NCBI GenBank assembly: GCA_048941265.1
Contig: JBHLNT010000001.1
Span: 21,974-85,973, forward strand
DNA from: Promethearchaeota archaeon
GTDB taxonomy: Archaea > Asgardarchaeota > Lokiarchaeia > Sigyniarchaeales > SOKP01
Reading direction: 5' to 3'
Length of the DNA: 64,000 bases
This document shows positions 1-64,000 of this stretch, one piece after another. The position numbers were made by a program, and so were the translations under genes. Under the pieces are notes generated by a model. That model did no database searches and was not told the origin of the DNA. It saw only the letters and a program-made list of their open reading frames with translations. Positions within the stretch are counted from its first letter, which is position 1; every line of letters begins with the position of its first letter.

Positions 1-142
1 AGGCATTCAATCTATCTGGTCTATTAATAGAAATAACAGCATAATTTCCATCAATAGTCCCTTCTCTTATTACATTACCTTTCTCATCAACTGCAGTAGG
101 CAATTCTATTTTAAGATGTTCAAATCCTTCATATTCAGACAT
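1..142 (-). CDS. enoyl-CoA hydratase/isomerase (crotonase) family protein, 5' fragment; gene continues beyond window start
   Basis: Reverse complement from the ATG at 142-140 reads MSEYEGFEHLKIELPTAVDEKGNVIREGTIDGNYAVISINRPDRLNA. The xxINRPDxLNA N-terminal motif is typical of crotonase-fold enzymes. Only about 47 codons are visible. Confidence 0.5.
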   Translation of the reverse strand, partial: MSEYEGFEHLKIELPTAVDEKGNVIREGTIDGNYAVISINRPDRLNA

Positions 143-776
143 ATTTAAGTAACCTTTCTCAAATTTTATTTGGTTTTTAATTTTTTAATTATACAACATC
201 AAATTTTGAATAATTAGTAATATTTTTGGTATAATTAAAAATTTTCAAATTTTTAATGACTTGTTTGACCCCAATACTTTTTTTTATTGTAATTTACGCA
301 GAGATGCACATTTTCTAATATTTTAAATTTAAGTAGAAAACTTAATCCATGAATTTCAATCCAGTTAACACTTAATTTTTCTAATAAATAAGCTTTTGAA
401 ATGAGAAAATGTGAGTTTTCAGCTACTTTTAAATAAAAAGAAAAATCAAAATGAAATATAATTTAATTTTTTTTATCTACACTTTAAAATTAGCCTATCT
501 ATAGATTATAGCACTAATTTAATTAATAGATAAATAAATATGGGAATAAATCTATACAGATTTATAATAGAACTTTAATTCTTCAATGCACACATCCTTT
601 ATCGGATCATTTCCCTAAACATTTATCTCAATTGAGAATATCTTTTTTTTATTAAATTCTTATTTTATTTTTAGTTAAATTATTTAATCATAGAGCAATA
701 ATTAATTAATATTCATTTTACGACCTTTAAAGTAAAAAAATTTCAAAAATTTAAAAAAGAGAGATGGCATTGATAT

Positions 777-3188
777 ATGAATGATATCCAATTATTTGAG
801 ACATTTCATGGTAAAATAGCAGATCTTTTTCGTCCTGAGAACTATTTCACTTTTTTAGCTGGAGCTGGAATTTCCATGGATGCTCCAACAAATATGCCCT
901 CTGCAAGAGAAATTGTGAAATCGTTATTGGGATTTTGTGGTCCTCCTGATGAACTAGAAAATATATTATCTCTTGATTTGTTGAGATATGAGCTTGTTGT
1001 TGAAAAAATACAGAGTATTTTCGATGAAGAGTTAAAATTCATGGACTATTTAGAACTTATTACCTCTCCAAATATCATCCATTTGTTCTTAGCCCATCTT
1101 ATTAAAAAAGGACATTATGTTATCACGACGAATTTTGATTACTTAATTGAACATGCGTTAATTAATGTCCTTCCAAAAAATCAACATTTTAGCATTTATC
1201 CTATTATTACAAAAGAAGATTTTCTTTCATTTCGGGAACCGAGAAGGTTAATAGAAACAGAAAAATATCCCATATTCAAAATTCATGGTTCAAAACGTAA
1301 TATAATCACTGGAGAGTCGACTCATGAATCGTTAATAACAACCATTAGCGCATTAGGACGAGAGCGGGAAGAAGGAGAGACGTTTGCCATAGAACCCTAT
1401 AAAAAACCAGCAATTTATAATCTAATGAAAGATCGTACGCTAGTGATAATGGGGTATTCTGGGAGTGATGATTTTGATATTGGTCCTATGTTAAAAGAAT
1501 TACCGTTTCTTTCAAGATTAATTTGGATTGAACATTCGTTTGATGATCAGATAAAAATAATGAAAGTTAATAAGACAAATAATTTAACTTCGAAAGCGCA
1601 TCTTTCTCACTCTGAGCGTCTTTTAGCTGAAATTAGCGTAAGTGGAGATTTTGACGTCTTTTTAATAAAAAGTAATACTGCAAATATTATTAAAAACGAA
1701 TTATGGAAGATTCTATTATCTAATATTTCTATAAATCATTTAAAATTAACAGAATCAGTAAAAAAGATCCCCGTTTTCCATGAATGGGTCAAAATACTAT
1801 ATCAAGACTTACCTTTAGCTGAAAAATATAACCTTGCATGCCAAATATTTTACTTTTTAAAACAAATTGATGCAACAGTTAGGTGTTCAGAAAAAGGTAA
1901 AAGTTTGGCTGAATCTGTCAATGATATAGCAAGTAAATCTATTTTTCTCAATTTTTTAGGAATGGTTAATCTTATAAGAGGAGATTATAACAAAGCTTTA
2001 GAAAATTACAATGAATCACTTCTGATTGATGAAAAGCTAGAAAATTTATCTGGAAAAACGACAGATTTAAACAATATAGGATCAGTATATCTAACGTTAG
2101 GTAAATATGATGAGGCTCTTGAAAAATATGAAAATGCCTTAAAGATAAGTAATCAAATTGGTGATCTTTCAGGAATGACAGCAGATTTGAACAACATTGG
2201 CAGGATTTATGAAATACGAGGGGAATATGATTTAGCACTTAAGCGATATGAGGAAGCTTTACGTAATTCTGAACAGTTAGGAGATCTTGGCTTAAAATCA
2301 ACACTTCTTAATAATATAGGAATGATACATGGAGCACGTGCAAATTTTGATAAAGCACTTAAGAATTATGAGGAAGCTCTCCATATTGTAGATCAATTAG
2401 GGGATCTTTATGGAAAAATTATTTTACTCAATAATATTGGCAGGATTTATGATGAACATCAAAATTATGATGCTGCTATGGAAAAATATGAGGAAACTAT
2501 TTTAATCGCAGAGCAACTGGGCGACCTCGCAAAGAAAGCAGGATGTCTCAATAATGTTGGTTCAGTCTATCGTGCTAAAGGTAATCTTGAGGAAGCAATC
2601 AAGAAATATGAAGAAGCATTACAAATTGAAGAAAGATTAGGAGATCCCTTAATGAAGATCATCTATCTTAATAATATCGGAATGATTTATGCTTCACGTG
2701 GTGAATTTAATAATGCTTTAGAGAAATATAAAATCGGATTGACCATAGCAGAAGAAATTGGTGATTTCTCGAAAGTTGCTTTACTTTCAACTAAAATTGG
2801 TTCAATATATTTACAAATGGAAGATATTACAGTTGCGCTTGAAAATTATGAAAATGCCGTTAAACTTTACGAGCAAGCGGGAGATTTAGCTAATAAGGCA
2901 GCAAGTCTCAGTAATTTAGGAAAAATATTTGAAATACAAAATAACTATGAGAAGGCTCTCGATATATATAAAGAAACTCTCCAAATTGATGATCAAATTG
3001 GAGATTCAATGAGTAAAGCGAGTGATCTTAATAATATTGGCAAAATTTATGAGTTCCAAGGCAGATTTAATGAAGCTGTAAAAATTTATGAAGAAATTTT
3101 AGAAATTCTCCAGCAAAAAGGACAAGAAGACTATATAGAAATGTTTAAGGAGAAAATAGAACAATTGAAAGAAAAACTAAAAGAATAG
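777..3188 (+). CDS. SIR2_2-family (sirtuin-like NAD-binding) domain protein fused to a 10-repeat TPR array
   Basis: N-terminal motifs are FLAGAGIS (NAD-binding GAGxS), ITTNFDYLIE (TTNYD-like), FKIHGS (catalytic-His motif) and IMGYSGSDD. The C-terminal 400 aa form ten 40-aa TPR units (xxxLNNIGxIYxxxGxYDxALxxYEEALxIxxxLGD). No Walker A/P-loop is visible between the two parts. Confidence 0.8.
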   Translation: MNDIQLFETFHGKIADLFRPENYFTFLAGAGISMDAPTNMPSAREIVKSLLGFCGPPDELENILSLDLLRYELVVEKIQSIFDEELKFMDYLELITSPNIIHLFLAHLIKKGHYVITTNFDYLIEHALINVLPKNQHFSIYPIITKEDFLSFREPRRLIETEKYPIFKIHGSKRNIITGESTHESLITTISALGREREEGETFAIEPYKKPAIYNLMKDRTLVIMGYSGSDDFDIGPMLKELPFLSRLIWIEHSFDDQIKIMKVNKTNNLTSKAHLSHSERLLAEISVSGDFDVFLIKSNTANIIKNELWKILLSNISINHLKLTESVKKIPVFHEWVKILYQDLPLAEKYNLACQIFYFLKQIDATVRCSEKGKSLAESVNDIASKSIFLNFLGMVNLIRGDYNKALENYNESLLIDEKLENLSGKTTDLNNIGSVYLTLGKYDEALEKYENALKISNQIGDLSGMTADLNNIGRIYEIRGEYDLALKRYEEALRNSEQLGDLGLKSTLLNNIGMIHGARANFDKALKNYEEALHIVDQLGDLYGKIILLNNIGRIYDEHQNYDAAMEKYEETILIAEQLGDLAKKAGCLNNVGSVYRAKGNLEEAIKKYEEALQIEERLGDPLMKIIYLNNIGMIYASRGEFNNALEKYKIGLTIAEEIGDFSKVALLSTKIGSIYLQMEDITVALENYENAVKLYEQAGDLANKAASLSNLGKIFEIQNNYEKALDIYKETLQIDDQIGDSMSKASDLNNIGKIYEFQGRFNEAVKIYEEILEILQQKGQEDYIEMFKEKIEQLKEKLKE
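1935..3134 (+). repeat. intragenic tandem array: ten consecutive 120-bp (40-codon) TPR-encoding units
   Basis: Residues K387-Y786 of the 803-aa ORF split into ten units of exactly 40 aa with conserved LNNIG, YD.AL and YEEAL...GD positions. Confidence 0.85.
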
Positions 3189-3222
3189 AGTAAATTTAAA
3201 TTAATCATAGACAAAAGTATAG

Positions 3223-3768
3223 CTAATTTGAATAACTCTCAATTACATTTTCAAAATCTTTATATTCTGGTAACTCGGTCAAAACGATTCCAATATGTTT
3301 TAAATTCTTGTTTTTTTGTAATAAGTATTTTTTTATCGTAGGAATCATAACATTGGCACAAATTTTTGCATTAAAACCCAAATTCTCTAGAGAAACTGGA
3401 CTAAACGCAATAGATTTTAACCCAGCCTCATCTGCTAAAGTTAATGAATTCCAAGTACACAACATAATTTTCTTTCCTTCTTTTCCTTGGCCTAATTGCG
3501 GACCAACTGTATGAATAATGTGCTTTGATTTCAGGTTTCCTGCTGAAGTTATTACTGCTGCACCCACTCCAATAATACCAACTTTATTAATTATTTTATT
3601 ACATTCCATCTGTACATTAGCTCCGGCCTCTCGCAATACTTCACATCTTAATTTACCACTTGGGAGGAGTCTGGTATTTGAAGGGATTACAATTGCATCA
3701 AAATCAACATTTCTAATATCTTTAACTAAGATTTCCACGATAGTATTATTCACTGTAATTTTATTCAT
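3223..3768 (-). CDS. macro domain protein (ADP-ribose / O-acetyl-ADP-ribose binding or hydrolysing, Af1521/MacroD-like)
   Basis: Motifs FDAIVIPSNTRLLPSG, IIHTVGPQ and KSIAFSPVS correspond to the DAIVNAAN / VIHxVGP / SIAFPxIS signature positions of macro domains. Length is 181 aa. Confidence 0.8.
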   Translation of the reverse strand: MNKITVNNTIVEILVKDIRNVDFDAIVIPSNTRLLPSGKLRCEVLREAGANVQMECNKIINKVGIIGVGAAVITSAGNLKSKHIIHTVGPQLGQGKEGKKIMLCTWNSLTLADEAGLKSIAFSPVSLENLGFNAKICANVMIPTIKKYLLQKNKNLKHIGIVLTELPEYKDFENVIESYSN

Positions 3769-3914
3769 GAATTATCCCTATAAAAAAAGTAAAAAATTTA
3801 AATCAATAATAAAAAATTTTCTTTAAAAATTTATCTTGAAGGAAAAAATTGATTATAAACTGAAATTTTAAAGGATCATTATAGAGAGAAAATGCTAGTT
3901 TTAATTATTAATCC

Positions 3915-4832
3915 TTAAGGTAAGTATTCATCAATATTATCTGGAGAAATTAATATTTCAGATATTGCTTGAGAAAGCTCAATTTTAGGAATTTCTTTTT
4001 TATGCGCCAATTTATGAGCGAGAATTTGATATTTCTTCTGGATTTGTGATTTTGCCATATTTTTAAGTTTTGCACTAAAGGAATATAAATTTGAGTATGC
4101 GCTATTATAATCTTTATATTTTAAAGCTTCTTTTGTTAATTTTAAATAATATGATAACTTAATCTTTCTATTTTTTATTTCATTGCTTAATCTTTCTGTC
4201 TCTTTTTGGAATTTAATAAATTCATCTTTCTCATTAAGTTTTTCTAAAATCTTCATTAGACTTTCTAGAAGAATAAGTTTATTTATGTAATTATCCTCAT
4301 TTTGCATCTTTATAATGATTTTTTCCTTTTGTTTCACCAGATTATCACGCAATTTTGTTGAGATTGCTCCCTTTTGAGTCCATATAGATTTAAAGACATC
4401 ATCTTTATTCTCTAATATTTTAGCATCAACTGTTTTTTTACTTGTGAGGATTAGATTATTTATTTGTTCATCAAACTTTTTGAATAAATCTAAATTATTA
4501 TCCGTTTTAAGAAATATTTCTTTATTTTCCCTAATAATTTCTATTATAGGAGGGAAAATTTTATTAGATATTTTATGATCTTCTTTATCGATAACCAGAA
4601 TAACATCCAAATTAAGATCTGGGATATTTTTTGCTTTAACATTGTAATCTCCTAAATTCACTGATTTTAATTCTTTAGAACCATCGACTAAAATTTCAGA
4701 AGTAAAACTCTTTAAGGCTCTTAAAAAGCTATAAAATATTTCCAAATTATTATCATTTAATTCTAGAAAGAAAACCTTCTCATATAAGAGAGTACCATTT
4801 TCACCATGAGTAATAAAGAATGCCTTTAACAT
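3915..4832 (-). CDS. hypothetical protein: roadblock/longin-like N-terminal region plus long K/E-rich coiled-coil
   Basis: The N-terminus MLKAFFITHGENGTLLYEKVFF...FYSFLRALKSFTSEI resembles the N-terminal domain of the GTPase fusion at 19868-20737 (SGFLSAFSGFIKEI). The C-terminal half is heptad-like and charged. The function call is weak. Confidence 0.4.
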   Translation of the reverse strand: MLKAFFITHGENGTLLYEKVFFLELNDNNLEIFYSFLRALKSFTSEILVDGSKELKSVNLGDYNVKAKNIPDLNLDVILVIDKEDHKISNKIFPPIIEIIRENKEIFLKTDNNLDLFKKFDEQINNLILTSKKTVDAKILENKDDVFKSIWTQKGAISTKLRDNLVKQKEKIIIKMQNEDNYINKLILLESLMKILEKLNEKDEFIKFQKETERLSNEIKNRKIKLSYYLKLTKEALKYKDYNSAYSNLYSFSAKLKNMAKSQIQKKYQILAHKLAHKKEIPKIELSQAISEILISPDNIDEYLP

Positions 4833-5003
4833 TCTCAGATAGCCAAAACCATTTAGATTTTTGTTAAATTATATTAACAATGTAAATTTTTAACGAGAAT
4901 TATCCTATATAAATAAATCTAAAAAGTACTATTTATTTTTACCTAAAATGATAGTAACAAGATTAATCAAAATAATATACTTGAAATGAGAAAAAAATGA
5001 GTT

Positions 5004-5516
5004 CTATTTGAATCTATTTATTTCAATAATTTTTCTTACTAATTTTTCTACATTCTCTTCAACAATCTTTAATATTCTATTATAGTTTTCTACTCCCGTC
5101 CTATACGGATCAGGAATATTTAAGGATTCCTCTTTTGATGCTCCATTAAATTGTTTAAGAGTAAATAATTTTCCGTCTAAAAATTTTTTCAAATCTCTAA
5201 ATTTGTTTGTTATTTTTACGAGATGGTATTTTTCCATTCCAATTATAAGATCTTGCTTTTTTAACAATTCACGTGTAATGACTTTTGGTCGAAAATTAGA
5301 GATATCAAGCCCTTTAGATTGGACATAATTTATAGTTTCAGGTTGAGCATAATCAAACGCAATATGCCAGCCTGCTGAATCGAAATTTACATCATTTAAC
5401 TCCTTTTTATATTTAGTTTGTTTTAAACCTTTAGCAAAATACTCAGCAGCAGGAGATCTGCAAGTATTAGCATAGCAGATAAAAAGCACATTTGAAATTT
5501 TATTAGATTCACTCAT
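5004..5516 (-). CDS. low-molecular-weight protein-tyrosine phosphatase / ArsC-like (paralog 1 of 3)
   Basis: CX5R(S) P-loop in VLFICYANTCRSPAAE; DP general-acid motif in IPDPY; 170 aa. Confidence 0.85.
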   Translation of the reverse strand: MSESNKISNVLFICYANTCRSPAAEYFAKGLKQTKYKKELNDVNFDSAGWHIAFDYAQPETINYVQSKGLDISNFRPKVITRELLKKQDLIIGMEKYHLVKITNKFRDLKKFLDGKLFTLKQFNGASKEESLNIPDPYRTGVENYNRILKIVEENVEKLVRKIIEINRFK

Positions 5517-5541
5517 TTTTCTAACAATTTACTTTTTAAAA

Positions 5542-6069
5542 TTAACTTACTCGATTATTAATTTGGATTATTTTTTTTACTGCCAATTCAACATACTTAT
5601 TAATAATTTCGAGTATTTTTGCGTAAAAATTTGAACTTGTATAGTAGGGATCAATTATATCCAAATTTTTAACTTCTCCGCTAAATTCCTTTAATGTATA
5701 TGTTTTTTTATCGATATCCTTTACATTACCATAAGTTCTTTTAATATCTAATGAATGAGAATCTTCCATCGTTAGAATGAGATCTGCCTTTTCTAATAAA
5801 GTTCTATCTATAACCTTAGGTCTAAAGTCTGAATCGTCTATCTTCTTTGAATGAAGGTAACTCCGAGATTCAGGTTGCATATAAGAGAACGCATTAAAAA
5901 ATCCAGCACTATCAAAAGTTACATCTTTAAGGTCTTCCTTAAATTGTTCTTTTAAACCTTTAGCTAAATATTCAGCGACGGGACTTCTTGCGGTATTACC
6001 CATACAAATAAAGAGTACTTTCAAAATCTTTTTTTTAATTATTTTCCTCAACTTTTTTATTAATTTCAA
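5542..6069 (-). CDS. low-molecular-weight protein-tyrosine phosphatase (paralog 2 of 3)
   Basis: VLFICMGNTARSPVAE (CX5RS) and IIDPYY. The annotated start overlaps the upstream paralog by 35 nt. Confidence 0.85.
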   Translation of the reverse strand: MKLIKKLRKIIKKKILKVLFICMGNTARSPVAEYLAKGLKEQFKEDLKDVTFDSAGFFNAFSYMQPESRSYLHSKKIDDSDFRPKVIDRTLLEKADLILTMEDSHSLDIKRTYGNVKDIDKKTYTLKEFSGEVKNLDIIDPYYTSSNFYAKILEIINKYVELAVKKIIQINNRVS

Positions 6070-6544
6070 TGATTTTTTTTAATGCTTTTTCGACTCCAAA
6101 CTCAACTTTTTCCATAACTTTTTGATATTCATCTGATTCAAAATCAATTGGGTCTGGAATTTCAATATTATCTTTTTCTCCAATAAAATCAAATAATAAG
6201 TAGACTTTCTCATTAAGATTCTTAATATTTTTAAATTTTCTTTTAAATTTCTTTATGTGCCACTGCTCTTCGAAACCAAGAATTAAATCCTGTTTAAATA
6301 TTAAGTCTTCATCAATTTGTTTACCCTCAAAATCACTGAAATCAATACCTTTATCGTTAAGATACTTAGCCGTTCCCTCTCGGGGTGTTTTAAAATAATT
6401 ATAAAGTCCAGCAGAATCAAAATTTACGTCTTTTAAATTCTCTTTAAATTTTGTTTCTTTTAACCATTTTGCAATATATTCTGCTCCAGGACTTCTTGAT
6501 GTGTTCCCGCTACATAAAAATAAGACATTTCTAATCCTTCCCAT
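6035..6544 (-). CDS. low-molecular-weight protein-tyrosine phosphatase (paralog 3 of 3)
   Basis: VLFLCSGNTSRSPGAE (CX5RS) and IPDPIDF; 169 aa. Confidence 0.85.
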   Translation of the reverse strand: MGRIRNVLFLCSGNTSRSPGAEYIAKWLKETKFKENLKDVNFDSAGLYNYFKTPREGTAKYLNDKGIDFSDFEGKQIDEDLIFKQDLILGFEEQWHIKKFKRKFKNIKNLNEKVYLLFDFIGEKDNIEIPDPIDFESDEYQKVMEKVEFGVEKALKKIIEINKKVEENN

Positions 6545-6692
6545 ACATATCTATTAGGAAAATACATTAATTAAAAAAAAAATTTTGTTAAAAATAAAAA
6601 AGAAAAAAGAATTATACAATTTTAATTAAAAAAAGAAAGCAAACTTTCATAATTTCTTATTATCTCAATAAATAAAAAAGAAAGTATTCTCT

Positions 6693-8264
6693 TTGAATCA
6701 TAAAACTGATGTATTAATCATAGGAGGAGGGATCTCCGGATTAATCTTAGCGATTAAATTAAACGATTTATCTGAAGATATCAATATTTTAATTATTACT
6801 AAAGAAAAATTGGAAGATTGTAATACTTATCATGCCCAAGGAGGCATAGCCTGTGTTTGGGAAGAACAGGACAGTTTTGAAAAACATATCCAAGATACTT
6901 TGGTTGCTGGAGACGATCTATGCAAAGAGGACGTTGTTAGAAAAATTATTTCCCAAGCTCCATTAAGAATTCAAGATTTAATCGATTTAGGGATAAAATT
7001 TAATAAAGATAATAAGGGAAAGTATCAACTTGGTCAGGAGGGAGGACATTCAGAGCGTAGGATCTTTCATGTAGATGATCTTACTGGAAAAAGCGTTGAG
7101 GAAGAATTAATCAAAAAAGTTAAAAATTTAAATAACGTAGATATCTGGGAAAAACAATGTGCTATAAATTTATACGCGAAAAATTTAAAATGTTATGGTG
7201 CTTATGTTTTAGATCAAGAAACCCAAGTAATAAACAATATAAGCGCTAAGGCTACTATTTTGGCAACTGGAGGTGCCGGAAAAATTTATTTTTACACAAC
7301 TAATCCCGATGTTGCCTCTGGAGATGGAATTGCTATGGCTTACCGAGCAGGTGCTATGATCTCAAATATGGAATTTTTTCAATTTCATCCTACTTGTCTA
7401 TATCATCCTTTTGCGAAAAATTTCCTAATTACTGAAGCAATGCGAGGTGAAGGTGCTATTTTAAAAGATTTAAAAGGAAGAGAATTCATGGCAAAATATC
7501 ATCCTCTCAGAGATTTGGCGCCAAGAGATACAGTATCCCGAGCTATTGATGCAGAATTAAAAAAAACCGGCGATGATCATGTATTGTTAGATATCGCTTC
7601 ATATAGAGATTCTGATTTTATAAAAAAACATTTTCCGGGGATTTATGAAAACTGTTTGAACTTTAATATTGATATCACAAAACAACCTATTCCAGTTGTT
7701 CCAGCAGCTCATTATTGTTGTGGAGGGGTGGTTGCAGAAATTAATGGAAAAACGGATGTTAAGAATTTATATGTTATTGGAGAGTCCGCATGTACAGGGC
7801 TTCATGGAGCAAATCGTTTAGCAAGTAATTCATTATTAGAGGGTCTCGTTTGTGCAAATGAATGTGCTTCTACGATTTTTAACGAAATTAAAGAACTTAA
7901 ACTAAGAAAATTTGAAGAATGGGAAATTGGAGATGCTGTACCCTCATCAGAAGGAGTTATTGTTACTCAAAATTGGGATGAAATTAGATACACTATGCAG
8001 AATTTAGTAGGAGTTGTAAGATCCGATATGAGGTTAAAACGCGCGCTTAAGAGAATGAATCTTTTTTATGAAGAAATAGATCAATATTATTGGAATTATC
8101 AAATTGATAAAAATCTAGTTGAATTAAGGAATTTATCGATGGTTGCTGAAATTATAATAAGATGTGCGATGTCTCGTAAAGAGAGTAGAGGAACTCATTT
8201 TAATGAAGACCATCCTGAAAAGCAAGAAATTGCGAGGAATTCTTTCATTAAGAGACCATGGTAA
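6693..8264 (+). CDS. nadB: L-aspartate oxidase (NAD biosynthesis)
   Basis: Motifs DVLIIGGGISGL (FAD), YHAQGGIA, HSERRIFH, GDGIAMAYRAG, EFFQFHPT, ITEAMRGEGA, LAPRDTVSRAI, PAAHYCCGGV, GLHGANRLASNSLLE and ESRGTH. The start codon is TTG. Confidence 0.9.
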   Translation: MNHKTDVLIIGGGISGLILAIKLNDLSEDINILIITKEKLEDCNTYHAQGGIACVWEEQDSFEKHIQDTLVAGDDLCKEDVVRKIISQAPLRIQDLIDLGIKFNKDNKGKYQLGQEGGHSERRIFHVDDLTGKSVEEELIKKVKNLNNVDIWEKQCAINLYAKNLKCYGAYVLDQETQVINNISAKATILATGGAGKIYFYTTNPDVASGDGIAMAYRAGAMISNMEFFQFHPTCLYHPFAKNFLITEAMRGEGAILKDLKGREFMAKYHPLRDLAPRDTVSRAIDAELKKTGDDHVLLDIASYRDSDFIKKHFPGIYENCLNFNIDITKQPIPVVPAAHYCCGGVVAEINGKTDVKNLYVIGESACTGLHGANRLASNSLLEGLVCANECASTIFNEIKELKLRKFEEWEIGDAVPSSEGVIVTQNWDEIRYTMQNLVGVVRSDMRLKRALKRMNLFYEEIDQYYWNYQIDKNLVELRNLSMVAEIIIRCAMSRKESRGTHFNEDHPEKQEIARNSFIKRPW

Positions 8265-8494
8265 GTTTTTTAAATTAATAAGATATCTTTCTCTTTTAAT
8301 ATTAAAATTGTCTAAACCAATCATTATTAGACATTTCTTATTTTATTCTAAAATATGTCAGAATGATGATTTAGTTTATTTCTAAAGATATTATAATTTT
8401 TAAATAAATTCAAATTATAATTATCATTATTAATGGTTAAATTAGTGAATTAAAACAATAAAGAAACTAGAAATTAATAATATCAAGTGGTTTT

Positions 8495-9307
8495 ATGGTT
8501 AAAACAGGCAATTTGGGCAAAAGGATTAGAATAGAAAGAATTATGAATAGAGATACGGGAAGAACTATTATTATACCTTTGGATCATGGAATGAGCATCG
8601 GTACTATTAAGGGTTTAGAAAATATTGCTCAAATGGTGGATAAAGTTGCGAGAGGTGGTGCTAATGCAGTTTTAGAGCATTCTGGGATGGTTGGAGCTGG
8701 TCATAGAGAGTATGGGAAAGATATTGGTCTGATTATTCATTTATCGGGTGCCACGAGTTTAGCTCCCGATCCCAATTGTAAAGTATTAGTGTGTACTGTC
8801 GAAAGGGCCCTAAAGATGGGGGCAGATGCATGTTCCATACATGTTAATATAGGCGCAGATGATGAACCGCAGATGCTTATTGATGCCCATAAAGTTTCTG
8901 AATCATGTCGAGAATGGGGTCTGCCTTTATTAGCAATGATGTACCCAAGAGGTAAAAAAATTAAAAATGAAAACGATCCCGAGGTTGTAAATATTGCAGT
9001 GAGAGTCGGAGCAGAGCTCGGAGCAGATATCGTAAAAACTAATTATACAGGAGATATAGACAGCTTTAAATACATTATAAGTAGTGTCCCAGTTCCCGTA
9101 ATTATAGCGGGAGGTCCTAAAATGGACACTATTCCTGAATTATTACAATTAGCTCATGATTCCATCCAAGCAGGTGGAGCAGGAGTCGCTTTTGGGAGAA
9201 ACGTTTTTCAAGCAGAGGATCCGACTAAACTGGTATCCGCTATCTCAAAAATTGTTCATGAGAATTATGAAGTTGATGAAGTGCTGAAAGAATATAAATT
9301 TGATTAA
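8495..9307 (+). CDS. 2-amino-3,7-dideoxy-D-threo-hept-6-ulosonate (ADH) synthase / DhnA-type class I aldolase (archaeal AroA' family)
   Basis: [76 protein letters not shown] and [10 protein letters not shown] closely follow the archaeal ADH synthase/FbaB-like family as I recall it. Confidence 0.75.
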
Positions 9308-9322
9308 TTTTTATTAAATGCT

Positions 9323-10660
9323 ATGATAACTAATCCAAAGCTTTATCCACTTTTCGCTCAGAAGATTAACAATAAGTTAAAATCCCAATTTTTAGAAGTA
9401 TTTGATATTAAAACTGAAAAGGACCAAAAATACAAGACGATCATTTCGTTTCAAAATACAAAACAAAGAGAACTTTTCATTAGCAAGCACAAAAATTTAA
9501 AGATTATTAAAAGCATTGATATTATTCCCTCGATTGCTGTATCATTAAATGAAATTCAAATTCAAGAGATAAAAAGCGATGATTTAGTGATTAAAATTGA
9601 GGAAGACCAAAAACTTTATCTCTCAATGCTAGACGTAATTGAAATTATTGGATTAAGTAGTTATAGGAAAGCAAAAATTCCGTATACAGGAAACAATGTA
9701 GTAATTGGAGTTATTGATGATGGAATAAATCCCGAATTTGATCCACTCGCTAATATAATCATGAATAAATATCAGCAATCCAATGGAGAGGCGAAAATTA
9801 ACAATAAAAATACTAACGATAAAGTTAGCCATGGCACGCTAATGGCTAATTTAATAGGAAATCAATTTTTAGATGATAACGAAATAGTAATTGGAATTGC
9901 TCCAAATGCTAAAATATATGATTTTGATATCTCCAATATAAAAGAAGAATACTATTTTTCAAATATCTTGGAAGTATTTGATTTTATTCTTAAAAATGGC
10001 ATTAAATTAGATATTATTTTAATACCATTAACTACATTAGAATCCTCTGATGGGAATGATATTTTGTCAATAGCATGTAATCTCCTTGTTGATAAGGACT
10101 TTATAATTCTATGTCCCGCTGGAAATTTTGGTCCTGAATCATATACAATTGGAAGTCCTGCAGCTGCTCAAAAAGTTTTAACAATAGGATCACTTACAAA
10201 GGAAATGACAATTGCGTATTATAGTGGAAGAGGTCCAACTTTAGATAATAGACTAAAGCCTAATATATGCTTACCAGGTTCAAAAATAGAAATTCCTATA
10301 TCAAATAAGCGTCGCATTAGATTTTCAGGAACTAGTGTTTCTGCTGCTTTGGCATCAGGTTTAGTTGCTTTACTAAAAGAATATACTCCAAATATATCAT
10401 ATAAAGAATTAATGAATTTATTCCATAATGTTAGCATTGATCTAAATTACGAAAATATCTCTCAAGGATATGGAACTGTAAATATAATGGAAATTTTCAG
10501 AAGATTAGGATATTACCAACAAGCAATAAGGATCATACCTTATAAAGATTTAATTAAAAAGTCTTTAAAAGCATCTATTGAAATTATAACCTTTTTGATA
10601 ATTATATATTTGATAGTTTATTTTTTTAATTTAATTTACTTGATTTATAATATATTTTAG
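9323..10660 (+). CDS. subtilisin-like serine protease (S8) with I9-like propeptide and C-terminal hydrophobic anchor
   Basis: Catalytic triad motifs are VIGVIDDGI (Asp), SHGTLMANLIG (His) and SGTSVSAALASG (Ser), with oxyanion Asn in CPAGNFGP. The last ~30 aa (ITFLIIIYLIVYFFNLIYLIYNIF) are hydrophobic. There is no obvious N-terminal signal peptide. Confidence 0.8.
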   Translation: MITNPKLYPLFAQKINNKLKSQFLEVFDIKTEKDQKYKTIISFQNTKQRELFISKHKNLKIIKSIDIIPSIAVSLNEIQIQEIKSDDLVIKIEEDQKLYLSMLDVIEIIGLSSYRKAKIPYTGNNVVIGVIDDGINPEFDPLANIIMNKYQQSNGEAKINNKNTNDKVSHGTLMANLIGNQFLDDNEIVIGIAPNAKIYDFDISNIKEEYYFSNILEVFDFILKNGIKLDIILIPLTTLESSDGNDILSIACNLLVDKDFIILCPAGNFGPESYTIGSPAAAQKVLTIGSLTKEMTIAYYSGRGPTLDNRLKPNICLPGSKIEIPISNKRRIRFSGTSVSAALASGLVALLKEYTPNISYKELMNLFHNVSIDLNYENISQGYGTVNIMEIFRRLGYYQQAIRIIPYKDLIKKSLKASIEIITFLIIIYLIVYFFNLIYLIYNIF

Positions 10661-10713
10661 AAAGCTTTAGAGAGAGGATATAAATTTTTCCACTATTTCA
10701 CGTAGCAGTTCCG

Positions 10714-11232
10714 TTGCTTTTATTTGAGATTCCTAGATTAAAGAAAAAGTATCGTATAAATAGACTTTCTTTAATTATTGGTTCGATGTTTCCAGACATC
10801 ATTGATAAAACCATTCTTTTTTCAGGTTTAGGAAGTGGTCGCTTTTATTTCCATACATTATTGTTTGCTTTTTTAAGTTTTAGTATTCTTTTCTTAATAA
10901 CTAAAGGGAATAAAGAAGTAGCTTATCCATTTTTAATTGGTATTATAATTCATTTATTATTAGATTTGCCTGGTATTCCAATATTTTATCCATTTATAGA
11001 ATATGAGATTATAATTGTTCACGATCCAATTTCTCATTGGTTTCATACACTTTTAACTAACCCCATTATACAAATTACAGAAATCATTGGCGCAACTTCC
11101 TTGATGTTCATTATTTTGCATAATAAATTATATAAATTTGAAAATTTTATCAATTATTTGAAAACCAGCCCTCGTTTACCGCCTATATTTGCATCTGAAA
11201 CAAAACAAGAAATTCAAATCGTAGAAGATTAA
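10714..11232 (+). CDS. polytopic membrane protein, possibly YdjM/DUF457-like membrane-bound metal-dependent hydrolase
   Basis: Multiple hydrophobic helices and the motif GSMFPDIIDK. The in-frame upstream codons (IFPLFHVAVP, from 10684) contain a His typical of this family's N-terminus but no canonical start, so the start is uncertain (TTG at 10714). Confidence 0.4.
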   Translation: MLLFEIPRLKKKYRINRLSLIIGSMFPDIIDKTILFSGLGSGRFYFHTLLFAFLSFSILFLITKGNKEVAYPFLIGIIIHLLLDLPGIPIFYPFIEYEIIIVHDPISHWFHTLLTNPIIQITEIIGATSLMFIILHNKLYKFENFINYLKTSPRLPPIFASETKQEIQIVED

Positions 11233-11345
11233 ATTATATTAATTTTATGAGATGATAAACCTCAAATAAGGAATTTTTTTATTTTTAAAGATTGCGGAGA
11301 AAATACTAGTTAAATGTATTGAAATAATTTTTATTCTGAAGTATT

Positions 11346-12086
11346 ATGTCAAACCAAACTAAAATTCTTCAAATTATTGTGGATCATAGAGAAGGAAAAT
11401 TAAAAGAGTTGTTAGACAAGAAGAAAGATATAATAAATTATGAATCAAAACAATTAGATATCGCAGATATAATTATATCTAAAGATGTAGCAATAGAAAG
11501 GAAAGAAGGCTTTGATTTCGTGACCTCTATCATGGATAATCGCTTATTTGAACAACTTTTAAGGTTAAAAGAAACCTATCCTTGCCCCATTCTTATCCTA
11601 GAAGGCTTGAACGATGAAGTATTTGAAAATACTGGGATGAGAATCTCTTCCATTTATGGAGCGCTTTCATTTATATCTTATAAATTAGGCATCGCTGTAA
11701 TTCCAACGAGGAATATAGAAGATACTGTTATAGTGATCGAAAGAATTGCTTATCGGGAACAAATAAAAGATGATATGCCTTTATTATCAAGAAAAGCACC
11801 GAAAGAAATGTCTGTTGAGCATAGAAGGACTTTTATCGTGGAAGGTTTTATAGATATTGGCCCTAAAAAAGCTAAAGCACTAATCGAAAAATTTAAAACT
11901 CCATATAGAGTTATAAAAGCTATAAGTAAAACAGAAGTTTTATATACAAGAACAGGAAATCCTAAAGATATAGAAGGTCCTCTTAAAGAAATTCCCGGGA
12001 TTGGATGGAAATTTGTACACAAAAACAAAGAAATCCTATTCGGCAAAATTTCTAAGAATCCTCAGAAAAAACTGGATGAGATATGA
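11346..12086 (+). CDS. xpf: ERCC4-type structure-specific nuclease (short archaeal XPF/Hef-nuclease form) with C-terminal HhH region
   Basis: ERCC4 signature DIADIIISKDVAIERKEGFDFVTSIMDNRLFEQL (GDx..ERKxxxD). The C-terminal IPGIGWK is HhH-like. Length is 246 aa. Confidence 0.75.
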   Translation: MSNQTKILQIIVDHREGKLKELLDKKKDIINYESKQLDIADIIISKDVAIERKEGFDFVTSIMDNRLFEQLLRLKETYPCPILILEGLNDEVFENTGMRISSIYGALSFISYKLGIAVIPTRNIEDTVIVIERIAYREQIKDDMPLLSRKAPKEMSVEHRRTFIVEGFIDIGPKKAKALIEKFKTPYRVIKAISKTEVLYTRTGNPKDIEGPLKEIPGIGWKFVHKNKEILFGKISKNPQKKLDEI

Positions 12087-12298
12087 GATTGTATATGATG
12101 TGTAAAAAAAATTACTTTAAAAATACAATCAAATTTGGTTTAGGCCAGTTTTAATTTGTGTAGTAATTTCTAAGGAATACAATGATGAAAAATTAGGAAT
12201 ATTTTAATTGTTTAAATCCTCGTGTATATGAATAAAAATTTCTCTTCTTATATATTTCGGAAAATGGGTTTTACCTATACCTTTTTTAAAAGTTGTCT

Positions 12299-12739
12299 TT
12301 AGTTTATTGTACGTCGAGATAATTTATTAGCTTTTTTTTTATACAAGTAAGTAAAATAATAATTTGAGCCAAAATAGAAGCCTGCCCAAGAAGGCATAAA
12401 GATTAGTGTAATCAGTAGATCCATCCATACTATAACAATTATAACACCTAAAAATACAAATATTGGAATTGATACATAAAATGCTATTTTATTCATCAAT
12501 AACGTACGCTCATAATAAGAAATGAGATTTCTTTGCTGCTTTGGACTAAGAACTGAAAAATGAGTGGGACATAATTTGTAATTCGCACATTTAAGACAAT
12601 AAAGCTCATTACATACCACACAAGTTGTGTAATTTAGAATCTTTCTGCCTTTATATCCATATTCTTTTGTTAAATATCTTCCACATACCGGACATTTTCC
12701 AATTATTACATCATTATATTCGTTTTCAGATATTACCAT
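12299..12739 (-). CDS. hypothetical zinc-ribbon membrane protein
   Basis: CPVCGR...CVVCNELYCLKCANYKLCPTH Cys clusters are followed by two hydrophobic helices. Confidence 0.5.
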   Translation of the reverse strand: MVISENEYNDVIIGKCPVCGRYLTKEYGYKGRKILNYTTCVVCNELYCLKCANYKLCPTHFSVLSPKQQRNLISYYERTLLMNKIAFYVSIPIFVFLGVIIVIVWMDLLITLIFMPSWAGFYFGSNYYFTYLYKKKANKLSRRTIN

Positions 12740-12966
12740 ATTATTTTCGTAAATATATTTCTGAAATTAAAAAGATATAGTATTCTAAAATATATAAATA
12801 CTAGAAGTTCAGTAAAATTAGTCTATTTTGCTCATTACCTCTTATTAACCAATATGAGAAGTGAGGTTGTTCAAAAAAAAAGGAGGAAATCTTATTTAGA
12901 CAGATCAAGTGATTTTTTCAGTAAAAAATTGATGAAATTTGAATATTTAAAAAAGGAAAAAAAATT

Positions 12967-14229
12967 TTAGAGGATATTTCTATATCTTCTTAATAAATTT
13001 TGGATAATAAATAGTTGAATGTTGCGGGCTCCTCCGATAACTTCTTCTATTTTACTCGTGTCCATATACTCATCTATAGGAGTATTGTCAGTTACACTTA
13101 TTCCTCCCATTTGTTGTTGCACTTCATAACAAATCTCGTGAGTAAGTTTAGATACAGAATACTTTCCCTGTGAAGATACGCCTGCTACCCATTTTTCTGC
13201 AACCTTACTAGGTTTTTCTGCAAATAAAATTTTTTCATCATATATAGTGGCAGCTTGAAGGGCTAATGATGTAGCAGCCGTAGTCTTTGATAATAGATCA
13301 GCTAATCCAAAGCCAACACCCTCGAACTTTATCACTTCTTGCCCAAATTGTTTACGTAAATTCGTATAAATTATACCGTAAATAAGCCCTCCCCAACAGA
13401 TCCCAATTCCACTCCCCATGATACCAAGGCGTTCGGGGACTAATCCTTCGAATAATCTAATATAACCGTCTCCATCATCCGCTAAAATATATTCTTTAGG
13501 GACTTTCACATTGTTCATAATGGTATGCGCAATATGAACTCGAGGTACTGATGAAATGTTTAGTCTTCTCGTTTCAAATCCAAATTCCCGCTTTATCATA
13601 GACTGTACCATTGTTTGTCTTGGATGTTCTTTATCATATACTCCGTAGCAGCAAATATAATCTGCTTTAGGTCCATTGGTAGTATAGACTTTTTCTCCAT
13701 TATATATAACACCATCATCAACTTTTTTACATGTCATAGTCATATTTACTGCATCAGAACCCCGTTTTGGTTCAGTAATACCAATGCATCCAATTTTTTG
13801 GCCAGACATCAATTCATCTTGAACTTTCGATATGGCATCATTTTGACCCCCGTGGTGGAAATAATGAAATGTAGGATTACCACATAAAATTCCACTAGCT
13901 AAACGAGCGAGTTCAAGTTGGGGATCTAAGAGGGATAAATGTGTTGCCATTAGTATCTCCTTCTTCATACCATAAGGGGTGAAATCTTTCCATTTATTAA
14001 TTCTTTGCATATATCCACTTTTCCCTAATTCAGGAAAGAGTACGTAAACATCTTGAGATTTGTCTATTTTTGATTCTAACTCTAAGCAAAATGTTTGGAG
14101 TTCTTGACAAAATTCGATTTCTTCTTGGTTCAACATAGCAAATACATTATCATTAAAAATTTTGAAGACATTCTCTAAATTCATTTTTTCGAGAATGCTA
14201 TCATTTATTATCTTCTCTTGAAACTTCAT
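12967..14229 (-). CDS. acyl-CoA dehydrogenase family protein
   Basis: GCIGITEPKRGSDAVNM (ACAD middle-domain signature), an overall length of ~420 aa, and the C-terminal helical region GGARNIQ. Confidence 0.8.
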   Translation of the reverse strand: MKFQEKIINDSILEKMNLENVFKIFNDNVFAMLNQEEIEFCQELQTFCLELESKIDKSQDVYVLFPELGKSGYMQRINKWKDFTPYGMKKEILMATHLSLLDPQLELARLASGILCGNPTFHYFHHGGQNDAISKVQDELMSGQKIGCIGITEPKRGSDAVNMTMTCKKVDDGVIYNGEKVYTTNGPKADYICCYGVYDKEHPRQTMVQSMIKREFGFETRRLNISSVPRVHIAHTIMNNVKVPKEYILADDGDGYIRLFEGLVPERLGIMGSGIGICWGGLIYGIIYTNLRKQFGQEVIKFEGVGFGLADLLSKTTAATSLALQAATIYDEKILFAEKPSKVAEKWVAGVSSQGKYSVSKLTHEICYEVQQQMGGISVTDNTPIDEYMDTSKIEEVIGGARNIQLFIIQNLLRRYRNIL

Positions 14230-14406
14230 ATTTTCTCAATAAGGAGTTAATTTATGATTTTTATAATAATTTAATAAGTATTTACTTACAATTAAAATTT
14301 AATTTTAGATTCCCAATATGAAATTATTAAATAATGATAAAATTATTATAATTTTAATTTAATTATTAAAATAAGAAAGAATGAATTAACTCGAAGTTAG
14401 ATAAAG

Positions 14407-16155
14407 ATGGCAATCCTCCTTATTATGCTGATTATTCTTGCATCCATTATAATTCTCATTCTTTTACTAGTGTTTCGTTATCGTAGTTTTTTCGGCAAGA
14501 TAAAAGTAATAAAAAGAAAAAAAGAAAAAGAAAAGTCATTAGACGTGGCATTAGAAAAATATGTAAGAGAAGAAAGTAAAGAGCCCATGAAACAAAAATT
14601 AGAAAAAATAACTGAAATGATTGCTCAAACTGAAGCATATATCGAGGATACAGTAAAGAAAAAGGTCAGGGTTGCTAAAAGTCAACTCAAAGTTAAAGAA
14701 AGTGAAGAAGCATTAATTAGTAAAGCTAAGATGGAATATAATACTTTTATTTCAGACTTTAAATCAGCAATGCCTAAAACAGAGAAAGAACGAGTTCAGG
14801 ATATGAAAGAGCTTAAAAGTGCGATATTAATGCTCGAAACTTTTGATGAAGAATCTTATGAGGCAAAACCTAAGGAATATGATGCGGGATTAGGTATGTT
14901 TTATGATAAGATGTCGCGCCGGTTCCTTTCTATCATAAATGAAAATAATCTGAACAAATATGATTTTATACCTATCCACGAGATAAAATATTATGCTTTT
15001 TCAAATATCAAGAATATAAAAAACGATGACATTTTACCTATTTTAAACGTAATGAAAGATACAGAACTTTTGCGTAATTTAATCGAAATAAATCCTACGT
15101 TTCAAATCATTGTATTTAATAATGGGGAGAAATTAGATTTAACTTTCCCTGAAAAAGTTCTTTTAACATTTGCTTATGAAGAAGATATACTTACTAATCA
15201 AAAATTAATAGAGTTAACTGATTGGAAAGAGGATTATGCCAATAAAATTATTGAAGGTTTAAAGGATAAAGGTCTCATTAAGTTTGAAAATGAAAAAATT
15301 ACAGTTGAGAATTTTGGAAGTGTGGAGGAACGGAGAAATTGGAACAAAATAATTCAAAATAAAATAGAAGAAGAGAAGAAAAAAGAAGAGGAAAAACGTA
15401 AACAACAGTTAGAAAGAGCCGCAAAGCTGAAAGAACGCTTAGGAGAGGTTGAAGAAGCAGTTATCTCAAAAGAGTCTGACTCTGAAAAAGTATTAAAACA
15501 AGAGCCAAGTAAAATTAAATTCAAGCAAAAACCTGCAATAAAAAAATTACCAAAACTTGAAGGAGAAATTAAACCAGAAGAGGTCACTAGTAAAGATAAA
15601 CTTAAGGAAGAACAAGATATTAAGGACAAGGATGATTTAATCGGAGCCATGGAGGCCCTTGACATAATAGCGCCCGCGAAATCGGTAGAAAAATTAGAAT
15701 TAAAAGGAGATCTACTAGAAGAAGAAATTTCCAATCTTGAAGAATTAATCCCTGAAAAAATATTAAGTTATCATGAAAAATTCACGTTGATTAATGGAGG
15801 TTTGTCTCAATATGAAAAAATAAAGCGATTTATTGAGCGGGAGTTAGGAAAAATATCCGATGATTTGATAAAATCTGTACTTGAACAGCTAATAGAATTG
15901 CAGATGATACATGGCATATATAAAATTGGAGATTATGATTTTTACCTTTTTAATGAATTGTCACTAACAGAGGATGAAAAAACATTCATTCAATTTGCTA
16001 TTAACAAGAAACCTATGTTTAAGGAAGATTTTATACAAGGATTAAATTGGGATGAGGAAAAAATTTTAAAAACTATGAAAACTCTTCAAGAAAAAAGTAT
16101 TTTAAGAATTGAAAACAACGAAATTATTATCCCTGGGATAATTCAAAATAGATAA
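14407..16155 (+). CDS. hypothetical membrane-anchored protein with two tandem winged-helix-like modules separated by a K/E-rich linker (paralog A)
   Basis: N-terminal TM (AILLIMLIILASIIILILLLVF) and coiled-coil. WH-like segments include LIELTDWKEDYANKIIEGLKDKGLIKFENEKITVENFG and FIQGLNWDEEKILKTMKTLQEKSILRIENNEIIIPG. Colinear with the next gene. Confidence 0.6.
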   Translation: MAILLIMLIILASIIILILLLVFRYRSFFGKIKVIKRKKEKEKSLDVALEKYVREESKEPMKQKLEKITEMIAQTEAYIEDTVKKKVRVAKSQLKVKESEEALISKAKMEYNTFISDFKSAMPKTEKERVQDMKELKSAILMLETFDEESYEAKPKEYDAGLGMFYDKMSRRFLSIINENNLNKYDFIPIHEIKYYAFSNIKNIKNDDILPILNVMKDTELLRNLIEINPTFQIIVFNNGEKLDLTFPEKVLLTFAYEEDILTNQKLIELTDWKEDYANKIIEGLKDKGLIKFENEKITVENFGSVEERRNWNKIIQNKIEEEKKKEEEKRKQQLERAAKLKERLGEVEEAVISKESDSEKVLKQEPSKIKFKQKPAIKKLPKLEGEIKPEEVTSKDKLKEEQDIKDKDDLIGAMEALDIIAPAKSVEKLELKGDLLEEEISNLEELIPEKILSYHEKFTLINGGLSQYEKIKRFIERELGKISDDLIKSVLEQLIELQMIHGIYKIGDYDFYLFNELSLTEDEKTFIQFAINKKPMFKEDFIQGLNWDEEKILKTMKTLQEKSILRIENNEIIIPGIIQNR

Positions 16156-16209
16156 TTAAATTTTAAATAAATATTAAAAGCAAACAAATAAATAATTGAG
16201 CAGAAAATT

Positions 16210-17883
16210 ATGGTTATGATAATTATTATTCAAATTTGTTTTATTGGATTAATAGGTATTTTTTCTCTAAGAGAAAAATTGAGAAAAAGAAGAATAAAAA
16301 AAAAGGAAGAAATTGAAGAATTAATTGATAAATATGTAGTCGAAGAGAAAAAAAGCATATTAAGACAGAAGTTAACAAAGGTTTTTGAATTAATCACTAA
16401 AACTGAAGATTATCTCGAAAGAATTGTTAAAAGAAAAGTAAAATTCTATGAAGATGATTATACATTTTCTGAAGCTGAGAAGGATCTAATTAAAAAAGCT
16501 AAATCTGAATACGATTCATTTTTCTCAGAATTTAAATCGGCATTACCCAAAACTGAAAAACAACGAATATTAGATATAAAAGAGCTTAAGAATGCAATTT
16601 CAATACTGGAATCATTTGATGCAGAAACTTATGAAGATAAGGAAAAAGTCTATGATGCGGGAACAGGTATGTTCTATGATAAAATGTCTCGTAAATTTAT
16701 GTATCTCATGGATGAACACAACTTGAGTGAATTTACTTTTGTACCTATCCAAAGAATAAAATATTATGCATTTTCAACTATAAAAAATATAAAAGATGAG
16801 GATTTCATCCCCGTCTTAAGTGTAATGAAAGAAACTAATCTTATAAGTGATATTATAGAAATAAACCCTCAGTTTCAAATTATAGTGTTTGATGAGGAAA
16901 AAAAAATAGTGTTATCCACCCCCGAAAAAGTAGTATTAAGTTTTGCCTATGATGAAGATCCCTTGACTCTTCATAAACTAATGGAATTAACCCAATGGAA
17001 ACAAGATTATGCTAAAAAAATACTAACTGAATTAATTAACAGAGAAATTATCTCTATGGAAGATGAGGTTATAAAAGTTAAGAATTTTGGTGAGAGTAAT
17101 GAAAGGATCAAATGGAATACTTTAATTGAAAATAAAATTCAGCAAGAGAGAATAAAAGAAGAGAGAAAATACGAAAAAAAGAAAGAAAGAGAGCTTCAAT
17201 TTAAAACAAAAATAGTAAAAGAGAAACAAATTTTTGATGAGAAAATCTCTGAGCCAGATAAGGAGGAAGTCCTTGAAGAAATCAAGTTTAAAGAAATACC
17301 ATCCGTAAAAGTGCTTCCTTCCCCACAGAAAGCATTAGAAATAGAAAAAAAGAAGGGAACTGAAGAAATGACCGATGTTATAGACGCTTTAGATAATATT
17401 ATGCCAACAGAATCAACAATTAATAAAGAAGTTGAAGAATTGCTAGAAACTGAAAGTCCGGATTTGCAAGATTTAGTTTCTCAAGAAATATTAAACTATC
17501 ATGAAAATTTTTCTTTAATTAATGGAGGAATTTCTCAATATGAAAAAATTAAAAAATATATTGAGCAAGAATTAGAAAATGTACCAGAAGAAATGTTAAA
17601 AAAGACGTTGGAACAATTATGGGAATTACGACTTATTTATGAAATAATTAAAATAGGGGATTATGATTTTTTCTTGTTTAACGATGTTTCTCTTAAAGAT
17701 GACGATAAGGAATTTTTAAAATTTGCTATTAACAAAAAACCTATGAAAAACGAAGATTTTATTCAAGGTCTTAATTGGGAAGAGTATAAAATAACATGGA
17801 CTATAGAGAGACTACAAGAAAAAGGGTTGTTAAGAAAAGAAAATGATTATATTATTATTCCAGGGATCGTTCAATTAGAATAA
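16210..17883 (+). CDS. hypothetical membrane-anchored double tandem-winged-helix protein (paralog B)
   Basis: Aligns along its whole length with 14407-16155. Shared blocks are SALPKTEK, YDAG.GMFYDKMSR.F, IKYYAFS.IKNIK, INP.FQIIVF, INGG.SQYEKIK, KIGDYDF.LFN, FAINKKPM and EDFIQGLNW. Confidence 0.6.
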   Translation: MVMIIIIQICFIGLIGIFSLREKLRKRRIKKKEEIEELIDKYVVEEKKSILRQKLTKVFELITKTEDYLERIVKRKVKFYEDDYTFSEAEKDLIKKAKSEYDSFFSEFKSALPKTEKQRILDIKELKNAISILESFDAETYEDKEKVYDAGTGMFYDKMSRKFMYLMDEHNLSEFTFVPIQRIKYYAFSTIKNIKDEDFIPVLSVMKETNLISDIIEINPQFQIIVFDEEKKIVLSTPEKVVLSFAYDEDPLTLHKLMELTQWKQDYAKKILTELINREIISMEDEVIKVKNFGESNERIKWNTLIENKIQQERIKEERKYEKKKERELQFKTKIVKEKQIFDEKISEPDKEEVLEEIKFKEIPSVKVLPSPQKALEIEKKKGTEEMTDVIDALDNIMPTESTINKEVEELLETESPDLQDLVSQEILNYHENFSLINGGISQYEKIKKYIEQELENVPEEMLKKTLEQLWELRLIYEIIKIGDYDFFLFNDVSLKDDDKEFLKFAINKKPMKNEDFIQGLNWEEYKITWTIERLQEKGLLRKENDYIIIPGIVQLE

Positions 17884-17944
17884 TTTAACCAAACATTGAT
17901 CTGTATATAAGTTTAAAGAAAATCTTTAAAAATTGAAACTATGA

Positions 17945-19696
17945 TTAATAATTATTTTTTACATTATCCATAACAGTTTCAATTTCATTTAAATAGGTAT
18001 CTCGTTTTCCAAAAATATAAAATCTAACTTCAGGTCCTGTACCCGAGGGGCGAAAGTATAGCGTGGAATCTTTACTTTTTAATTGGTAGATATCTATCAT
18101 ATTATTATTATCAGATAAAGCTTGTACACTATAGTGTTTATCTTTTATTTCTATAGTTTTATTATGATTTCTTTCAAAATTTTTCATAATCTTTACTTTC
18201 TCCTCATCAGTTGCCGGTATTGTTTGATTTATTCCCATTATTGACCAATCGATTGATTGAGATATAATATATCCTCTGCAAATAAGTTCAGTAATTAGTA
18301 CTAAAGCAGGAACCGGATATTTATCAGCTATTAAAGGTAAAGGGGAAGAAAAAGAAAATTCTCTTGTATCTGAATTTCTTGATACATTTAAAATGTTAAT
18401 CGTATGCCCTCCCGATTCTTCCCACATCACTGTGACAAATTGACTTTCCTCTAAATGTTGTTTTTCCATTAAATCAATAATCTTTTGGTTCAATGGGATA
18501 GGATTGTCTATTTTTATCAATTCTTTATTATCTCCTTGCATATAAAGGATGGCAGTATCAATCTTAGACTTTTCAACTTCTATTCCCATTAGAAAATATA
18601 ATATCACTCCTAAATGTTTATAGCCCACGCCAGTCAAAATATTCATAAAGCTAGTATCATCACTTCTTAAGTCAGTTGGAATCGTCCGGATATTGATAAT
18701 TTTTTTATTGAAATCTTTAGCTAAAATGTTATGCATGGCAGAATAAATTTCATTTGGGATATATATGAAATACTGATCATCTCGCTTCACATAAAGAGCA
18801 ATTCTGTCGCGATCAGCATCAAGCAATAGCGCTAAATTTGAGTTGGATTCAGTCATTACTTTCTGCAACTTTTCCTCCTTAATCACTTTGATGGGATTAG
18901 GGGGATTTATTTCTTCATTTATTAAAATTACATTTGCTCCATAATCTTTAAATAAATTTACGATGCCACGTGCTTCACCTAAATATGGCCAGATTATTAT
19001 ATTTCTATTCTTCAAACTTTTTATTTCCAATACATCAGCCAAAATCCCTTTCACATATTCATTATTTCTTTGAATGGCATCCGTGAGTATTGGCTTAAAA
19101 TCAGTTTTAAAATAAATTTCTTTATAGTTTTTTGCTAGTTCAGAAATTTGCTTAAATAAATCCCCTGACATCGGAATAGGGTACTCAATATAAAATTTTA
19201 TACCATTCCAAGATAAATCATTATGACTTGCCGTAAGTACAATCACAAGATCAATGTCATCATATAATGCTACTGATGCTGCACCATAAGGGGATGAAAC
19301 TTTAGACTCCCCTGGAAAATCGTCTTGGTAATAAATTTCATATCCATCATATGCAAAAATTTGTGAAATATAATTTAGGAGGATATCTTTGCTTGGTCTA
19401 TCATCAGTAACAATTAGAACCTTTAAATTCTGGCCATTTTTAATCTCTTTGAATTTGTCACTAATTGCTTTTGCAACTCGTAGGAATAAGAAGAGCTTTC
19501 GATTAGTTAAGAAGTATTGATCGTCGGCAAGGATATCATATATTTGAATTCTCAAACCAGATGTAGGTGCGACTATTGGATCAATTATGTTTATTTCTTC
19601 TTCAATTAACTCTGGTAATATCAATTTTTTAATTCCATTTTTACCATCAGTCATTTGGAGATCTTCAATTTTATATTTGAACAATTTATCCACCAT
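17945..19696 (-). CDS. phosphoglucomutase/phosphomannomutase family (alpha-D-phosphohexomutase)
   Basis: Active-site Ser loop LTASHNDLSWNGIKF, Mg loop LDADRDRIAL, sugar loop WEESGGH and phosphate loop RPSGTGPEVRFY. Confidence 0.85.
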   Translation of the reverse strand: MVDKLFKYKIEDLQMTDGKNGIKKLILPELIEEEINIIDPIVAPTSGLRIQIYDILADDQYFLTNRKLFLFLRVAKAISDKFKEIKNGQNLKVLIVTDDRPSKDILLNYISQIFAYDGYEIYYQDDFPGESKVSSPYGAASVALYDDIDLVIVLTASHNDLSWNGIKFYIEYPIPMSGDLFKQISELAKNYKEIYFKTDFKPILTDAIQRNNEYVKGILADVLEIKSLKNRNIIIWPYLGEARGIVNLFKDYGANVILINEEINPPNPIKVIKEEKLQKVMTESNSNLALLLDADRDRIALYVKRDDQYFIYIPNEIYSAMHNILAKDFNKKIINIRTIPTDLRSDDTSFMNILTGVGYKHLGVILYFLMGIEVEKSKIDTAILYMQGDNKELIKIDNPIPLNQKIIDLMEKQHLEESQFVTVMWEESGGHTINILNVSRNSDTREFSFSSPLPLIADKYPVPALVLITELICRGYIISQSIDWSIMGINQTIPATDEEKVKIMKNFERNHNKTIEIKDKHYSVQALSDNNNMIDIYQLKSKDSTLYFRPSGTGPEVRFYIFGKRDTYLNEIETVMDNVKNNY

Positions 19697-19867
19697 GTAA
19701 TGATAACTAAAAATTTTAAATTATTAGATTTAAGTAATTGAAAAGTTAAAATTTTTATTAAATTATTTTAATCCTCAAATTAGAGATTTTCTCGAATTTT
19801 TTGCTGCTTACTTACATACAAAATTTTTGATACACATTTTAGATTTAAAAAATTAATCTTTAAAAGT

Positions 19868-20737
19868 CTATTTTTGAGAATAGATCTGATTGATTGCTTC
19901 TTTTAATATGGCAAAAATTTTTTCTCTATAATTTGGATTAATTGCAATCATGCCATGAACTTTAATCGGTGAAGGAAGATTCTCAGGTTGGAAGAGAATT
20001 TTCTCACAAAATTCGGGAGTGAGCCGATTAGGAAGGTCTTGTTTATTAGCAATTCCAATTATCAATGTATCCTTATGATATTTTCCTAAGATATCACTTA
20101 TGATTTCCTTTGATGCATTTAAATTCTCAAATGTAGAATCTAATACTAAAAGTGCAATGTGAGTCCCTTCTAATAGACTTCTCCATAATGAGTGAAACTG
20201 ACGCTGACCAGCAAAGTCCCAGAAAATAACTGGTAGATTTCCAAGTTCAGGACTCTCATAATTGGCTATATCAGCAGTTATGGTAGGAACGTATTCTAAG
20301 TCAATATCTTTACCGCATATTAAATGTAGTAGCGTTGTCTTCCCAACCCCTCCATAACCTATAATAGATACCTTAACTGCACCTAATATCACATTATCAA
20401 TAGCTTTTTCAAATCTGTCAAAAACCGAACGATCTCCATCCCAAGCCCCACCTTCAAAAACCATCCCATATTCATCAATGAATTTAGCCCTAATGCTATT
20501 AATTTTTGAATTTATATGTGCATCATCATCTTCCAAATCAGCACATACTACAATAATTAAAGATCCTACAATTGTATAGAAATATTTAAAATCTTCAGTG
20601 GCAGTGGATTTTATATCGGATTGGCTAATCTCTTTTATAAATCCCGAAAAAGCAGAAAGAAAACCAGATAAAAGATCACGATCTATTTCAGTATCACCAT
20701 AATTTCTGAAGAATAACGATTTTCCGTCTTTGAGCAT
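19868..20737 (-). CDS. roadblock/longin-like domain fused to Ras-superfamily small GTPase
   Basis: The C-terminal half carries G1 GYGGVGKTTLL, G3 WDFAGQRQF and G4 ANKQDL. The N-terminal ~110 aa (DRDLLSGFLSAFSGFIKEISQ...) is Roadblock/LC7/longin-like. Confidence 0.75.
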   Translation of the reverse strand: MLKDGKSLFFRNYGDTEIDRDLLSGFLSAFSGFIKEISQSDIKSTATEDFKYFYTIVGSLIIVVCADLEDDDAHINSKINSIRAKFIDEYGMVFEGGAWDGDRSVFDRFEKAIDNVILGAVKVSIIGYGGVGKTTLLHLICGKDIDLEYVPTITADIANYESPELGNLPVIFWDFAGQRQFHSLWRSLLEGTHIALLVLDSTFENLNASKEIISDILGKYHKDTLIIGIANKQDLPNRLTPEFCEKILFQPENLPSPIKVHGMIAINPNYREKIFAILKEAINQIYSQK

Positions 20738-20887
20738 TATGTTGACGTATTGTATTATATTTTACCACTTCAGAAGTTTTTTATTTATGTACTATATTAT
20801 TAAAATATATTTATTAAATAAACTTGATAAATTAAAAATTATTTTTTTCCAAAATTTAGATCTTTATTTGAAACAGAGGAATGTTTA

Positions 20888-21514
20888 ATGCCAAAATCGG
20901 ATGATTTGAATCAGGGAGATATTGCTAAGTTGATTGAAAATTTAAATGAAAAAATGAACGGATTTTCTTCAATCATTCAAAAGTTCGGATTAGATATTAT
21001 TACAAAAATGGGGCAAACTAATTCTAAAATAAAAGTACTTTCTGATAAAGTAGATAAACTTGATAAGACTACTTTAGATTTAAAGGCATTACTTCCAAAA
21101 TTAACCAATATTATAGATAATCAAAATATTTTGGAATCAGAAATCGATCTTATAAAATCCTTAATTCAAAGAACGAGTACTTCAATGCCACAGAATGAGC
21201 TTGAAAGAGAGATTGAAAGAGACGAATCTATTACAATGAATAAACAAGAAGTCACTGACCAATTTAAAGAATTACTGAAAATTTTAAATGATACAGAAGA
21301 GAACCAAAAGATTAAAAAAGAATTACAGAAAATAAAGGAAAATATCTTTGAATTTACTGGAGGTCATAAAATTCTTTATGAAATTTCGCAAGTTTTGAAC
21401 AAAATGAATAATGATCAATCCATTTCCGAAAGTTTGAGAAAGGAACTTAAGGAAAAAATCGAATTTTGGATTGTTAAGTTGCAAAGCACACCATTTAAAA
21501 AAGCAATAAAGTAG
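20888..21514 (+). CDS. hypothetical coiled-coil protein
   Basis: Charged, heptad-rich 208-aa ORF lying between the two GTPase genes. No enzymatic motif is visible. Confidence 0.5.
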   Translation: MPKSDDLNQGDIAKLIENLNEKMNGFSSIIQKFGLDIITKMGQTNSKIKVLSDKVDKLDKTTLDLKALLPKLTNIIDNQNILESEIDLIKSLIQRTSTSMPQNELEREIERDESITMNKQEVTDQFKELLKILNDTEENQKIKKELQKIKENIFEFTGGHKILYEISQVLNKMNNDQSISESLRKELKEKIEFWIVKLQSTPFKKAIK

Positions 21515-21565
21515 AAATACTATAATTCAAAAAGTGGTAAAATATTTAAAATAAAAATTGATTAA

Positions 21566-22135
21566 TTATCCCTTAGTTCTATATGTAAATACTAAGTTAG
21601 CAATCTTTTCAAAGATTTCATTAACGCCATTTCCCGTTAACGCAGAAGTTTCGAAATAAGGTGCATTTAATTCCTCGCTAAGGTGATTTGCCATGGGGAG
21701 GATAATCTTTCTTTCATCCTTTAAATCGATTTTATTTCCGACTAAAATTCGGGGTATCGCGCTAAGTCCATATTTTACTGTGGTATTGTACCAATTCTTA
21801 ACATTTGAGAATGTGGAACTTCTCGTAACATCGAATACAAGCATCATACCATCAGCTCCATTAAAATACGGTTTATGCAGCATGTAGAATTGGGGCTGTC
21901 CTGCAACGTCCCAGAGCATTAGATTTACTAAAGCCTCTGCACCTTTATCTTTAACTATGACTTGCTCCTTGACAATATTAACACCTACAGTCGGAATATA
22001 TTGCGTCTTAAATTTTTTTGTAGCAAATTTTGTTAGGAGGCTTGTTTTTCCAACCGCCGGATCACCAACCACGATTACCTTAAAGATAGATTCAGTCTTT
22101 CCTTGAAATACTATATCTTCATCTTTTTTCGACAT
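21566..22135 (-). CDS. Rab/Ras-like small GTPase
   Basis: G1 VVGDPAVGKTSLL, switch I YIPTVGVNI, G3 WDVAGQPQF, G4 GNKIDL and G5 ETSALTG. There is no C-terminal Cys prenylation motif. Confidence 0.85.
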   Translation of the reverse strand: MSKKDEDIVFQGKTESIFKVIVVGDPAVGKTSLLTKFATKKFKTQYIPTVGVNIVKEQVIVKDKGAEALVNLMLWDVAGQPQFYMLHKPYFNGADGMMLVFDVTRSSTFSNVKNWYNTTVKYGLSAIPRILVGNKIDLKDERKIILPMANHLSEELNAPYFETSALTGNGVNEIFEKIANLVFTYRTKG

Positions 22136-22297
22136 AAAGATTACACAATTATTTTTGTATTTTTTTCTGAATTTATTATGAATTAATTATTTAAAATATT
22201 TTACATAACTTTAGTTTTTTCATTTTGACAGCTAGTTCTTTTAATACTTTAAAAAAGTTACAAAAATATATGGTTAAATTAGATTGCTGAAATAAGA

Positions 22298-22846
22298 TTA
22301 GACTTTTAATAAGACTTCTTTAATTATTTCAAATCTTGAAAATTTATTATTCTCTCTGGAAATAAAATATACAGAATTTAAAAGAAATCGTAAATCTTTC
22401 CAAGAATTTTGTAGTGTTTCTATAATGTGATCAAGTTTTTCTTTTCCTTTAACCTGACCCACACTTAAATGAGGTGTAAACCCATTTTTGTACTTATTTA
22501 CATCATCACAATCAGGTACAATTTTAAGTAATTCCGCTTGAAGTTGAGTAATGGAATTAGTTGGCTCAGGATCTAACCAGATAGTATAATTTTGATGTCG
22601 ATGACGAAAATACCTTAATTTTCTTAAAATTATTTCGAAAGAGTGAATTTCTGAACATTTTTTAATAAAACTTTTTTCTAAATCGTCAAATTCAGCTTTA
22701 GAGCGAAATGGATATAGTAAAGTGATATGGGGCATCCATCTATGAATATGACGATCATAAATTTGCCGTATAGTTTGAATTGGGTCCCATAATTCCTTCG
22801 GTGGGATGATTACACACGCAGATGTATGCACTTTATTCATAATCAA
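22298..22846 (-). CDS. 2H phosphoesterase superfamily protein (LigT / cyclic phosphodiesterase-like)
   Basis: Two HxT/S motifs: PHITLLYPF and TPHLSVGQ. Confidence 0.7.
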   Translation of the reverse strand: MIMNKVHTSACVIIPPKELWDPIQTIRQIYDRHIHRWMPHITLLYPFRSKAEFDDLEKSFIKKCSEIHSFEIILRKLRYFRHRHQNYTIWLDPEPTNSITQLQAELLKIVPDCDDVNKYKNGFTPHLSVGQVKGKEKLDHIIETLQNSWKDLRFLLNSVYFISRENNKFSRFEIIKEVLLKV

Positions 22847-22941
22847 ATTCTCAATTATTCTTTAAGCAAGGGAAATATTAAAATTATAAGGGTAGCTATT
22901 ATTTAATTCATATAAGAAATAAAAAAAAAAGAAAATCTTAT

Positions 22942-23448
22942 ATGAAAATTAGACAAAGGCATTTCATAAAATCCTCTGAAATTAAAGTTCTTCAAGAGGA
23001 AATACTTAAAGAACATAGTAACGATTTTGTGAATCAAATATTTCCCAAAAAATGTAGAGTTGAACTTATTCTTACTGAAAAGGGGGATACCCTATATGCT
23101 ATCAACAATGTATTGAAATTATGGAAATCAAATGAAGGTTATATTCCAGTCCTAACCCTTTTATTAGAGAATAAGGTTAATTTAAAAACAATAGTTGTCG
23201 ACATGGGCGCTGTGAGATTTGTTACCAATGGAGCCGATATCATGCGTCCTGGTATTACAAAAATCGATCCTCAAATCAAGAAAGGCGATCTAGTAAAAAT
23301 TGTTGATGAGAAGAATAATCGCGCGTTAGCTGTAGGTAAAGCTATGTTTAATTCCGCAGAAATGGAGAAAATAACCTCGGGAAAAGTGATAAAAAACCTG
23401 CATACGATAAATGATGATATATGGCGGTTTGAAAAACAATTTGGGTGA
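22942..23448 (+). CDS. PUA-domain RNA-binding protein (MCT-1/Tma20-like)
   Basis: C-terminal PUA signature AVRFVTNGADIMRPGI...GDLVKIVDEKNNRALAVGKA; 168 aa. Confidence 0.7.
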   Translation: MKIRQRHFIKSSEIKVLQEEILKEHSNDFVNQIFPKKCRVELILTEKGDTLYAINNVLKLWKSNEGYIPVLTLLLENKVNLKTIVVDMGAVRFVTNGADIMRPGITKIDPQIKKGDLVKIVDEKNNRALAVGKAMFNSAEMEKITSGKVIKNLHTINDDIWRFEKQFG

Positions 23449-23479
23449 AACTGTTAAGTTCAAAAGAAAATTATCAAAT

Positions 23480-23770
23480 TTAAGAAAAAATCTCCTCTCT
23501 TAAAATTGAAATAGCAACCTCTTTTTTTCCATCATTTAATTCATTTATATTTTTACTCTTATGATGATAAGAATCTTTTAGATATTCATCAAATAGAGCC
23601 ATAATTACAATTAACGCATTTTGAACGAATAATTTATTATCTTTATCATTAATCTTATACATTAATTCCGTTATTTGGTGGCTTTTCCATAATTCTAATT
23701 TAATTGGCTCATTACGAAGGGAATTAAAATTTTGAAATAAATGATCATAAAATTCCCCTTCGTTAGACAT
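23480..23770 (-). CDS. small hypothetical protein (paralog of 24729-25025)
   Basis: Shares FVQNALIVIMALFDEYL with FVQNALIVIIALLEDYI in the 98-aa ORF. Confidence 0.5.
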   Translation of the reverse strand: MSNEGEFYDHLFQNFNSLRNEPIKLELWKSHQITELMYKINDKDNKLFVQNALIVIMALFDEYLKDSYHHKSKNINELNDGKKEVAISILREEIFS

Positions 23771-23939
23771 AACATGCTTATTAATTTAAAATTATAATAT
23801 AAGCTAGACTTTTTAAACGAATTATGTCCTACTATAACGTAAAATAGAATAACATACTAGATTTCTGATAAGGGTCTTAAAAAGAAAAATTAATTTTATT
23901 TCTCATAATAGAATGAATTAATAAAACATTTTTTAAAGT

Positions 23940-24422
23940 GTGATTAAAATGGAAGAGAATTATAACTTTAATTTAGGTAAATTAAAGATAAATCAATTGG
24001 GATATCTATATAAAAATATAGAAAAGCAAATAAAAATCATGGAATCTTTATATGGATGTCCTAAATTTGCAATCTTTGAGAATAAAGATAATATTTTTAA
24101 ATATCGTGGAAATGATTCGAAAATTACTACGCGGATCGCTATAAGTCGTTTATTCAATACACAAATCGAATTAATTCAACTAATTGAGGGGGAATGTATT
24201 TTTAAAGAATTTATGGATAGTGGAAGGGAAGGACTTCATCATTTTGGTATTTTTGTTGAAGATCTAGAACCCTATATTAAGGAATTTAAAAAAAAAGGGA
24301 TTGATGTGGTACATGCGGGTCAGACTGGAAAACAGAAGGTAGCTTATTTGGATACTGAAAAAACATTTGGCGTGTATCTTGAATTTCAGCAGACTATAAA
24401 AAGGAAAAAGAAAAAATCCTAA
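23940..24422 (+). CDS. VOC/glyoxalase-family protein (methylmalonyl-CoA epimerase-like)
   Basis: INQLGYLYKNIEK and GLHHFGIFVEDL are metal-ligand-type motifs of the VOC fold. The likely start is the ATG at 23949 rather than the GTG at 23940. Confidence 0.65.
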   Translation: MIKMEENYNFNLGKLKINQLGYLYKNIEKQIKIMESLYGCPKFAIFENKDNIFKYRGNDSKITTRIAISRLFNTQIELIQLIEGECIFKEFMDSGREGLHHFGIFVEDLEPYIKEFKKKGIDVVHAGQTGKQKVAYLDTEKTFGVYLEFQQTIKRKKKKS

Positions 24423-24490
24423 GGGATTTTTTAAAAATTTAAAAAGATTGAAAAAAATAAGAAATTCAAAAAAAAATAATTCCCTTCACT

Positions 24491-24703
24491 TTATTTTTCA
24501 TGTAATAATTTGTTTCTCTTCGCCTTGTAGTCCGGACAAATCATAAAACTAGGGAAGGTATTACACAATGAATCGTTTTTAGGTAATGTGCATTTGTCAT
24601 AAAATGCACAAATAAATTCAATCTCTAAATTAGACTCATTTTTATCCATTGTATTTATTTTTGGTGTTTTTTCTGGTAAATCTTCCATAATATTCGCATC
24701 CAA
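24491..24703 (-). CDS. small Cys-rich hypothetical protein
   Basis: 70-aa ORF with scattered Cys residues (CAFYDKC...CNTF...CPDY). Co-directional with and 25 nt downstream of 24729-25025. Confidence 0.4.
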   Translation of the reverse strand: MDANIMEDLPEKTPKINTMDKNESNLEIEFICAFYDKCTLPKNDSLCNTFPSFMICPDYKAKRNKLLHEK

Positions 24704-24728
24704 TATATAAAGACACCTTTAAAATTAC

Positions 24729-25025
24729 TTAAATTGAAATTTCTTGCTTTAAAATACTATTTAGGGTTTCTTGCTCTTGTTTGGAAATTTCTTTCAAATC
24801 TCTTCCTTTTCTCATTGGAAAATCTGGTATATAATCCTCCAAGAGGGCAATTATAACAATTAACGCGTTTTGTACAAAGTCCTTATTTTTATTCTCATCT
24901 AAGAGAATCATTAATTCGATTATTTTTTTACATATCAATAGCAATATTTTCTCACTATTTTCATTAATTTGTGAAAATTTTTCCAATACATCAATAAAAA
25001 ATTGAGTCTCATATTCCTTTTCCAA
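24729..25025 (-). CDS. small hypothetical protein (paralog of 23480-23770)
   Basis: See 23480-23770. Similar length and a shared central helix. Confidence 0.5.
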   Translation of the reverse strand: MEKEYETQFFIDVLEKFSQINENSEKILLLICKKIIELMILLDENKNKDFVQNALIVIIALLEDYIPDFPMRKGRDLKEISKQEQETLNSILKQEISI

Positions 25026-25435
25026 TCTAATTTAACAACCCTTACCCTAATGACTTTTAACTTTTAAAAAGAAGAAAAAAATTTAAAATAAAAAAGTGCT
25101 GTATTTTTCTAATTTTTCGAGATAGAAGTACAACAAATTCCAATAGAAAGTGACCTTAAGAAAATAGTCTGTAGTATTCTCTACATTAGTTTTTACTGGT
25201 TTATTTATAAATAAAAACAGTTCTATTTAAAATATGATAAGGTGTGGTAATATGAATAATTTGAAACGTTCAATTAAATATTCATATTATCTATATACCA
25301 TTTAAAATATGATCTGTGTAATATATGGTTCTATAATTGAAATATCATTATATTATTTGGATCTTATTCTAAGGATTGCTATTTGATATATGAAGATGAT
25401 TCTTAGAAAATATAATAAAATAACAAAAAGGTCGT

Positions 25436-25756
25436 GTGTATAACAGAATGAGTATGTATCGATCCTATCTTTTAAAGAATAATTTTTGGGCAAAAAAAGG
25501 AAATGAAAAGGAAGACTTTCAAAATAAAGAAAAAGTCTTCATCAAACATAATGAAAATATTGGAGGAATCTATGCAATAATTCAAGAGGGAGATAATAGA
25601 GGTGTTAAAATTATAGCTAGTGGTGAAGAACATTTCTTCAATAACTTTGACAGTCTGGATACGTTTTTAAACAGCTTGACACAAAGACAAGATGATTTCA
25701 TCAAGATTTTGAAAAGAAAGAATATTTCTAAGCGTTTGAGAAAGTTGGATATATAA
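25436..25756 (+). CDS. hypothetical protein
   Basis: 106-aa ORF with a GTG start; an ATG four codons in (25448) is an alternative. No recognisable motif. Confidence 0.4.
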   Translation: MYNRMSMYRSYLLKNNFWAKKGNEKEDFQNKEKVFIKHNENIGGIYAIIQEGDNRGVKIIASGEEHFFNNFDSLDTFLNSLTQRQDDFIKILKRKNISKRLRKLDI

Positions 25757-25877
25757 ATAAATTAGCTTTTTTGATTTTTTCATATTCTTTTATTGTCAAA
25801 ATTTTTACTAAATTAAATAATGTTAAGATCATTAATACTTTCAATAGTCAAATCGGTTTTTAAGGGATAAATTTAGA

Positions 25878-27098
25878 ATGGAAAAAAATTTCCAAAAAAG
25901 ATATTATTTAATATTTTTCTCTACAATTCTTGGACCACTTACAACAAATTCATTAGTTCCAATCTTTGAGGATTTAAGACTTAATTTTGGTTTAAATTCA
26001 ATTGCTTTAGTTTCGCTAGCAATTTCATTTTATATTCTTCCCTTCGCTGTTTTCCAATTATTTGCGGGAACTTTTTCTGATATTGTTGATAAAAAAATTG
26101 TTTTAATAATAGGATTTATTATTTTTATATTAGGTTTGCTATTAAGTTTAATAGCCGTTTTAATTAAAGTGTTCTATTTATTTCTCTTTGGGTTTTTAAT
26201 CCAAGGAATTGGTTTTTCTTTTATCAATCCTACAATTTTGGCAATATTGAGTATAATTTCTCCTGAAGATAAAAAGGGGATAAATATGGGAATTTATAAC
26301 TCTTCATCAGGATTAGGTGTAAGTCTAGGAGCTCTTTTATCTGGATTTCTTGCTAATAATTTTAAGAGCGGTTGGGTTCTATTATTTATAATTAATCCCA
26401 TCATAGCTTTCTTAGCGTTAATATTATTATTAATAGCATTAAAAAAATGCGAACCTCTAATTTGTAGAACTTTTGAGACAACAATAAAACATTCTGCAAA
26501 TGATAAACCTTCTAAACTCTTTGCTACTTTTCAACAATTAAAAGATAATTTAAAGCTACCCATCCTTTTATTAGGTACTGCGGGATTCATCTGCTTTTTT
26601 ATAGTTATAACATTGACGAATACTTTAAATGAACAATTACGGATTTCATTATCTGGTTTAAGTGAACAAGAAGTCATTTTTTATGTGAGTTTGATTTTAA
26701 CAATAAACGGATTGATATCTGTGCTCTTATCTCCTATAACTGGTTTAATGTTAAAAAAAATTAATCCAAATATAATGCTAGGTATAGGTTTTTTACTTAT
26801 GTTTACAATGATTTTTATGCCTTATGGTACTTCCATAACTGATTTTATGGTTATTAGTTTCATAACGTACATTGGTTCAGCATTTGTTTGGCCTGCGTTA
26901 TTTAAAATTTCGATGAATATAAATCCTGAGGCAGAGGGTACAAATTCTGCCATAATAAATAGCTTAAGATTCATAGGTTATTCTTTAGTAGGCCCATTTT
27001 ACTTATTCTTTGGAATTCCTATTATCTATTTTTGGGTGATTAGTCTTAATTTTGTAGCAATTATCGTAGTTATCATGTTAAGCAAATTGAAAGTTTAG
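25878..27098 (+). CDS. MFS transporter
   Basis: About 12 hydrophobic helices and a motif-A-like GTFSDIVDKK between TM2 and TM3. Confidence 0.75.
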   Translation: MEKNFQKRYYLIFFSTILGPLTTNSLVPIFEDLRLNFGLNSIALVSLAISFYILPFAVFQLFAGTFSDIVDKKIVLIIGFIIFILGLLLSLIAVLIKVFYLFLFGFLIQGIGFSFINPTILAILSIISPEDKKGINMGIYNSSSGLGVSLGALLSGFLANNFKSGWVLLFIINPIIAFLALILLLIALKKCEPLICRTFETTIKHSANDKPSKLFATFQQLKDNLKLPILLLGTAGFICFFIVITLTNTLNEQLRISLSGLSEQEVIFYVSLILTINGLISVLLSPITGLMLKKINPNIMLGIGFLLMFTMIFMPYGTSITDFMVISFITYIGSAFVWPALFKISMNINPEAEGTNSAIINSLRFIGYSLVGPFYLFFGIPIIYFWVISLNFVAIIVVIMLSKLKV

Positions 27099-27105
27099 AA
27101 AAAGA

Positions 27106-28533
27106 TTATTTAATTTGGTTTTTACGTGCTTCTAAAATTTTAGCTCTTTCATTTAGGATATTTCTTACTGTTTTTGAATCCTCTGGATACCATTTCAACG
27201 TAAAGAGCCATACCATAATGCCCGGGATTATAAATACCAATAACATTAAAATCGTTAATTGGTAATTAGTTCCAGTCATAACTAATAATATTCCTACTAT
27301 AATTGCTCCCAAGCCCCACCCTATACTCTCAACCAGTTGATTCCAAGACACTATCTTGCCCTGGGCTTCAGGTAAATTTATTTCTTGTATAAGGGGAGCT
27401 TGATTTACCATGAATAAGCTCCCAATCACGTTTGATGTAAAAAACAGCATACCCATTACCCAAATTATTGGTAGAGAAAATAAATATGGAATGTCTTGTC
27501 CTTCAGATACAGAAAAATGAGGCAACGGAATAAAAAAGATAGCCACAAAACTTACCATTCCAAAACTTAGCGAGAAGATTATAAAATAAATTCTCCTAAT
27601 TGGATGTTCTTTGCAAACTTTATCAGAGAGCCAACCAAAAGCTAATTGCCCGATTAATCCTGCGGTTAATCCAAACACAATCATAAAGACCGCAGTAAAT
27701 ATAGGGGAAAGATTATGAGGAGGAGTTTGAATATAAGGCAAAATTAACAGAATGGCACTTCCCATTAGAATATTCGAAGAAATACCCTCTACTAGGGCAA
27801 CTATATTAGTTTTGCTGAACATGGTTTTTTTCATCATTTCACGATCAATTTGAAAATCATACTTAATATCATCATGTTTAAGAATCTGCATTAATTCTAT
27901 TTGTTGAGCACCTCTCTTTGGCTCATCCATATGTATGAAAAAGATGAATCCAGCAAGTACTATTAATACGCCTAAACCCCAAAAATATTCCCTCCAAAAA
28001 CCATATTGGACAAAAAAGGAAGCTACTAAAAATCCAAATGTCATAAATAATCCCATCATGAGCCCCATGACGCCAAAAAAACGTGATCTATGGGATTTTG
28101 GAACCAGATCATTTGAGAGAGAAGCAATTGAGGGCCACGATCCCCCTGCGAATAAAGCAAAAATGAATATAAAAAATAAGAAATAAAGCCATGTCTCAAA
28201 ACCTTTTCCCTCTTCCGCAAAACCCAACATAGCAATGCTAAAACCTCTAAAAATGGAAATCATAAAGAGGATTTTCGTACGACTAAATTTATCGATTAAC
28301 ATTCCAAAAAAAAGACCGCATAAAGAGGAAACCCAAAATAATACAGTTAACAATATCCCAATTTCTAAGGCATGATAGGGCTCATCTGGCCACATTATAA
28401 GAGATAATTGAACAATTAAGATGGTGAAACCAGCATAGGCCAAAGTTTGAAGACCTCCCAGGAGATAGAGAGACCAAAAAGTTCCATGTATTGAGAATTC
28501 TGAATTTGATGTATCAGCAGGTTCCTCTGGCAT
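27106..28533 (-). CDS. MFS transporter
   Basis: About 12-14 helices and a motif-A-like GMLIDKFSRTK. Confidence 0.75.
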   Translation of the reverse strand: MPEEPADTSNSEFSIHGTFWSLYLLGGLQTLAYAGFTILIVQLSLIMWPDEPYHALEIGILLTVLFWVSSLCGLFFGMLIDKFSRTKILFMISIFRGFSIAMLGFAEEGKGFETWLYFLFFIFIFALFAGGSWPSIASLSNDLVPKSHRSRFFGVMGLMMGLFMTFGFLVASFFVQYGFWREYFWGLGVLIVLAGFIFFIHMDEPKRGAQQIELMQILKHDDIKYDFQIDREMMKKTMFSKTNIVALVEGISSNILMGSAILLILPYIQTPPHNLSPIFTAVFMIVFGLTAGLIGQLAFGWLSDKVCKEHPIRRIYFIIFSLSFGMVSFVAIFFIPLPHFSVSEGQDIPYLFSLPIIWVMGMLFFTSNVIGSLFMVNQAPLIQEINLPEAQGKIVSWNQLVESIGWGLGAIIVGILLVMTGTNYQLTILMLLVFIIPGIMVWLFTLKWYPEDSKTVRNILNERAKILEARKNQIK

Positions 28534-28756
28534 AATTTTTTTATACCATATTATCTTTTTAGTTTTAAACTGTAGAATGAGATTTCAAATTTTAAGATAT
28601 TGAAAAGTAAATATGAGAATTAACCATTATTATAAGATAAGACTTAAGAAAAAAATTTGAGATTTAAAATACGATGTAATTTTTTGATACTTATTTTTAT
28701 AAACCTTGATCTCGTTTATATTTACAATGTCTTATAAATAAATTAAATTTAATAAA

Positions 28757-30160
28757 ATGAGCGTATCTCAAAAACAAAATGTAGGTTCTGATGAATCTAG
28801 ATATTCTTCTAAAATTCATTTATCATATAGCCTTGGGAGCTTTTTCGACACTTTTTACGTGGCAAGTTTTACTGTCCGCGTTATATATTTTTACGAGAAT
28901 GAACTCTTCTTATCCATTGTATTGATAGGTACTGCTTTTATTATATATGGTTTTTGGAATATGATCAACGATCCTTTGATTGGGTGGTTTGCAGATAAAG
29001 AAACGCGATTTACTAAGCGATGGGGTCGGAGATTTCCATGGTTTTTTATAGGCGCTATAAGTATAAATTTTGTTTATATTTTTATATATACAGTTCCTGT
29101 TAACGATCAATTAGGAATGTTTATATGGCTGCTGGTAATTATTTGTTTATTTGAATTATGTTATTCTCTTTGGCAAGTTAGTTGGCTTTCTCTCTATCCC
29201 GATAAGTTTCGCTCCCAGAAGGAACGAACGAAATTAGGAGCATTAACTACCATATTTGGTCAATTAGGGACAGTTATGGGAATTGTGATTCCTCCTTTAT
29301 TTATCATATATGGAAATGTCGAATCTTATATTTTTGCCGCGATAGCAGTAGCTATTATTTCGCTTATAATCGCCTTGCTCATTATTCCAGGTATGCACGA
29401 GGATGAAGATATAATCGCACGCGAACTTAAAAACATCCAAGAACAAAAGAAAGAAGAGGAATCGTACTTACAAATAGTAAAATTCTCTATGAAGGAAAAA
29501 AATTTTGTCGCTTATGTTCTATGGTATCTTTGCTATTATATGCTTCCCTTATTGATGCTCTCATCACTTTCTTATTGGGTCATTTATATTGTAAAATATA
29601 GAAATCCAATGATAGAAACATTATTAGCGGGGATTTTTATGATAGGTGCCTTAGTATCAGTTCCGTTATGGTTAAAAATGGGGAGAAAGTTTGGTATACG
29701 AAAGATTTACATTTATGGGAGTTTGATGGCTTCAATTTGCTTTATTCCGCTGATATTCGTTTCTGATCTAACTCTCACTCTTACATTTCTTTTTCTAATT
29801 GGATTTTTCTATGGATCTTGTTGGACATTATTATATCCCGGATTCTCTGAGGTAATGGATGAGCTTGTGGTCAAAAGTGGAGAACGTAGAGAAGGTGCTT
29901 ACACAGGAATTAGAACCTTTATTGGACGGTTGTCCTTTGTGCTACAAGCGGTCATTTTCTCAATAGTTCATACCACCACAAAATTCGAAGCTGGAGCAGA
30001 AACCCAAAAACCATTAGCATTATGGGGAATACGAATTATCATGGTAATAGCTCCAATGGTATTTCTTTTCATTGGTTTCCTTCTTATGGCAATCTTCTAT
30101 GATCTTACCCCCGAAAAAGTGAACGCTAATAAAGCTCTATTGAAAGAAAAGAATTTTTAA
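28757..30160 (+). CDS. GPH-family (glycoside-pentoside-hexuronide:cation symporter, MelB/YicJ-like) transporter
   Basis: NMINDPLIGWFADKETRFTKRWGRRFPWFF matches the DPxxGxxxD..T..RWGR.RPW signature of the GPH family. Paralog of 59378-60838. Confidence 0.8.
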   Translation: MSVSQKQNVGSDESRYSSKIHLSYSLGSFFDTFYVASFTVRVIYFYENELFLSIVLIGTAFIIYGFWNMINDPLIGWFADKETRFTKRWGRRFPWFFIGAISINFVYIFIYTVPVNDQLGMFIWLLVIICLFELCYSLWQVSWLSLYPDKFRSQKERTKLGALTTIFGQLGTVMGIVIPPLFIIYGNVESYIFAAIAVAIISLIIALLIIPGMHEDEDIIARELKNIQEQKKEEESYLQIVKFSMKEKNFVAYVLWYLCYYMLPLLMLSSLSYWVIYIVKYRNPMIETLLAGIFMIGALVSVPLWLKMGRKFGIRKIYIYGSLMASICFIPLIFVSDLTLTLTFLFLIGFFYGSCWTLLYPGFSEVMDELVVKSGERREGAYTGIRTFIGRLSFVLQAVIFSIVHTTTKFEAGAETQKPLALWGIRIIMVIAPMVFLFIGFLLMAIFYDLTPEKVNANKALLKEKNF

Positions 30161-30163
30161 ACC

Positions 30164-30180
30164 TTTTTTTTATTTTTTTT
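30164..30180 (+). terminator. oligo-T tract (candidate archaeal intrinsic terminator)
   Basis: T8-A-T8 begins 4 nt after the stop codon of the GPH transporter. Archaeal RNAP terminates at oligo-T. The AT-rich background lowers specificity. Confidence 0.35.
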
Positions 30181-30426
30181 AAGAATCTTATTTTAACCAG
30201 GTAGAGTTATTGAATTATGTTTATTCGCTTTTAATTAATATCTCCTATGGTTTGGTAAATATACTTTTGAATTTGAATATAAATAAACTATTGCACGCTT
30301 TTTTAGAACAAAAATATAAAATTTAATATCATAAATGCCTTAATAAATCAAATATAATAGTGAAGTTAAGGTTTAAAAATCCTGAAAAGAGCGCTAATTA
30401 GAGCAGATGGAAGTAATAAAATCGGA

Positions 30427-31398
30427 ATGGGCCATTTAACAAGGCAAATAGATATTGCAAATGAGTTAAAGAAGCTCAATTATAACATAATATTTCTCTC
30501 AAAAAACTATCCAGAAGGAATATTATTACTTGAAGAAAGTCAGTTTGAAATTATAAAATTATCAACAGAATACCAAACGATAAATGATTCAATTCAAGAA
30601 ATAAACGAGGTATTAAATTCCTATAATAAAATCTTTGATTTTATCATATTAGATCTTTTTGAAGATTTTGATAATCAAGAATATTTAAACAATTTAAAGC
30701 TCTTTTGTAGCAAATTGTTTGTTTTAAGCGATGAGCCAAAACAGTTCTATATTCAAGTGAATGCTGTTTTCGCTTTTAGCGAAAATCAAGAGTCATTTAA
30801 CTATAATAATTTGAGAACTAAATACTATACTGGTCTAAAATACTTTCCTTTACACTCTAAATTCCAGGAAGTACCAAAGAAAAAAGTCAATAAAAAAGTT
30901 AGTAAAGTTCTTATTACTTTTGGTGGAAGTGATCCTAATAATTTTTCAGGCAAATTGGTAAGTTCCTTAAAGCAACTTGATCTAAATGTAATATATACGC
31001 TAATCCTAGGTGCTGGATATTCGAAAGAGAATTATCATGATATTATGAGGGAAAAATTTGATAATCTCATAATTAAAACGAATATAAAAAATATGAACGA
31101 GTATTTAATAGAAACGGATATTTGTATTTGCTCAGCAGGAAATACAGTAATAGAAGCATTGGTATGCGGAGTCCCTTGTATTGTCCTTCCTCAAACTAAA
31201 TTAGAAAGTGAACGCGCTAAAGCTTTAGAAAAAAAACAATTGATTATTAATAAGGGATTGGAATTTACTACTAAGAGATTAATTACTGTAATTAATAACC
31301 TACTTTCTGATTATTCACTAAGGAAAAAATTGAGCAAAAATGCTCAAAATTATTTAGATGGAAAGGGCATTAAAAGGATTGTAAATATAATTTCTTAA
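30427..31398 (+). CDS. GT28/PseG-like glycosyltransferase or nucleotide-sugar hydrolase
   Basis: GMGHLTRQ at the annotated N-terminus, and C-terminal ICSAGNTVIEALVCGVPCIVLP (MurG/PseG C-domain-like). The conserved ALIRADGSNKIGMGH motif extends upstream of the ATG, in frame back to 30370, so the true start is probably upstream and non-ATG. Confidence 0.65.
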   Translation: MGHLTRQIDIANELKKLNYNIIFLSKNYPEGILLLEESQFEIIKLSTEYQTINDSIQEINEVLNSYNKIFDFIILDLFEDFDNQEYLNNLKLFCSKLFVLSDEPKQFYIQVNAVFAFSENQESFNYNNLRTKYYTGLKYFPLHSKFQEVPKKKVNKKVSKVLITFGGSDPNNFSGKLVSSLKQLDLNVIYTLILGAGYSKENYHDIMREKFDNLIIKTNIKNMNEYLIETDICICSAGNTVIEALVCGVPCIVLPQTKLESERAKALEKKQLIINKGLEFTTKRLITVINNLLSDYSLRKKLSKNAQNYLDGKGIKRIVNIIS

Positions 31399-31552
31399 GA
31401 GGAAAAAAAGTTTTAAAAGAATGAAGCTTAAAGTCCAAAATCCTAATGTATTTTATTAAAAATTTTTACATCTTAAGGAGATAATATCTTTAAAATTATT
31501 AGACTTCTTGTAATGTTTAAATGTTTATTTAATTTAATTAATCAAATATTTG

Positions 31553-31560
31553 TTTATATA
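31553..31560 (+). promoter_or_regulatory. candidate TATA box (TTTATATA) for a leaderless transcript starting near the ATG at 31581
   Basis: TTTATATA is centred ~25 nt upstream of the first ATG of the HAD/PlsC gene string, which is the archaeal TATA-to-TSS spacing. The AT-rich context makes this tentative. Confidence 0.3.
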
Positions 31561-31580
31561 AAACTTAAGATACTAGAATT

Positions 31581-32342
31581 ATGAAAAACGACCAGTTAAT
31601 AGAAAAACTCCGAAAACGGGAACTTAAAGCAGTAGTATTTGATTTCGATGGTACAATCTTAGATATTAAGAAACCTCTTGAAAAATCTATTGAAGAAGTC
31701 TTTACTGAGAAAGGTATTGCTTCTGACTTAGAATCATCTGTACTTGAAATTGGTGCTGTGCTCGAATCTATACAAGGATACCCTATTCCTAAAATTTTAC
31801 TGCAATCATATGACATTTTCCAACAGATAACAACGCTAGAAAAATTAACTTTCTTAAAAAAATTTAGAGTTGCCTTGAAAATTTTCGCTAAATATCAAAC
31901 TTATTCTAAAGAGGCTGAATTATTCCCCGGTATAAAACCACTATTAGAATATCTAAATAAAGGTGCAGACCTTTATATTATCTCTCATAATCAAACAAAT
32001 AGTGTTAGAGAACACCTTCAAAAAGAAGAAATTGAAAAGTATTTCAAAGGAGTATATGGAGCTGATGAATTGCCTGCATTAAAACCAAGTCCTGATGCCC
32101 TTTTACCTGTCATAGAGCAATACAAAAATACCAGCAGTAAGAAATTTTTGATCTTAGGTGATATGCCATCTGATATTGAATCTGGTCAAGAAGCAGGAGT
32201 TCATACCATTGGAATCGCTAGTGGAATCAGTAAGAAGGAGATACTGGAGAATTGTAATCCCGATTTATTATTCGATTCAATTATTGAATTGAATGAATTA
32301 CTTGGTATAAATAATGGTCGTAGTTCGGATTCTAAAGTTTAA
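31581..32342 (+). CDS. HAD-superfamily phosphatase (phosphoglycolate phosphatase-like)
   Basis: Motif I VVFDFDGTILD, motif II YIISHN and motif IV ILGDMPSDIESG. Confidence 0.8.
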   Translation: MKNDQLIEKLRKRELKAVVFDFDGTILDIKKPLEKSIEEVFTEKGIASDLESSVLEIGAVLESIQGYPIPKILLQSYDIFQQITTLEKLTFLKKFRVALKIFAKYQTYSKEAELFPGIKPLLEYLNKGADLYIISHNQTNSVREHLQKEEIEKYFKGVYGADELPALKPSPDALLPVIEQYKNTSSKKFLILGDMPSDIESGQEAGVHTIGIASGISKKEILENCNPDLLFDSIIELNELLGINNGRSSDSKV

Positions 32343-32375
32343 AATTAAAAATTATAAAAAATAAAACATAAAAGG

Positions 32376-34070
32376 TTGATGAATATGGAACTTGAAAAAT
32401 CAGATATAAAACCAACAAAGAAAGAAAAAATTGGTAAAGAACAAGTAGATTATGATGTAGTGGAACAAGAACTAGAGCTTAAGTATGAAAAAACGTCTCA
32501 TGATGCGATGTATAAAGTTTTAAAATATAATCCTATCGACTGGTTAAATGATAAGTACCGAAAATTTATTGATATGCATCAATTAACTGAGATTGAGGGT
32601 CAATTACAATGGTGGGCTGCATATATTTACGTTAAGGAAATCCTAAGGTTACTTTTCGATCATAAAGTAGAAAATCCCTATAAGACTTTATTTCCTGAAT
32701 ATGGCCCTGGAATCATCATCTCAAATCATGAAAGCCATTTTGATCCATTTTTTATTGGAGCTACATGTCATAGACGTATTCGATGGATGAGTAAAATTGA
32801 AAACTTTAAGACACCAATTGTAAGAACTTTGTTTACAAATTTAGGTGCTTTTAGACTTGATAGAGATAACCCTGAACCAGGTTGGGAGATGGCAAAAGAA
32901 GTGATTGATAATGGAGGATGGGTTGGAATCTTTCCAGAAGGCACTCGCACAGAAGATGGGTCTCTTGGTGAATTTCATACTGGTGCGGTAAGGCTAGCAA
33001 TAGAAAAGAAAGTACCTATTGTTCCGACATGTGTAATCGGTTCAAGAGCAGCACTACCGAAAGGCAAATTGGTTTTAAAACCAGCTCGTGTAATTACTCG
33101 TGCAGGACTTCCGATTTCCTATGATCAATATAACATTGATACTGTATCATATCAAGATATTAGAAGACTTTCAGATGAATTACGACAGGAAGTTATTGAT
33201 TTAATGGAAGGTAATTACCACATTGAAGGTGAAGAAAAGGTTCAACAGCTTTCCATAGGGGAACCTAAGGATATGGCAGAAAAGCCAAAAGGTAATCCTG
33301 TTATGAAATTCTTTAAAAAACTCTCAGCACATTTCTTACAATTATGGGATGATTCTTGGTATGCCCTCTTAAAATCTTTAGAAGTCTATGGTTTAAAAGA
33401 TTACTTTGGATCATTCATATATAATTTATCGGGTAATATCGTTCATAGCCTCTGCAACCTTATGCTTCCATATAAAGTCATTGACTACGACAAATATATT
33501 CCCAAAAAAGCTGAAACTGGTGCCCTTATATGCTCAAATCATAATTCAGAATGGGATGTAATAATACTAGCAACAAGTTTTCAGCAATGGGGTGGTCATT
33601 ATATCTATCAACAATCAAAAGAATCACTCTTTAGATATCCTGTTGTAAACGCTTGGGTAAGGTCTTGTAGAGCATTTCCACTTAAAAGAGGTGAGCACGA
33701 TGTTGGTTCTTATAATTATGCTTTAGAACGCTTAAAAGAGGGAAAATGGATAGTAATCTATCCAGAAGGCACAACTAATACGGGAGGCGGGAAATTATTA
33801 GAAGGACACACTGGTGCTATGCGTTTAGCTATAGAAGCAAAAGTTCCAATTTATTTAGTTGGAATCACTGGAACTGAAGATGTCTATCCAAAACGGGCCA
33901 AAATGCTTAATTTCAATAAAGGAGTTATATTGAAAGCAGGAGAACCATTTATGGAGCATCAAAATTACTGGGACAAACCTATGCCTAGCTATAGTGAATT
34001 AAGGAATCTTACCACAAAAATGATGGCAAGAATAAAAGACTTGCTTATGTATGACGATAAACGAGCATAA
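32376..34070 (+). CDS. fusion of two PlsC-type (1-acyl-sn-glycerol-3-phosphate/lysophospholipid) acyltransferase domains
   Basis: Domain 1 has ISNHESHFDPFF (HX4D) and IFPEGTRTEDG. Domain 2 has CSNHNSEWDVI (HX4D) and IYPEGTTNTGG. Length is 564 aa. Confidence 0.85.
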   Translation: MMNMELEKSDIKPTKKEKIGKEQVDYDVVEQELELKYEKTSHDAMYKVLKYNPIDWLNDKYRKFIDMHQLTEIEGQLQWWAAYIYVKEILRLLFDHKVENPYKTLFPEYGPGIIISNHESHFDPFFIGATCHRRIRWMSKIENFKTPIVRTLFTNLGAFRLDRDNPEPGWEMAKEVIDNGGWVGIFPEGTRTEDGSLGEFHTGAVRLAIEKKVPIVPTCVIGSRAALPKGKLVLKPARVITRAGLPISYDQYNIDTVSYQDIRRLSDELRQEVIDLMEGNYHIEGEEKVQQLSIGEPKDMAEKPKGNPVMKFFKKLSAHFLQLWDDSWYALLKSLEVYGLKDYFGSFIYNLSGNIVHSLCNLMLPYKVIDYDKYIPKKAETGALICSNHNSEWDVIILATSFQQWGGHYIYQQSKESLFRYPVVNAWVRSCRAFPLKRGEHDVGSYNYALERLKEGKWIVIYPEGTTNTGGGKLLEGHTGAMRLAIEAKVPIYLVGITGTEDVYPKRAKMLNFNKGVILKAGEPFMEHQNYWDKPMPSYSELRNLTTKMMARIKDLLMYDDKRA

Positions 34071-34089
34071 GAAGCGAGAGGTTTAACTG

Positions 34090-35169
34090 GTGGAAGCGAC
34101 GGAAAAATCGTCAGGTACAAAAATCAAGGTTGGTATACCTAGAGCACTTCATTTTTATAGGTACTTTCCTTTTTGGAAAAAACTTCTTGAAGAATTAGAT
34201 GTGGAAATTATATTAACACCTAACACTAACAAGAAGATTGTAGAGGAAGGTGTAACTCATGGGTTTGGTGAGTTATGTATACCTGTAAAAATTTATTATG
34301 GACATGTAATGAAATTAATACGGGAACATCCCGATTTAGATTTCTTATTTGTACCTCGATATGTTTCAGAAGTAAAAGAAGCATACTTTTGTCCTAAATT
34401 TCTGTCGTTACCAGATGTCATAAAAATTTTGCCGAACGCTCCAAAACTTTTGACTTTTGAAGTTAATATAAAAGAATTTCCAATTGCCACAGCAGCCGCT
34501 GAACTTGCTAAACAATTAGGAAAAAGCCAATCTAAAGGATTAGATGCATATAAGAAAGCGCAAGAATATTTTGATGAGTATCATAAATTTTTAAGGGAAG
34601 GTGCCCCTGTCAATCATGCACTACGATTAGTAGAATATAACCGTCCTTTCACTTTGCCAAAAAAGAAACGTAAGGGCGATATTAAGTTCTTGTTATTAGG
34701 ACATGCATATAATATTTTTGACACATTTATTAATCTAGATTTTCAAAAAAAATTACAAGATCAAAATGTTGAGGTTTTAACTATTGAAAATCTGCCAGAA
34801 TCAATATTCAAGGTACCAGTTATCGTGAATAGGCGTTTGAGAAACTATTGGAGACATGAGGAGGAAATCATGCAATCAATTAGGTACTTTATGACGAAAG
34901 GACGAAAAGAAATCGATGGAGTGGTTTTTCTTATTAGTTTTGCTTGTGGACCCGACAGTCTCATTTCCGAGTTAATAATGAGAGATATGAAAGTCGTAGG
35001 GCTTCCATTTTTAGAGATAATAATGGATGAACATTCTGGTGAGGCGGGTTTGCTTACAAGAGTTGAAAGTTTCGTAGAGATGGTAAGAAGGAAGAAGCAA
35101 AAACTCTCAGAATTAGAAAACAAGCAAAAACTTGGAGTTTTAGAAGAGATTGATACTTCATTTGCCTAG
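34090..35169 (+). CDS. BCR/HAD-family 'CoA enzyme activase' accessory domain protein (DUF2229-like, part 1)
   Basis: KVGIPRALHFYRYFPFWKKLLEELDVEIILTPNTNKKIVEEG...LCIPVKIYYGH...FVPRYVS...YFCPKF...SFACGPDS matches, from memory, the uncharacterised domain found C-terminal to BcrAD/BadFG ATPase domains in large putative CoA-substrate-specific enzyme activases. GTG start with GAGAGG 8 nt upstream. Confidence 0.6.
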   Translation: MEATEKSSGTKIKVGIPRALHFYRYFPFWKKLLEELDVEIILTPNTNKKIVEEGVTHGFGELCIPVKIYYGHVMKLIREHPDLDFLFVPRYVSEVKEAYFCPKFLSLPDVIKILPNAPKLLTFEVNIKEFPIATAAAELAKQLGKSQSKGLDAYKKAQEYFDEYHKFLREGAPVNHALRLVEYNRPFTLPKKKRKGDIKFLLLGHAYNIFDTFINLDFQKKLQDQNVEVLTIENLPESIFKVPVIVNRRLRNYWRHEEEIMQSIRYFMTKGRKEIDGVVFLISFACGPDSLISELIMRDMKVVGLPFLEIIMDEHSGEAGLLTRVESFVEMVRRKKQKLSELENKQKLGVLEEIDTSFA

Positions 35170-35182
35170 GAGGTATTAAAAA

Positions 35183-36367
35183 ATGTTAATTTCCTTTCCA
35201 AATATGGGCCCAAACTGGGTAGCATTCAAATCTTTATTCGAGTCTTTGGATTTAGATGTCATCGTACCTGACCCCACAAACCGAGAAGCGATTAAAGTAG
35301 GTGTTAAATATAGCCCAGAATTCGTATGTTTCCCATTTAAGGCCACCCTCGGAGATTTTAAAAATGCATTGGATAAAGGTGCTGATACTCTCGTGATGGC
35401 AATTGATTGCGGACCATGTCGCTTTGGCTTCTATGCTTCTGTTCAAGAGAGACTTTTGAGGGATATGGGTTATGATGATTTTACATTAATTCCCTTAGAT
35501 CAAGCAGACTTACTCAATTTTAAATGGGTAAAAGCTCTTGAAGAAATTTCAGGAATGCAAGGTTTAGTTAAATATCCTAAATTTGTAAAGGCTGTCATCA
35601 TATTTTTAAAAAAAGCTAAATTGTTAGATGATATTCAGACTGCAGAAGGTCTTTTCAGGGCTTATGAACGGAATCAAGGAGATACTACTCGTACTGTAAA
35701 AAATTTATTAAATTATCTTGATCAAACCAATTCCATTTCTGAATTACGTAAATTTCGAAAGGTAATTTTAGATTTATTTAGTCGGATTGATATTGATAAA
35801 AATATTAGTCCTTTGAGAGTAGGGCTTTCAGGTGAGATTCATATAAGTTTAGAACCATATGTTAATCTAGATATTCGGAGAAAATTGGGTGAAATGGCGG
35901 TTGAGATCCATCAATCTCTAAGTCTATATGATTGGGTAGTCCATAAATTTCACTTAAATTATCACAGAAAATGGCTTGAACATCTTGCCCGACCGCATGT
36001 ACCGATGGATATAGGCGGAGAATGTGTCTGGGTATTAGGAGAATATATAGATAAAGGCAAGGCATCCTTCGATGGCTTCGTTCATGAATATCCGTTTACG
36101 TGCATGCCGGAAGTTGTAGCCCGGACGATTATTACTAATAAGCTTAAGAAAATATATGATTTACCGGTATTATTTTTCTCCTTCGATGAACAGAGTGGTC
36201 TTGAGGGATTTCGTACCCGTCTTGAAGCGTTTTGCGACCTCATGCATTCCCGACGTGATCAAGAAATAAAAAATAATCCCGAATTTTCGGCAATAGGAAA
36301 GAAGATTTATCCACATTTTGGAAATCATTTTTATGATGAATGTTATCAAATAATTAAAGCTTCATAG
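35183..36367 (+). CDS. BCR/HAD-family 2-hydroxyacyl-CoA-dehydratase-like / DUF2229-like protein (part 2)
   Basis: SFPNMGPNWVAFKSLFESLDLDVIVPDPTNREAIKVGVKYSPEFVCFPFK...GADTLVMAIDCGPCRFGFY shows the same family pattern as part 1. A strong SD (AGGAGGT) lies 8 nt upstream. Confidence 0.6.
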   Translation: MLISFPNMGPNWVAFKSLFESLDLDVIVPDPTNREAIKVGVKYSPEFVCFPFKATLGDFKNALDKGADTLVMAIDCGPCRFGFYASVQERLLRDMGYDDFTLIPLDQADLLNFKWVKALEEISGMQGLVKYPKFVKAVIIFLKKAKLLDDIQTAEGLFRAYERNQGDTTRTVKNLLNYLDQTNSISELRKFRKVILDLFSRIDIDKNISPLRVGLSGEIHISLEPYVNLDIRRKLGEMAVEIHQSLSLYDWVVHKFHLNYHRKWLEHLARPHVPMDIGGECVWVLGEYIDKGKASFDGFVHEYPFTCMPEVVARTIITNKLKKIYDLPVLFFSFDEQSGLEGFRTRLEAFCDLMHSRRDQEIKNNPEFSAIGKKIYPHFGNHFYDECYQIIKAS

Positions 36368-36381
36368 AGGATATATGGAAG

Positions 36382-37404
36382 ATGGTACAAGTTTCAGATA
36401 AAATTATTAAAGACGATGGTAAAAAAGACGCATTTTTAGGTATAGATGTAGGGTCAGTATCCCTTAAATTCGTGTTAATGGATAGAGATGGTAATGTGCT
36501 TACTTCAGTTTTTCTCAGAAATCGTGGTTCTCCTATTGATTCCGTTAAAGATGGAATGTCAAAATTGAGGGAGCAAATAGAAGCAGATGATAATTTACAA
36601 GGATATGCAATTCGTGCATGTGGAACTACTGGATCTGCGAGATATTTAACTAAAGCGGTTGTAGGAGGCGACATTGCAAAAACAGAGATCATTGCCCACG
36701 CAGTAGGGGCTCAATCAGAATATCCGGATGTACGCACAATTTTAGAGATTGGAGGGCAAGATTCTAAAATAATTATTCTTCGTGATGGAATCATAGTGGA
36801 TTTTGCTATGAATTCTGTTTGTGCCGCAGGTACCGGCTCATTCCTTGACCACCAAGCGTCGAGATTAGATCTACCCATCGAAGAATTTGGTGATTGGGCG
36901 GTAAAATCGAAAAATCCTTTATCAATCGCGGGCAGGTGTACTGTTTTTGCCGAATCAGATATGATTCATAAGCAAAACGCAGGGTATTCTCGAGAAGATA
37001 TTATTGCGGGATTATGTGATTCATTAGTACGAAATTATCTAAATAATTTAGCTAAAGGAAAAGAATTAGAAGAACCCGTTGTCTTTCAAGGGGGAGTATC
37101 CTTTAATAAGGGTATTGTTCAAGCCTTTGAAAGACATTTAAACTGCAAAGTTGTAGTCCCAAAATATAATGTACTGATGGGAGCTCTTGGAATGGCAATT
37201 CTTGTTAGAGACCATTTCTTGCGTAATGAGACTGAAACTGCTTTTAGAGGGCTTGAAGTAGCAGAAATTAAATTTGTAACCTCTGCTTTTAATTGTGGGG
37301 ATTGTCCCAATAATTGTGAAATTATCCAGGTAAAAATGCCCGAATTGGGCAATGAAGTAATAGCCCGCTGGGGCAGCAGATGTGGAAAATGGGAGGTGTT
37401 TTAA
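36382..37404 (+). CDS. BcrAD/BadFG/HgdC-type ATPase (radical-enzyme 'archerase' activator) with extra C-terminal Cys cluster
   Basis: LGIDVGSVSLKFVLMD, CGTTGSAR and EIGGQDSKIIIL. The two [4Fe-4S]-ligand contexts are NSVCAAGTGSFLD and GRCTVFAESDMI, followed by VFQGGVSFNKG. The C-terminus has CGDCPNNCE...RCGKW. Confidence 0.85.
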   Translation: MVQVSDKIIKDDGKKDAFLGIDVGSVSLKFVLMDRDGNVLTSVFLRNRGSPIDSVKDGMSKLREQIEADDNLQGYAIRACGTTGSARYLTKAVVGGDIAKTEIIAHAVGAQSEYPDVRTILEIGGQDSKIIILRDGIIVDFAMNSVCAAGTGSFLDHQASRLDLPIEEFGDWAVKSKNPLSIAGRCTVFAESDMIHKQNAGYSREDIIAGLCDSLVRNYLNNLAKGKELEEPVVFQGGVSFNKGIVQAFERHLNCKVVVPKYNVLMGALGMAILVRDHFLRNETETAFRGLEVAEIKFVTSAFNCGDCPNNCEIIQVKMPELGNEVIARWGSRCGKWEVF

Positions 37405-37613
37405 AAACGTCCAAACTTTTAAAAGATTTTTTAGAATTAGGAAAAGAGTTAGGAAAGGAAATTTTTGAGACGGCTAGCCATAGGGCTAAGCTTTCAACAA
37501 TTTTTGATTTATTTACAGAAAAAGTTATACCCTCTTTCGTTTCCGAAAAGGAACTGAAAGAATATTATGAAAAAAGAATGGAAGAAGTAAATGATTTTAT
37601 TATTAAATTATAA
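37380..37613 (+). CDS. small hypothetical helical protein
   Basis: 77-aa ORF overlapping the activase 3' end by 25 nt, with amphipathic K/E/L-rich helices. Its position inside the operon supports expression. Confidence 0.4.
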   Translation: MWKMGGVLKTSKLLKDFLELGKELGKEIFETASHRAKLSTIFDLFTEKVIPSFVSEKELKEYYEKRMEEVNDFIIKL

Positions 37614-37628
37614 GAGGAGGAAAAAAAT

Positions 37629-38318
37629 ATGGCTCAAAATGTAGCAATATCGGAAGAAGAAAAACCAAAATTAAATAAAAAACAATTACAGGAGGATGCT
37701 TTATACGGTCTAGCTAAAGCAGTAGGAGGTGCCGTATTAAAGAATTTTGCGGGGTTAAAACTCGAAGGGGAAGAAAATATCCCTTATAGAGGAAGAGCAA
37801 TCTTAACAACTATAAGTAAAAATGTAATACGTGATATGCTAATTTTATCACAATTGACAGGCAGAAAAATCCATTTCATGCTACCAGCGAAATTGATGAA
37901 ACATCAAGTTGCGGGTCCAATATTTAAATCTCTTGGGATGATTCGAGGTACAGAGAGTAAAGATGATACTGAACCGATTGATAAAGTATTCGAAATCATA
38001 AATGAAAAAGGGGATTTAGTTGCTATGACCCCGGAAGCAAAATATGATCGAGATATACAAGTCAAATCCGTGGCAGGTATAATTAAATTCGCTGTAGCTG
38101 CTAATGCTCCAATAATTCCAATCGCAGTGACTAAAGAAAAGGCAAAATTATTTAATTTGATAACTATCGATGGTATAAAGGTAAAGGTTGGTAAGCCTAT
38201 TCCTGTTTCAAAGAATTTAAGTCGAGAAAAATACCGCGATCAGAGATATGAATTAGCTGAGGACATAGTGAACATTATCGATTCTCTAAAATATACGCCA
38301 GAACAAGATGAGGACTAA
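37629..38318 (+). CDS. PlsC-like acyltransferase-fold protein with degenerate catalytic motifs
   Basis: The position equivalent to NHxSxxD reads ISKNVIRD (His to Lys). The PEGTR block reads TPEAKYDRD. The fold-typical PIIPIAV block is retained. SD GAGGAGG lies 8 nt upstream. Confidence 0.6.
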   Translation: MAQNVAISEEEKPKLNKKQLQEDALYGLAKAVGGAVLKNFAGLKLEGEENIPYRGRAILTTISKNVIRDMLILSQLTGRKIHFMLPAKLMKHQVAGPIFKSLGMIRGTESKDDTEPIDKVFEIINEKGDLVAMTPEAKYDRDIQVKSVAGIIKFAVAANAPIIPIAVTKEKAKLFNLITIDGIKVKVGKPIPVSKNLSREKYRDQRYELAEDIVNIIDSLKYTPEQDED

Positions 38319-38351
38319 TAATTAGAAAATTAGATAAAAAATAAAAAAGGA

Positions 38352-38627
38352 GTGAAAAAAGATATGGAAAATCAAGATAATCCAAATATAGAAAAAGCTA
38401 AAATTGATTTACCGGAATATACCAAAAAATTAGAAGAAAAGGCAAAAGAGGCTCTAAACCCGGATAAGATGAAAGAGATGATTTCAGATTTGAAAGTAGA
38501 CAATGTTGTAGGGGACCTTTTCTATGAATCTGTAAAGCTATTCTTTGATATTGGATTCGATCTTGCTGATAAGCTAAATCTTGATTTAATTCAAGATTTT
38601 ATCAAAAAAGATAATGAGAAAAAATAA
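38352..38627 (+). CDS. small hypothetical acidic/helical protein
   Basis: Last ORF of the operon. The SD AAGGAG at 38348-38353 favours the ATG at 38364 over the GTG at 38352. Confidence 0.45.
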   Translation: MKKDMENQDNPNIEKAKIDLPEYTKKLEEKAKEALNPDKMKEMISDLKVDNVVGDLFYESVKLFFDIGFDLADKLNLDLIQDFIKKDNEKK

Positions 38628-38635
38628 ATAAAAAA

Positions 38636-38687
38636 TTTTTTTGGTATTATTTTTTTATCTTAAACTGGACCTTTAGGTTTTTTTTTT
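38636..38687. terminator. oligo-T/A tracts between convergent genes (candidate bidirectional termination zone)
   Basis: T7, T7 and T10 runs lie within the 134-bp gap between the operon end (38627) and the convergent gene end (38762). Confidence 0.3.
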
Positions 38688-38761
38688 GTTAGATTTTGGG
38701 ATATTAACGAAAAAAGGAAACAAATGAGAATAATAAATTTATTAAATTTAAAAAAGAGGCT

Positions 38762-39250
38762 TTAATACCTTGTTCTTGTTGACTGAATTCGAAGTTTGGC
38801 TTTAGTTTTCTCATCCTTGTCCTGTAAAATAATGTAACTCGTTTTTTGGGGTAGTTTTATTTCAATTTTCTGTTCGGCGATTGTTTGGTCTTTCTTCAAA
38901 TGGTCTTGTTCTCTTAAAATAAGATTTAAATTAACAACTAGCGGTTTTCCTTTTCTAACTGTTTTAAATTCACTCCAAATCGTCATGTCTGCTCGACTTG
39001 TGAATTCTTGATTTCTCTGTAATTTAATTACCCCCTTATGAGGGAATCGAGATTTTAGCATTTTATCACCATCAATCCGTAGATAAAACTCTCCTACTCT
39101 GCCAAGAGAATCATAATCTTTAAGAGTTTTCAGAGACATAAGATCTACACTTATCTGGAATCTTTCTTTTTCTTTTCCGACATTATCTTGGGTAAATGTT
39201 TCTCCTTTTGCATGAGTTTTTTTCCCTTTCACATAAACTCTTCTTGCCAT
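38762..39250 (-). CDS. hypothetical protein
   Basis: 162-aa basic ORF that looks beta-rich. No recognisable motif. Confidence 0.5.
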   Translation of the reverse strand: MARRVYVKGKKTHAKGETFTQDNVGKEKERFQISVDLMSLKTLKDYDSLGRVGEFYLRIDGDKMLKSRFPHKGVIKLQRNQEFTSRADMTIWSEFKTVRKGKPLVVNLNLILREQDHLKKDQTIAEQKIEIKLPQKTSYIILQDKDEKTKAKLRIQSTRTRY

Positions 39251-39394
39251 AAAATATCACTTTATATATTTAATTGTAAAATGACTGAAAGCAAAAATTT
39301 TTTTGATTTTGTAGACATAATCTAAATTTTTCTATAAAAATCTTTCTCATACAAAATATTTAGCAATTTTGTTAAATAATGTTAATATGATGAA

Positions 39395-40162
39395 TTACCC
39401 AATATTTGATTTATCTTTAAAGTGGTATAGTATTGCAAGGTTATTCCATGCGATTTCATATTTCGAATCAATTTTTAAGGCTTGTTTAAATGCAGATATT
39501 GCTTTTTCAGCTTCATCTATATTTTTATATGCTATACCAAGTTTATTCCAAACAGTCTTATTGTTCGGATTAATATTTAACGAGCGTTTGAAGAATTTTA
39601 TAGCATTTAGAAAGTCATTTTTATTGAAATAATAGATACCTATTTTCTTCCATATTTTTCCGTTAATAGTATTTATATTAAATTCCTGCTTTCCCGGATT
39701 TAATGCCTCATATAATTTGTTTATACGTTTAAGATCTAAGCCATAATAATTCCATTCATTAAATAATTCGGATTTAATTATCATAGCGTGTTCATGAGCC
39801 TTGCTTGCTTTATAAAAATCTCCTATTTTAGTATAAACCTCACTGAGATTTGCCCATCCACTCTTGTTATTGGGATCTATCTCAAATATCCTTTTAAAAA
39901 CCTCAATCGCCTTATTGTAATCATGATTATCAAGATAAACCTCCCCTAAAGCATTGAGAATTTTCATGTTTTTGGGATCAATTTGTAATAAATATTTGAA
40001 AATCTCAATGGATTTTTCAAACATTTTCGCGTATTTATACGCTAATCCAAGGTTAAACCAGATTGGCAAATTTTTTGTGCCCATTTTTAATGCATTACTA
40101 ATAACACTAAGTTTAATTTCTGGGTTTTTCTTGTTTTTCTCAGATTTAATTTCAATGGACAT
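39395..40162 (-). CDS. TPR repeat protein
   Basis: Repeated 34-aa units with the W/Y..LG..Y......A...F..AL.I.P.N pattern (e.g. AWNNLAILY, VWNKLGIAYKNIDEAEKAISAFKQALKIDS). Confidence 0.8.
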   Translation of the reverse strand: MSIEIKSEKNKKNPEIKLSVISNALKMGTKNLPIWFNLGLAYKYAKMFEKSIEIFKYLLQIDPKNMKILNALGEVYLDNHDYNKAIEVFKRIFEIDPNNKSGWANLSEVYTKIGDFYKASKAHEHAMIIKSELFNEWNYYGLDLKRINKLYEALNPGKQEFNINTINGKIWKKIGIYYFNKNDFLNAIKFFKRSLNINPNNKTVWNKLGIAYKNIDEAEKAISAFKQALKIDSKYEIAWNNLAILYHFKDKSNIG

Positions 40163-40312
40163 CTCTTACCAATTTTAAAAGATTTTCGAGTTTTTGATAT
40201 TTTTTTAGATTTAACTATTTAAAGACGCATTATTTTGATTAAAAATCAGAAAGATAAATAAGAACCATTCGCAGTTTGACTTTTATATGATAAAACAAAG
40301 AACCGTTAAATC

Positions 40313-41275
40313 TTATTTATAATTTATGATAACTACACCTATTAGCACGATTATTGCCCCGATAATATTCAATAGGAGTATGGTCTCCGTTCTTTGAAAT
40401 AGAAAGGAAAATATTAGTGTAATAAATGGCTCTATATATAAAAATGATGCGACCTTTGATGATTGAAGCTTTTTTTGGGAGTAATTCCAGGTATAATATC
40501 CAAATACAAAGCAAATTAATCCTAAATAAATTCCGCATAGTAAAAGTATAATATTTAGGAAATTAATAAGAAAAATATAAAGCTGATTGCTTATTACAAC
40601 AAAAATGAACAGCTCTAAGCAACCCAAATAGCAAATATATTTTAATATTTTAAAATCTGATTGAATATCATGAAATTTTTCTAAGTGCTTAATAATGGTT
40701 GAATAAGTTGCCCACAATATAGGTGTAAGTAAAATGAATACATATCCAATAAATGATGGTGATGCAGGGGTAAATTTTGATATATCACCTCCCGTAATTA
40801 AGAAATATGAGCCTACTGAGGCCAATAGAAAACCAACAATTTTTAATTTGTTTAATTTTTCTTGAAAAAAAATTAGTGAAAATACCGCAATTATTACTGG
40901 TGAAACAAGGCAATCATATAATGCGGGAATTGAAGGTCCGATTAACTCAACGGCAGAATATAAAAAAAAGAGATAAAGTGAGATTCCTGAAAAACTCGCT
41001 AATACAATTAAAATCCAAAAATTTAACGATGGCATAGAGTCTATTTCCTGAACTTGAATTTGGGGTATCTTGCATTTTTTTCTCAATTTAAGATAGATAT
41101 CTAAAATTAAGAATGATAACGAGGCTACAAATAAACGATATAATGCTACTGATAATGGCGGGATGTATTCAACTGCTATATGAACTATTATAAATGAGAT
41201 ACCCCAAAAGGTAATCATAAGAATTAATAAAACATAAACGAATATAACCTTAAAATTAAAAGAATTAGGATTCAT
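40313..41275 (-). CDS. EamA/DMT-family transporter (tandem paralog 2)
   Basis: Ten hydrophobic helices. Shares the blocks SVALYRLFVASLSFLILDIYLK, FQEKLNKLKIVGF and ASFLYIEPF with the upstream paralog. Confidence 0.75.
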   Translation of the reverse strand: MNPNSFNFKVIFVYVLLILMITFWGISFIIVHIAVEYIPPLSVALYRLFVASLSFLILDIYLKLRKKCKIPQIQVQEIDSMPSLNFWILIVLASFSGISLYLFFLYSAVELIGPSIPALYDCLVSPVIIAVFSLIFFQEKLNKLKIVGFLLASVGSYFLITGGDISKFTPASPSFIGYVFILLTPILWATYSTIIKHLEKFHDIQSDFKILKYICYLGCLELFIFVVISNQLYIFLINFLNIILLLCGIYLGLICFVFGYYTWNYSQKKLQSSKVASFLYIEPFITLIFSFLFQRTETILLLNIIGAIIVLIGVVIINYK

Positions 41276-42200
41276 AATTAATAATTACTACCGCGATTAA
41301 AACGATTATACCTCCTATTATGTTCCAAACTACAATGACTTCACTTCTTTGAAGTATAAAGGAGAAGAATAGAGTTAAGAATGGTTCAACATAGAGAAAT
41401 GAAGCTACCTTAGCGGATTTTAAGTTTTTTTGCGAATATTGCCAAATATAATAACCAATAACATAGCATCCTACACCTAAATAAAGTGCACATAACAAAA
41501 TCAAAATATTAAAGAAATTTGAAATAAAAATGTATAATTCTCCATTAATTATGACTAATATAAATAACTCAATGGTGCCAAGATAAGCAGTATATTTTAA
41601 TAATTTAATGTTAGATTTTTTTCTCGTAATTTTTTTTGTAACTGTGGCATATACAGCCCACAATAATGGAGTTGAAAGAGCCAAAATATAGCCTATGAAG
41701 TTAGGAGATTGCGGAGTGAGATTTTCAATATTTCCCCCCGTAACCAAGAAAAAACCGCCAATTGAGGCAATAATAAAACCAGCTATTTTAAGACTAGTTA
41801 ATTTTTCATTAAAAAAAATTAAAGCTAATAAAGTAATAATAACCGGAGCTAACAAACACACAAATAAGGCTGGTAATGAGGGGCCAATCAAACTTATTGC
41901 AGTGTATTGAGCAAAAAAGAAGAGAGAAATACCAGCAAAGCTAGCTATTACAATTAAAGTCCAATCATTTTCATTGAATTTGACATTATCCTCTTTTTGT
42001 TGTTTATTATTTACTCCTTTTTTTTTATTAATTTTTAAGTAAATATCAATGATTAAAAACGATAATGATGCTACTATGAAGCGGTATAGTGCTATTGATA
42101 ATGGAGGAATGTAATCTAAAGCAATATCCGCGAGGATAAAAGAAAAACCCCAGATAACAATCATTAAAAGTAGTAGAATATAAATCAATAACATCGTCAA
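41265..42200 (-). CDS. EamA/DMT-family transporter (tandem paralog 1)
   Basis: Colinear with 40313-41275 (SIALYRFIVASLSFLIIDIYLK, FNEKLTSLKIAGF, ASFLYVEPF). An 11-nt overlap links the two genes. Confidence 0.75.
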   Translation of the reverse strand: MTMLLIYILLLLMIVIWGFSFILADIALDYIPPLSIALYRFIVASLSFLIIDIYLKINKKKGVNNKQQKEDNVKFNENDWTLIVIASFAGISLFFFAQYTAISLIGPSLPALFVCLLAPVIITLLALIFFNEKLTSLKIAGFIIASIGGFFLVTGGNIENLTPQSPNFIGYILALSTPLLWAVYATVTKKITRKKSNIKLLKYTAYLGTIELFILVIINGELYIFISNFFNILILLCALYLGVGCYVIGYYIWQYSQKNLKSAKVASFLYVEPFLTLFFSFILQRSEVIVVWNIIGGIIVLIAVVIINYES

Positions 42201-42286
42201 TCTTAGAAATTTTTATTAATAGTACATTAATCCAATAAATCAAAATTTAAAATTTAAATGGTTTAATTGTTAATAATAAATTAAAT

Positions 42287-42934
42287 TTGTTAATTATATT
42301 ATCGGAAAGAAATTCGTTGAAAAAGATTGCTTTTTCCTTGAATGTTGGACTCATAGGTTCAAATAAATATGCAAATGTATTTGGAAAAAAAGTATTTATA
42401 GAATCTTTGAAAAAAATTACTATTAAGAGCAAACTGCCAAATGATTCTAAAATTACAAAAGTGGGTCCCGAATTATTAATTATCTTTAAAGAGATTCCGA
42501 TAAAATTGAGAGTATTTTTTGCCGAAAATTTTAATGATTTCATTTATGATTATGAAAAAATAAAAAATTTTGATGTAATCATTCTTTTAATAAATATGCG
42601 TGATTCAAGCTCGCTTAACTCATTAGATAAAGATTCATTTGAAGAATTTAAAGATTATTTCTCCTTTAAGAATGGGATATCTATTTTAGCTGGAATGAAT
42701 TTTACAGAAGATAGTAATACCGAAAAAATCCGCATAAATCGTGATCAACTAATCGAAAAAGCTAAAGAACTAGATGTAATATATGGATATGAAATAACTG
42801 CTGATAAGGAAGAGAATTTTAAATTTTTTAATCGAATTTTAAGTGATTTCATTTTTAAATTTCAATATTCCTCCCCGGAATTATTTGATTTGGCAAAATT
42901 ATATGGTAAAGAACTTATAGAAAAATCCATGTAA
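42287..42934 (+). CDS. hypothetical protein with small-GTPase-like layout but degenerate G motifs
   Basis: NVGLIGSNKYANVFGKK occupies the G1 position, FDVIILLINMRDSSSL resembles the post-switch-II beta strand, and LAGMNFTED sits at the NKxD position. No intact P-loop, DxxG or NKxD motif. Confidence 0.3.
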   Translation: MLIILSERNSLKKIAFSLNVGLIGSNKYANVFGKKVFIESLKKITIKSKLPNDSKITKVGPELLIIFKEIPIKLRVFFAENFNDFIYDYEKIKNFDVIILLINMRDSSSLNSLDKDSFEEFKDYFSFKNGISILAGMNFTEDSNTEKIRINRDQLIEKAKELDVIYGYEITADKEENFKFFNRILSDFIFKFQYSSPELFDLAKLYGKELIEKSM

Positions 42935-43096
42935 AAAAAAAAAGAATTTCTTTTTATCATTTTCAAACAAAGCTTCAAATTTAAAATGAATTTTAAAAAG
43001 TGTATTTTATAAAAGATTTTAAATCCTAAAATCAATTAATACATAAATAGTAAAAAAATAAAATGTATAAAAAAGTTAGGAGTCTGATATTTTAAA

Positions 43097-43291
43097 ATGA
43101 GTGAAGAACCAGAAGGTATCTTGGAGATTGAGAAGACTGAGGGGAGGCGTCGTTGCCCCCGCTGTAATAACGAAAATAAGCTAATGATTCATGAATCCAT
43201 TGATAAGGAAAATATCGTTATGGATTATCCGCGTGTTTACGGAAAGAAATTCAAATGCGGACAATGCGGACAAGAATGGCGTGAAAAATAA
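43097..43291 (+). CDS. small zinc-ribbon protein
   Basis: CPRCNN...CGQCGQ form two CxxC pairs; 64 aa. Confidence 0.5.
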   Translation: MSEEPEGILEIEKTEGRRRCPRCNNENKLMIHESIDKENIVMDYPRVYGKKFKCGQCGQEWREK

Positions 43292-43386
43292 AATATGAAT
43301 AGTCTTTAAAAAATTCCTTTTTTTACCTTACTTTTTTTAATCCATTCCACACTTGAGTTTGTAAATATTTAAAACAAGTGTTAACT

Positions 43387-46107
43387 CTATTGATACTTTT
43401 TCTTAAGATATTTATCAATAGCTTTCGCTGTTCTTTTTCCAGCACCCATGGCAGATATCACAGTAGCACTCCCAGTTACTATATCTCCACCAGCAAATAC
43501 ACCCTCTAGGTTGGACTGACCATTCTCATCAATTTCAATATAACCCCTTTTATTTAATTTTAGATCAGGGATTGTTTTGATGAGAGTTGGATTGGCTCTA
43601 GTTCCAATAGCAATGATAATTGTGTCTGTTTCTATTAGATACTCTGAGCCCTGAATTGATATGGGACGCCTTCTCCCAGATTCATCAGATTCTCCTAACT
43701 CCATCTTAATTACTTCCATAAACCTTACATTAGCATTCTCATCCCCTAAGAACCGTACTGGATTTGTTAAAAATTTGAACTCAATCCCTTCCTCTTTAGT
43801 ATGATGATATTCCTCTTTTCTTGCTGGCATTTCTACTTCGGATCTTCTATAGACGATAACGACTTTCTCCGCACCTAACCTGAGCGCTGTTCTTGCGGAA
43901 TCTAAAGCTACGTTACCTCCTCCTATAACAGTTACTATTTTGCCAATTTTAATTGGTGTATCATAATCAGGAAATCTATAAGCTTTCATTAAATTTGATC
44001 TTGTAAGAAATTCATTTGCCGTTAAAACACCGTTTAAATTTAATCCCTCAACATCCATAAGTATCGGTAATCCTGCACCAACTCCTATAAAAAATGCTTT
44101 AAATCCCATTTCTTTTAAATCCTCAAGATCTAAGGTCTTACCAATAAGAGTATTATATTGAATTTTGACATTTAGCATTTTTAATGTTTCAATTTCATCA
44201 TTTACAATTTCTTTTGGCAATCTAAATTCAGGGATGCCATAGGTGAGCACACCACCTCCAGTATGGAATGCTTCAAAAATGGTAACATCATATCCTTCCA
44301 TCGCTAATGTTCCGGCACATGTTATACCAGCAGGGCCTGAACCAATTACAGCAACTTTAATATCATTAGGGAGTTTACAATCAGGACATTCTTTAAGTCT
44401 ATTAGTTCTTTCCCAATCAGCAATAAATCTCTCCAAATAACCTATAGCTATAGGCTCTCCCAAAGTATTTAATATACAAGTTTGTTCACATTGTATCTCC
44501 TGTGGACATACTCTTCCACAAATCGCAGGTAATAAATTGCGTGATTTAATTTCTCGAAGTGCTTCAAAATATTTCTCTTCTTTTAAAAGATTTATAAATT
44601 TAGGAATTCTAATCTTTACAGGACACCCTTCTACACAAAGAGGTTTACCACATTGTAAACACCTATAGGTTTCTAATTTAACCATCTCTGTAGTTAAACC
44701 CTTAGAAACTTCTTCAAAGTTTGTAATTCTTATATCTGATTCTTGCTCAATCATGTAAGGCCTATGAAGCTTTCTATATTTATTAATTTTCGACTCCGCT
44801 ATTCCACTAAGATTAATAAAATTTTTATTATCCTCCTGCATTTCGCGTGCAATAATCATATTCAGATCTAATGCTTTTTGAAAAAATTCTGCACCCTTTT
44901 CAGTTCGAATTATCACAGTAGACCATCCATTCCCAGATCCAGCAGAGCCAACTGAAATATCGGCTTGTTCAGCTGTAAAATCATCACAATAGAAACAACC
45001 AAATCGACCATATTTTTTAATTCTTTCTATTGGTATATCATAAACTTTGTTATTTTTATTATAGATAATAAATCTCTCTTTAGTGATGTCCATCTTCTTG
45101 ATATCCCCCGGTCTACGTAGAAACTCGTTCTTTAAAAGTTCCACAATTTTCACATAGTCAAACGATTCCATGCAAAAAACTCCGATCTTAATTACAATAT
45201 TGTCATAAAATGATTTATTTAATGGATAGAAAGACATTTTTTTTAGTGCCTCCATTATACAAGGAGTGCCCACCACAGCAATATTCTGGTAATCCTTTAA
45301 ATCATGTAAAATCTTTAAAGTAGGAGAATTTGTATATTTAGTACCCGCAGTTTTTAAAAGATCTTGTTCATTTTCGATAAATACTGGCATAGGTTTTAAT
45401 GGTTCTACTGCAGTTCCAATAGCTAAAGCTCCATTAATCAACTTTTGTTGAAACGCCATTTTTAATAATGATGTGACTACTCCCCCATCTTGAGCAACTC
45501 TTTTTATTTGAGTATTAGTTGTTTGAGCTATGTAGATATTATGATAGTAATTAAATTGTTCCAAATACTTTAAAACTGTAGAGCTGCTTTTTTGAGATCT
45601 TTTTAAAGTCATAGGAAAGAAAGCTCGTGGACAACAAGTATAACATAATCCACAATCAATGCAAGCATCGTAATCAATTTCAAAAGTACTCTCATCATAA
45701 GCTATAGCTTCTATAGGACAGATTGATACACATAATCCACAGCCACAACAAAGATACGTTTCTCTAATTAAGGAAGCATTAGGAAAAATTCTCTTTTTTT
45801 CAAATTCATCAATTTTTTCTTGGAAGAATCTCGGATTTTTACCAACATTTTCTAATAATCCTAATTCTTTTAAATACTCTAAATTATAGATTAAAAATTG
45901 TCTGGATAGATTTAATTCATTTTTAAGATTTTGAATGTCTATAATACCATGTTCCTTGATTTTTTCTAGAATTCTATATCTCTCTTGCTCAGCATCAATT
46001 ACAGATTTAATGAAATTTTCATATTCAATTTCATTATATTTTCCTGCTTTTAGGATTTTATTTTTATTATTTAAAAGTATTTGGATTAAAGGAGTCTGTT
46101 CTTCCAT
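43387..46107 (-). CDS. multidomain oxidoreductase: wHTH-like N-terminus + 2x[4Fe-4S] ferredoxin + FrhB/FdhB-like (F420/flavin-binding) domain + NfnB/GltD-like NAD(P)H-flavin oxidoreductase (copy 2)
   Basis: Ferredoxin region is CCGCGLCVSICP...CIDCGLCYTCCP. FrhB-like region is VAQDGGVVTSLL, VVGTPCIMEALKK and CDDFTAEQADISVGS. GltD/NfnB-like region is RCLQCGKPLCVEGCP...ICGRVCPQEIQCEQTC, VAVIGSGPAGITCA, VIGGGNVALDSARTALRLGA and VFAGGD. Confidence 0.8.
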   Translation of the reverse strand: MEEQTPLIQILLNNKNKILKAGKYNEIEYENFIKSVIDAEQERYRILEKIKEHGIIDIQNLKNELNLSRQFLIYNLEYLKELGLLENVGKNPRFFQEKIDEFEKKRIFPNASLIRETYLCCGCGLCVSICPIEAIAYDESTFEIDYDACIDCGLCYTCCPRAFFPMTLKRSQKSSSTVLKYLEQFNYYHNIYIAQTTNTQIKRVAQDGGVVTSLLKMAFQQKLINGALAIGTAVEPLKPMPVFIENEQDLLKTAGTKYTNSPTLKILHDLKDYQNIAVVGTPCIMEALKKMSFYPLNKSFYDNIVIKIGVFCMESFDYVKIVELLKNEFLRRPGDIKKMDITKERFIIYNKNNKVYDIPIERIKKYGRFGCFYCDDFTAEQADISVGSAGSGNGWSTVIIRTEKGAEFFQKALDLNMIIAREMQEDNKNFINLSGIAESKINKYRKLHRPYMIEQESDIRITNFEEVSKGLTTEMVKLETYRCLQCGKPLCVEGCPVKIRIPKFINLLKEEKYFEALREIKSRNLLPAICGRVCPQEIQCEQTCILNTLGEPIAIGYLERFIADWERTNRLKECPDCKLPNDIKVAVIGSGPAGITCAGTLAMEGYDVTIFEAFHTGGGVLTYGIPEFRLPKEIVNDEIETLKMLNVKIQYNTLIGKTLDLEDLKEMGFKAFFIGVGAGLPILMDVEGLNLNGVLTANEFLTRSNLMKAYRFPDYDTPIKIGKIVTVIGGGNVALDSARTALRLGAEKVVIVYRRSEVEMPARKEEYHHTKEEGIEFKFLTNPVRFLGDENANVRFMEVIKMELGESDESGRRRPISIQGSEYLIETDTIIIAIGTRANPTLIKTIPDLKLNKRGYIEIDENGQSNLEGVFAGGDIVTGSATVISAMGAGKRTAKAIDKYLKKKYQ

Positions 46108-46155
46108 TTTTAGATACCTTAACTTTAATCTAAGATACCTTACTTTTGTACTTTT

Positions 46156-48897
46156 CTAATGTTTTTTGAAATATTTACTCTTTAGATATTTATCAATAGA
46201 TTTCGCAGCCCTTTTTCCAGCTCCCATAGCGGAAATTACAGTAGCACTTCCAGTTACTATGTCTCCCCCCGCAAATACTCCTTCTAAATTAGTTTGACCA
46301 TTCTCATCAATTTCTATGTAACCCCACTTATTTAATTTTAATTCTGGAATCGATTTAGTTAGAATGGGATTGGCTCTGGTTCCAATAGCAACAATGATCG
46401 TGTCGGTTTCTATTAAAAATTCTGAACCTTGAATTGGTACGGGGCGCCTTCTTCCAGATTCATCAGGTTCTCCTAATTCCATTTTAATTACTTCCATAAA
46501 CCTTACATTAGCATTCTCATCACCTAAAAATCTTACTGGATCTGTTAAAAAATTGAATTCAATCCCCTCTTCTTTAGCATGATGATATTCTTCTTTTCTT
46601 GCTGGCATTTCTACTTCTGACCTTCTATAAACGATAATTACTCTATCTGCACCAAGCCTGAGGGCGGTTCTTGCTGAATCCAAAGCTACATTGCCTCCTC
46701 CTATAACAGTAACAGTTTTTCCAATTTTGATGGGAGTATCATAATCAGGAAATTTGTATGCTTTCATCAGATTTGCCCGTGTAAGAAATTCATTTGCCGT
46801 TAATACCCCGTTTAAATTTAATCCATTCACCTTTATAAACATCGGTAATCCTGCACCAACTCCTAAAAAAAATGCTTTAAATCCCATTTCTTTTAAATCC
46901 TCAAGTTCTAAAGTCTTTCCTATTATAGCATTATAGTGAATTTTCACATTTAGCATCTTTAATGTTTCAATTTCATCTTTTACAATTTCTTTTGGTAATC
47001 TAAATTCAGGTATTCCATAGGTGAGTACCCCTCCTCCAGCATGGAATGCTTCAAAAATAGTAACATCATAGCCTTCCATCGCAAGTGATCCAGCGCATGT
47101 TAAACCTGCTGGACCTGAACCAATTATTGCTACCTTTATACCATTGGGAGGTTTACAATCTGGACATTCTTTAAGTTTATTATTTCTTTCCCAGTCAGCA
47201 ATAAATCGTTCTAAATAACCTATAGCAACAGGTTCACCCAAATCGTTTAATAAACATTGTTTTTCACATTGAATTTCTTGAGGGCAAACTCTTCCACAAA
47301 TCGCAGGTAATAGATTTCGTGATTTAATTTCGTGAATAGCTTCTATAAATTTCTCTTCTCTTAAGAGTTTTATAAAGTTAGGGATTCTGATATTTACAGG
47401 ACAGCCAATAATACATTGAGGATTCCCACATTGCAAGCATCTCTGAGTTTCTAATCTTATCATCTCTAAAGTTAAACCTTTAGGAACTTCTTCAAAATTA
47501 GTGGTTCTAATACTTGGCTCTTGTTCAATCATTTTTGGTCTGTGTAGCGTCTTATACATCTTTAACTTAGACTTTGCTATCCTACTTAGAGATTTAAAAC
47601 TTTTACTTTCTTCATCTATTTTCTTATTTATTATCATGTGGGATTCGATTGCTTTTTGAAAAAACTCGGCCCCTTTTTTTGTACGAATAATTACTGTTGA
47701 CCAACCTGGTTCGGAACCAATAGAACCAACCGAAATATCGGCTTGTTCTGATGTTAAATCATCACAGAAGAAACATCCAAATCTAGCATATTTCTTGATT
47801 CTTTTTATGGGAATATCAAACATAGAATCATTATTTTGATATATGATTAATTTTCCCTGATTGATATCCATTTTTCTAATATCTTTTGGAGATTGGTGGA
47901 ACTCATTCTTTAACATTTTAATGATATTCTCATAATCAAATGATTCCATACAAAATAAACCTATTTTAAGAACAATGTTATCATAAAATGGCTTATTATT
48001 GGGATAAAATGTGAGTTTCTTTAGGGCTTCCATTATACATGGAGTTCCTACAACTGCCAATCTTTTAATATTCCTGTATCCGTGAAGGATTTGCAGCATT
48101 GGAGAATTTGTATATTTAGTTCCTGCTGTTTTTAAGAGATCTTCCTCATTTTCAATTAATAAAGACCGTGGTTCCAGTGGTTGATCTCCTAATCCTACAG
48201 CTAGAGCTCCATCTATTAAATTTTGTTGAAAGGCCATTTTAAGCAGTGTAGTAACTATTCCACCATCTTGAGCAACTTTCTTTATACGAGAATCAGTGGT
48301 TTGGGTGGTATAAATTTCTTGAAAGTAATTTATTTGTTCTAAATATTTAATGTTAGGAATATTTTCTTGGGATCTTTTCATTTCCATAGGAAAAAAGGTA
48401 CGTGGACAACACGCATAGCATAGTCCACAATCAATACATATTTTATCATCAATTTCAAAAGTTCCTTTACCGTAACTAATTGCATCAACAGGGCAGACTG
48501 AAACGCATAAACCACAGCCACAACAGAGCTTTTTCTCTCTAATTATTAAAGCGTTAGGGAAGATTTGATTTTTTTTGAATATATCAATTGTCTCTTGAAA
48601 AAATCTTGGTGTTTCGCCAATAAAATTTAAACATCCACATGCCTTTAGATATTCAATGTTGTATAATAGCGTTTTTTCAGATAAATTTAACTCTTTTCTC
48701 AATCTTTCAATATCTAATGTTCCTAATTCTTCAATTTTTTTTAAAATTAAAGTTCTCTCTCTTTCGGCTTGAGATAATGAATTAACTAAGTCGTTGTATT
48801 CCGTTTCATTATATTTTCCAGCATGTAGTATTTTTTCTTTATTATTAATTAACAAATTAATTAAAGCAACTTCTCTTTCCATTTTAAGATGCCTCAC
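46156..48897 (-). CDS. multidomain oxidoreductase: wHTH-ferredoxin-FrhB-NfnB/GltD fusion (copy 1)
   Basis: Same architecture and motifs as 43387-46107. By alignment with the paralog (MEEQTPLIQILL vs MEREVALINLL), the second Met (48882) is the more likely start, leaving 1 nt between it and the upstream stop codon. Confidence 0.8.
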   Translation of the reverse strand: MRHLKMEREVALINLLINNKEKILHAGKYNETEYNDLVNSLSQAERERTLILKKIEELGTLDIERLRKELNLSEKTLLYNIEYLKACGCLNFIGETPRFFQETIDIFKKNQIFPNALIIREKKLCCGCGLCVSVCPVDAISYGKGTFEIDDKICIDCGLCYACCPRTFFPMEMKRSQENIPNIKYLEQINYFQEIYTTQTTDSRIKKVAQDGGIVTTLLKMAFQQNLIDGALAVGLGDQPLEPRSLLIENEEDLLKTAGTKYTNSPMLQILHGYRNIKRLAVVGTPCIMEALKKLTFYPNNKPFYDNIVLKIGLFCMESFDYENIIKMLKNEFHQSPKDIRKMDINQGKLIIYQNNDSMFDIPIKRIKKYARFGCFFCDDLTSEQADISVGSIGSEPGWSTVIIRTKKGAEFFQKAIESHMIINKKIDEESKSFKSLSRIAKSKLKMYKTLHRPKMIEQEPSIRTTNFEEVPKGLTLEMIRLETQRCLQCGNPQCIIGCPVNIRIPNFIKLLREEKFIEAIHEIKSRNLLPAICGRVCPQEIQCEKQCLLNDLGEPVAIGYLERFIADWERNNKLKECPDCKPPNGIKVAIIGSGPAGLTCAGSLAMEGYDVTIFEAFHAGGGVLTYGIPEFRLPKEIVKDEIETLKMLNVKIHYNAIIGKTLELEDLKEMGFKAFFLGVGAGLPMFIKVNGLNLNGVLTANEFLTRANLMKAYKFPDYDTPIKIGKTVTVIGGGNVALDSARTALRLGADRVIIVYRRSEVEMPARKEEYHHAKEEGIEFNFLTDPVRFLGDENANVRFMEVIKMELGEPDESGRRRPVPIQGSEFLIETDTIIVAIGTRANPILTKSIPELKLNKWGYIEIDENGQTNLEGVFAGGDIVTGSATVISAMGAGKRAAKSIDKYLKSKYFKKH

Positions 48898-49768
48898 TTT
48901 CGTATTTTTCTAAGGCTCTGCATTCTCGATCATAGCACTCCGCTGACATTTTCTCTTGATCAAGAAATCTATTTGCGCGTTTTAAAAGATTATCAAAATC
49001 AACTATATGTCCATCAACATCTGGACCATCAACACAGGCAAAATAAATATCACCATCGAGTGTTGAAAATCGACATCCACCACACATTCCAGTTCCATCA
49101 ATCATTATTGTATTCAAAGAAACATATGTTTTTACTTTAGGAAAATTTCCAGATCCATTAGTTGTAAGAGTAACATACTTCATCATAATTAAAGGTCCAA
49201 TTGCGATAACAAGACTAATCTTCTCTCGCATAATTAGTTCCTTAAGTGGTTCAGTGACAACTCCTTTTATCCCCTCACTTCCATCGTCAGTACAGATGAT
49301 CAATTCATCACTTACTGAACGCATTTTTTCTCTCCAAAACAATAAATCCTTGTTTCTTGCACCTATTATTGTTATAATTTTATTTCCTGCTTCTTTTAAT
49401 TCCTTTGCTTGAGGATAACAAGGCGCAATTCCAATACCACCGCCTATAATGACAACCGGATATTCATATTTTTCAATATGAATTTTATTTCCAAGAGGTC
49501 CCACAATATCAAGAATCTCATCTCCCACGTTTTGATGAGAAAGTAATTTTGTACTTTTTCCAACAACTTGGACTACTATGGTTATGGTTCCCTTTTCTCG
49601 ATCATAATCTGCTATAGTTAAAGGAAACCGTTCACCCGTCTCATTAATTCTTATTAGAATAAAATTTCCTCCATGAGCTTTTCTTGATATGAGTGGCGTA
49701 TCTAATACCATTTCATATACTTGACCACTATTCCCAAGTTCTCGTTTTTCTAAAATTTTAAAAGGCAA
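48884..49768 (-). CDS. NfnA/SudB/PyrK-like FAD + [2Fe-2S] electron-transfer subunit
   Basis: ERFPLTIADYD (RxxS/T flavin motif region), IGGGIGIAPCYP (NAD(P) fold) and the C-terminal GTGMCGGCR...ACVDGP cluster motif; 294 aa. Confidence 0.8.
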   Translation of the reverse strand: MPFKILEKRELGNSGQVYEMVLDTPLISRKAHGGNFILIRINETGERFPLTIADYDREKGTITIVVQVVGKSTKLLSHQNVGDEILDIVGPLGNKIHIEKYEYPVVIIGGGIGIAPCYPQAKELKEAGNKIITIIGARNKDLLFWREKMRSVSDELIICTDDGSEGIKGVVTEPLKELIMREKISLVIAIGPLIMMKYVTLTTNGSGNFPKVKTYVSLNTIMIDGTGMCGGCRFSTLDGDIYFACVDGPDVDGHIVDFDNLLKRANRFLDQEKMSAECYDRECRALEKYESEAS

Positions 49769-49923
49769 TACTTTTTCCCCTTTTAGTTTAAAATACTTCC
49801 AAATTCTAAGAATTCTAAAATTATTTTGATTTTTTTAAATTTTTGATTATGATTTAGAAGAAAAATTCAAAAAGAAAAAACTTTTTCTGTAGTTGATATT
49901 TGAAATTTTATCTTTTTCTAAAG

Positions 49924-52680
49924 TTATAATAGCCATAACATCTTTCCTATAAATGTTGTCAAATCAATGACTTTAAGTTTATTTTTTAACTCGATATGTT
50001 CATTTAAATAACAATTAAAATGAGCTAGGCATTTTGGACAACTAACGATTAAGTATTCTGCACCTGTATCTATTGCTTCATTTATTCTCTGAGCCTGTAG
50101 AACCTTAGAATACTCATTACAGGTAATATAAGCAGCAACACCACAACAGGAAGCATCCTTTTTATTATTTTCCATTTCTTTAAATTCAATAAATGGAAGC
50201 TTCTCTAATATTTCCCGTGGAGCATCATAGATATTGCTCATTCGACCTAGTCTGCACGCATCGTGATAAGTTATTTTGATCTTCTCTCTTGGAGGAAATT
50301 TTAAGCCATCCAATAGATTTTCCTTCAGAATGTATTCAGTAATATGATAGATTTCAAAATCAAATTGAGAACTCCCCTTAAATAGTTTTTTATACTCATA
50401 CTTCCAAGTATAATATCCTTCTGCACAGCTAAATATTATTGTCTTAACGCCAGCATCTTTAAACAATTGGACGTTATATTTCGCCAATTTTTCAAAGGTA
50501 TTTATATCTCCAACCCAAAGACTATCATGTCCACAGCATTTTTCTTCTGGTAAAACAACCGGGATAATATCTTTTTGATTTAGAAGTCCTATTACTGCTT
50601 TAGGTATTTCTAAATAATCTAAAAGATTTCGATAATGAATATTTGGATGTTCGCCATAATGACAATGTTGGATATTTGATTCATCACAAGCATTAGAATA
50701 AGCAGTAAGATCTTGATCAGTGCTGCAACAAATATTACAACTTAAGCACCTACTTGCTTCTTGGATTGCTTGATCTTGGCTTAGCGCGATCTCTACTTCA
50801 TCAAAAATCTTTATTCTCTCTTCAATTGGTAGCATGTCCATATCTTGTCTAAAAGCCGCTTGAGCGTATTTTTTGGGCATGGGGGATATTTTGGAATCAC
50901 CCTTTCTGACCCTATTTTTCCGTAAATCGATGCCCTTCAAAAAACGATCAATTGAAACAGCAGCTTCATAACCATTTCCTATGGCTTTAATCGCTATACC
51001 CTTCCCTCCAATTATATCTCCACCCGCAAAAACTCCAGGAACATTGGTTTCTAAAGTTATATCATCAGCTTGAATATTACCCCATCTATTGATCTCTAAT
51101 TTATCTTGAAAAGCCCTTCTTACAGAAGATAATTCTGCTATTTGACCTAAAGCAAGAATCAATATATCTAAGTTCATTTTAAATTCTGAGCCCTCAATTG
51201 GAACCGGGCTTCTTCTTCCTGATTCATCAGGTTCTCCTAGCTCCATTTGAATACATTCAACTTCAATTAGATTCCCCTCTTTATCCCCGTATAGTTTCAC
51301 AGGATTAGTTAGAAAGTGAAATTCTACACCTTCTTCTTTTGCGGTTTCAATTTCTTCCCTTAAGGCAGGCATTTCTCTTTCGGAGCGTCTATAAATATCA
51401 ATAACTTTTTTAGCTCCCAATCTTAGAGCTGTTCTTGCCGAATCTATTGCTGCATTTCCACCTCCTACTACACCAACGCTTTTTTCTCTGAAATCAAACT
51501 CTTTTTTTAAGATATTTCTATCTTTTAGAAAATCTAAGCTGCCCATAACATTATTAAGATCCTCACCCTCAATTTTCATTTTTCGATAATCTTGTAACCC
51601 GACTGACAGAAAAAAAGCTTTATATCCCTGATTCTTTAAATCATCATATGTTAAATTGGAACCTACTGGAGAATTTGTTTTGATTTCAACACCCATTTTT
51701 TCGATAAATTCTATCTCGTAATCTAATATATCATATGGTAATCGATATTTAGGGATACCGGCTCTGAGCATGCCCCCCTTATAGGATGATTCTTCGAATA
51801 CAGTAGGTTTATAACCCATTCTAGCTAAATAATATGCAGCTGTCAACCCTGCAGGTCCTGAACCGATTATCGCAACTTTTTCTTTAGTTTGTTTGACAGG
51901 TTCAATTTCTGATTGGTTTGGATTCTTTAATTCCCAATCTGAAATAAAGCGTTTTAATGCCCGGATAGCGACAGGATCATCAATTTCTTTTCGATTACAA
52001 TAATCTTCACAGGGCTGGGTACAAATTCGTCCACAAACTAACGGGAAAGGATTTTTTTCCCTAATTAAATCAAGAGCTTCTTGAAATTTTCCTTCACCGA
52101 TTAAAGAGACATAACCTTGAACATCAACTCCTGCTGGACATGCATTTGAGCAGGGTGCAACCGAATTCATAAAAGGGAGACATCCCATAAAATATGCTAT
52201 TTCTCCCTTATCAGTAATTTTTAAATGAGTATCATCCAAAAACCCAATTTTATTATATATCTCAATTTCGTCATTAGCCATTAAATAAGGCAAATTTGAA
52301 TATAATCTGCCATGATGACACTCCAGTTGTTGATTTTGGAGGGGCTCATACTCAGTAGCTAATGAACGTAATTCTAAAATTATCTCTGGGATATTAACCC
52401 CTACGTTATCCTTAGTCATTGGGCAATACTCCATGCACTCCCCACAAGTTAAACAATACCAAATATTGTGCTTCTCTAATACCTCTTCTGGAGGTAGAAA
52501 TGTTAAATCATTGATTAAATCCCTTGGATGAAATATTCCTAAATAAGACAAGGGACATACATTCACGCATCTGTTACAATTAAAGCAATAATTTGCTGCA
52601 GCTCTCACCTTTTCAATAAATTCCTTTGAAATAATTTTTTTTTCCTTATTATGAGTACTTTTATCACTTGATTCGGTCAT
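49924..52680 (-). CDS. HdrC-like 2x[4Fe-4S] + GltD/NfnB-like flavoprotein + HdrB/HdrD-type CCG-domain fusion oxidoreductase
   Basis: The N-terminus has CFNCNRCVNVCP...CLTCGECMEYCP. The middle has CSNACPAGVDV...VCGRICTQPCEDYC, VAIIGSGPAGLTAA, VVGGGNAAIDSARTALRLGA and VFAGGD. The C-terminus has CLSCNICC plus two CCG motifs (EEKCCGHDS, DASCCGVAAY). Confidence 0.8.
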   Translation of the reverse strand: MTESSDKSTHNKEKKIISKEFIEKVRAAANYCFNCNRCVNVCPLSYLGIFHPRDLINDLTFLPPEEVLEKHNIWYCLTCGECMEYCPMTKDNVGVNIPEIILELRSLATEYEPLQNQQLECHHGRLYSNLPYLMANDEIEIYNKIGFLDDTHLKITDKGEIAYFMGCLPFMNSVAPCSNACPAGVDVQGYVSLIGEGKFQEALDLIREKNPFPLVCGRICTQPCEDYCNRKEIDDPVAIRALKRFISDWELKNPNQSEIEPVKQTKEKVAIIGSGPAGLTAAYYLARMGYKPTVFEESSYKGGMLRAGIPKYRLPYDILDYEIEFIEKMGVEIKTNSPVGSNLTYDDLKNQGYKAFFLSVGLQDYRKMKIEGEDLNNVMGSLDFLKDRNILKKEFDFREKSVGVVGGGNAAIDSARTALRLGAKKVIDIYRRSEREMPALREEIETAKEEGVEFHFLTNPVKLYGDKEGNLIEVECIQMELGEPDESGRRSPVPIEGSEFKMNLDILILALGQIAELSSVRRAFQDKLEINRWGNIQADDITLETNVPGVFAGGDIIGGKGIAIKAIGNGYEAAVSIDRFLKGIDLRKNRVRKGDSKISPMPKKYAQAAFRQDMDMLPIEERIKIFDEVEIALSQDQAIQEASRCLSCNICCSTDQDLTAYSNACDESNIQHCHYGEHPNIHYRNLLDYLEIPKAVIGLLNQKDIIPVVLPEEKCCGHDSLWVGDINTFEKLAKYNVQLFKDAGVKTIIFSCAEGYYTWKYEYKKLFKGSSQFDFEIYHITEYILKENLLDGLKFPPREKIKITYHDACRLGRMSNIYDAPREILEKLPFIEFKEMENNKKDASCCGVAAYITCNEYSKVLQAQRINEAIDTGAEYLIVSCPKCLAHFNCYLNEHIELKNKLKVIDLTTFIGKMLWLL

Positions 52681-52786
52681 TTTTCAAATATAATCATAAT
52701 TCTCCTTTATTAGTATAATTAAATCGGAATTTTATATGCAATTATTTTAAATATAAATACATCATATTAAAAAACAATAAATTATT

Positions 52787-53536
52787 TTGGACAAAACTAT
52801 AAAAGTAAAAATAGGGATTCATTTGATATCGCAAGTCTTGGATCTCGCAAGATTTCTTTTAAATTTTATAGTTTTTGCTTTTTATGGAATCGTTTTTATT
52901 TTTTTGGCATATAGAGTTATAAAAAGAAATAGAACGAGAATTAGCTTTATAATCACAGGCTTTTACTTATCTTGTGGAACAGGTGTCATAGTAGACCTTG
53001 TTTATATCATCATTACGCCTCTTATAGAGGATTTAATACTTTTATTTTTATATTTCATTACAGTCTTCCTTTTAAGCATGTCCTTATGTTTCTTAAACTT
53101 ATTTGTTATGATGTTATATAAATCAGAAAGGATTTTTACTACACAAATTCAATTACTCTATTTATTTTTTTTTAGTATATTAATCTTAACACTTTTTCTC
53201 ATCCCTAATGCTGTTGCTATAAACGAAAGTACAGGTTGGAGACCAAAATGGAGTCTAGTATTTACGGTTCTCTTTTTGATGATTTGCACTTTTGGAGCGA
53301 TTATTCCTACTTATTATTATTCCATCAAATTATATCAAAAAATTGAAAACAAAGATTTAAGAAAAAGATGGCTCTGTTTCATTATTGGAATTTCAGGTTA
53401 TTTCTTTTTATGTTATGGTACTTCCTATTTTTGTTATTTCGGGCACGTCAATTTAATAATTTGGGCCATTATAGCTATGCCCTCCTTAATCAATTTATAT
53501 CTTATCTATTACGGTATTGGACGTCAAATGGAGTAA
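52787..53536 (+). CDS. hypothetical 7-TM membrane protein (tandem paralog 1 of 3)
   Basis: Seven hydrophobic segments. Shared landmarks with the next two genes are the (I/V)NEST.W.PKWS loop, KRW-F-IIG and the C-terminal YYG(I/V)G(R/K). Confidence 0.6.
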   Translation: MDKTIKVKIGIHLISQVLDLARFLLNFIVFAFYGIVFIFLAYRVIKRNRTRISFIITGFYLSCGTGVIVDLVYIIITPLIEDLILLFLYFITVFLLSMSLCFLNLFVMMLYKSERIFTTQIQLLYLFFFSILILTLFLIPNAVAINESTGWRPKWSLVFTVLFLMICTFGAIIPTYYYSIKLYQKIENKDLRKRWLCFIIGISGYFFLCYGTSYFCYFGHVNLIIWAIIAMPSLINLYLIYYGIGRQME

Positions 53537-53694
53537 GAATTAAACGTGTTATTTTGCAAATATTTTATTACTAAAAATAATCTATCTTTTTAAAGTAAAA
53601 GAAATTAGACATAAAAAAAATAAAAATTTTTATTACAAAAACAGTTTATTTATTATATAATTAGGGATGGGGTAAGTAATAAATATTTAGACAA

Positions 53695-54384
53695 ATGGAC
53701 GTCGCTCGATTCATTCAAATTTATATTGTTCAAGGATTAATTGGTTTGTTTTATCTTTATATGTCATATGTAATTCTAAGACGGGATAAAAAAAATCTTC
53801 ATCTTGCACTATGTGGTTTTTATGTATGTGTAGGCTTAGGAGTTATAATAAATATAATTTATGCCTCCTTTTTTGATGAAGCTCTTGTATATCTTCTTCA
53901 TTTTTTAACGTATTTTTTGCTTTGTTTTTGTCAAGTTTTCTTACTAATTTTTGTATTAATTTTAACTAAATCTAAGAATATAATTAATCTAAAAGTCCAA
54001 TTAGTTTTAATTATTACTTTTGGGATACTTCTATGTGGACTATGGTTTATCCCGAATGGAATTACGATTAATGAAACCACAAATTGGAAACCTGTTTGGA
54101 GCAGGGAATTTTTAATTTATTCTTATGCTGTTTGTACCTTGTTTACATTTGGACCTTTGATATATTATTCAACAAAGATCTATCTCAAATTAGAGAGTTT
54201 ATATTTAAAGAGAAAGTGGCTATTTTTCATAATAGGATTATTGTCTTACTACTTTCTTTATTATGGTACTTCTCTGTCAAATTCTTTAAATGATTCTGGA
54301 TTTAGATTGATATGGTCTATTATATCCCTCTTTGTAATACCATCAACATACCTTATTTATTACGGAGTCGGAAGGGAGTTATAA
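53695..54384 (+). CDS. hypothetical 7-TM membrane protein (tandem paralog 2 of 3)
   Basis: ARFIQIYIVQG, PNGITINETTNWKPVWS, LKRKWLFFIIG and LIYYGVGRE. Confidence 0.6.
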   Translation: MDVARFIQIYIVQGLIGLFYLYMSYVILRRDKKNLHLALCGFYVCVGLGVIINIIYASFFDEALVYLLHFLTYFLLCFCQVFLLIFVLILTKSKNIINLKVQLVLIITFGILLCGLWFIPNGITINETTNWKPVWSREFLIYSYAVCTLFTFGPLIYYSTKIYLKLESLYLKRKWLFFIIGLLSYYFLYYGTSLSNSLNDSGFRLIWSIISLFVIPSTYLIYYGVGREL

Positions 54385-54597
54385 TTAGTAAACTTAACTA
54401 TTATATGCATATTCATAAAGACACAGTTAAGCAGATATAATATAGACCATTAAAATAATTTTTGGTAAAAATTCTTCATATGGAATTAAGTTAAATAGAA
54501 AACTTAAATTTTTAATGGATTAGTGAGATCTTAATACTAATAATATTTTATTTAAAAATTAGAATAAATTAAGTAAAACCAGAGGGAGATCGAATTT

Positions 54598-55314
54598 ATG
54601 GTATTTTATCAATTAGATCTTGCTAGAATTATTCAAGTATACATTGTTCAAGGTTCTGTGGCAATTTTTTTTGTAATTCTCGCATATAAAATACTTAAGC
54701 GTGATACTAAAAGGTTAAATTTAATGTTTAGCTGTTTTTATTTAAGTATAACCATAGGCCTTATCGTGAATATTATTTATGTTCCTTTGACTATTGAGGC
54801 TATTGTATTAGTTCTTTACTATATTACAATCTTCTTCATTTTATTAGGACCCATATTTCTTCTTGTGGTTGAATTAATGCTGTTAAAGTCCGAAAAAGTT
54901 ATTAATACCACTAAGCAATTAACAATTATCTTAATTTATGCGATTGCATTATCTTGTATGATATTCATCCCAAATGGAGTCACTATTAATTCTAGCACAG
55001 AATGGAAACCAGTTTGGAGTATTCCTTATTTTATCTATACAATCACAGTACTCACAGTTGGAGCAATAGTACCATCTTTATATTTTTCTTACCAAATATA
55101 TAAGCAATTTGAAGATGAAAAGTTAAAGAAAAAGTGGGGATATTTCATTATTGGTCTTTATGGACTTATTTTTCTCATGTATGGTACATTGACTTCGAAT
55201 ACATTAAATGACCAAACATTTAGGACAGTATGGGCGATAATATCACTATTTTTAATCACTGTCCCCCCATATCTCGTATATTATGGAGTTGGCAAAGAGC
55301 TGGAAGCAGATTAA
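54598..55314 (+). CDS. hypothetical 7-TM membrane protein (tandem paralog 3 of 3)
   Basis: ARIIQVYIVQG, PNGVTINSSTEWKPVWS, LKKKWGYFIIG and LVYYGVGKE. Confidence 0.6.
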   Translation: MVFYQLDLARIIQVYIVQGSVAIFFVILAYKILKRDTKRLNLMFSCFYLSITIGLIVNIIYVPLTIEAIVLVLYYITIFFILLGPIFLLVVELMLLKSEKVINTTKQLTIILIYAIALSCMIFIPNGVTINSSTEWKPVWSIPYFIYTITVLTVGAIVPSLYFSYQIYKQFEDEKLKKKWGYFIIGLYGLIFLMYGTLTSNTLNDQTFRTVWAIISLFLITVPPYLVYYGVGKELEAD

Positions 55315-55470
55315 AGAAATTAATAAATTAAATTCTTATTTTTTTTACTTAAATTTTATTTTTTGGAGATAACTATATATGTATAAGATTAGTAAATAAT
55401 TTGAATTGTGCAGAATTTCAGTTATTATATAGCTTAATTTCTCGGAATTATAATCTCGTATAGAAATTTT

Positions 55471-55824
55471 ATGTCAGTTGTGAGTGAACTTTTACGTGTA
55501 AAAGGAATTGGTCCTAAAGCTGCTGAAAGATTAAATAAAGCAGGGATTAGTTCAATTGAACAACTGGCAAATGCAAAACCCGAAGAATTAGCTTTTGTAA
55601 AAGGTATCGGTATCGTTTCAGCGAAAAAAATAAAGGAAAATGCTCAATATATTTTAAATTTTGAAAGAGGCCTTACAATTGTTTTAGATAAAATCAGAGA
55701 AAATTTTTCAAAGAGTTGTCCCAAATGTGGAGGAGATATGGAAAAAAAATTCATAATCTTAGGACCTGAAAGGAGAATATCCGCAAACCAATGTAAATTA
55801 TGTAAATTCTATATGCCCAGTTGA
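55471..55824 (+). CDS. helix-hairpin-helix + zinc-ribbon protein
   Basis: Two HhH motifs (LLRVKGIGPKAAERLNKAGI and LAFVKGIGIVSAKKI) are followed by CPKCGG...CKLCKF. Confidence 0.65.
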   Translation: MSVVSELLRVKGIGPKAAERLNKAGISSIEQLANAKPEELAFVKGIGIVSAKKIKENAQYILNFERGLTIVLDKIRENFSKSCPKCGGDMEKKFIILGPERRISANQCKLCKFYMPS

Positions 55825-55894
55825 AAACAGTTGCAAATTAATTAAATAATAATTAGATAAATCAATTATAAAGATAATATTAAACTTTTTCAGA

Positions 55895-56917
55895 TTAAAT
55901 TTGAAAATATAAGAGTTTTAAAATAGCATAAAAACCAAAAAATCCAATTAATAGTAAAGCTTCCCATTTCTTAAGAGTTTTTTCTGTCCATAAAAAACAA
56001 TAAGATAAACACAAGGCAATAAAAAGCATAGGGATATCAAAAGTTATTATAATGAGTGCTACATTAAACTCTGAAATTACAGCACCTAAACCTGTTGCTA
56101 AAAGAATATCACAAATATTTGATCCTAGAATATCACCTACGGCAAGTCCCTCTGATCTTCGACGTAGAGCAGTTAAATCGGCTGCTAGTTCTGGTAAACT
56201 AGTACCTACTCCAACAATTAATATTCCAATAACGTTTGCAGGAATATCCAAAGATTTTGCCAGTTGAATCGAAAAAATAATAGTAGTTTCAGCAGCTATT
56301 AGCAAAATACAAAGCCCAATTAAGAAGATTCCGATATCTTGCTTCAATGTTGTATTTTTAAGGATTTGTTCCATAGGCTCGAAATAATCCTGTTCTAATT
56401 CATCCTTTTCATAAAATTCTTCTTTATATTTTTTTTGTTCAATCTTTCTTTCACTAATTATGATTAAAACCAAATACATAAAATATGTTATTATCATTAT
56501 TGAAGCTTCAATACGGGTTATCACTCCATCAACAGCACATAATAAAAACACGATTAATGAAATAAATAACATAAGACCCTCTCGCTTTAATACCCATTTA
56601 TTAACAAATATTGAACGACTTAAACCTAAAATACCTAGAATAAGCGTTATTTGGCAAAAGAAAGAACCTACTTTATTCCCAATTACAATTCCATCTATAT
56701 TACTTGAAACACCTGCTAATTTATCAATTCCGCCTGATATACTTATAGCAATTTCAGGTAAACTAGTGCCAATTGCTAATATCGTGAGTCCGACCATTAA
56801 ATGACTGATTTCTAGGCGGTAAGCAATGTTTTCCAAACTTCTTATCACTAACTTCGAACCAAAATACAATGCAATAAAACCAACTAAAATCATTAAAATT
56901 GTAATCAGTAAAATCAT
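55895..56917 (-). CDS. Ca2+/cation antiporter (CaCA family, YrbG/NCX-like)
   Basis: Two alpha-repeat signatures, LAIGTSLPEIAISI and VGVGTSLPELAADL, in about 10 TM helices. Confidence 0.85.
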   Translation of the reverse strand: MILLITILMILVGFIALYFGSKLVIRSLENIAYRLEISHLMVGLTILAIGTSLPEIAISISGGIDKLAGVSSNIDGIVIGNKVGSFFCQITLILGILGLSRSIFVNKWVLKREGLMLFISLIVFLLCAVDGVITRIEASIMIITYFMYLVLIIISERKIEQKKYKEEFYEKDELEQDYFEPMEQILKNTTLKQDIGIFLIGLCILLIAAETTIIFSIQLAKSLDIPANVIGILIVGVGTSLPELAADLTALRRRSEGLAVGDILGSNICDILLATGLGAVISEFNVALIIITFDIPMLFIALCLSYCFLWTEKTLKKWEALLLIGFFGFYAILKLLYFQI

Positions 56918-57269
56918 ATTTTCAACCTTTCACTAAAATGGTGAATTTTTAATCTTTAGTAAAACTCTTCCCATCAAACAGAATAACTAATTCTAATTAT
57001 TGATAACTCTAAATTATTTTTTAAACAAGAGACATCTAACTCATTAGGATTTGCTCAGGTTGTATATAAATCTTAAACATTTTTTAAATAGTATAGATGG
57101 GGATTATTGTTTCCAAATATATTAGAATAAAGTAATATATAAATGTATCCTTTTTTTGCACTAAAAAAATACAAAAAAAAAACAACTAAATTCCTAAATT
57201 TAGACAAAAATAGGATAATAAAATGACATTTGATAAAGTTATTAAAGAAATAATTTTAGAATATATTTA

Positions 57270-57443
57270 ATGGATAATGAAAAAAATAAAGATATGCACG
57301 AATTGCATGTTACGCTTGAAAAAGAAGTGTTCGATAGATTAGAAACTATTAAAGATTATCATGGAATAAAGAATCTTACTGAAATTGTTCGATTTTTAAT
57401 AACGAAAGAATATAGACACATAAAAAAGTCTGAAAAAAATTAG
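57270..57443 (+). CDS. small ribbon-helix-helix (CopG/Arc-like) protein, not in the supplied ORF track (57 aa)
   Basis: My translation is MDNEKNKDMHELHVTLEKEVFDRLETIKDYHGIKNLTEIVRFLITKEYRHIKKSEKN. It has a beta-strand (LHVTLEKE) followed by two helices, which is the RHH layout. Confidence 0.45.
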   Translation: MDNEKNKDMHELHVTLEKEVFDRLETIKDYHGIKNLTEIVRFLITKEYRHIKKSEKN

Positions 57444-57486
57444 CGATTCTTATAATCTTATTTAAAAAAATTTCAATTTTTAGCTA

Positions 57487-58242
57487 TTATTTAATTCTCT
57501 TCATTAGTGCCGTAAAAATTTCGCTAGCACTACCTCGTAAAAAAATGTCAGCGAGATTGTCCATAACCGTACTTTCTCTATTGATAAAAATAATACTTGC
57601 TCCATATTGTTTAGCGATGGTCGGCATGAAATTCGCGGGTGAAACTACTAAAGAACTCCCTACCATAAGAAAACAATCACATTCTCTGCAAGCATTCATT
57701 GCCCCCTCCATAACACCCATAGGTAAGGATTCTCCGAATAGGATCACTTTTGGTTTAATATAACCAGAACATTCGCATATAGGATATTTAACGCTTTTAG
57801 TATCAATATCCTTGTAATGGAACTCTTTCCTGCATTTTATACACTCTAAAATACCAAATTGTCCGTGAAGTTCGTAAATATTAGCCCCATATTCTCCACT
57901 TCCGGCTTTTTGATGAAGCATATCTACATTCTGAGTGATTAAAGCTTTAACTTTTCCAAGTTTTTCTAATTCTGCTATGGCTTTATGAGCGAGATTTGGT
58001 TGGGCTTCAGATACAAGATCTTCCAGCTCTTTGTGCATTTCCCAGAATTTAGAGGGATCATCTAAAAAGTAATCATAACTCGCATAAATAGCAGGATCAT
58101 ATCGACTCCAAAGCCCCCCCTCACTTCGAAAATCATCAATTCCGGATTCTGTTGAAATACCTGCCCCCGTAAAAACAACAATATAATTAGCTTCTTTAAT
58201 AATATTTGCTGCGTCTGTTATTTGTTTTTCATCTATCATCAA
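57487..58242 (-). CDS. cobB: NAD-dependent protein deacylase, Sir2 family (CobB-like)
   Basis: FTGAGISTESGIDDFRS, ITQNVDMLHQKAG, ELHG and the Zn ribbon CIKCRKEF...CECSG; 251 aa. Confidence 0.9.
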   Translation of the reverse strand: MMIDEKQITDAANIIKEANYIVVFTGAGISTESGIDDFRSEGGLWSRYDPAIYASYDYFLDDPSKFWEMHKELEDLVSEAQPNLAHKAIAELEKLGKVKALITQNVDMLHQKAGSGEYGANIYELHGQFGILECIKCRKEFHYKDIDTKSVKYPICECSGYIKPKVILFGESLPMGVMEGAMNACRECDCFLMVGSSLVVSPANFMPTIAKQYGASIIFINRESTVMDNLADIFLRGSASEIFTALMKRIK

Positions 58243-58484
58243 AATTAATTTACAACTTTATTATATTTAATATTATAATTTGTAAAATATCGATTTTAAC
58301 CTTTTAAATAAAAGTGAAAAATTGTAGGTTTAATATTATAACAGGATTATATTTAGGACGTATTTAAGCCCACCATAGCTAGTAACTATGTATTCCTATA
58401 TTCGGTGGATTGTAAGCATTGTCAAATGTTTTTTCAGAGAGAGATGAATTTTTACAGCTTCGAGTATAAATTCTTCAATATTCT

Positions 58485-59168
58485 CTAAAAATTATAATAT
58501 TTTCCTTTATCCTTCAGCCTATAAAATCCAAATCGTTCTCTCCTTCTATCTCTCATCGCTAAACTTTGCCAATTCATATCTTTAGTATAGAATTCAAATT
58601 TATGAAGTTTTAATGCATCATATAATTTAAATCTCAAATTACCTATACGAATCTTTATTAGATTTTCCCCTTCTGCCTTTAAAGGATTATATAAAGCAAA
58701 TACAAAGAATTCGAGGTTATCTAGATTCAAATCTTTTGCTACTTTTATTGCTATGTCATGAGTAGCTTGATGGTCGGGATGTTTATTGTTCCCACTTGGA
58801 ATCACAAATCTTGTTGCTTCCTTAACAATATCTTTAATTTTCTCTACAGCATCATTAATATGCTCTTTTAATTCTTGATCATAGAACTTCAAGAAATGCC
58901 TATTTTCTTTTTTAACACCCAAGAATTTACCTGCAGCATCTGCTTCTAATAATCTAATTCTTGCTAACTCTTCCTCGGTTATTTTAGTTTCCTCGCAATC
59001 TTCAAGCTCACCTAACTCTCTCGCTTTTCGATAACCAGCTCTTCCATCTGTAAACCAAATGATATGAACCTCATGTCCTTCTTCAAGCCATTTCATGATT
59101 GATCCCCCTGCTCCAAAACATTCATCATCCGGATGGGGTGCAAACACAAAAATTTTAATGATATTCAC
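58485..59168 (-). CDS. PIG-L/LmbE-family N-acetylglucosaminyl deacetylase
   Basis: FAPHPDDECFGAGG (the family's HPDDE metal motif) and a downstream HPDHQATH. Confidence 0.85.
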   Translation of the reverse strand: MNIIKIFVFAPHPDDECFGAGGSIMKWLEEGHEVHIIWFTDGRAGYRKARELGELEDCEETKITEEELARIRLLEADAAGKFLGVKKENRHFLKFYDQELKEHINDAVEKIKDIVKEATRFVIPSGNNKHPDHQATHDIAIKVAKDLNLDNLEFFVFALYNPLKAEGENLIKIRIGNLRFKLYDALKLHKFEFYTKDMNWQSLAMRDRRRERFGFYRLKDKGKYYNF

Positions 59169-59377
59169 TTAAATCTGTAATTTTATTGTATAACTATTAT
59201 TTTCGAGAATATAATAGATTATTCCCTAAATTTATTATATAGAATTAAAAACTATTTAAAATAGAATAAGAATATGTAAAAAATTGCTCCATTAGCAATC
59301 TTTATATTTTTATTTAAAGAATTATATATTTAATAAATATTTTATAAATTAAGTGATCTTAATAGGAGAAAATTAAA

Positions 59378-60838
59378 ATGAGTGAGGATATCGGTATAGG
59401 TGAAAAGGAAACTTATGCACATTCAAAATATATCATGGCTAGTTATGGTTCCAGAGAAATGTTTGGCCAATGGATCGCAGCAGCCTTTGGATTCATGGTT
59501 TTTTTCTATTATGAGGCAGTTGTAGGCTTAGATGTAGTTTTAGCTGCTTTTGCATATGTTTTATACTCAATTTGGAATGCGATTAATGATCCTTTTTTTG
59601 GATACATAATGGAAAAAATTCATATGCCCTGGGAAAAAAAATGGGGAATAAAAAGATTTCCATGGATAATTCTTGCAGCTTTCCCATGGTTAATTTCTTT
59701 CTCATTAATTTTTATGGTACCCGCTGAATGGGACCCAGTATCCAATTCAAATGACAATTGGCCTGTATTTTTTTGGTTCTTAATTACTATATGCATTTAC
59801 GATACTCTTAATACATTATTTGATGTAAATGTTCTGAGCCTCTATCCAGATAAATTCCAAGGTCTTAATGAACGTAGGACAGTCCAAGGATTTGGAACGA
59901 TCTTAGGGATAATCGGACTTGTAATGGCAGCCACCATCCCGCCATTATTTATAACTACAGGAGTAAGAGAAACATACGTAACAGCCGCCCTCGTGACCAC
60001 TAGTTTTGGAATGGTTATACTTTTAATAGCAATTCCTGGAATTTGGGAAGATAGAAAAACAAGGGAACTTTATAAAGTAAGGCGTCAAAAATTAGAGCCT
60101 AAAGAATCAGAAAATTTTTTCAAGTCAGCTAAAATTGTAATTAATAACAAAAACTTTATAGCAAAAGTAACTCTTTTCTTTGGGTATCAAGTAGGGGCTG
60201 TTATGTTACAGTATTCCGCTTTTTATGTTGTTACATATATTCTAGATGAAGAAGCAATAGTTATTACTTATCTTTTAGGATCTATGCTTATTGGAGCTAT
60301 TATCTCAATTCCAATTTGGGTTTTTCTTTCGCATAGGTTAAATAATAATAAAAAGATTAGCGTAATGGGTGCCATCGTAATGTTTGTTTCGTTTATTCCT
60401 ATGATCTTTGTTTCTGATTTATTAGGTTGGATATTGCTTTTGATTCTTTTTGGAGTTGGACTTGGTGGTCAATGGTTTTCTGATCCTCCAACATTGGCAG
60501 ATGTAATAGATGATGCAACTGTTAAAACTGGAAAACGACAGCAAGCAATTTATTACGGTTTTCAAGCTTTTTTTATCCGATTAGGTTACGCAACAATTGC
60601 TGTTACCATTGCAATCGTACATTCATTAACAGGTTTCGTAGAGGGTGCTCCAAGTCTCGCAGAATTGAAAGCGAGAAGCCCAACGCCTGAATTAGCTTTA
60701 TTCGGAATTCGAATCCATGCAGCCATAGTTCCAGCAATTTTAATTATAGTTACAGTGCTTATTTTCTGGAAATTTTACGACCTTACACCTGACCATGTTG
60801 CTAAAAATAAGGCCAAATTAAAAGAGCTTGGACTATAA
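59378..60838 (+). CDS. GPH-family glycoside/cation symporter (paralog of 28757-30160)
   Basis: NAINDPFFGYIMEKI...WGIKRFPWII, a shared LYPDKF block and a shared C-terminal YDLTP..V..NKA.LKE. Confidence 0.8.
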   Translation: MSEDIGIGEKETYAHSKYIMASYGSREMFGQWIAAAFGFMVFFYYEAVVGLDVVLAAFAYVLYSIWNAINDPFFGYIMEKIHMPWEKKWGIKRFPWIILAAFPWLISFSLIFMVPAEWDPVSNSNDNWPVFFWFLITICIYDTLNTLFDVNVLSLYPDKFQGLNERRTVQGFGTILGIIGLVMAATIPPLFITTGVRETYVTAALVTTSFGMVILLIAIPGIWEDRKTRELYKVRRQKLEPKESENFFKSAKIVINNKNFIAKVTLFFGYQVGAVMLQYSAFYVVTYILDEEAIVITYLLGSMLIGAIISIPIWVFLSHRLNNNKKISVMGAIVMFVSFIPMIFVSDLLGWILLLILFGVGLGGQWFSDPPTLADVIDDATVKTGKRQQAIYYGFQAFFIRLGYATIAVTIAIVHSLTGFVEGAPSLAELKARSPTPELALFGIRIHAAIVPAILIIVTVLIFWKFYDLTPDHVAKNKAKLKELGL

Positions 60839-61032
60839 TAATATTTTTTTTAATTTTTTAATTTTTCATTCTTTTTGCTTAAAAGTATATCAATCCTTAC
60901 AGCAATATTTAGATATATTTAAAATTATTGAATCGATTGGTTTTGAGGGGAAAGTAAATAAAATTACAATTTAATTTTTATAATTACAAATTTGAAAAGA
61001 AAAAGAGTAAATAATAAAGTTTATTGGCTTAT

Positions 61033-62445
61033 CTAATTTTTTTCAATCTTTTGACAAATTCTATCTATTTTTTCTAAGGTTTTATCAACGATTTCATCAG
61101 TATGCTGCATACACGTATAAAATCTGCTACCTGCAACTGAAATTAAATCTTCGTCAATTAATGCTGCTCCCATTTGTTCCATAAAATGCTTTCTTTCTGT
61201 AATTTGTCCAATATGCTGCGGGTTTTTTAAGTCTAAACCAAATACACAACTAGTGTGAAAGTGGACAGTAGCGTTATAATTATATGAAAACCATGGTAGA
61301 TTATGTTTTGCAAATAGTTCATTCATACCTTCGGTCAATCTTGAAGCGGCTCTCCCTGCTTTTTCTGTAGCATTCGTTTCTTCAACAAGTTTAATTGCCC
61401 AATATGCAGCGGCACATGTTAAAGGATTAGCTGCTATAGTTCCTCCAGTGTATGCTCTTTTTGCCCCTCCACCAACCCCCGCGGCAACCGTAGCCATGAC
61501 ATCTGCTCTCCCACCAAGAGCTGCAGCTGATGGATACCCATGCCCAACAATTTTTCCAAATACAGACAAATCTGGTGTGTACCCAAAATATGCCTGTCCC
61601 CCTCCCATGTGCAATCTAAAGGCACATACGACTTCATCCGATATTAATAGAGCACCATTTTCATGACATAATTCTTCTAATTCTTTATTAAATTCAGGTC
61701 TCACTGGCATTGCACCAGATTCACCGCCCATCGGTTCTATTATTACTGCAGCTACTTTACGTTTTTCTTTAAACATCCTCCTCATTTCCTCTATATCATT
61801 AGGAGGACAAGCGTCAATCCATTTGTAGATATCTTTAGGCATACCATGTGATTCTAAAGTTCCAGTACCGGGAATATGCATATCATAAACTAATTGATCA
61901 CTCCACCCATGATAGCTCCCGCCCATTTTAATAACCCATTTCCGGTTAGTAAACGTCCTTGCGACCCTAATTGCTAACATATCAGCCTCAGTTCCTGTTT
62001 GTAACCATCTTATTATTTCACAGGAAGGAAAGTGTTTTTGTAGTGCCTCGGCGGCTAAATATTCATATTCTTGAGTTATACCGTGGCAAGGACCAATATC
62101 TCTTATAAGTTCTAATATTTTATCTGTATGTGGCTTATAATTATGGCCTAAAATAATCGGTCCTCCACACATAAGATAATCTGTTAGTACTACATCATCA
62201 ATCGTTTCCATATAGCAGTCATATACCCGTTTACTAGTTAACGGAAAAGGATAATTGAAAGCAAGATTATGCTCCACACCACCTGGTAATATTTTCCTAG
62301 CTCTTTCAAAAGCTTCTTTAGATTTCGCATGATTTTTCTCATACCGCTCGACAATTGCTTTCAGTTCATCAGTTTTAAATTTGCTAACTGGTTGATTGAC
62401 AATATTTTTGATTTTTGCTATTTGATCTTCATATTTCATACTCAT
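61033..62445 (-). CDS. class III (PLP) aminotransferase, glutamate-1-semialdehyde aminomutase-like
   Basis: PGGVEHNL, MGGSYHGW, LISDEVVCAFR and the PLP-Lys context SVFGKIVGHGYP. Confidence 0.8.
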   Translation of the reverse strand: MSMKYEDQIAKIKNIVNQPVSKFKTDELKAIVERYEKNHAKSKEAFERARKILPGGVEHNLAFNYPFPLTSKRVYDCYMETIDDVVLTDYLMCGGPIILGHNYKPHTDKILELIRDIGPCHGITQEYEYLAAEALQKHFPSCEIIRWLQTGTEADMLAIRVARTFTNRKWVIKMGGSYHGWSDQLVYDMHIPGTGTLESHGMPKDIYKWIDACPPNDIEEMRRMFKEKRKVAAVIIEPMGGESGAMPVRPEFNKELEELCHENGALLISDEVVCAFRLHMGGGQAYFGYTPDLSVFGKIVGHGYPSAAALGGRADVMATVAAGVGGGAKRAYTGGTIAANPLTCAAAYWAIKLVEETNATEKAGRAASRLTEGMNELFAKHNLPWFSYNYNATVHFHTSCVFGLDLKNPQHIGQITERKHFMEQMGAALIDEDLISVAGSRFYTCMQHTDEIVDKTLEKIDRICQKIEKN

Positions 62446-62680
62446 TATAGCTCAATTTCCTAATTTTTAAGTTTTAGAATTTTAAGAGTCTTAATGATAA
62501 ATTCTTATTTAAGTGAATTAATATAGGATTCAAAAATAAGTTTTGGTTTAACATGATTTATCGAATATCAGTAAATATAAAATAAAAATGACTAATATCT
62601 TCGTTTTTTAAATTTAATAAAAAACTGTATAACTATGACAAAATAAAAATTAATTAACAAATACAGAATTAGTATTAATT

Positions 62681-64000
62681 ATGACAATTCAAGAAAAGAA
62701 ATATATTTTAGCCATTGACCATGGCACATCTGGAGCTAAAACTGCTATCTGTTCTACACATGGAGATGTAGTTGATTGGATTTTTGAGGAAGTACCACTA
62801 CATGTTTTTGAAGGAGGTGGTGCTGAGCAAGACCCTAAAGATTGGTGGAATGCAATAATGAATACCGCTAAAAAACTTATTGATAAAGGGCATGTACCAG
62901 TTGAAGAAATCGTAGGTGTGTGTAATACAAGTCAATGGTCGGGTACTGTGGCAGTAGATAAAAATGGAAATCATTTAATGAATGCCATCATATGGATGGA
63001 TACCCGTGGTCAACCTTATATAAAGAAGCTTCATAAGAGTTTATTACAAGTAGATGGATATTCTATTCTTTTAGCTCTTAAATGGATTAAGATAACTGGT
63101 GGAGCTCCAACCTTATCAGGTAAGGATCCTATTGCTCATATATTATGGATCAAAGATCAGCACCCTGACATTTACGAAAAAACATTTAATTTTTTAGAAC
63201 CACACGATTTTATAAATCTTAAATTAACAGGAAAATTTGCTGCTTCATTTGCGTCTATTCATAATCACTGGCTTACAGATATTAGAGATATTAAAAATAT
63301 TACCTATTCCAAGAAATTAATAAAAAAAGCCAAAGTAACACCTGATAAATTTCCTTCTGAATTGAAAAATTCTATTGACGTTTTAGGACCAATCACAAAA
63401 GAAGTAGCTGATACATTAGGTTTAGAAAAGAGCACAAAAGTATTAATGGGTGCGCCTGATTTGCATGCCGCGACTATTGGTTCCGGGGCCGTGAGAGATT
63501 ATGAAGGGCATCTTTGTATTGGTACTTCAGACTGGCTAATTTGTCATGTGCCATTTAAAAAGACAGATATGTTTCATGGGATGGCGAGTTTTCCATCAGC
63601 AATCCCTGGCAGATATTTTTTAGCTAACGAACAGGAGATTGCGGGAGGAGCTTTATCTTATCTTAGAGATAATATTCTCTATCATAAAGATGAATTGTTA
63701 GGAGAAGAAGCTGTTCCTGACGTTTACAAAATTTTCGATAAAATCGTAGAAAATACCCCTGCTGGAGCAAATAATCTTATTTTTACTCCATGGCTTTATG
63801 GAGAGAGAACCCCTATAGATGACCATACAATTAGAGCGGGTTTGCATAACATTTCACTAAACACTACACGTGAACATTTAATACGAGCAGTATTTGAGGG
63901 AGTTGCCTATAATGTAAGATGGCTTTTTTTCTATGTAGAACAATTTATTAAGAAATGGGTAAAAAAAGAGAGGCCTGGCATGAAAAAAACTGATTTTATT
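62681..64000 (+). CDS. FGGY-family carbohydrate kinase (xylulokinase/glycerol-kinase-like), 3' end beyond window
   Basis: The open frame from the ATG at 62681 to the window edge reads MTIQEKKYILAIDHGTSGAKTAI... It carries the FGGY N-terminal phosphate-1 motif (DxGTSxxK), with GAPDLHAATIG later. Confidence 0.75.
   Translation, partial: MTIQEKKYILAIDHGTSGAKTAICSTHGDVVDWIFEEVPLHVFEGGGAEQDPKDWWNAIMNTAKKLIDKGHVPVEEIVGVCNTSQWSGTVAVDKNGNHLMNAIIWMDTRGQPYIKKLHKSLLQVDGYSILLALKWIKITGGAPTLSGKDPIAHILWIKDQHPDIYEKTFNFLEPHDFINLKLTGKFAASFASIHNHWLTDIRDIKNITYSKKLIKKAKVTPDKFPSELKNSIDVLGPITKEVADTLGLEKSTKVLMGAPDLHAATIGSGAVRDYEGHLCIGTSDWLICHVPFKKTDMFHGMASFPSAIPGRYFLANEQEIAGGALSYLRDNILYHKDELLGEEAVPDVYKIFDKIVENTPAGANNLIFTPWLYGERTPIDDHTIRAGLHNISLNTTREHLIRAVFEGVAYNVRWLFFYVEQFIKKWVKKERPGMKKTDFI

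Follow-up and report, generated by a model that had tools for sequence, protein, structure and literature searches.

A candidate ester-to-ether lipid operon coupling tandem PlsC-type acyltransferases to a split BCR/HAD-type reductase in Asgard archaea

The anaerobic plasmalogen synthase PlsA/PlsR was described in Clostridium perfringens (CPE1194/1195), and a single-chain PlsA occurs in Enterococcus and others (PMC12838417). The glycerol ester reductase Ger of Thermotoga maritima (Tmari_0479) and Desulfatibacillum alkenivorans (SHJ90043) acts anaerobically on sn-1, and reportedly also on sn-2, acyl esters, and its authors consider a BBD core to be conserved in all alkyl-ether producers (PMC13159169, PMC13274423). 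Additional PlsA homologues without an activation domain, of unclear role, have also been reported (PMC13274423). Ger homologues and PlsC have been found earlier, but separately, in Asgard archaea. The Ger homologues come from Lokiarchaeota and Heimdallarchaeota, and none has been characterised (Sahonero-Canavesi 2022, PMC13159169).

The window analysed here is a 64,000-nucleotide stretch of an archaeal genome. Between 31581 and 38627, it contains eight tightly packed ORFs on the same strand (Table 1), separated by gaps of 33, 19, 13, 14, 15 and 33 nt and, between g5 and g6, by an overlap of 25 nt (16 nt if g6 starts at its second ATG, 37389). Shine-Dalgarno strings are present 5' of 34090 (GAGAGG), 35183 (AGGAGGT), 36382 (AGAGGA) and 37629 (GAGGAGG), as well as 5' of an alternative g8 ATG at 38364 (AAGGAG). 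A TATA-box-like TTTATATA precedes the first ATG by about 20 nt, a spacing that would fit a leaderless or short-leader archaeal transcript, and the oligo-T tracts after g8 are a plausible archaeal transcription stop. A scan for sigma-70 promoters gave no more sites than shuffled sequence.

Table 1. Features of the eight-gene locus in window coordinates
Feature	Description	Position	Strand	Basis
g1	HAD-IA phosphatase (putative), 253 aa	31581..32342	+	Pfam HAD_2, 1.5e-27
g2	tandem PlsC-type acyltransferase, 564 aa	32376..34070	+	PF01553 twice, 1.2e-54; TIGR00530
g3 (Red1)	DUF2229 protein, 359 aa	34090..35169	+	PF09989, 8.6e-46, full length
g4 (Red2)	divergent Red1 paralogue, 394 aa	35183..36367	+	PF09989, 2.9e-09, N-terminal part
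g5 (Act)	HgdC/HadI-type ATPase, 340 aa	36382..37404	+	PF01869, 3.8e-47; TIGR00241
g6 (s77)	small helical protein, 77 aa	37380..37613	+	no family match
g7 (PlsCdeg)	PlsC-fold protein, 229 aa	37629..38318	+	PF01553, 5e-10
g8 (s91)	acidic helical protein, 91 aa	38352..38627	+	no family match
TATA-box-like element	TTTATATA	31553..31560	+	sequence reading
Oligo-T tracts	3' of g8	38636..38656	+	sequence reading

The first-pass annotation had described co-directional, closely packed ORFs with these Shine-Dalgarno sites and had named a HAD phosphatase, a double PlsC fusion, two DUF2229-like proteins, an HgdC/BcrAD-type ATPase and a degenerate PlsC. The layout was confirmed on the sequence, and every one of these domain calls passed the curated profile thresholds, the last as a weak PlsC. 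An Asgard-type archaeal host had also been suggested. In agreement, the best 120 homologues of the 359-aa Red1, 78-92% identical to it, are named Promethearchaeota, Lokiarchaeota, Thor- or Hermodarchaeota.

The phosphatase g1 (HAD_2, 97 bits) looks active, as judged from the motifs D21xD23GT, S135, K168 and GD194xxxD198, which are invariant in 55 sequences; its best NCBIfam matches are phosphoglycolate-phosphatase-like and fall under their cutoffs. In g2, the two PF01553 domains (184 bits) have intact catalytic dyads (H118..D123 and H389..D394) and intact PEGT blocks; these four blocks, two HX4D and two PEGT, do not vary across 69 orthologues. The protein passes the LPAAT-subfamily model TIGR00530 (157 bits; cutoff 103), and its sole PDB match is T. 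maritima PlsC (5KYM, 3e-13), all of which likens it to bacterial PlsC. The g7 protein gives a weak PF01553 match that is nevertheless above the gathering score (39.7 bits; cutoff 23). In all 13 of its orthologues, the catalytic His is replaced by K or D, the motif reading TTIS[K/D]NxxRD, while many other residues are invariant. Strongly conserved, it is presumed to be a non-catalytic lipid-binding or scaffold subunit. The locus differs from bacterial PlsC and LplT-Aas in its tandem fusion of two active domains, in its additional inactive copy, and in having neither a predicted membrane anchor nor an acyl-ACP synthetase domain.

Both middle proteins belong to DUF2229, which in Pfam also holds the 'D' domains of PlsA/Ger (157 bits for Red1, 37 bits for Red2). 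Cys63, Cys101 and Cys286 are invariant in Red1 and are predicted to form a three-Cys [4Fe-4S] site; Cys49, Cys79 and Cys307 are invariant in Red2. The two proteins are related to each other (20.6% identity; BLASTP E 7e-11; hhalign probability 99.7%), Red1-Red2 fusion proteins are found (e.g. P0130, 731 aa), and Red2 is predicted to be the partner subunit of Red1. The AF2 model of Red1 (pLDDT 87.7) suggests the fold of a BCR/HAD catalytic subunit: by Foldseek it matched HadC (3o3n_B, E 3.6e-11, TM 0.55) and also DCCP, BzdNO and MbdON, and it superposes on HadC, BzdN/O and MbdO/N at a TM of about 0.5. Assignment of Red1 and Red2 as HgdAB/HGD-D or Bcr subunits was rejected, as both are DUF2229 members that stay below the HGD-D gathering score, with similarity confined to about 60 C-terminal residues. 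When Red1 was compared with fused proteins sharing the PlsA/PlsR architecture, taken in place of characterised PlsA, PlsR and Ger, it aligned with their D domain at an hhalign probability of 99.9% and 23-25% identity.

The third component of the module, Act, is a clear homologue of the HgdC/HadI activators of 2-hydroxyacyl-CoA dehydratases (PF01869, 161 bits; TIGR00241, 194 bits against a cutoff of 125; 4EHT 5e-39, 9GAI 6e-36, 1HUX 9e-34). Both [4Fe-4S] ligand contexts of the first-pass annotation were confirmed: in an alignment with the HadI activator 4EHT, CAAGTG and CTVFAES fall in the regions that hold its cluster ligands. Cys147 and Cys186 of Act are the cluster-bridging residues. Act carries an additional C-terminal Cys4 module (C305, C308, C312, C334), before which the match to HadI (276 aa) ends, covering only Act residues 19-284. 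All six Cys are invariant, and the Cys4 motif is common to Bacillota split activases and to the Act2-DUF2229 linker of the fused proteins. Red1 and Act are the most conserved proteins of the locus (about 80% identity).

All three kinds of module known from PlsA/PlsR recur here, namely an activation domain of HgdC type, a DUF2229 reduction domain (Red1) and a further reduction subunit that has diverged (Red2/PlsR), with the Cys4 stretch after the activation domain and oxygen-sensitive BCR/HAD-type chemistry as further points of likeness (PMC12838417). The DUF2229/HGD-D-tail pattern (D-H, D-H) and the BcrAD_BadFG domain are likewise shared with Ger (PMC13159169). Unlike PlsA/PlsR, the Asgard system is split over three genes, Red1-Red2-Act, has one activation domain instead of two, and is embedded with its own acyltransferases, phosphatase, dead PlsC and small proteins. 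Unlike Ger, a single polypeptide with a BBD core, it has only one B, carried by a protein of its own.

Gene neighbourhoods were counted across Asgard genomes. PlsC is the gene just upstream of Red1, at most 600 bp away, in 69/74 loci, and the HAD gene is upstream of it in 49 of 59. Red2 precedes Act in 53/57 loci, s77 follows Act in 37/43 and PlsCdeg is found in 33/38; most metagenome loci run Red2, Act, s77, dead PlsC. Unrelated genes often split the operon between Red1 and Red2. Where present, s77 (74 aa from its second ATG) always stands between Act and the dead PlsC, and s91 (87 aa from the ATG at 38364) is the least conserved operon member, with 28-93% identity in other loci; neither matched anything in Pfam or NCBIfam. 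The Asgard split Red1 proteins are monophyletic (bootstrap 82%), which suggests that the coupling of PlsC with the reductase is old and has been retained.

Helarchaeota possess a diverged, independent paralogous operon, about 44-59% identical to that of the window, in which three fused acyltransferase domains occur together with HAD, Red1, Red2, Act and a small protein. PlsCdeg corresponds to the third domain of this 876-aa fused acyltransferase (L167; 30% identity, E 2e-20), and s77 to a 63-aa protein at the same position (35% identity, E 5e-4). The acyltransferase linkage, named beforehand as one of the points on which the proposal could fail, holds both in the 69 loci and in this second operon. 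A LarA-like 2-hydroxyacid racemase gene also lies within the Helarchaeota operon, and a 3-hydroxyacyl-CoA dehydrogenase gene adjoins Red1 in locus L015. At least eight genomes have, immediately next to PlsC-Red1, an inserted pair with the PlsA/PlsR architecture, and this extra paralogue cassette includes a fusion to a VAO-type flavoprotein. The 'Ger homologues' of the Asgard literature more likely correspond to the fused 985-aa proteins found beside the operon in some genomes. As for the earlier statement that no characterised archaeal example was known, it stands with regard to characterisation, but archaeal Ger homologues had already been reported (PMC13159169).

The radical module could instead act on the acyl donor. 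Red1, Red2 and Act would then dehydrate or reduce an acyl-CoA or similar thioester, and PlsC would esterify the modified chain to give unusual ester lipids and not ethers. With the exception of PlsA, Ger and DCCP, the biochemically studied members of the superfamily are established to work on CoA thioesters, and such a thioester is also the ligand in all matched BCR/HAD structures whose organic substrate is defined (3o3n, 8s02). Bacterial proteins close to the Asgard fused DUF2229 paralogue (65-67% identical) adjoin genes for CoA-transferase III, acyl-CoA dehydrogenases, enoyl-CoA hydratase and glycyl-radical enzymes, so that DUF2229 proteins need not act on lipids; the racemase, dehydrogenase and flavoprotein genes mentioned above point the same way. 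We nevertheless regard this explanation as unlikely. No CoA-transferase, CoA-ligase or beta-oxidation gene occurs in the window operon or its orthologues, and Red1 and Red2 resemble the HGD-D family only in their tails. In addition, the dead PlsC and s77 accompany Red2-Act and not the active acyltransferase, a pattern that fits more easily with a reductase working on the acylated product. The absence of CoA-transferase, ferredoxin and Dch/Had/Oah neighbours equally sets the operon apart from HgdAB/HadBC and BzdNOPQ/MbdONPQ, and the true bcr cluster of Hermodarchaeota is a different type of locus (PMC8163825).

The nearest relatives of the split clade are uncharacterised three-gene cassettes of Bacillota (e.g. 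Natranaerobius thermophilus CP001034, L081), which share with the Asgard loci the Red1-Red2-Act order and sizes, the three-Cys sites and the activase Cys4 tail (33-38% identity for Red1, 30-35% for Red2 and 52-55% for Act). Unlike the window operon, they have no PlsC or other lipid genes, HAD, s77 or dead PlsC, and their neighbours are unrelated housekeeping genes. A bare cassette would fit organisms that already make diacyl lipids. These cassettes are probably the additional PlsA homologues without activation domain of PMC13274423.

Three MFS genes lie directly upstream of the operon, and two MFS_1 families (21 loci each) and an EamA family (13 loci) recur beside it, a neighbourhood reminiscent of LplT-Aas. 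One of the MFS proteins (27106-28533) has weak similarity to the OPA family (PgtP/GlpT type) and to the LplT portion of Aas fusions, and g2 also matches the acyltransferase domain of Aas (3e-24). The locus might accordingly be a salvage or remodelling unit, in which lyso-lipids or glycerol phosphate imported by the MFS proteins are re-acylated by PlsC, and in which the reductase performs another reductive step, such as ester to aldehyde or alcohol, or does not act on the ester bond. This seems improbable, as the transporter matches are generic and far under curated cutoffs, the transporters are either encoded on the opposite strand or lie beyond the operon, a synthetase partner for acyl-ACP or acyl-CoA is missing, and Red1 and Act would be left without a role in spite of their conservation.

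The PlsC superfamily uses varied acyl acceptors. The PlsC-fold enzymes could use a soluble phosphorylated metabolite as acceptor, or make a storage or secondary lipid, and the radical enzyme would modify that compound. No transmembrane helix is predicted in any of the eight proteins, weak OlsA matches were obtained, the HAD enzyme resembles small-molecule phosphatases, and three acyltransferase-type domains with a phosphatase may recall a Kennedy-type neutral-lipid route. Published Asgard lipid data, moreover, comprise isoprenoid lipids only: the one cultured Lokiarchaeon analysed in this way gave phytane and biphytanes alone after ether cleavage (PMC7015854). We consider a non-membrane acceptor to be rather doubtful, since the best curated model of g2 is the LPAAT subfamily, passed above cutoff, and its only structural match is a PlsC. 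PlsA and Ger are not known to contain membrane helices either.

The reading that we favour, with a probability of roughly 0.4, is a self-contained pathway in which fatty-acyl esters are built and then reductively turned into vinyl or alkyl ethers. The analysis established gene content, catalytic motifs, the fold of Red1, paralogy, conservation and synteny; the substrates, step order, complex formation and product are inferred. One transcription unit would encode the whole pathway on a glycerol-phosphate-type backbone. The tandem PlsC would carry out two acyl transfers, probably from acyl-CoA, with G3P, G1P, a lyso-lipid and an archaeal mono-ether (GGGP, for example) as possible acceptors, and the phosphatase would dephosphorylate the phosphatidate-type product or else a precursor. 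A homodimer of Act, with its bridging [4Fe-4S] cluster and Cys4 module, would deliver an ATP-driven low-potential electron into a BCR/HAD-type Red1-Red2 heterodimer carrying one three-Cys [4Fe-4S] cluster per subunit. Red1/Red2 would then reduce the ester carbonyl by way of a ketyl radical, the mechanism put forward for PlsA/PlsR and Ger. The dead PlsC-like protein and s77 probably serve to bind the lipid substrate or pass it on, in view of their constant adjacency and of the fusion of the dead PlsC to active acyltransferases in the paralogous operon.

The ester-to-ether proposal of the first-pass annotation is only partly supported. It is strengthened by the tight Asgard unit, the conserved PlsC linkage, the DUF2229 membership and the Cys4 module of Act, and it is weakened by the position of Red1 and Red2 in a split clade, separate from the fused BBD clade, and by the CoA-ester gene context of bacterial DUF2229 relatives. 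The phytane and biphytanes of the cultured Lokiarchaeon would weaken it too if that strain carries the operon. The genes that often interrupt the operon between Red1 and Red2, the lack of predicted membrane helices, and the absence of a ferredoxin, head-group or fatty-acid-activation gene within the operon were also counted against it.

Neither the coupling of acyltransferases with the reductase in one operon nor the split architecture seems to have been described before. Asgard archaea are the closest archaeal relatives of eukaryotes and, if the favoured reading is true, the operon would provide a candidate and testable route to fatty-acid-derived ether lipids in these organisms.

From its gene content, the eight-gene operon may encode a self-contained route from fatty-acyl esters to ether lipids, a reading to which we give a probability of about 0.4. 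In this scheme, the tandem PlsC acyltransferase (g2) would make acyl esters on a glycerol-phosphate-type backbone, the HAD enzyme (g1) would carry out a dephosphorylation, the ATP-driven Act/Red1/Red2 system would reduce the ester to a vinyl or alkyl ether, and the dead PlsC (g7, PlsCdeg) together with the small protein s77 would present the lipid to the reductase.

The eight co-directional ORFs described by the first-pass annotation, with short gaps and one overlap of 25 nt, were present at the coordinates collected in the table, and all the Shine-Dalgarno strings that it had listed were found in the sequence. The intergenic spacing is 13-33 nt, and the g5/g6 overlap is reduced to 16 nt when the second ATG is used. 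A TTTATATA box lies ~20 nt 5' of the first ATG of the operon, and oligo-T tracts are found 3' of g8. Spacing, box and oligo-T tracts would fit with one archaeal transcript. As expected for an archaeal host, a sigma-70 promoter scan gave sites no more frequent than in shuffled sequence. Rfam and tRNA scans of the window gave no matches. In addition, no membrane helix was predicted in any of the eight proteins, which would suit an alternative where the acceptor is a non-membrane or non-glycerolipid compound; we regard such an acceptor as improbable.

Coordinates of the operon genes and of neighbouring features in the window
Feature	Coordinates	Strand	Length (aa)
Adjacent ORFs without Pfam match at E<=1e-4	14407-17883		582 and 557
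Three MFS transporter genes	25878-30160		
MFS transporter with OPA/LplT likeness	27106-28533	-	
PseG-like glycosyltransferase	30427-31398		
g1, predicted HAD-IA phosphatase	31581-32342	+	253
g2, tandem PlsC	32376-34070	+	564
g3, Red1	34090-35169	+	359
g4, Red2	35183-36367	+	394
g5, Act	36382-37404	+	340
g6, s77	37380-37613	+	77
g7, PlsCdeg	37629-38318	+	229
g8, s91	38352-38627	+	91
ORF convergent on the operon end	38762-39250	-	162
Two tandem EamA transporter genes	40313-42200		
Tandem Fer4/FrhB-type fusion proteins and adjoining HdrD-like protein	43387-52680	-	~910 each; 918

On the acyltransferase side of the operon, the earlier family assignments held. The product of g1, annotated at first pass as a HAD phosphatase, matched HAD_2 (Pfam, 97 bits) and carries all four HAD motifs (D21-F-D23-G-T25, S135, K168 and G193-D194...D198), which are invariant in 55 sequences; by these features it is a HAD-IA hydrolase and a predicted phosphatase. 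The double PlsC fusion with HX4D and PEGT(R/T) blocks proposed for g2 was recovered as two stretches of PF01553 (184 bits) and a match to TIGR00530, the LPAAT subfamily (157 bits, cutoff 102.95). Both HX4D dyads and both PEGT(R) blocks are invariant in 69 orthologues, and the sole PDB relative is the T. maritima PlsC (5KYM). The putative degenerate PlsC, g7, passed PF01553 (39.7 bits vs 23) and stayed under the TIGR00530 cutoff with 35 bits. Since its catalytic His is replaced by K or D in 13/13 orthologues, and many other residues are invariant, g7 appears to be a conserved pseudo-acyltransferase of the PlsC fold. The two small operon proteins of the first-pass annotation are present as ORFs (g6 and g8), and neither matched a family in Pfam/NCBIfam profile searches. 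In three of the loci compared, the double-PlsC gene is tandemly duplicated 5' of Red1 (L057 1-3475, L126 2737-6058, L146 26-2137).

Red1 matched the DUF2229 family (PF09989) with 156.7 bits (gathering score 29.4) over profile positions 1-217 of 218, while Red2 matched it with 37.3 bits in its N-terminal 60 residues only. As the two proteins are alike by BLASTP (E 7e-11) and by hhalign (probability 99.7%), Red2 is, on sequence, a divergent paralogue of Red1. Both had been described as DUF2229/2-hydroxyacyl-CoA-dehydratase-like proteins: the DUF2229 part of this description stood, and the dehydratase part did not, the HGD-D similarity (PF06050, the family of HgdAB/HadBC) remaining below the gathering score of 28.4 bits (Red1 26.4, Red2 18.7) and being confined to ~60 C-terminal residues. 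For the AlphaFold2 model of Red1 (pLDDT 87.7), the only significant full-length PDB matches were HadC (E 3.6e-11, TM 0.55), the double-cubane cluster protein DCCP, BzdN/O and MbdO/N, all catalytic subunits of the BCR/HAD superfamily. Three Cys are invariant at equivalent places in the two proteins (63, 101 and 286 in Red1; 49, 79 and 307 in Red2), and each of these sites would bind a [4Fe-4S] cluster. Furthermore, because Red1-Red2 fusion proteins exist (for example P0130, 731 aa), we infer that Red1 and Red2 act as one enzyme.

The HgdC/BcrAD-type ATPase with both cluster-ligand contexts, as first proposed for g5, was confirmed by TIGR00241 (194.5 bits, cutoff 125.4). Residues 19-284 of Act align with the activators HadI (4EHT), MbdQ and HgdC, including both cluster-ligand Cys motifs; C147 (CAAGTG) and C186 (CTVFAES) have their counterparts in the same motifs of 4EHT and are both invariant. 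The alignment with HadI, a protein of 276 aa, stops short of a C-terminal module of Act, CxxCxxxCE...WGxRCxKW, which contains four invariant Cys besides the two bridging Cys. The CxxCxxxCE...C motif is common to the window Act, to the split Acts of Bacillota and to the Asgard proteins of PlsA architecture, and in these fused proteins DUF2229 is joined to the second activase domain through the Cys4 module. The module thus appears to tie the window Act specifically to DUF2229-linked systems.

A benzoyl-CoA reductase, to which the literature on Asgard archaea points, was considered and rejected. Class I enzymes have two distinct ATPase subunits, whereas the window operon has a single ATPase gene; BzdN/O and MbdO/N show only 11-13% identity to Red1 in structural alignment, and Red1 and Red2 are not of the BcrB/C type. 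Moreover, the bcr cluster published for Hermodarchaeota is of another and rare kind, with Dch/Had/Oah genes, and no Dch, Had or Oah gene was found near the operon.

The 120 best Red1 homologues (78-92% identity) came from MAGs of Promethearchaeota, Lokiarchaeota, Thor- and Hermodarchaeota. The scan of one genome per GTDB species gave 110 loci, and bins labelled Odin-, Hod- and Borrarchaeota are also found among the 80 loci listed of these 110. Species-level genomes that retain the operon number at least 110, and the identity of the reductase proteins is ~80%. Synteny was counted on the loci of the GTDB-species scan together with 79 metagenome loci anchored on Red2. The conservation of the acyltransferase linkage, named as a test at first pass, was observed in 69/74 loci, where g2 lies at most 600 bp upstream of Red1. 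The HAD gene is upstream of Red1 in 49 of 59 loci and Act follows Red2 in 53/57; the next gene after Act is s77 in 37 of 43 cases, and the next after s77 is the dead PlsC in 33/38. Red1 and Act have a median identity of 79-80% to their window counterparts and Red2 one of 76%, as against only 53-64% for HAD, g2, g7 and s77, so that the reductase is the slowest-evolving part of the operon.

The Red1|Red2 junction is the one weak point of this arrangement and is a hot spot of rearrangement or assembly breaks. Depending on the lineage, it is intact, filled with unrelated genes, or filled with one of two further DUF2229 systems. Loci L078 and L136 are collinear except for a junction indel, and Red2-Act-s77-PlsCdeg are found there ~7 kb past Red1. 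Many independent MAG contigs stop 0.2-1.9 kb after Red1 (within L001-L080, e.g. L002, L003, L006, L008, L013, L014), and partial duplicates of Red1 or Red2 occur at the junction in L035, L045 and L051. The inserts include a 2-oxoacid dehydrogenase E1, a Ras-like GTPase, a PAS histidine kinase and a 2,719-aa protein. Among the junction inserts and recurrent neighbours no lipid genes were found, only transporters and unrelated genes (besides the E1 dehydrogenase, GTPase and kinase: GNAT, TrmO, B12-binding and methyltransferase genes).

In many Asgard loci the junction is occupied by a paralogous three-gene cassette (L073 3387-8181, L028, L035, L106, L134, L147, and ~13-25 metagenome loci). It encodes a protein of 812 aa, in which a VAO-type FAD_binding_4 flavoprotein is fused to a Red1-like DUF2229 domain, then Act' (53% identical to Act) and Red2' (41% to Red2). 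An alkyl-DHAP synthase was rejected for the FAD domain, which matched AGPS only at 3e-5, cytokinin dehydrogenase at 2e-19 and DprE1 at 2e-6; by these matches it is a generic VAO-type flavoprotein. The contig of L073 (DATKTW010000084.1), labelled 'Candidatus Nanopelagicaceae bacterium', bears a complete Asgard operon, is identical to the metagenome locus L106 across the cassette, and is probably mis-binned.

The characterised enzymes of ether-lipid formation in bacteria consist of the same kinds of modules in another arrangement. Ger has the order BBDHDDH, with two PF01869 domains, one PF09989 and small PF06050/PF09989 segments, and its BBD core is reported to be conserved in all alkyl-ether producers (PMC13159169). 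The C. perfringens enzyme consists of PlsA, with the order Act1-Act2-Red1, and PlsR, which corresponds to Red2 (PMC12838417). The window system, in contrast, is fully split with a single activase: a BBD fusion is absent from the operon, its one PF01869 domain lying on a 340-aa protein of its own and the reduction domains on separate proteins. Comparison of Red1 with the D domain of fused proteins gave 23-25% sequence identity and, at the profile level, a probability of 99.9%. In a neighbour-joining tree of Red1-type proteins, rooted on Red2 and bootstrapped with a fast distance method, Red1 was separate from the fused BBD clade, which served as a proxy for the characterised enzymes Q8XL48/Q8XL47, Q835P9, Tmari_0479 and SHJ90043 and whose own placement was not resolved. 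PlsA and Ger are not yet distinguishable by sequence (PMC13274423).

Red1 was searched exhaustively against 1.84 billion representatives, which gave 2,726 relatives; the best 150 of them are stand-alone proteins of ~260-380 aa or Red1-Red2 fusions of ~670-770 aa, with a few shorter fragments and no fused protein of 1,400 aa. These 150 belong mainly to Bacillota, where the Red1-Red2-Act cassette occurs by itself, surrounded by housekeeping genes (for example N. thermophilus CP001034, ~126.3-129.4 kb). Activase-less 'PlsA homologues' of this kind have been noted with an unclear role (PMC13274423). A literature search for plasmalogens in Natranaerobius gave no usable report. The ester-to-ether reading would explain why the archaeon has its own acyltransferases in the operon, whereas Bacillota, which make diacyl lipids, have the bare cassette. 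On the other hand, these nearest relatives have no assigned function, which counts against an ether-lipid product.

Asgard archaea also contain a pair of PlsA/PlsR architecture, a 985-aa Act-Act-DUF2229 protein followed by a ~466-aa partner without family match, located directly beside g2-Red1 in at least 8 genomes (L016 9369-13729, L004, L007, L010, L015, L036, L047, L078). Ger homologues have already been published for Asgard archaea (PMC13159169); obtained by a relaxed BLAST criterion, they may be these 985-aa proteins. When the fused Asgard protein was used as query, only unnamed or MAG proteins were obtained. Its 65-67% identity to proteins of Thermodesulfobacteriota, Deltaproteobacteria and Abyssobacteria, some of them single chains of 1,435-1,444 aa, implies a recent transfer from bacteria to Asgard archaea. 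The bacterial copies examined (L163, L164) neighbour CoA-transferase, acyl-CoA dehydrogenase, enoyl-CoA hydratase and glycyl-radical enzyme genes, so that membership of DUF2229 is by itself insufficient for assigning ether-lipid chemistry. These CoA-type neighbours, together with the flavoprotein fusion of the inserted cassette and the LarA-like gene of the Helarchaeota operon presented below, would favour an action of Red1/Red2/Act on the acyl-CoA donor instead of the ester. No CoA-transferase partner was found in the operon or its orthologues, and we consider an acyl-CoA substrate unlikely.

A second, paralogous operon was found in Helarchaeota (L167 2451-11356, SUPR01000040.1). Its gene order is an 876-aa triple acyltransferase (triple PF01553), a LarA-like protein, a 490-aa HAD protein whose C-terminal half has no known family, Red1'', Red2'', Act'' (44%, 51% and 59% identical to their window counterparts) and a 63-aa protein resembling s77. 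Of the three acyltransferase domains, the last corresponds to g7 (E 2e-20 at 30% identity) and likewise has no catalytic His; with this correspondence, the dead PlsC is there physically fused to the other acyltransferase domains. In the tree, the three Asgard split groups (main, inserted paralogue and Hel-type) formed one clade with 82% bootstrap, apart from the Bacillota-type proteins. By this clade and the second operon, the coupling of acyltransferase, phosphatase and reductase is old and was kept twice, which is the strongest argument that the three work together. The LarA-like protein is a homologue of the nickel-pincer racemase; as pure speculation, such an enzyme might invert a 2-hydroxy centre, for example C2 of glycerol phosphate.

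Transporter genes flank the operon in the window, with two MFS_1 genes and one GPH/MFS_2 gene upstream and the EamA pair downstream. Both families recur beside it, MFS_1 in 21 and EamA in 13 other loci. One of the MFS proteins has a weak likeness to the OPA family (PgtP/GlpT-type) and to the LplT part of Aas fusions, far under the curated cutoffs. The recurrence of MFS genes would be compatible with a salvage or remodelling unit tied to these neighbours, an explanation that we hold to be quite unlikely. The glycosyltransferase directly upstream was rejected as an operon partner: it is PseG-like, of GT28 type (TIGR03590, 119 bits, under cutoff), and stands beside the operon in no other locus. 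The ORF convergent on the operon end, without Pfam/NCBIfam match, recurs downstream of it in at least 19 other loci with 61-94% identity. About 5 kb from the operon, the two tandem proteins fuse Fer4, FrhB/FdhB (F420-hydrogenase beta-like), Fer4_20 and Pyr_redox_2 domains and are adjoined by a 918-aa Fer4/Pyr_redox_2/CCG (HdrD-like) protein; by their domains, they are possible flavin-based low-potential electron machinery.

Lipid data for a cultured Lokiarchaeon are evidence against the ester-to-ether reading. After ether cleavage, only phytane and biphytanes were obtained from Ca. P. syntrophicum, a strain in which the presence of the operon is not established (PMC7015854). PlsC and PlsY have already been published in Asgard archaea (PMC6737245, PMC6431249). 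In full-text searches of the literature on DUF2229 and on glycerol ester reductase or plasmalogen in Asgard archaea, no description was found of the operon, its split architecture, the pseudo-acyltransferase subunit or the paralogous Helarchaeota operon.

The locus places acyltransferases and a reductase of the PlsA/Ger family in one operon, duplicated whole as a second operon type. Scattered gene sightings thereby become one compact set of five to eight genes, expressible anaerobically in E. coli and readable by standard lipidomics, which makes it of high interest for the lipid-divide field. If the product is an ether lipid, the Red1-Red2-Act cassettes that are widespread in Bacillota, so far uncharacterised, would also be given a function; if it is another compound, the locus would represent a new acyltransferase-coupled branch of the ATP-driven radical enzymes.

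How eukaryotes with fatty-acyl lipids arose from a host with archaeal isoprenoid ether lipids is a long-standing question. It is conceivable, if rather doubtful, that most sampled Asgard lineages (Loki/Promethearchaeia, Thor, Hermod, Odin, Hod and Borr, and Hel via the paralogous operon) carry an old, strongly conserved and self-sufficient pathway in which fatty-acyl glycerolipids are converted to alkyl or vinyl ethers by a split radical reductase of PlsA/Ger type. If this is true, hybrid lipids combining ether bonds with bacterial-type chains would be within reach of the archaeal relatives of eukaryotes, beside their isoprenoid lipids.

Follow-up and report, generated by a model that had tools for sequence, protein, structure and literature searches.

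A set of four redox genes in a Promethearchaeota (Lokiarchaeal) MAG raises the question of whether their products act as one multi-substrate electron-bifurcating assembly, coupling NAD(P)H, ferredoxin and a third carrier (an F420-like deazaflavin or a disulfide) as the original prediction suggested, or belong to separate enzymes. We analysed the 64,000-nucleotide stretch of DNA that holds these genes (the window), and our best reading is that the locus consists of two units: unit A, which comprises nfnA and two extended nfnB paralogs, and unit B, the gene for a 918-aa protein.

Gene organization of the locus

The ORF calls give four intact, consecutive genes, all on the minus strand, as had been claimed earlier, encoding proteins of 918 aa and 294 aa and two paralogs of approximately 906 aa. 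The genes and spacers are as follows (source of each assignment in brackets):

49924..52680, minus strand: unit B gene, 918-aa HdrC-like/GltD-like/HdrB-like (2x CCG) fusion (ORF, Pfam, NCBIfam)
49769..49923, minus strand: spacer between the 918-aa gene and nfnA, 155 nt (read directly)
48884..49768, minus strand: unit A small subunit gene nfnA, 294 aa, TTG start (ORF, PRK06222)
46156..48882, minus strand: first large-subunit gene of unit A (copy 1), 908 aa with the ATG at 48882 as start (ORF, Pfam, NCBIfam)
46108..46155, minus strand: spacer between copy 1 and copy 2, 48 nt (read directly)
43387..46107, minus strand: second large-subunit gene of unit A (copy 2), 906 aa (ORF, Pfam, NCBIfam)

The 155-nt spacer carries T-runs (GTTTTTTCTTTTTGAATTTTTCTTCT) and then AT-rich sequence, with a GGGG motif resembling a ribosome-binding site ahead of the TTG start of nfnA; oligo-T runs of this kind terminate archaeal transcription. 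No T-run was found in the sequence of the 48-nt spacer between the two copies, in which the direct repeat TAAGGTATCT is present twice. The junction between nfnA and copy 1 reads, as stated in the original prediction, either as a 1-nt gap (ATG start) or as a 14-nt overlap (GTG start at 48897, i.e. 46156-48897 and 913 aa); homologs of copy 1 begin at ATG 48882, which leaves 1 nt after the nfnA stop.

The small subunit

The 294-aa product (NCBI MFX1441826.1) is an NfnA/NfnS-type protein with FAD, an NAD(H) site and a [2Fe-2S] cluster. It scores 361 bits against PRK06222 (cutoff 220) and matches 5jca_S (E 2e-85) and 4ylf_A (E 3e-77) with the ligand motif aligned; this is the [2Fe-2S] Asp-Cys3 motif DGTGMCGGC...C of the solved enzymes.

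Domain content of the large subunits

Both large paralogs have the same domain order, HTH-like, 2x[4Fe-4S] ferredoxin (Fd), FrhB and complete NfnB, and neither has lost a cluster ligand or family motif. In copy 1 these domains are located as follows:

48553..48882, minus strand: N-terminal domain, approximately 110 aa, all-helical, HTH-like (AlphaFold model, pLDDT 82)
48388..48546, minus strand: ferredoxin domain, 2x[4Fe-4S] (Pfam; alignment to the N-terminal Fd domain of 8riu_B)
47548..48330, minus strand: FrhB-type module (Pfam FrhB_FdhB_N and FrhB_FdhB_C; structure matches)
46174..47526, minus strand: NfnB module (TIGR01316; matches to 4ylf_B and 5jca_L)

The ferredoxin, FrhB and NfnB domains had been recognised previously from the sequence, and Pfam and NCBIfam agree with that reading at E-values far beyond chance. 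The NfnB-type model TIGR01316, whose name 'gltA' we take to denote proteins now known as NfnB/SudA, gives 569 and 587 bits for the two proteins (587 for copy 1; cutoff 471.75), and the NfnB half matches both T. maritima NfnB (4ylf_B, E 1e-170), where the Cys/Glu ligands line up at every position, and P. furiosus NfnI (5jca_L, E 1e-156). The module contains the patterns for two [4Fe-4S] clusters (CxxCx4Cx3CP and Cx3CPx4CExxC), a bifurcating-type FAD and the YRR NADPH motif, and the ligand patterns and YRR are invariant across 16 homologs. Overall identity to the characterised enzymes is approximately 60% for NfnB and 50% for NfnA. The fusions are not a plain gltD beside gltB, which had been named as the contrary case: they stay below the cutoffs of the GltD models (254-255 bits vs 447.7 for TIGR01317 and 357-380 vs 483 for TIGR01318), and no gltB-like ORF was found in the ORF annotation of the window.

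Upstream of NfnB, Pfam places a Fer4 dicluster at residues ~115-165 of both long proteins and FrhB_FdhB_N/FrhB_FdhB_C at ~190-430 (E 2e-19 to 3e-20 for the N domain and 1e-42 to 6e-44 for the C domain). The Fd-domain cysteines of copy 1 are C125, C128, C131 and C135 together with C154, C157, C160 and C164 (913-aa numbering). The FrhB [4Fe-4S] ligands of copy 1 are C287, C316, C375 and C378, its motifs are QDGG, GTKY, DISVGSIGS and GWSTV, and across 16 family members neither these cysteines nor the shared motifs vary. The retention of the [4Fe-4S] cysteines and family signature motifs is in favour of the original prediction. At the level of motifs, QDGG(I/V)xT, GT(K/R)Y and GCxxCxD...AD(I/V)SxGSxGS..GW(S/N)TV are common to the fusion and the solved F420-reactive, FAD-containing members 6qgr_B, 3zfs_C, 8riu_B and 8rja_E.

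Among solved structures the copy 1 FrhB module matches 6qgr_B (Frh beta, E 6e-54), 8riu_B (4e-51) and Fsr 7np8_A (2e-46), as well as 8rja_E and 3zfs_C, and residues 122-442 of the fusion can be aligned over their whole length with 8riu_B and 8rja_E (E ~1e-51); the module is far more distant from FdhB (1e-16 to 1e-21) and from the ferredoxin-dependent HCAR (5e-9). Foldseek with a moderately confident AlphaFold model of the N-terminal half (pLDDT 67.7) also returned 8riu_B as the top match. The equivalog cutoffs for FrhB proper and FpoF are missed (TIGR03289 213-222 bits vs 331.5; PRK09325 245-258 vs 269; FpoF NF040616 150-159 vs 475), and the module therefore represents a distinct subfamily and not FrhB proper. 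In some lineages (P0083) the FrhB domain has an internal deletion of approximately 55 aa. Between the end of the FrhB alignment (residue 446) and the start of the NfnB alignment (~455) lies a linker of at most ~10 residues, such that the putative F420 module abuts the NfnB domain bearing the Fe-S chain.

The N-terminal HTH-like domain, conserved in both long proteins, had been overlooked in the original prediction. Foldseek aligns 44-47 of its residues to Lrp/AsnC-type HTH domains with an rmsd of ~1 Å, but with E-values of at least 0.86, and the N-terminus of copy 2 has a Pfam match to SelB-wing_3 (E 1e-5). The domain, which could add redox-dependent docking or DNA binding, is also found in standalone FrhB paralogs of Hdr clusters.

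Tandem duplication of the large subunit

Copy 2 has the four domains of copy 1 and retains all ligands. The two proteins share 74% identity overall, with 56% in the N-terminal domain, 65% in FrhB, 70% in Fd, 77% in Fer4_20 and 87% in the FAD/NADPH part. Copy 1 is 89% and 80% identical to the fusions at loci L086 and L085, respectively, and is by sequence orthologous to the single copy of these relatives; no closer relative of copy 2 than copy 1 was found in the homolog comparison. Since L085 and L086 are syntenic and have one fusion copy, the second copy is a lineage-specific tandem duplication, and the two large proteins, which had been presented as different components of an assembly, are rather diverged tandem duplicates.

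Conserved pairing of nfnA and the fusion gene

The conserved unit is nfnA together with the fusion gene. Wherever there is upstream room (23/23 related loci), nfnA is located 1-4 nt upstream of the fusion, as in L001 and L083-L086, and the gap is 1 nt in the window; in approximately 75 bacterial loci nfnA directly precedes nfnB, i.e. the fusion operon has the canonical nfnAB layout. The closest standalone HTH-Fd-FrhB paralogs sit in HdrD-HdrA-MvhD clusters, which suggests that attaching FrhB to bifurcating flavoproteins is a recurring design. Glutamate dehydrogenase genes flank the pair in six loci of other genomes. No F420 biosynthesis genes were found among the ~35 annotated ORFs of the window; Lokiarchaeota have been reported to encode complete F420 biosynthesis (PMC8498797).

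The 918-aa protein

The 918-aa protein is 100% identical to NCBI MFX1441827.1 and belongs to a family that, according to the homolog search, is Asgard-wide. It combines three parts, and here too, as for the 294-aa protein, the domains are those named in the original prediction:

52333..52608, minus strand: HdrC-like 2x[4Fe-4S] domain, residues 25-116 (Pfam Fer4_8/9/10)
50932..52182, minus strand: GltD/NfnB-like FAD and NAD(P)H module, residues 167-583 (Fer4_20 and Pyr_redox_2)
49945..50610, minus strand: two CCG (HdrB/HdrD-type) domains, residues ~691-912 (Pfam CCG, two stretches)

In the first part the Pfam Fer4 dicluster covers residues 25-88, and the eight cysteines (C32, C35, C38 and C42 with C76, C79, C82 and C86) are invariant across 15 Asgard homologs; the domain is matched by HdrC chains 8rvu_c (E 1e-9), and the HdrC model TIGR03290 scores 46.7 bits (cutoff 160). 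The GltD-like module has two N-terminal Fe-S clusters and the YRR motif, and its closest solved relatives are the NADPH-binding modules of Bfu-type NfnABC and Stn (9n5u_A, 9bov_A and 8oh5_C), with E-values from 3e-117 (9n5u_A) to 9e-100. The CCG region scores 88.8 bits in Pfam (cutoff 20.6) and also matches the TfrB, GlpC and LdhH C-terminal models of NCBIfam and EtfD 9ojn_A (E 2e-15); the second CCG domain has the full C...CCG...CxxC pattern and the first the CCG plus one further cysteine only (C752). Judging from this domain content, the protein most likely works on its own as an NADPH-dependent, HdrD-like reductase acting on a disulfide or another Hdr-type substrate, and with its own NADPH/FAD module it would need no external electron input.

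Proposed electron path of unit A

The NfnAB core of unit A is complete: FAD, an NAD(H) site and [2Fe-2S] in NfnA, and the bifurcating FAD, an NADPH site and two [4Fe-4S] clusters in NfnB. In canonical NfnB the N-terminal Fe-S domain passes low-potential electrons to free ferredoxin. Here this domain would instead deliver to the fused 2x[4Fe-4S] Fd domain and FrhB-type [4Fe-4S]/FAD module. We consider the chances about even that unit A represents an Asgard-specific form of the NfnAB (NfnSL) bifurcating/confurcating transhydrogenase with its ferredoxin branch wired to an F420 site, and that unit B is separate.

In a complex of NfnA with a fusion subunit, NADPH would exchange electrons with the b-FAD, from which one electron would pass through [2Fe-2S] and the a-FAD to NAD+. 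The other would travel through the two NfnB [4Fe-4S] clusters (first the proximal, then the distal), both Fd-domain clusters, the FrhB [4Fe-4S] cluster and the FrhB FAD to F420. The predicted net reaction, which would be reversible, is

2 NADPH + NAD+ + F420 <-> 2 NADP+ + NADH + F420H2

and the two large-subunit paralogs would compete for the single NfnA. Physiologically, the enzyme might tie NADPH from amino-acid oxidation to the NAD and F420 pools; amino-acid oxidation is suggested as the source by the glutamate dehydrogenase genes that flank the pair elsewhere.

Alternative readings

That all four proteins build one bifurcating super-complex for NAD(P)H, ferredoxin, F420 and a disulfide, with the 918-aa protein as its HdrCB-type site, appears improbable. 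In the window, as in eight other Lokiarchaeal loci (9/13 informative), the 918-type gene directly precedes nfnA in the same orientation, so a functional link to unit A may exist, and FrhB-Hdr partnerships are present in related organisms, where standalone relatives accompany HdrD-like, HdrA and MvhD genes. However, the gene is missing at four of the 13 fusion loci with enough upstream sequence, including L087 where synteny is otherwise kept, and the family occurs without nfnA or fusion nearby in Odin, in Heimdall relatives (Hodarchaeales) and on other Asgard contigs, where it usually adjoins an aldehyde:ferredoxin oxidoreductase (AFOR) gene. The T-rich 155-nt spacer and the protein's own NADPH/FAD module also argue against a single assembly. 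Unit B is thus most likely a neighbour of unit A in some Lokiarchaeia and not an obligate partner. Of the coupling proposed in the original prediction, the conserved nfnA-FrhB-NfnB unit stands and transfer between NAD(P)H and an F420-type carrier is plausible from sequence; the disulfide arm provided by the 918-aa protein probably does not belong to the same assembly.

For unit A itself, a ferredoxin-dependent Nfn might have been retained, in which the FrhB-like module works without F420 as an internal flavin/Fe-S relay or reacts with ferredoxin or another substrate (cf. HCAR, BciB). The FrhB family does include non-F420 enzymes such as HCAR (5dqr), the NCBIfam cutoffs for bona fide FrhB are missed, and F420 at approximately -340 mV needs no bifurcated low-potential electron, so that bifurcating to it would waste energy. 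The cutoffs and the energetics also weigh on the F420-coupled reading, as do the FrhB deletion of some lineages and the possibility that free ferredoxin still docks. Against the ferredoxin-dependent reading, the module's matches to F420-reactive members (E 1e-46 to 1e-54) are far stronger than that to HCAR, it shares its Fd-plus-FrhB layout with the experimentally F420-reducing 8riu_B and 8rja_E, and Lokiarchaeota reportedly have the F420 genes, which together make a purely ferredoxin-dependent enzyme unlikely. We give still less weight to a non-bifurcating, Fno-like F420H2:NADP+ oxidoreductase in which the GltD-type FAD splits the hydride into single electrons, as in glutamate synthase (GOGAT), DPD and NfnABC, with NfnA as an accessory NAD(H) port or inactive. 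The similar potentials of F420 and NADP would require no bifurcation, and GltD-like modules act without it in GOGAT, DPD and Bfu-type NfnABC and Stn; against this, NfnA has lost none of its cofactor ligands and its gene stays tightly linked to that of the fusion at every locus, and the NfnB half, at approximately 60% identity to bifurcating NfnB, is much more distant from GltD (E 1e-170 vs 1e-83). An electron-input part of an archaeal glutamate synthase (F420/NADPH-dependent GOGAT or FGltS-like) is very improbable, notwithstanding the database name 'NADPH-dependent glutamate synthase', the type-II loci where the pair lies amid genes for glutamine synthetase, an AsnC regulator, glutamine amidotransferases and glutamate dehydrogenase, the weak Glu_synthase FMN-domain proteins (526-548 aa; 2-3 other loci overall) 5-7 kb off in L098 and L100, and the F420-dependent glutamate synthases with FrhB homologs proposed for methanogens and ANME (PMC9012536). 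The GltD equivalog TIGR01317 is not reached, a gltB-like gene is absent from the window and most loci, NfnA plays no part in GOGAT, and glutamate dehydrogenase neighbours fit NADPH recycling equally well.

Returning to the F420-coupled transhydrogenase, we suggest with somewhat less than even confidence that NfnA together with HTH-Fd-FrhB-NfnB represents the first F420-coupled member of the NfnSL class, a flavin-based bifurcating/confurcating enzyme which would balance the NADPH, NADH and F420 pools in Lokiarchaeia, possibly with ferredoxin as a fourth partner. Our literature search found no published description of an FrhB module joined to a bifurcating NfnB. If the suggestion is true, published metabolic reconstructions of Asgard archaea in which these genes stand for a ferredoxin-dependent NfnAB would need revising.

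Comparison with known systems

Canonical NfnAB is likewise encoded by a two-gene nfnA-nfnB operon with near-zero spacing and has the same NfnA and NfnB cofactors, whereas the fusion adds an N-terminal extension of approximately 450 aa (HTH-like, 2x[4Fe-4S] Fd and FrhB) and the large subunit is duplicated here. Judged by its domains, this extension would serve the low-potential branch in place of free ferredoxin or alongside it. Over nearly its full length, the Fd-plus-FrhB module has counterparts in the F420-reductase subunits of two complexes of Ca. Ethanoperedens thermophilum, those of CODH (8RIU chain B) and of formylmethanofuran dehydrogenase (8RJA chain E). In Ca. Ethanoperedens such subunits wire CODH and Fwd, which are ferredoxin-coupled in other organisms, to F420 (PMC11493965). 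There the module is a separate docked subunit with demonstrated F420 activity, whereas in the Lokiarchaeal protein it is fused to NfnB behind an HTH-like domain and F420 is the predicted partner. The FrhB-type domain is likewise a modular electron port in Fsr (joined to sulfite reductase, 7NP8), FpoF/FqoF, FdhB and the putative F420-dependent glutamate synthases; in contrast to all of these, the partner module in this fusion is a bifurcating NfnB.

For the 918-aa protein, the ANME-1 HdrA-NfnB insertions (HdrA9-11) and HdrL-type proteins also combine an NfnB/GltD-like module and Hdr parts in one polypeptide (PMC9012536), but here the GltD module lies between HdrC-like and HdrB-like parts and there is no HdrA, such that the protein resembles an HdrD split by GltD. 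An HdrA-GltD protein adjoins nfnAB at the Acetothermia locus L066. The NADPH-binding module of NfnABC/StnABC (9N5U, 9BOV and 8OH5) is nearest to the GltD-like core of the 918-aa protein; in contrast to those complexes, the present locus has no NuoE/NuoF-type subunits, and the module is flanked by HdrC-like and CCG domains.

Domain organization of the locus

The four minus-strand genes are intact open reading frames (ORFs) in a window with a G+C content of approximately 30%:

49924-52680, minus strand: 918-aa ORF, intact
49769-49923, minus strand: 155-nt spacer between the 918-aa gene and nfnA, with oligo-T runs
48884-49768, minus strand: 294-aa ORF (nfnA), TTG start, intact
46156-48897, minus strand: fusion copy 1, 913 aa from a GTG, intact
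43387-46107, minus strand: fusion copy 2, 906 aa, intact

Homologs of copy 1 begin at the position of the ATG at 48882; counted from there, the protein has 908 aa and its gene follows the nfnA stop after a gap of 1 nt. In gene order, from the 918-aa gene to copy 2, the spacers are 155, 1 and 48 nt.

All domains named in the original prediction were recovered using Pfam and NCBIfam. Specifically, the 918-aa protein combines an HdrC-like dicluster domain with a GltD/NfnB-like module (Fer4_20 and FAD/NAD(P)H) and two CCG domains; the 294-aa protein scores above the curated cutoff of the NfnA/SudB-type model PRK06222 (361 vs 220 bits); and in both fusions a 2x[4Fe-4S] ferredoxin domain and the FrhB_N and FrhB_C domains are joined to a complete NfnB module that scores above the TIGR01316 cutoff (569 and 587 vs 471.75 bits). 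Moreover, the fusions have a conserved helical N-terminal domain of ~110 residues, which had been overlooked. Its model, a confident one (pLDDT 82), shares just a local similarity with the HTH of Lrp/AsnC-type regulators (44-47 residues aligned, ~1 Å rmsd), and because no fold match reached a significant E-value we do not claim DNA binding for it.

Elsewhere in the window, genes for ADH synthase, a Hef/Xpf nuclease and NadB are consistent with an archaeon, and Rfam gave no match anywhere in the window. Divergent from the 918-aa gene are three tandem paralogous ORFs (52787-55314, plus strand; 249, 229 and 238 aa; ~37-47% pairwise identity) for very hydrophobic polytopic membrane proteins that have no Pfam match. 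A plus-strand cluster at 32376-37404 encodes an acyltransferase (564 aa), two DUF2229 'CoA enzyme activase' proteins and a BcrAD/BadFG-type ATPase, and looks like a 2-hydroxyacyl-CoA-dehydratase-activator-like system. The membrane-protein ORFs keep their place in the syntenic relatives L085 and L086, and the acyltransferase cluster is conserved in both as well.

NfnAB core and the fused F420-type module

The C-terminal half of the fusions aligns with T. maritima NfnB (4ylf_B; E 1e-170) and P. furiosus NfnI-L (1e-156), whereas true GltD chains reach just 1e-82 to 1e-83. It keeps the CxxCx4Cx3CP and Cx3CPx4CExxC motifs and the YRR NADPH motif, all invariant across 16 homologs. For the 294-aa protein the matches are NfnI-S (2e-85) and T. 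maritima NfnA (3e-77), and its [2Fe-2S] motif DGTGMCGxC...C lines up with theirs. A reference-genome scan with full-length alignment, in which the patterns fell in the NfnB half, recovered only canonical bacterial nfnAB loci and serves as a control for operon layout: nfnA immediately 5' of nfnB is the canonical layout in ~75 bacterial loci, and the archaeal locus is laid out exactly alike.

Residues 122-442 of the fusion align end to end (E ~1e-51) with 8riu_B and 8rja_E, subunits of the Ca. Ethanoperedens CODH and Fwd complexes that were shown by Lemaire et al. to be flavin-dependent F420 reductases, built from an N-terminal two-cluster ferredoxin domain and an FrhB-like [4Fe-4S]/FAD domain, and that connect CODH and Fwd to F420 (PMC11493965). 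The module also matches Frh beta (E 6e-54), Fsr (2e-46), FdhB (1e-16 to 1e-21) and the ferredoxin-dependent HCAR (5e-9). All four cysteines of the FrhB cluster are kept, as are the motifs QDGG, GTKY and GCxxCxD...ADISVGSIGS..GWSTV, and the best structural match of a 447-aa model of the N-terminal half, of modest confidence (pLDDT 67.7), is 8riu_B. Scores of the FrhB module fall below the NCBIfam cutoffs of FrhB and FpoF proper, which makes it a distinct FrhB subfamily. The FrhB alignment stops at residue 446 and that of NfnB starts near 455, so that the F420-type module lies directly against the NfnB domain with its Fe-S chain.

The lineage of GCA_029856045.1 (loci L001:10001-12568, L002 and L104; homolog P0083, 855 aa) has a ~55-residue internal deletion in the FrhB C-domain and keeps the cluster cysteines; the F420-type module may be degenerating there.

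Distribution and annotation of the fusion family

An exhaustive phmmer search of 1.84 billion representatives gave, among the best 150 matches, one full-length homolog (P0065, 66% identity over residues 4-907), the rest covering the NfnB half only or being N-terminal fragments, so the HTH-Fd-FrhB-NfnB architecture is, on these matches, a single tight family. The closest standalone relatives are ~500-aa proteins with the same HTH-Fd-FrhB layout (38-45% identity), whose genes cluster with those of a second FrhB paralog, an HdrD-like protein, double-length HdrA proteins and MvhD; thus FrhB modules attached to bifurcating flavoproteins recur in these communities. The metagenomic cluster that holds the closest of these relatives is conserved (L118:7999-21141; also L106-L127, e.g. 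L108, L113 and L115) and encodes, in order, a polyferredoxin (443 aa), the HTH-Fd-FrhB protein (~500 aa), a second FrhB (~370 aa), an HdrD-like protein with Fer4 and CCG, an HdrA of double length (~1015 aa), an MvhD that ends in an HTH_40 tail, another double HdrA and another MvhD; this gene content suggests an F420-linked Hdr-type bifurcating system. Another locus, L105, was considered as a natural split of FrhB and NfnB and proved to be a frameshifted or deleted copy instead.

Named relatives of the long fusions all belong to Lokiarchaeota, Promethearchaeota or Hermodarchaeota, and such sequences have been publicly available, with generic names, since 2015; KKK42183.1 from the original Lokiarchaeum GC14_75, for example, is annotated as 'sulfide dehydrogenase subunit alpha precursor'. 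NCBI has sequences identical to the 918-aa and 294-aa products as MFX1441827.1 and MFX1441826.1, both from a 114-kb contig of a 'Promethearchaeota archaeon' MAG. An exact-sequence look-up in the protein collection did not return the products of the two window fusions, and the NCBI annotation of these genes may differ from the ORFs read here. In P0254 (MFX1573744.1, 463 aa; 90% cluster of P0034), a fusion-family gene was called as its NfnB part only and named 'NADPH-dependent glutamate synthase'; automatic annotation may hide the FrhB half in some MAGs.

Gene neighbourhoods and the conserved unit

Neighbourhoods were compared in five assemblies and 80 metagenome loci (query, the N-terminal half) using our own ORF and BLAST pipeline. 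In every fusion locus with upstream room (23/23) nfnA lies directly 5' of the fusion, with a gap of 1-4 nt. A 918-type gene (homolog of the 918-aa gene) is found upstream in nine of the 13 fusion loci whose upstream sequence extends over 4.8 kb or more and is missing in the other four, including L087, where the remaining synteny is kept. Loci without it usually have the pair flanked by glutamate dehydrogenase genes (10 genes in 6 loci), with glutamine synthetase, AsnC regulator and amidotransferase genes nearby. The 918 family spans the Asgard archaea (Loki, Thor, Odin, Hermod and Hodarchaeales), and outside the fusion-bearing set it occurs in three loci without adjacent nfnA or fusion, in two of which aldehyde:ferredoxin oxidoreductase (AFOR) and its Fe-S subunit are encoded beside it. 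Oligo-T runs terminate archaeal transcription; they occur in the spacer between the 918-aa gene and nfnA, and the spacer between the fusion genes is without them. A scan with sigma-70 promoter and intrinsic-terminator models, which are not applicable to an archaeon, gave counts equal to the shuffled expectation.

We conclude that the functional unit is nfnA plus the fusion, and that the 918-aa protein, which has its own NADPH/FAD input module, is often encoded next to it but is dispensable. The four-protein super-complex originally proposed has in its favour the frequent upstream position of the 918-type gene; the absence of this gene from four of 13 loci, its presence elsewhere without nfnA or fusion, and the T-run spacer show that it is separable.

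In contigs of Odin, Heimdall and Loki type, the 918-type gene recurs near AFOR (AFOR_N/AFOR_C) and its Fer4_11 Fe-S subunit (L167:497-5925, L169:6001-12700; proximity also in L084, L087, L092, L094, L099 and L117). This association seems more widespread than that with nfnA, and the arrangement may resemble that of systems with a W-enzyme, Hdr-like parts and an NAD(P)H module, Bam for example. In Acetothermia (L066:6953-12547) a 1088-aa HdrA-like protein, into which a GltD/NfnB-like module is inserted, is encoded directly 5' of canonical nfnAB; it was rejected as a bacterial 918-type protein, its Pfam content being HdrA-plus-GltD (HdrL-like) without CCG domains.

Duplication of the fusion gene

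The two fusions are tandem duplicates and not two distinct subunits, with 74% identity to each other and a single fusion gene in the syntenic relatives L086 (1.8-Mb contig) and L085. Copy 1 is the ortholog of these genes (89% and 80% identity, respectively), and copy 2 has no closer relative. Identity between the copies is lowest in the HTH-like domain (56%) and FrhB (65%) and highest in the FAD/NADPH domain (87%), with all ligands intact in both. The duplication is lineage-specific, and an assembly artefact is ruled out. The inter-copy spacer (46108-46155, minus strand) holds the direct repeat TAAGGTATCT twice, which the tandem duplication could have left as a duplicated ribosome-binding site or as a remnant of the junction.

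Proposed electron path and alternatives

Using NfnAB and the Ethanoperedens complexes as models, we infer most of the following path. NADPH would reduce the NfnB FAD; the first electron would pass via the NfnA [2Fe-2S] cluster and the NfnA FAD to NAD+, and the second along the cluster pair of NfnB, then that of the fused ferredoxin domain, and on through the FrhB cluster to the FrhB FAD, which would gather two electrons and reduce F420. The net, reversible reaction would be 2 NADPH + NAD+ + F420 <-> 2 NADP+ + NADH + F420H2. The glutamate dehydrogenase neighbours suggest NADPH from amino-acid oxidation as the physiological donor.

This mechanism is open to objections: F420 reduction does not call for a low-potential electron, and free ferredoxin may still dock. 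The former speaks for a non-bifurcating, Fno-like enzyme; against that reading stand the invariant pairing with nfnA and its aligned [2Fe-2S] motif. A non-F420 role of the FrhB module would agree with its sub-cutoff scores; the retained cysteines and motifs and the match to 8riu_B argue for F420. F420 synthesis is documented at the phylum level only (PMC8498797), and the lack of F420 biosynthesis genes among the ~35 annotated window ORFs carries little weight for 64 kb. For an input module of glutamate synthase speak the nitrogen-metabolism genes near the pair, and against it the far closer match to NfnB than to GltD. Downstream of nfnA and the fusion in L100 (7027-14642), two glutamate dehydrogenase genes enclose genes for a NuoE-like protein, a NuoF-like protein that carries Fer4, a [2Fe-2S]/Fer4 protein and a 526-aa protein whose Glu_synthase (FMN) domain is weak; together they may encode a Bfu-type complex with a GltB-like subunit.

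Significance and comparison with known systems

Redox-carrier balancing decides electron disposal (H2, formate, acetate) in fermenting, syntrophic Asgard archaea, and this disposal underlies syntrophy models of eukaryogenesis. If the Lokiarchaeal enzyme is hard-wired to F420, amino-acid oxidation, through glutamate dehydrogenase NADPH, would be linked directly to the F420-dependent H4MPT steps of the Wood-Ljungdahl pathway, and the yield of reduced ferredoxin for H2 formation would change too. To the study of bifurcation it would offer a natural experiment: a well-understood bifurcating flavin whose low-potential acceptor was swapped for a two-electron hydride carrier.

We found no description of an FrhB-NfnB fusion or an HdrC-GltD-HdrB protein in the open-access literature, and Asgard metabolic reconstructions give 'NfnAB' as present or absent only, as a ferredoxin-linked transhydrogenase (e.g. 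bioRxiv 10.1101/726976). The design is uncharacterised and, going by the named sequences, restricted to Asgard archaea, whose redox economy it concerns. It is logical given its precedents, the nearest published cases being the HdrA-NfnB insertions and many FrhB paralogs of ANME-1 (PMC9012536) and the F420-reducing CODH and Fwd complexes (PMC11493965).

Follow-up and report, generated by a model that had tools for sequence, protein, structure and literature searches.

The window, a 64,000-nucleotide stretch of DNA from a Promethearchaeota archaeon, carries on its minus strand an open reading frame (49924..52680) that starts with ATG and encodes a protein of 918 aa. M1 is invariant and the N terminus (MTES...) is kept among homologs in the alignment. 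A Promethearchaeota MAG encodes a 100% identical protein, and identity to over 100 full-length clusters ranges from 55 to 86%. Pfam searches placed an Fer4 dicluster at aa 25-88 (E 5e-8 to 4e-7), Fer4_20 at aa 174-253 (E 1.6e-24), Pyr_redox_2 at aa 268-568 (E 3e-30), and two CCG domains (PF02754; E 2.5e-25, 88.8 bits against a cutoff of 20.6, best stretch at aa 803-888). The family profile matched solved structures of NfnB/StnC-type chains with E values of 1e-122 to 5e-142 and HdrC with 3e-14; all but one of the cluster Cys are invariant in 105 full-length homologs. These results bear out the first-pass annotation, made from the DNA sequence, in that HdrC-like, GltD-like and CCG domains share one chain in a non-methanogen; we also agree that HdrD-type proteins are natural fusions of the C-like and B-like parts. 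From the reading frame, Pfam matches, homologs, and an AlphaFold model (pLDDT 86.5, pTM 0.87), the gene product is an HdrD-type Fe-S protein whose first CCG domain (CCG1) is split by a circularly permuted NfnB/GltD-type module.

The N-terminal domain (aa 25-127; 52300..52608, minus strand) contains two CX2CX2CX3CP motifs (C32/35/38/42-P43 and C76/79/82/86-P87) that are invariant in 105 sequences and are predicted to bind two [4Fe-4S] clusters. The HdrC chain 5odc_C matched aa 23-127 (E 3.4e-14). The HdrC model TIGR03290 also matched (E 3e-12) but scored below its cutoff (46.7 versus 160 bits), so the domain resembles HdrC without qualifying as an equivalog.

Two CCG domains, the first of them interrupted

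The GltD-like domain had been placed between the C-like and B-like parts. It lies instead within CCG1, as an insert of ~510 aa that enters ~10 residues into the domain, after its first Cys, C167. The first strand and first Cys of CCG1 (GEIAYFMGC167LPF) are found at aa 158-172 (52165..52209, minus strand), and the remainder, with the helix IPKAVIGLLNQ, C715-C716-G-H-D, and C752-A-E-G, is found at aa 684-790 (50311..50631, minus strand), which gives a second Pfam CCG stretch. When the insert was removed, the PF02754 score rose to 98.3 bits, and the spliced sequence (1-170+683-918) was colinear from aa 156-158 with TfrB (E 4.9e-42), LdhH (3.6e-34), and GlpC (5e-23), as well as with the EtfD chain 9ojn_A. 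An uninterrupted 403-aa homolog from Hodarchaeota aligned with aa 17-174 (51% identity) and then with aa ~684-918 (50% identity). Because this homolog brackets the insert, the insertion is assigned to CCG1. The second domain, CCG2, is intact at aa 800-892 (50005..50283, minus strand); its Pfam stretch, 803-888, covers profile positions 1-84 of 85.

The five-Cys motif CXnCCGXmCXXC of such domains reportedly ligates noncubane [4Fe-4S] clusters. In CCG2 the motif is complete (C809-x35-C845C846-x34-C881-x2-C884, with C809 present in 104 of 105 homologs) and is accompanied by invariant C854 and C890. CCG1 holds four of the five Cys (C167, C715, C716, and C752), which, like C645, C648, and C651 of the insert, are invariant or nearly so in the 105 homologs. 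The fifth position, the second Cys of CxxC, is Gly755 in 105 of 105. Uninterrupted paralogs likewise have no Cys here, so the missing ligand is a trait of the subfamily, and C854, C890, and C651 might stand in for it. H718, D719, E754, and other polar residues close to the CCG motifs are also invariant. Loss of conserved CCG Cys, which the first-pass annotation had taken as fatal to its own reading, is thus seen in CCG1, where it is shared with uninterrupted paralogs, and not in CCG2.

The description of the B-like part as HdrB holds for the fold but not for the sequence. A model of the uninterrupted paralog P0121 (pLDDT 79) matched the HdrB chains 5odc_B and 8rwn_B (TM(target) 0.64-0.66, E ~6e-6) and also EtfD and LutA, and the AlphaFold model of the fusion itself is confident across the CCG segments; on these models, the host has an HdrB/EtfD/LutA fold. 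Sequence matches to PDB HdrB were weak (E ~6e-4 to 3e-3); in the uninterrupted paralog profile they fell on the C-terminal half, corresponding to CCG2. No HdrB model was matched in NCBIfam at E<=0.001, and TfrB was the best match. By sequence, the CCG part resembles the HdrD/TfrB/GlpC/EtfD class more closely than it does HdrB proper. The incomplete CCG1 motif, the weak sequence likeness to HdrB, and the presence among the closest structural relatives of EtfD and LutA, neither of which reduces disulfides, all count against the function that we favor below.

Identity as a TfrB-, GlpC-, GlcF-, or LdhH-type dehydrogenase subunit was rejected; the GlcF/GlpC type had been named as a finding that would overturn the first-pass annotation. 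Equivalog scores were far below their cutoffs (TfrB, 144 versus 385 bits; LdhH, 118 versus 800; GlpC, 81 versus 278; GlcF, 22 versus 333), and no genes for the cognate partners TfrA, GlpAB, GlcDE, or the LdhH N-terminal domain are adjacent to the fusion.

The inserted flavoprotein is circularly permuted

The insert consists of three parts, all on the minus strand. The first (aa 174-253; 51922..52161) is an Fer4_20 segment that begins at the third Cys of that domain (C177, C181, C216, C220, C224, and C228) and covers only profile positions 29-111 of 113. These Cys are predicted to ligate the pair of [4Fe-4S] clusters in the NfnB/GltD module. The second part (aa 268-568; 50977..51879) comprises the FAD and NAD(P)H Rossmann domains, with the motifs GSGPAG (273-278), GGGNAAID (406-413), and IYRRSEREMPA (429-439), the last of which is of the NADPH type and, in a comparison across the family, is conserved in the window's subfamily. 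The third part (aa 599-652; 50725..50886; ...EERIKIFDEVEIAL..AIQEASRC645LSC648) is N-terminal in canonical NfnB/GltD but here follows the flavin domains, which constitutes a circular permutation. Residues 4-43 of Thermotoga maritima NfnB (4ylf_B) align with aa 611-650 and residues 44-461 with aa 174-584. Re-ordering the segments (599-652+173-598) gave a single Fer4_20 match (positions 2-111 of 113) that scored 101.6 bits, versus 86.3 bits in the native order. The canonical N-to-C order was therefore rejected: the EA.RCL.C segment, at aa 611-650, is behind the flavin domains.

The order of the insert is colinear with StnC (8oh5_C) and NfnABC (9bov_A and 9n5u_A), which were also its best Foldseek matches (E 1e-47 to 1e-49). 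Next were the NfnB chains 4ylf_B and 5jca_L (TM(target) 0.82). Features of the Fer4_20 and Pyr_redox_2 families, namely, Fe-S ligands, the FAD GxGxxG motif, and the NAD(P)H Rossmann fold, are all present, and G273, G275, G278, G406-408, C177, C181, C216, C220, C224, C228, C645, and C648 are invariant. The NCBIfam model NF009410 (NAD(P)-binding protein) scored 500.6 bits versus a cutoff of 516. The module is predicted to carry FAD, an NAD(P)H site, and two [4Fe-4S] clusters. Behind it, a junction (aa 653-683; 50632..50724, minus strand) was delimited by Cys spacing in 105 members and by pLDDT. C651, just upstream, is invariant, and the window protein also has C652, C665, and C673. The region is modeled at low confidence (pLDDT 53-72, aa 651-680), and its Cys are a possible extra metal site.

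Gene neighborhoods and relatives

A gene for an NfnA/PyrK-like FAD/[2Fe-2S] protein of 294 aa (48884..49768, minus strand; TTG start) lies 155 nt downstream of the fusion; its product scored 361 bits, above the cutoff, with NF004862 (sulfide/dihydroorotate dehydrogenase-like FAD/NAD-binding protein). It overlaps by 14 nt the next gene, the first of two tandem paralogs (43387..48897, minus strand; 913 and 906 aa; 74% identical), each of which combines an N-terminal wHTH-like segment, two [4Fe-4S] clusters, FrhB, and NfnB in canonical order. In an 86%-identical relative, a single copy of this FrhB-NfnB gene is present.

These neighbors bear on a very unlikely reading, in which the fusion and the downstream NfnA-like protein form an NfnAB-like heterodimer, with the fusion as large subunit. 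The FAD of the insert would then bifurcate electrons from NADPH, one passing through NfnA to NAD+ and the other leaving by way of the [4Fe-4S] clusters, with the CCG/HdrC-like clusters, and not ferredoxin, as its destination. An NfnA-like gene is directly downstream of the fusion not only in the window but in ~15 distinct Asgard loci, the insert retains the NfnB-like CGR(I/V)C and R306 along with the NADPH-type motif, and the window protein has in addition the PCE Glu after C224. However, that position is mostly Ala, not Glu, across the family; 150 to 200 nt with oligo-T tracts separate the fusion from the NfnA gene, whereas the NfnB or FrhB-NfnB gene that comes next, a complete canonical partner, overlaps the NfnA gene or lies within 1 nt of it and is translationally coupled to it, as the fusion is not; and ~40 loci, most of the family, are without an NfnA gene within 8 kb. 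Further, the insert is nearest to StnC/NfnABC-type modules, which have no NfnA partner, and the StnC flavin is reported to be nonbifurcating (PMC10482914). A likelier partner for the NfnA-like protein than the fusion is the product of the NfnB-type gene that follows it.

A survey of the domain order, which had been proposed as a check, found the insertion-type architecture in one 50%-identity cluster, in which every member with a name is from the Asgard archaea (Loki, Thor, Hermod, Hod, and Odin), and the architecture has a single origin. Among ~57 distinct Asgard loci carrying the fusion, a gene for the tungsten aldehyde oxidoreductase AFOR is nearby in 39 and one for the AFOR polyferredoxin (HydN/WorS-like, four-cluster) in 37, adjoining the fusion both co-directionally and divergently. 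HdrA genes, of the selenocysteine type (in-frame TGA confirmed in one locus), are near the fusion in ~18 loci, and FrhB-like genes in 8. The AFOR/polyferredoxin loci contain no separate hdrB or hdrC. Some loci, such as L003, have the fusion without redox neighbors. In the window's sublineage, the NfnA-like gene and FrhB-NfnB fusions replace the usual AFOR/HdrA set. Since no AFOR, HdrA, or FrhB-like gene is present in the window, a partner must be assumed from relatives; in the closest relative, too, neither AFOR nor HdrA is near the fusion. Thiol-carrier or disulfide-cofactor genes (DsrC, TusA, LbpA/lipoate carrier, and CoM/CoB synthesis), a search for which had also been suggested, are not among the conserved neighbors. 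This result and the window's lack of AFOR, HdrA, and FrhB-like genes likewise count against the favored function.

The same modules occur in other arrangements as well. In Hodarchaeota, an unsplit HdrD-like gene adjoins an HdrA that has the same permuted module, 52% identical to the window's insert; loci of Dehalococcoidia are arranged alike, with an unsplit HdrD-like gene beside an HdrA with an inserted GltD-type module; and in ANME-1 the module is joined end to end to a complete HdrD-like protein. In the Hodarchaeota and Dehalococcoidia cases the module sits on the HdrA ferredoxin domain and not on CCG, so the arrangements are not topologically equivalent, which also weighs against the favored function. 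In two Lokiarchaeia genomes, uninterrupted paralogs open hdrD-like/hdrA-like/mvhD/frhB clusters. Taken together, these cases amount to three independent arrangements of the modules, and they suggest that the host family works with HdrA.

Proposed function and comparison with known systems

Our preferred reading, to which we give a probability of about 40%, is that the fusion is an NAD(P)H-linked HdrD-type oxidoreductase that would serve as the HdrBC-equivalent arm of an Hdr-like electron-bifurcating or -confurcating network and would not be free-standing. NAD(P)H would pass hydride to the FAD of the insert, at a site that in the window's subfamily looks to be of the NADPH type (IYRRSE.EMPA), and single electrons would then cross the two [4Fe-4S] clusters. 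The permutation means that the outer of these would be built across the junction (C645/C648 plus C177) and would therefore adjoin the CCG1 ligand C167. Electrons arriving at the CCG clusters would reduce a disulfide-type acceptor or, in reverse, thiols would be oxidized. The invariant HdrC-like clusters may form a second port for exchange with a partner, for which the selenocysteine HdrA, the FrhB-like protein, and the aldehyde oxidoreductase with its polyferredoxin are candidates in most Asgard genomes. We infer the NADPH preference, the direction of electron flow, the catalytic use of CCG, and the physical association with HdrA or AFOR. TfrAB and HdrA with inserted GltD, both described below, are precedents for this reading. 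If it is right, NAD(P)H would be wired directly to Hdr-type chemistry in an Asgard lineage.

The first-pass annotation had taken the domain order to imply that NAD(P)H directly drives the reduction of a disulfide or similar substrate. Such a reaction may occur but does not follow from the domain order: invariant HdrC-like clusters, Rosetta-stone relatives, and synteny point to a multipartner Hdr-type complex in which CCG may be catalytic or a relay. Taken literally, that earlier view describes a free-standing, nonbifurcating enzyme that would use NAD(P)H to reduce a disulfide or polysulfide, would need no partner, and would keep its HdrC-like domain as an internal or vestigial relay. All of the modules from NAD(P)H through FAD and Fe-S to CCG are indeed on one chain, and loci without redox neighbors exist. 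TfrAB, a flavoprotein plus an HdrD-like thiol oxidoreductase, is a precedent for simple flavin/HdrD-like coupling. We nevertheless consider a free-standing enzyme quite unlikely. Since the Fe-S chain of the insert enters at CCG1, the HdrC-like clusters are off the path from NAD(P)H to CCG, and yet none of their eight Cys varies, from which a second redox partner seems likely. Synteny with HdrA/WOR genes is also strong. By an estimate from standard potentials, uncoupled NAD(P)H-to-disulfide transfer would also waste ~180 mV in energy-limited anaerobes.

A rather unlikely alternative is that the CCG clusters turn over no disulfide and act as a wire between the HdrC-like clusters and the inserted FAD. 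The wire would belong to an HdrA-type bifurcating complex that passes high-potential electrons to NAD(P)+ and low-potential ones to ferredoxin, with AFOR plus polyferredoxin (WorSL-like) or another system as the donor. The reaction, 2 RCHO + Fd(ox) + NAD(P)+ -> 2 RCOO- + Fd(red) + NAD(P)H, would be an Hdr-based analogue of that of bacterial WorABCSL, whose WorSL units dock onto a bifurcating module with NAD and ferredoxin as its acceptors (PMC12318220). The frequent AFOR, HydN/WorS-like, HdrA(Sec), and FrhB-like neighbors and the absence of separate hdrB/hdrC from the AFOR/polyferredoxin loci are consistent with such a relay, as are the missing CCG1 ligand, the EtfD and LutA matches alongside HdrB, and the lack of a nearby thiol-carrier gene; the insertion point, moreover, yields a linear chain from HdrC-like through CCG2, CCG1, and two [4Fe-4S] clusters to FAD. 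Against it, the window and closest relative have no AFOR or HdrA nearby, gene adjacency is no proof of a physical complex, and bifurcation is energetically unnecessary for aldehyde oxidation. Retention of nearly all CCG ligands and of H718, D719, and E754 also exceeds what a relay needs, although this is not decisive. An improbable, more specific proposal is a heterodisulfide-free bifurcating complex of HdrA(Sec), FrhB-like protein, and HdrD::NfnB, fed by tungsten aldehyde oxidoreductase-polyferredoxin, in which the high-potential branch would run through the HdrC-like/CCG clusters and the insert to NAD(P)+ and the low-potential electron would go to ferredoxin. If true, WorABCSL would have an Hdr-based counterpart in archaea, and the proposal would partly explain why non-methanogenic Asgard archaea without a known disulfide substrate keep Hdr genes.

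Among known systems, WorABCSL (PMC12318220) and AorABC resemble the Asgard loci in that genes for a WorL/AFOR-like protein, a WorS-like polyferredoxin, and a bifurcation-type flavoprotein (HdrA) lie beside the fusion in most genomes, and NAD(P) and ferredoxin are plausible co-substrates. The likeness is known from gene adjacency, the bifurcating module would be of the Hdr type and not BfuABC, and the window contains no Wor-like genes. HdrD/HdrBC (PF02754; 5ODC) share the HdrC-like 2x[4Fe-4S] domain followed by two CCG domains, whereas the fusion has an interrupted CCG1 with four Cys, no membrane HdrE partner, and a non-methanogen host. In TfrB, GlpC, LdhH, and EtfD (9OJN), the best NCBIfam/PDB matches of the spliced host, a flavoprotein is also coupled to an HdrD-like Fe-S protein, but as a separate subunit or N-terminal domain with another substrate, while the NAD(P)H module of the fusion is in cis. 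NfnB (4YLF_B and 5JCA_L) and GltD have in common with the insert FAD, an NADPH site, two [4Fe-4S] clusters, 40% identity, and the YRRS motif. They differ in that here the first ~45 residues come after the flavin domains and the module is embedded in another protein, and NfnA partnership is unsupported for most of the fusion family.

The closest counterparts of the insert, in both sequence and fold, are in StnC/NfnABC (8OH5_C, 9BOV_A, and 9N5U_A; Bfu type), at 425 to 478 bits (9bov_A, 478), with colinearity through the displaced EA.RCL.C segment. There, too, a GltD module with an NADPH port is inserted in an Fe-S host, but that host is NuoG/HydA-like with HydBC-like (BfuBC) subunits. Identity as a StnC/NfnABC large subunit was rejected: the flanks are HdrC-like and CCG with no NuoG-like domain, and no HydBC-like neighbor was seen around the fusion. 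"Type III" HdrA with inserted GltD, proposed to use NAD(P)H (PMC12054007 and PMC9012536), has the same kind of permuted NfnB-type cassette between Fe-S ligands of an Hdr-system protein. Type III HdrA identity was rejected for the 918-aa protein, which has no HdrA segment, and the published cases come from methane and alkane metabolizers. In these the host is the HdrA ferredoxin domain and HdrD/HdrBC is unsplit. Insertion of GltD in HdrA is thus already published; here the host is instead CCG1 of an HdrD-like protein, with HdrA a separate gene in related loci.

The fusion protein and its cluster ligands

A single ORF with an ATG start fills positions 49924 to 52680 of the window on the minus strand and encodes a protein of 918 aa. 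Pfam assigned to it a ferredoxin-type dicluster domain (aa 25 to 88), Fer4_20 (aa 174 to 253), Pyr_redox_2 (aa 268 to 568), and two CCG stretches, the best at aa 803 to 888, in agreement with the HdrC-like, GltD-like, and CCG domains called in the first-pass annotation. A protein from a "Promethearchaeota archaeon" MAG (P0001) is 100% identical, and more than 100 clusters at the 90% identity level match the fusion over its full length with 55 to 86% identity. These homologs, which come from Loki-, Thor-, Hermod-, Hod-, and Odinarchaeia, are named in databases only as "FAD-dependent oxidoreductase" or [quoted passage not shown] and in some MAGs the gene is present twice.

The predicted cluster ligands are all invariant or nearly so in 105 full-length homologs. 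They comprise eight Cys in the HdrC-like domain; C167, the six Cys of Fer4_20, and C645, C648, and C651 before or within the insert; C715, C716, and C752 in CCG1; and C809, C845, C846, C881, and C884 in CCG2. Cys loss from the CCG motifs, a concern raised earlier, has not affected the CCG2 set. The fifth Cys of CCG1 is absent ("C-A-E-G"), and the same Cys set with the same absence is found in uninterrupted HdrD-like paralogs. Given the ligand conservation, the Pfam domains, and the full-length Asgard homologs, the proposed fusion is real and well past chance expectation.

The AlphaFold model is of high confidence overall (pLDDT 86.5, pTM 0.87) and weakest at aa 651 to 680, the exit junction, and Foldseek with the whole model returned GltD-type matches only. 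Glutamate synthase, dihydropyrimidine dehydrogenase, and thioredoxin reductase were ruled out as identities, since large-subunit and DPD domains are missing and the matches cover the generic flavin module only.

A permuted cassette inside CCG1

The GltD-like flavoprotein had been placed between the HdrC-like and HdrB-like parts. Splice alignments and a 403-aa paralog indicate instead that a circularly permuted cassette lies inside CCG1. The Fer4_20 match starts at profile position 29, and the N-terminal piece of this domain ("...EERIKIFDEVEIAL..AIQEASRCLSC") is found behind the flavin domains at aa 611 to 650. In HMMER alignments, residues 4 to 43 of Thermotoga maritima NfnB (4YLF_B) correspond to aa 611 to 650, and residues 44 to 461 correspond to aa 174 to 584. 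Reordering the sequence (599 to 652 followed by 173 to 598) yielded one Fer4_20 match covering positions 2 to 111 of 113. The permuted order is colinear with StnC (8OH5_C) and the NfnABC large subunits 9BOV_A and 9N5U_A, which are both the top sequence matches (425 to 478 bits) and the top folds (Foldseek E values of 1e-47 to 1e-49). In StnC, the GltD-like module lies between a [2Fe-2S] domain and the remaining NuoG-like protein, and its flavin is reported to be non-bifurcating (PMC10482914).

The sequence directly before the module, "GEIAYFMGC167," supplies a CCG domain with its first strand and its first Cys. When aa 1 to 170 were spliced to aa 683 to 918, the product aligned in one piece from aa 156 on with the TfrB (E value of 4.9e-42), LdhH, and GlpC models and also aligned with Mycobacterium smegmatis EtfD (9OJN). 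The 403-aa Hodarchaeota protein (L059:7992-9203) provides a natural control: it aligns with aa 17 to 174 (51% identity) and then directly with approximately aa 684 to 918 (50% identity), bracketing an insert of about 510 residues.

Owing to the permutation, the cassette begins and ends within the loop that joins Cys2 to Cys3 in the outer [4Fe-4S] motif. This arrangement would bring the outer cluster, predicted to be held by C645, C648, C177, and, by inference, C228, to the seam next to the CCG1 ligand C167. At least one surplus Cys follows "RCxxC" in every member (aa 646 to 683, window positions 50632 to 50745); C652, C665, and C673 vary between members, but C651 is invariant. All 105 members share the spacing CxxCx(1-2)C(C), and most of them have further linker Cys. 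The surplus junction Cys may complete the CCG1 cluster or replace its missing ligand, or they may form an additional Fe-S or Zn (metal) site.

The cofactor-motif region (aa 400 to 446, window positions approximately 51343 to 51483) divides the family in two. Subfamily A, which includes the window protein, retains the NADPH-type motif of NfnB/GltD, "GGGN.A.DSAR...IYRRSE.EMPA." The majority, subfamily B, has "GGGAVAVD...VDIL[ST]EE," in which the Arg pair is absent and an Asp is present. These substitutions suggest a switch in subfamily B to NADH or to an otherwise altered nicotinamide specificity.

Host family and distribution of the cassette

The uninterrupted HdrD-like paralogs, of approximately 400 to 418 aa, are widespread in the same Asgard classes and keep the extra invariant Cys equivalent to C854 and C890. 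A predicted model of one of them matched EtfD, LutA, and HdrB (5ODC_B and 8RWN_B; TM scores of 0.64 to 0.66); at the sequence level HdrC was a clear match and HdrB proper a marginal one (E values of approximately 6e-4 to 3e-3). On these grounds, the host belongs to the HdrD/TfrB/GlpC class of CCG proteins and has an HdrB fold, without being an equivalog of HdrB or HdrD.

When one genome per species was scanned, the insertion-type gene was found at approximately 57 distinct loci in Asgard archaea, and related genes of different build turned up in Dehalococcoidia/Chloroflexota, ANME-1, and Methanosarcinales. Among 1.84 billion representatives at 50% identity, searched exhaustively with HMMER, a single one (P0039) matched colinearly over aa 22 to 914. 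All other strong matches (551 bits or less) cover the permuted cassette only (approximately aa 174 to 652), at varied positions in hosts of 489 to 1504 aa. The survey of this exact domain order, advised in the first-pass annotation, therefore finds it in Asgard archaea only among named sequences, and with one full-length representative the architecture appears to have had one origin. The cassette itself is highly promiscuous, being carried by at least 150 representatives (50% identity) of very different lengths and module positions.

Two groups of candidates proved to be built differently from the fusion. P0112 to P0119 have the permuted GltD module first and then a complete HdrD-like part, comparable to ANME-1 locus L078, where the cassette is joined end to end ahead of a complete HdrD-like protein. 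Dehalococcoidia proteins of about 909 aa are HdrA with an insert.

Such HdrA proteins connect the host to HdrA-based systems. In a 1648-aa Hodarchaeota protein (L059:9277-14223), an HdrA whose ferredoxin domain carries the cassette is combined with a second HdrA and, at the C terminus, MvhD; the protein is encoded beside an unsplit HdrD-like gene, and its cassette is 52% identical to the window insert. Dehalococcoidia have an orthologous HdrD-like protein that is likewise unsplit ("KCCGHD...SCPEGY"); it occurs with MvhD and with HdrA::cassette proteins of 909 to 1133 aa in Hdr/MvhD clusters (L067:7131-10499 and L070:12065-14794). In two Lokiarchaeia genomes, the uninterrupted paralog is the first gene of an hdrD-like/hdrA-like/mvhD/frhB cluster. 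GltD-type insertions in HdrA have been published for ANME-1 HdrA9-11 (PMC9012536) and as a GltD-inserted "type III HdrA" (PMC12054007), and the Hodarchaeota and Dehalococcoidia cases extend GltD-inserted HdrA well beyond methane-metabolizing archaea. Together, these arrangements and that of ANME-1 show that the HdrD-like host family is the HdrBC-equivalent of HdrA-based systems and that these systems have repeatedly taken up the NfnB-type cassette.

Gene neighborhoods and proposed function

ORFs of 85 loci were clustered and annotated. In the type I layout, genes for a DUF364 protein, small GTPases, an SNF2 helicase, and an RDH/QueG-like Fe-S protein are followed by the fusion, a tungsten aldehyde oxidoreductase (AFOR), a four-cluster ferredoxin, in some cases a GNAT protein, HdrA, and an FrhB-like protein. 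In the type II layout, AFOR, ferredoxin, HdrA, and FrhB-like genes run in one direction, and the fusion, an NfnA-like gene, and NfnB or FrhB-NfnB run divergently. AFOR adjoins the fusion in 39 of the approximately 57 distinct Asgard loci and its polyferredoxin does so in 37; HdrA was found in approximately 18 (many flanks are truncated) and the NfnA-like gene in approximately 15. The HdrA beside the fusion and AFOR is read as two ORFs interrupted by an in-frame TGA at a conserved "DCS(M/I)C" site (DDCSI-TGA-ILGPKM in L004:6969-8783; many loci, such as L035 and L041, have the same layout), and it is accordingly a selenocysteine HdrA. Neither a separate hdrB or hdrC nor a thiol-carrier gene was found in these neighborhoods.

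We propose that the fusion would act as an NAD(P)H-linked HdrD-type oxidoreductase, with electrons passing from NAD(P)H to FAD, through two [4Fe-4S] clusters, to the CCG clusters. The invariant HdrC-like clusters would provide a second port to HdrA- or ferredoxin-type partners, so that the fusion would take the part of HdrBC in an Hdr-like system that bifurcates or confurcates electrons. Near-complete conservation of ligands and polar residues and the TfrAB and HdrABC precedents favor catalytic use of the CCG site on a candidate disulfide-type substrate, to which we assign a probability of roughly 40%. In the main alternative, itself rather unlikely, the CCG clusters would only pass electrons, and an HdrA complex supplied by the neighboring AFOR would use NAD(P)+ as its high-potential acceptor. 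Such a system would be an analogue, built on Hdr, of WorABCSL, whose WorSL units dock onto a bifurcating module for the reduction of NAD and ferredoxin (PMC12318220). NAD(P)H-linked disulfide reduction, as first suggested, is plausible but under-determined by the evidence; that the fusion would perform it as a free-standing NAD(P)H:disulfide reductase is improbable and less well supported than either catalytic or relaying CCG clusters.

No AFOR, HdrA, FrhB-like, or MvhD gene lies within the 64-kb window, which represents a type II lineage that has lost the AFOR side. Downstream of the fusion are an NfnA-like gene (48884 to 49768, minus strand) and two tandem FrhB-NfnB paralogs (43387 to 48897, minus strand) of 913 and 906 aa that are 74% identical; an 86%-identical relative (L001) has the same layout with one paralog. 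Each paralog comprises an N-terminal segment of about 110 aa, two [4Fe-4S] clusters, a complete F420/FAD-binding FrhB, and a canonical-order NfnB; the 906-aa copy has a weak winged-helix SelB-wing_3 Pfam match in its N-terminal segment. NfnA with FrhB-NfnB, or with plain NfnB, is conserved in approximately 15 Asgard loci, and the pair resembles an Nfn-type enzyme with an FrhB site in place of the ferredoxin branch.

The proximity of the NfnA-like gene raises the prospect of an Nfn-type heterodimer with the fusion. This gene overlaps the next one by 14 nt, whereas 155 nt separate it from the fusion (49769 to 49923, fusion stop to NfnA-like TTG start). Within this gap, oligo-T runs (T6, T5, and T5) are followed by A/T-rich sequence and then by a ribosome-binding-like site that includes GGGG, features compatible with a separate transcription unit. 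The NfnA-like protein is thus more likely a partner of FrhB-NfnB, and since NfnA is coupled to that NfnB gene and missing from most loci, a heterodimer with the fusion is highly improbable and, like the free-standing reductase, ranks below catalytic and relaying CCG clusters in support.

Three consecutive ORFs of 229 to 249 aa (52787 to 55314, plus strand) are divergent from the fusion, and at least the first is very hydrophobic. They had no significant Pfam match, with one weak subthreshold match in the 229-aa ORF. Their homologs (10 members in six loci) occupy the same divergent place in L001 and L002 and are adjacent in L031, L043, L050, and L074; these six are exactly the loci without an AFOR cluster beside the fusion. 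At 20000 to 22087 (minus strand), tblastn gave two matches (35% and 34% identity) to the Ras/Arf-like small GTPase family that flanks the fusion in type I loci; Asgard genomes commonly encode GTPases of this kind. The region downstream of the redox genes (39395 to 42200, minus strand) encodes a pair of adjacent EamA-family transporters and a protein with TPR repeats, and the EamA pair is kept at the same position in L001.

Asgard archaea are the closest known relatives of eukaryotes and encode many Hdr-type genes. The fusion family, conserved across Loki-, Thor-, Hermod-, Hod-, and Odinarchaeia, builds an NAD(P)H flavoprotein into the putatively catalytic CCG domain of an HdrBC-equivalent. It offers a tractable entry to these enigmatic Hdr systems: it is one soluble polypeptide, its substrate NAD(P)H is convenient to use, and genes for candidate partners adjoin it. 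It could show what the systems do and whether CCG clusters can relay electrons to a flavin. The thiol/disulfide substrate of Asgard Hdr has been described as "an unidentified heterodisulfide compound" (PMC11291895).

GltD/NfnB cassettes in Fe-S hosts and the modularity of the Hdr family are of an already known kind, and the new element is the HdrD/CCG host. No description of an insertion into an HdrD/CCG protein was found in the open-access literature, an absence that is not proof. Present in StnC, in HdrA, and now in a CCG protein, the circularly permuted redox cassette is a clean natural case of module reuse.
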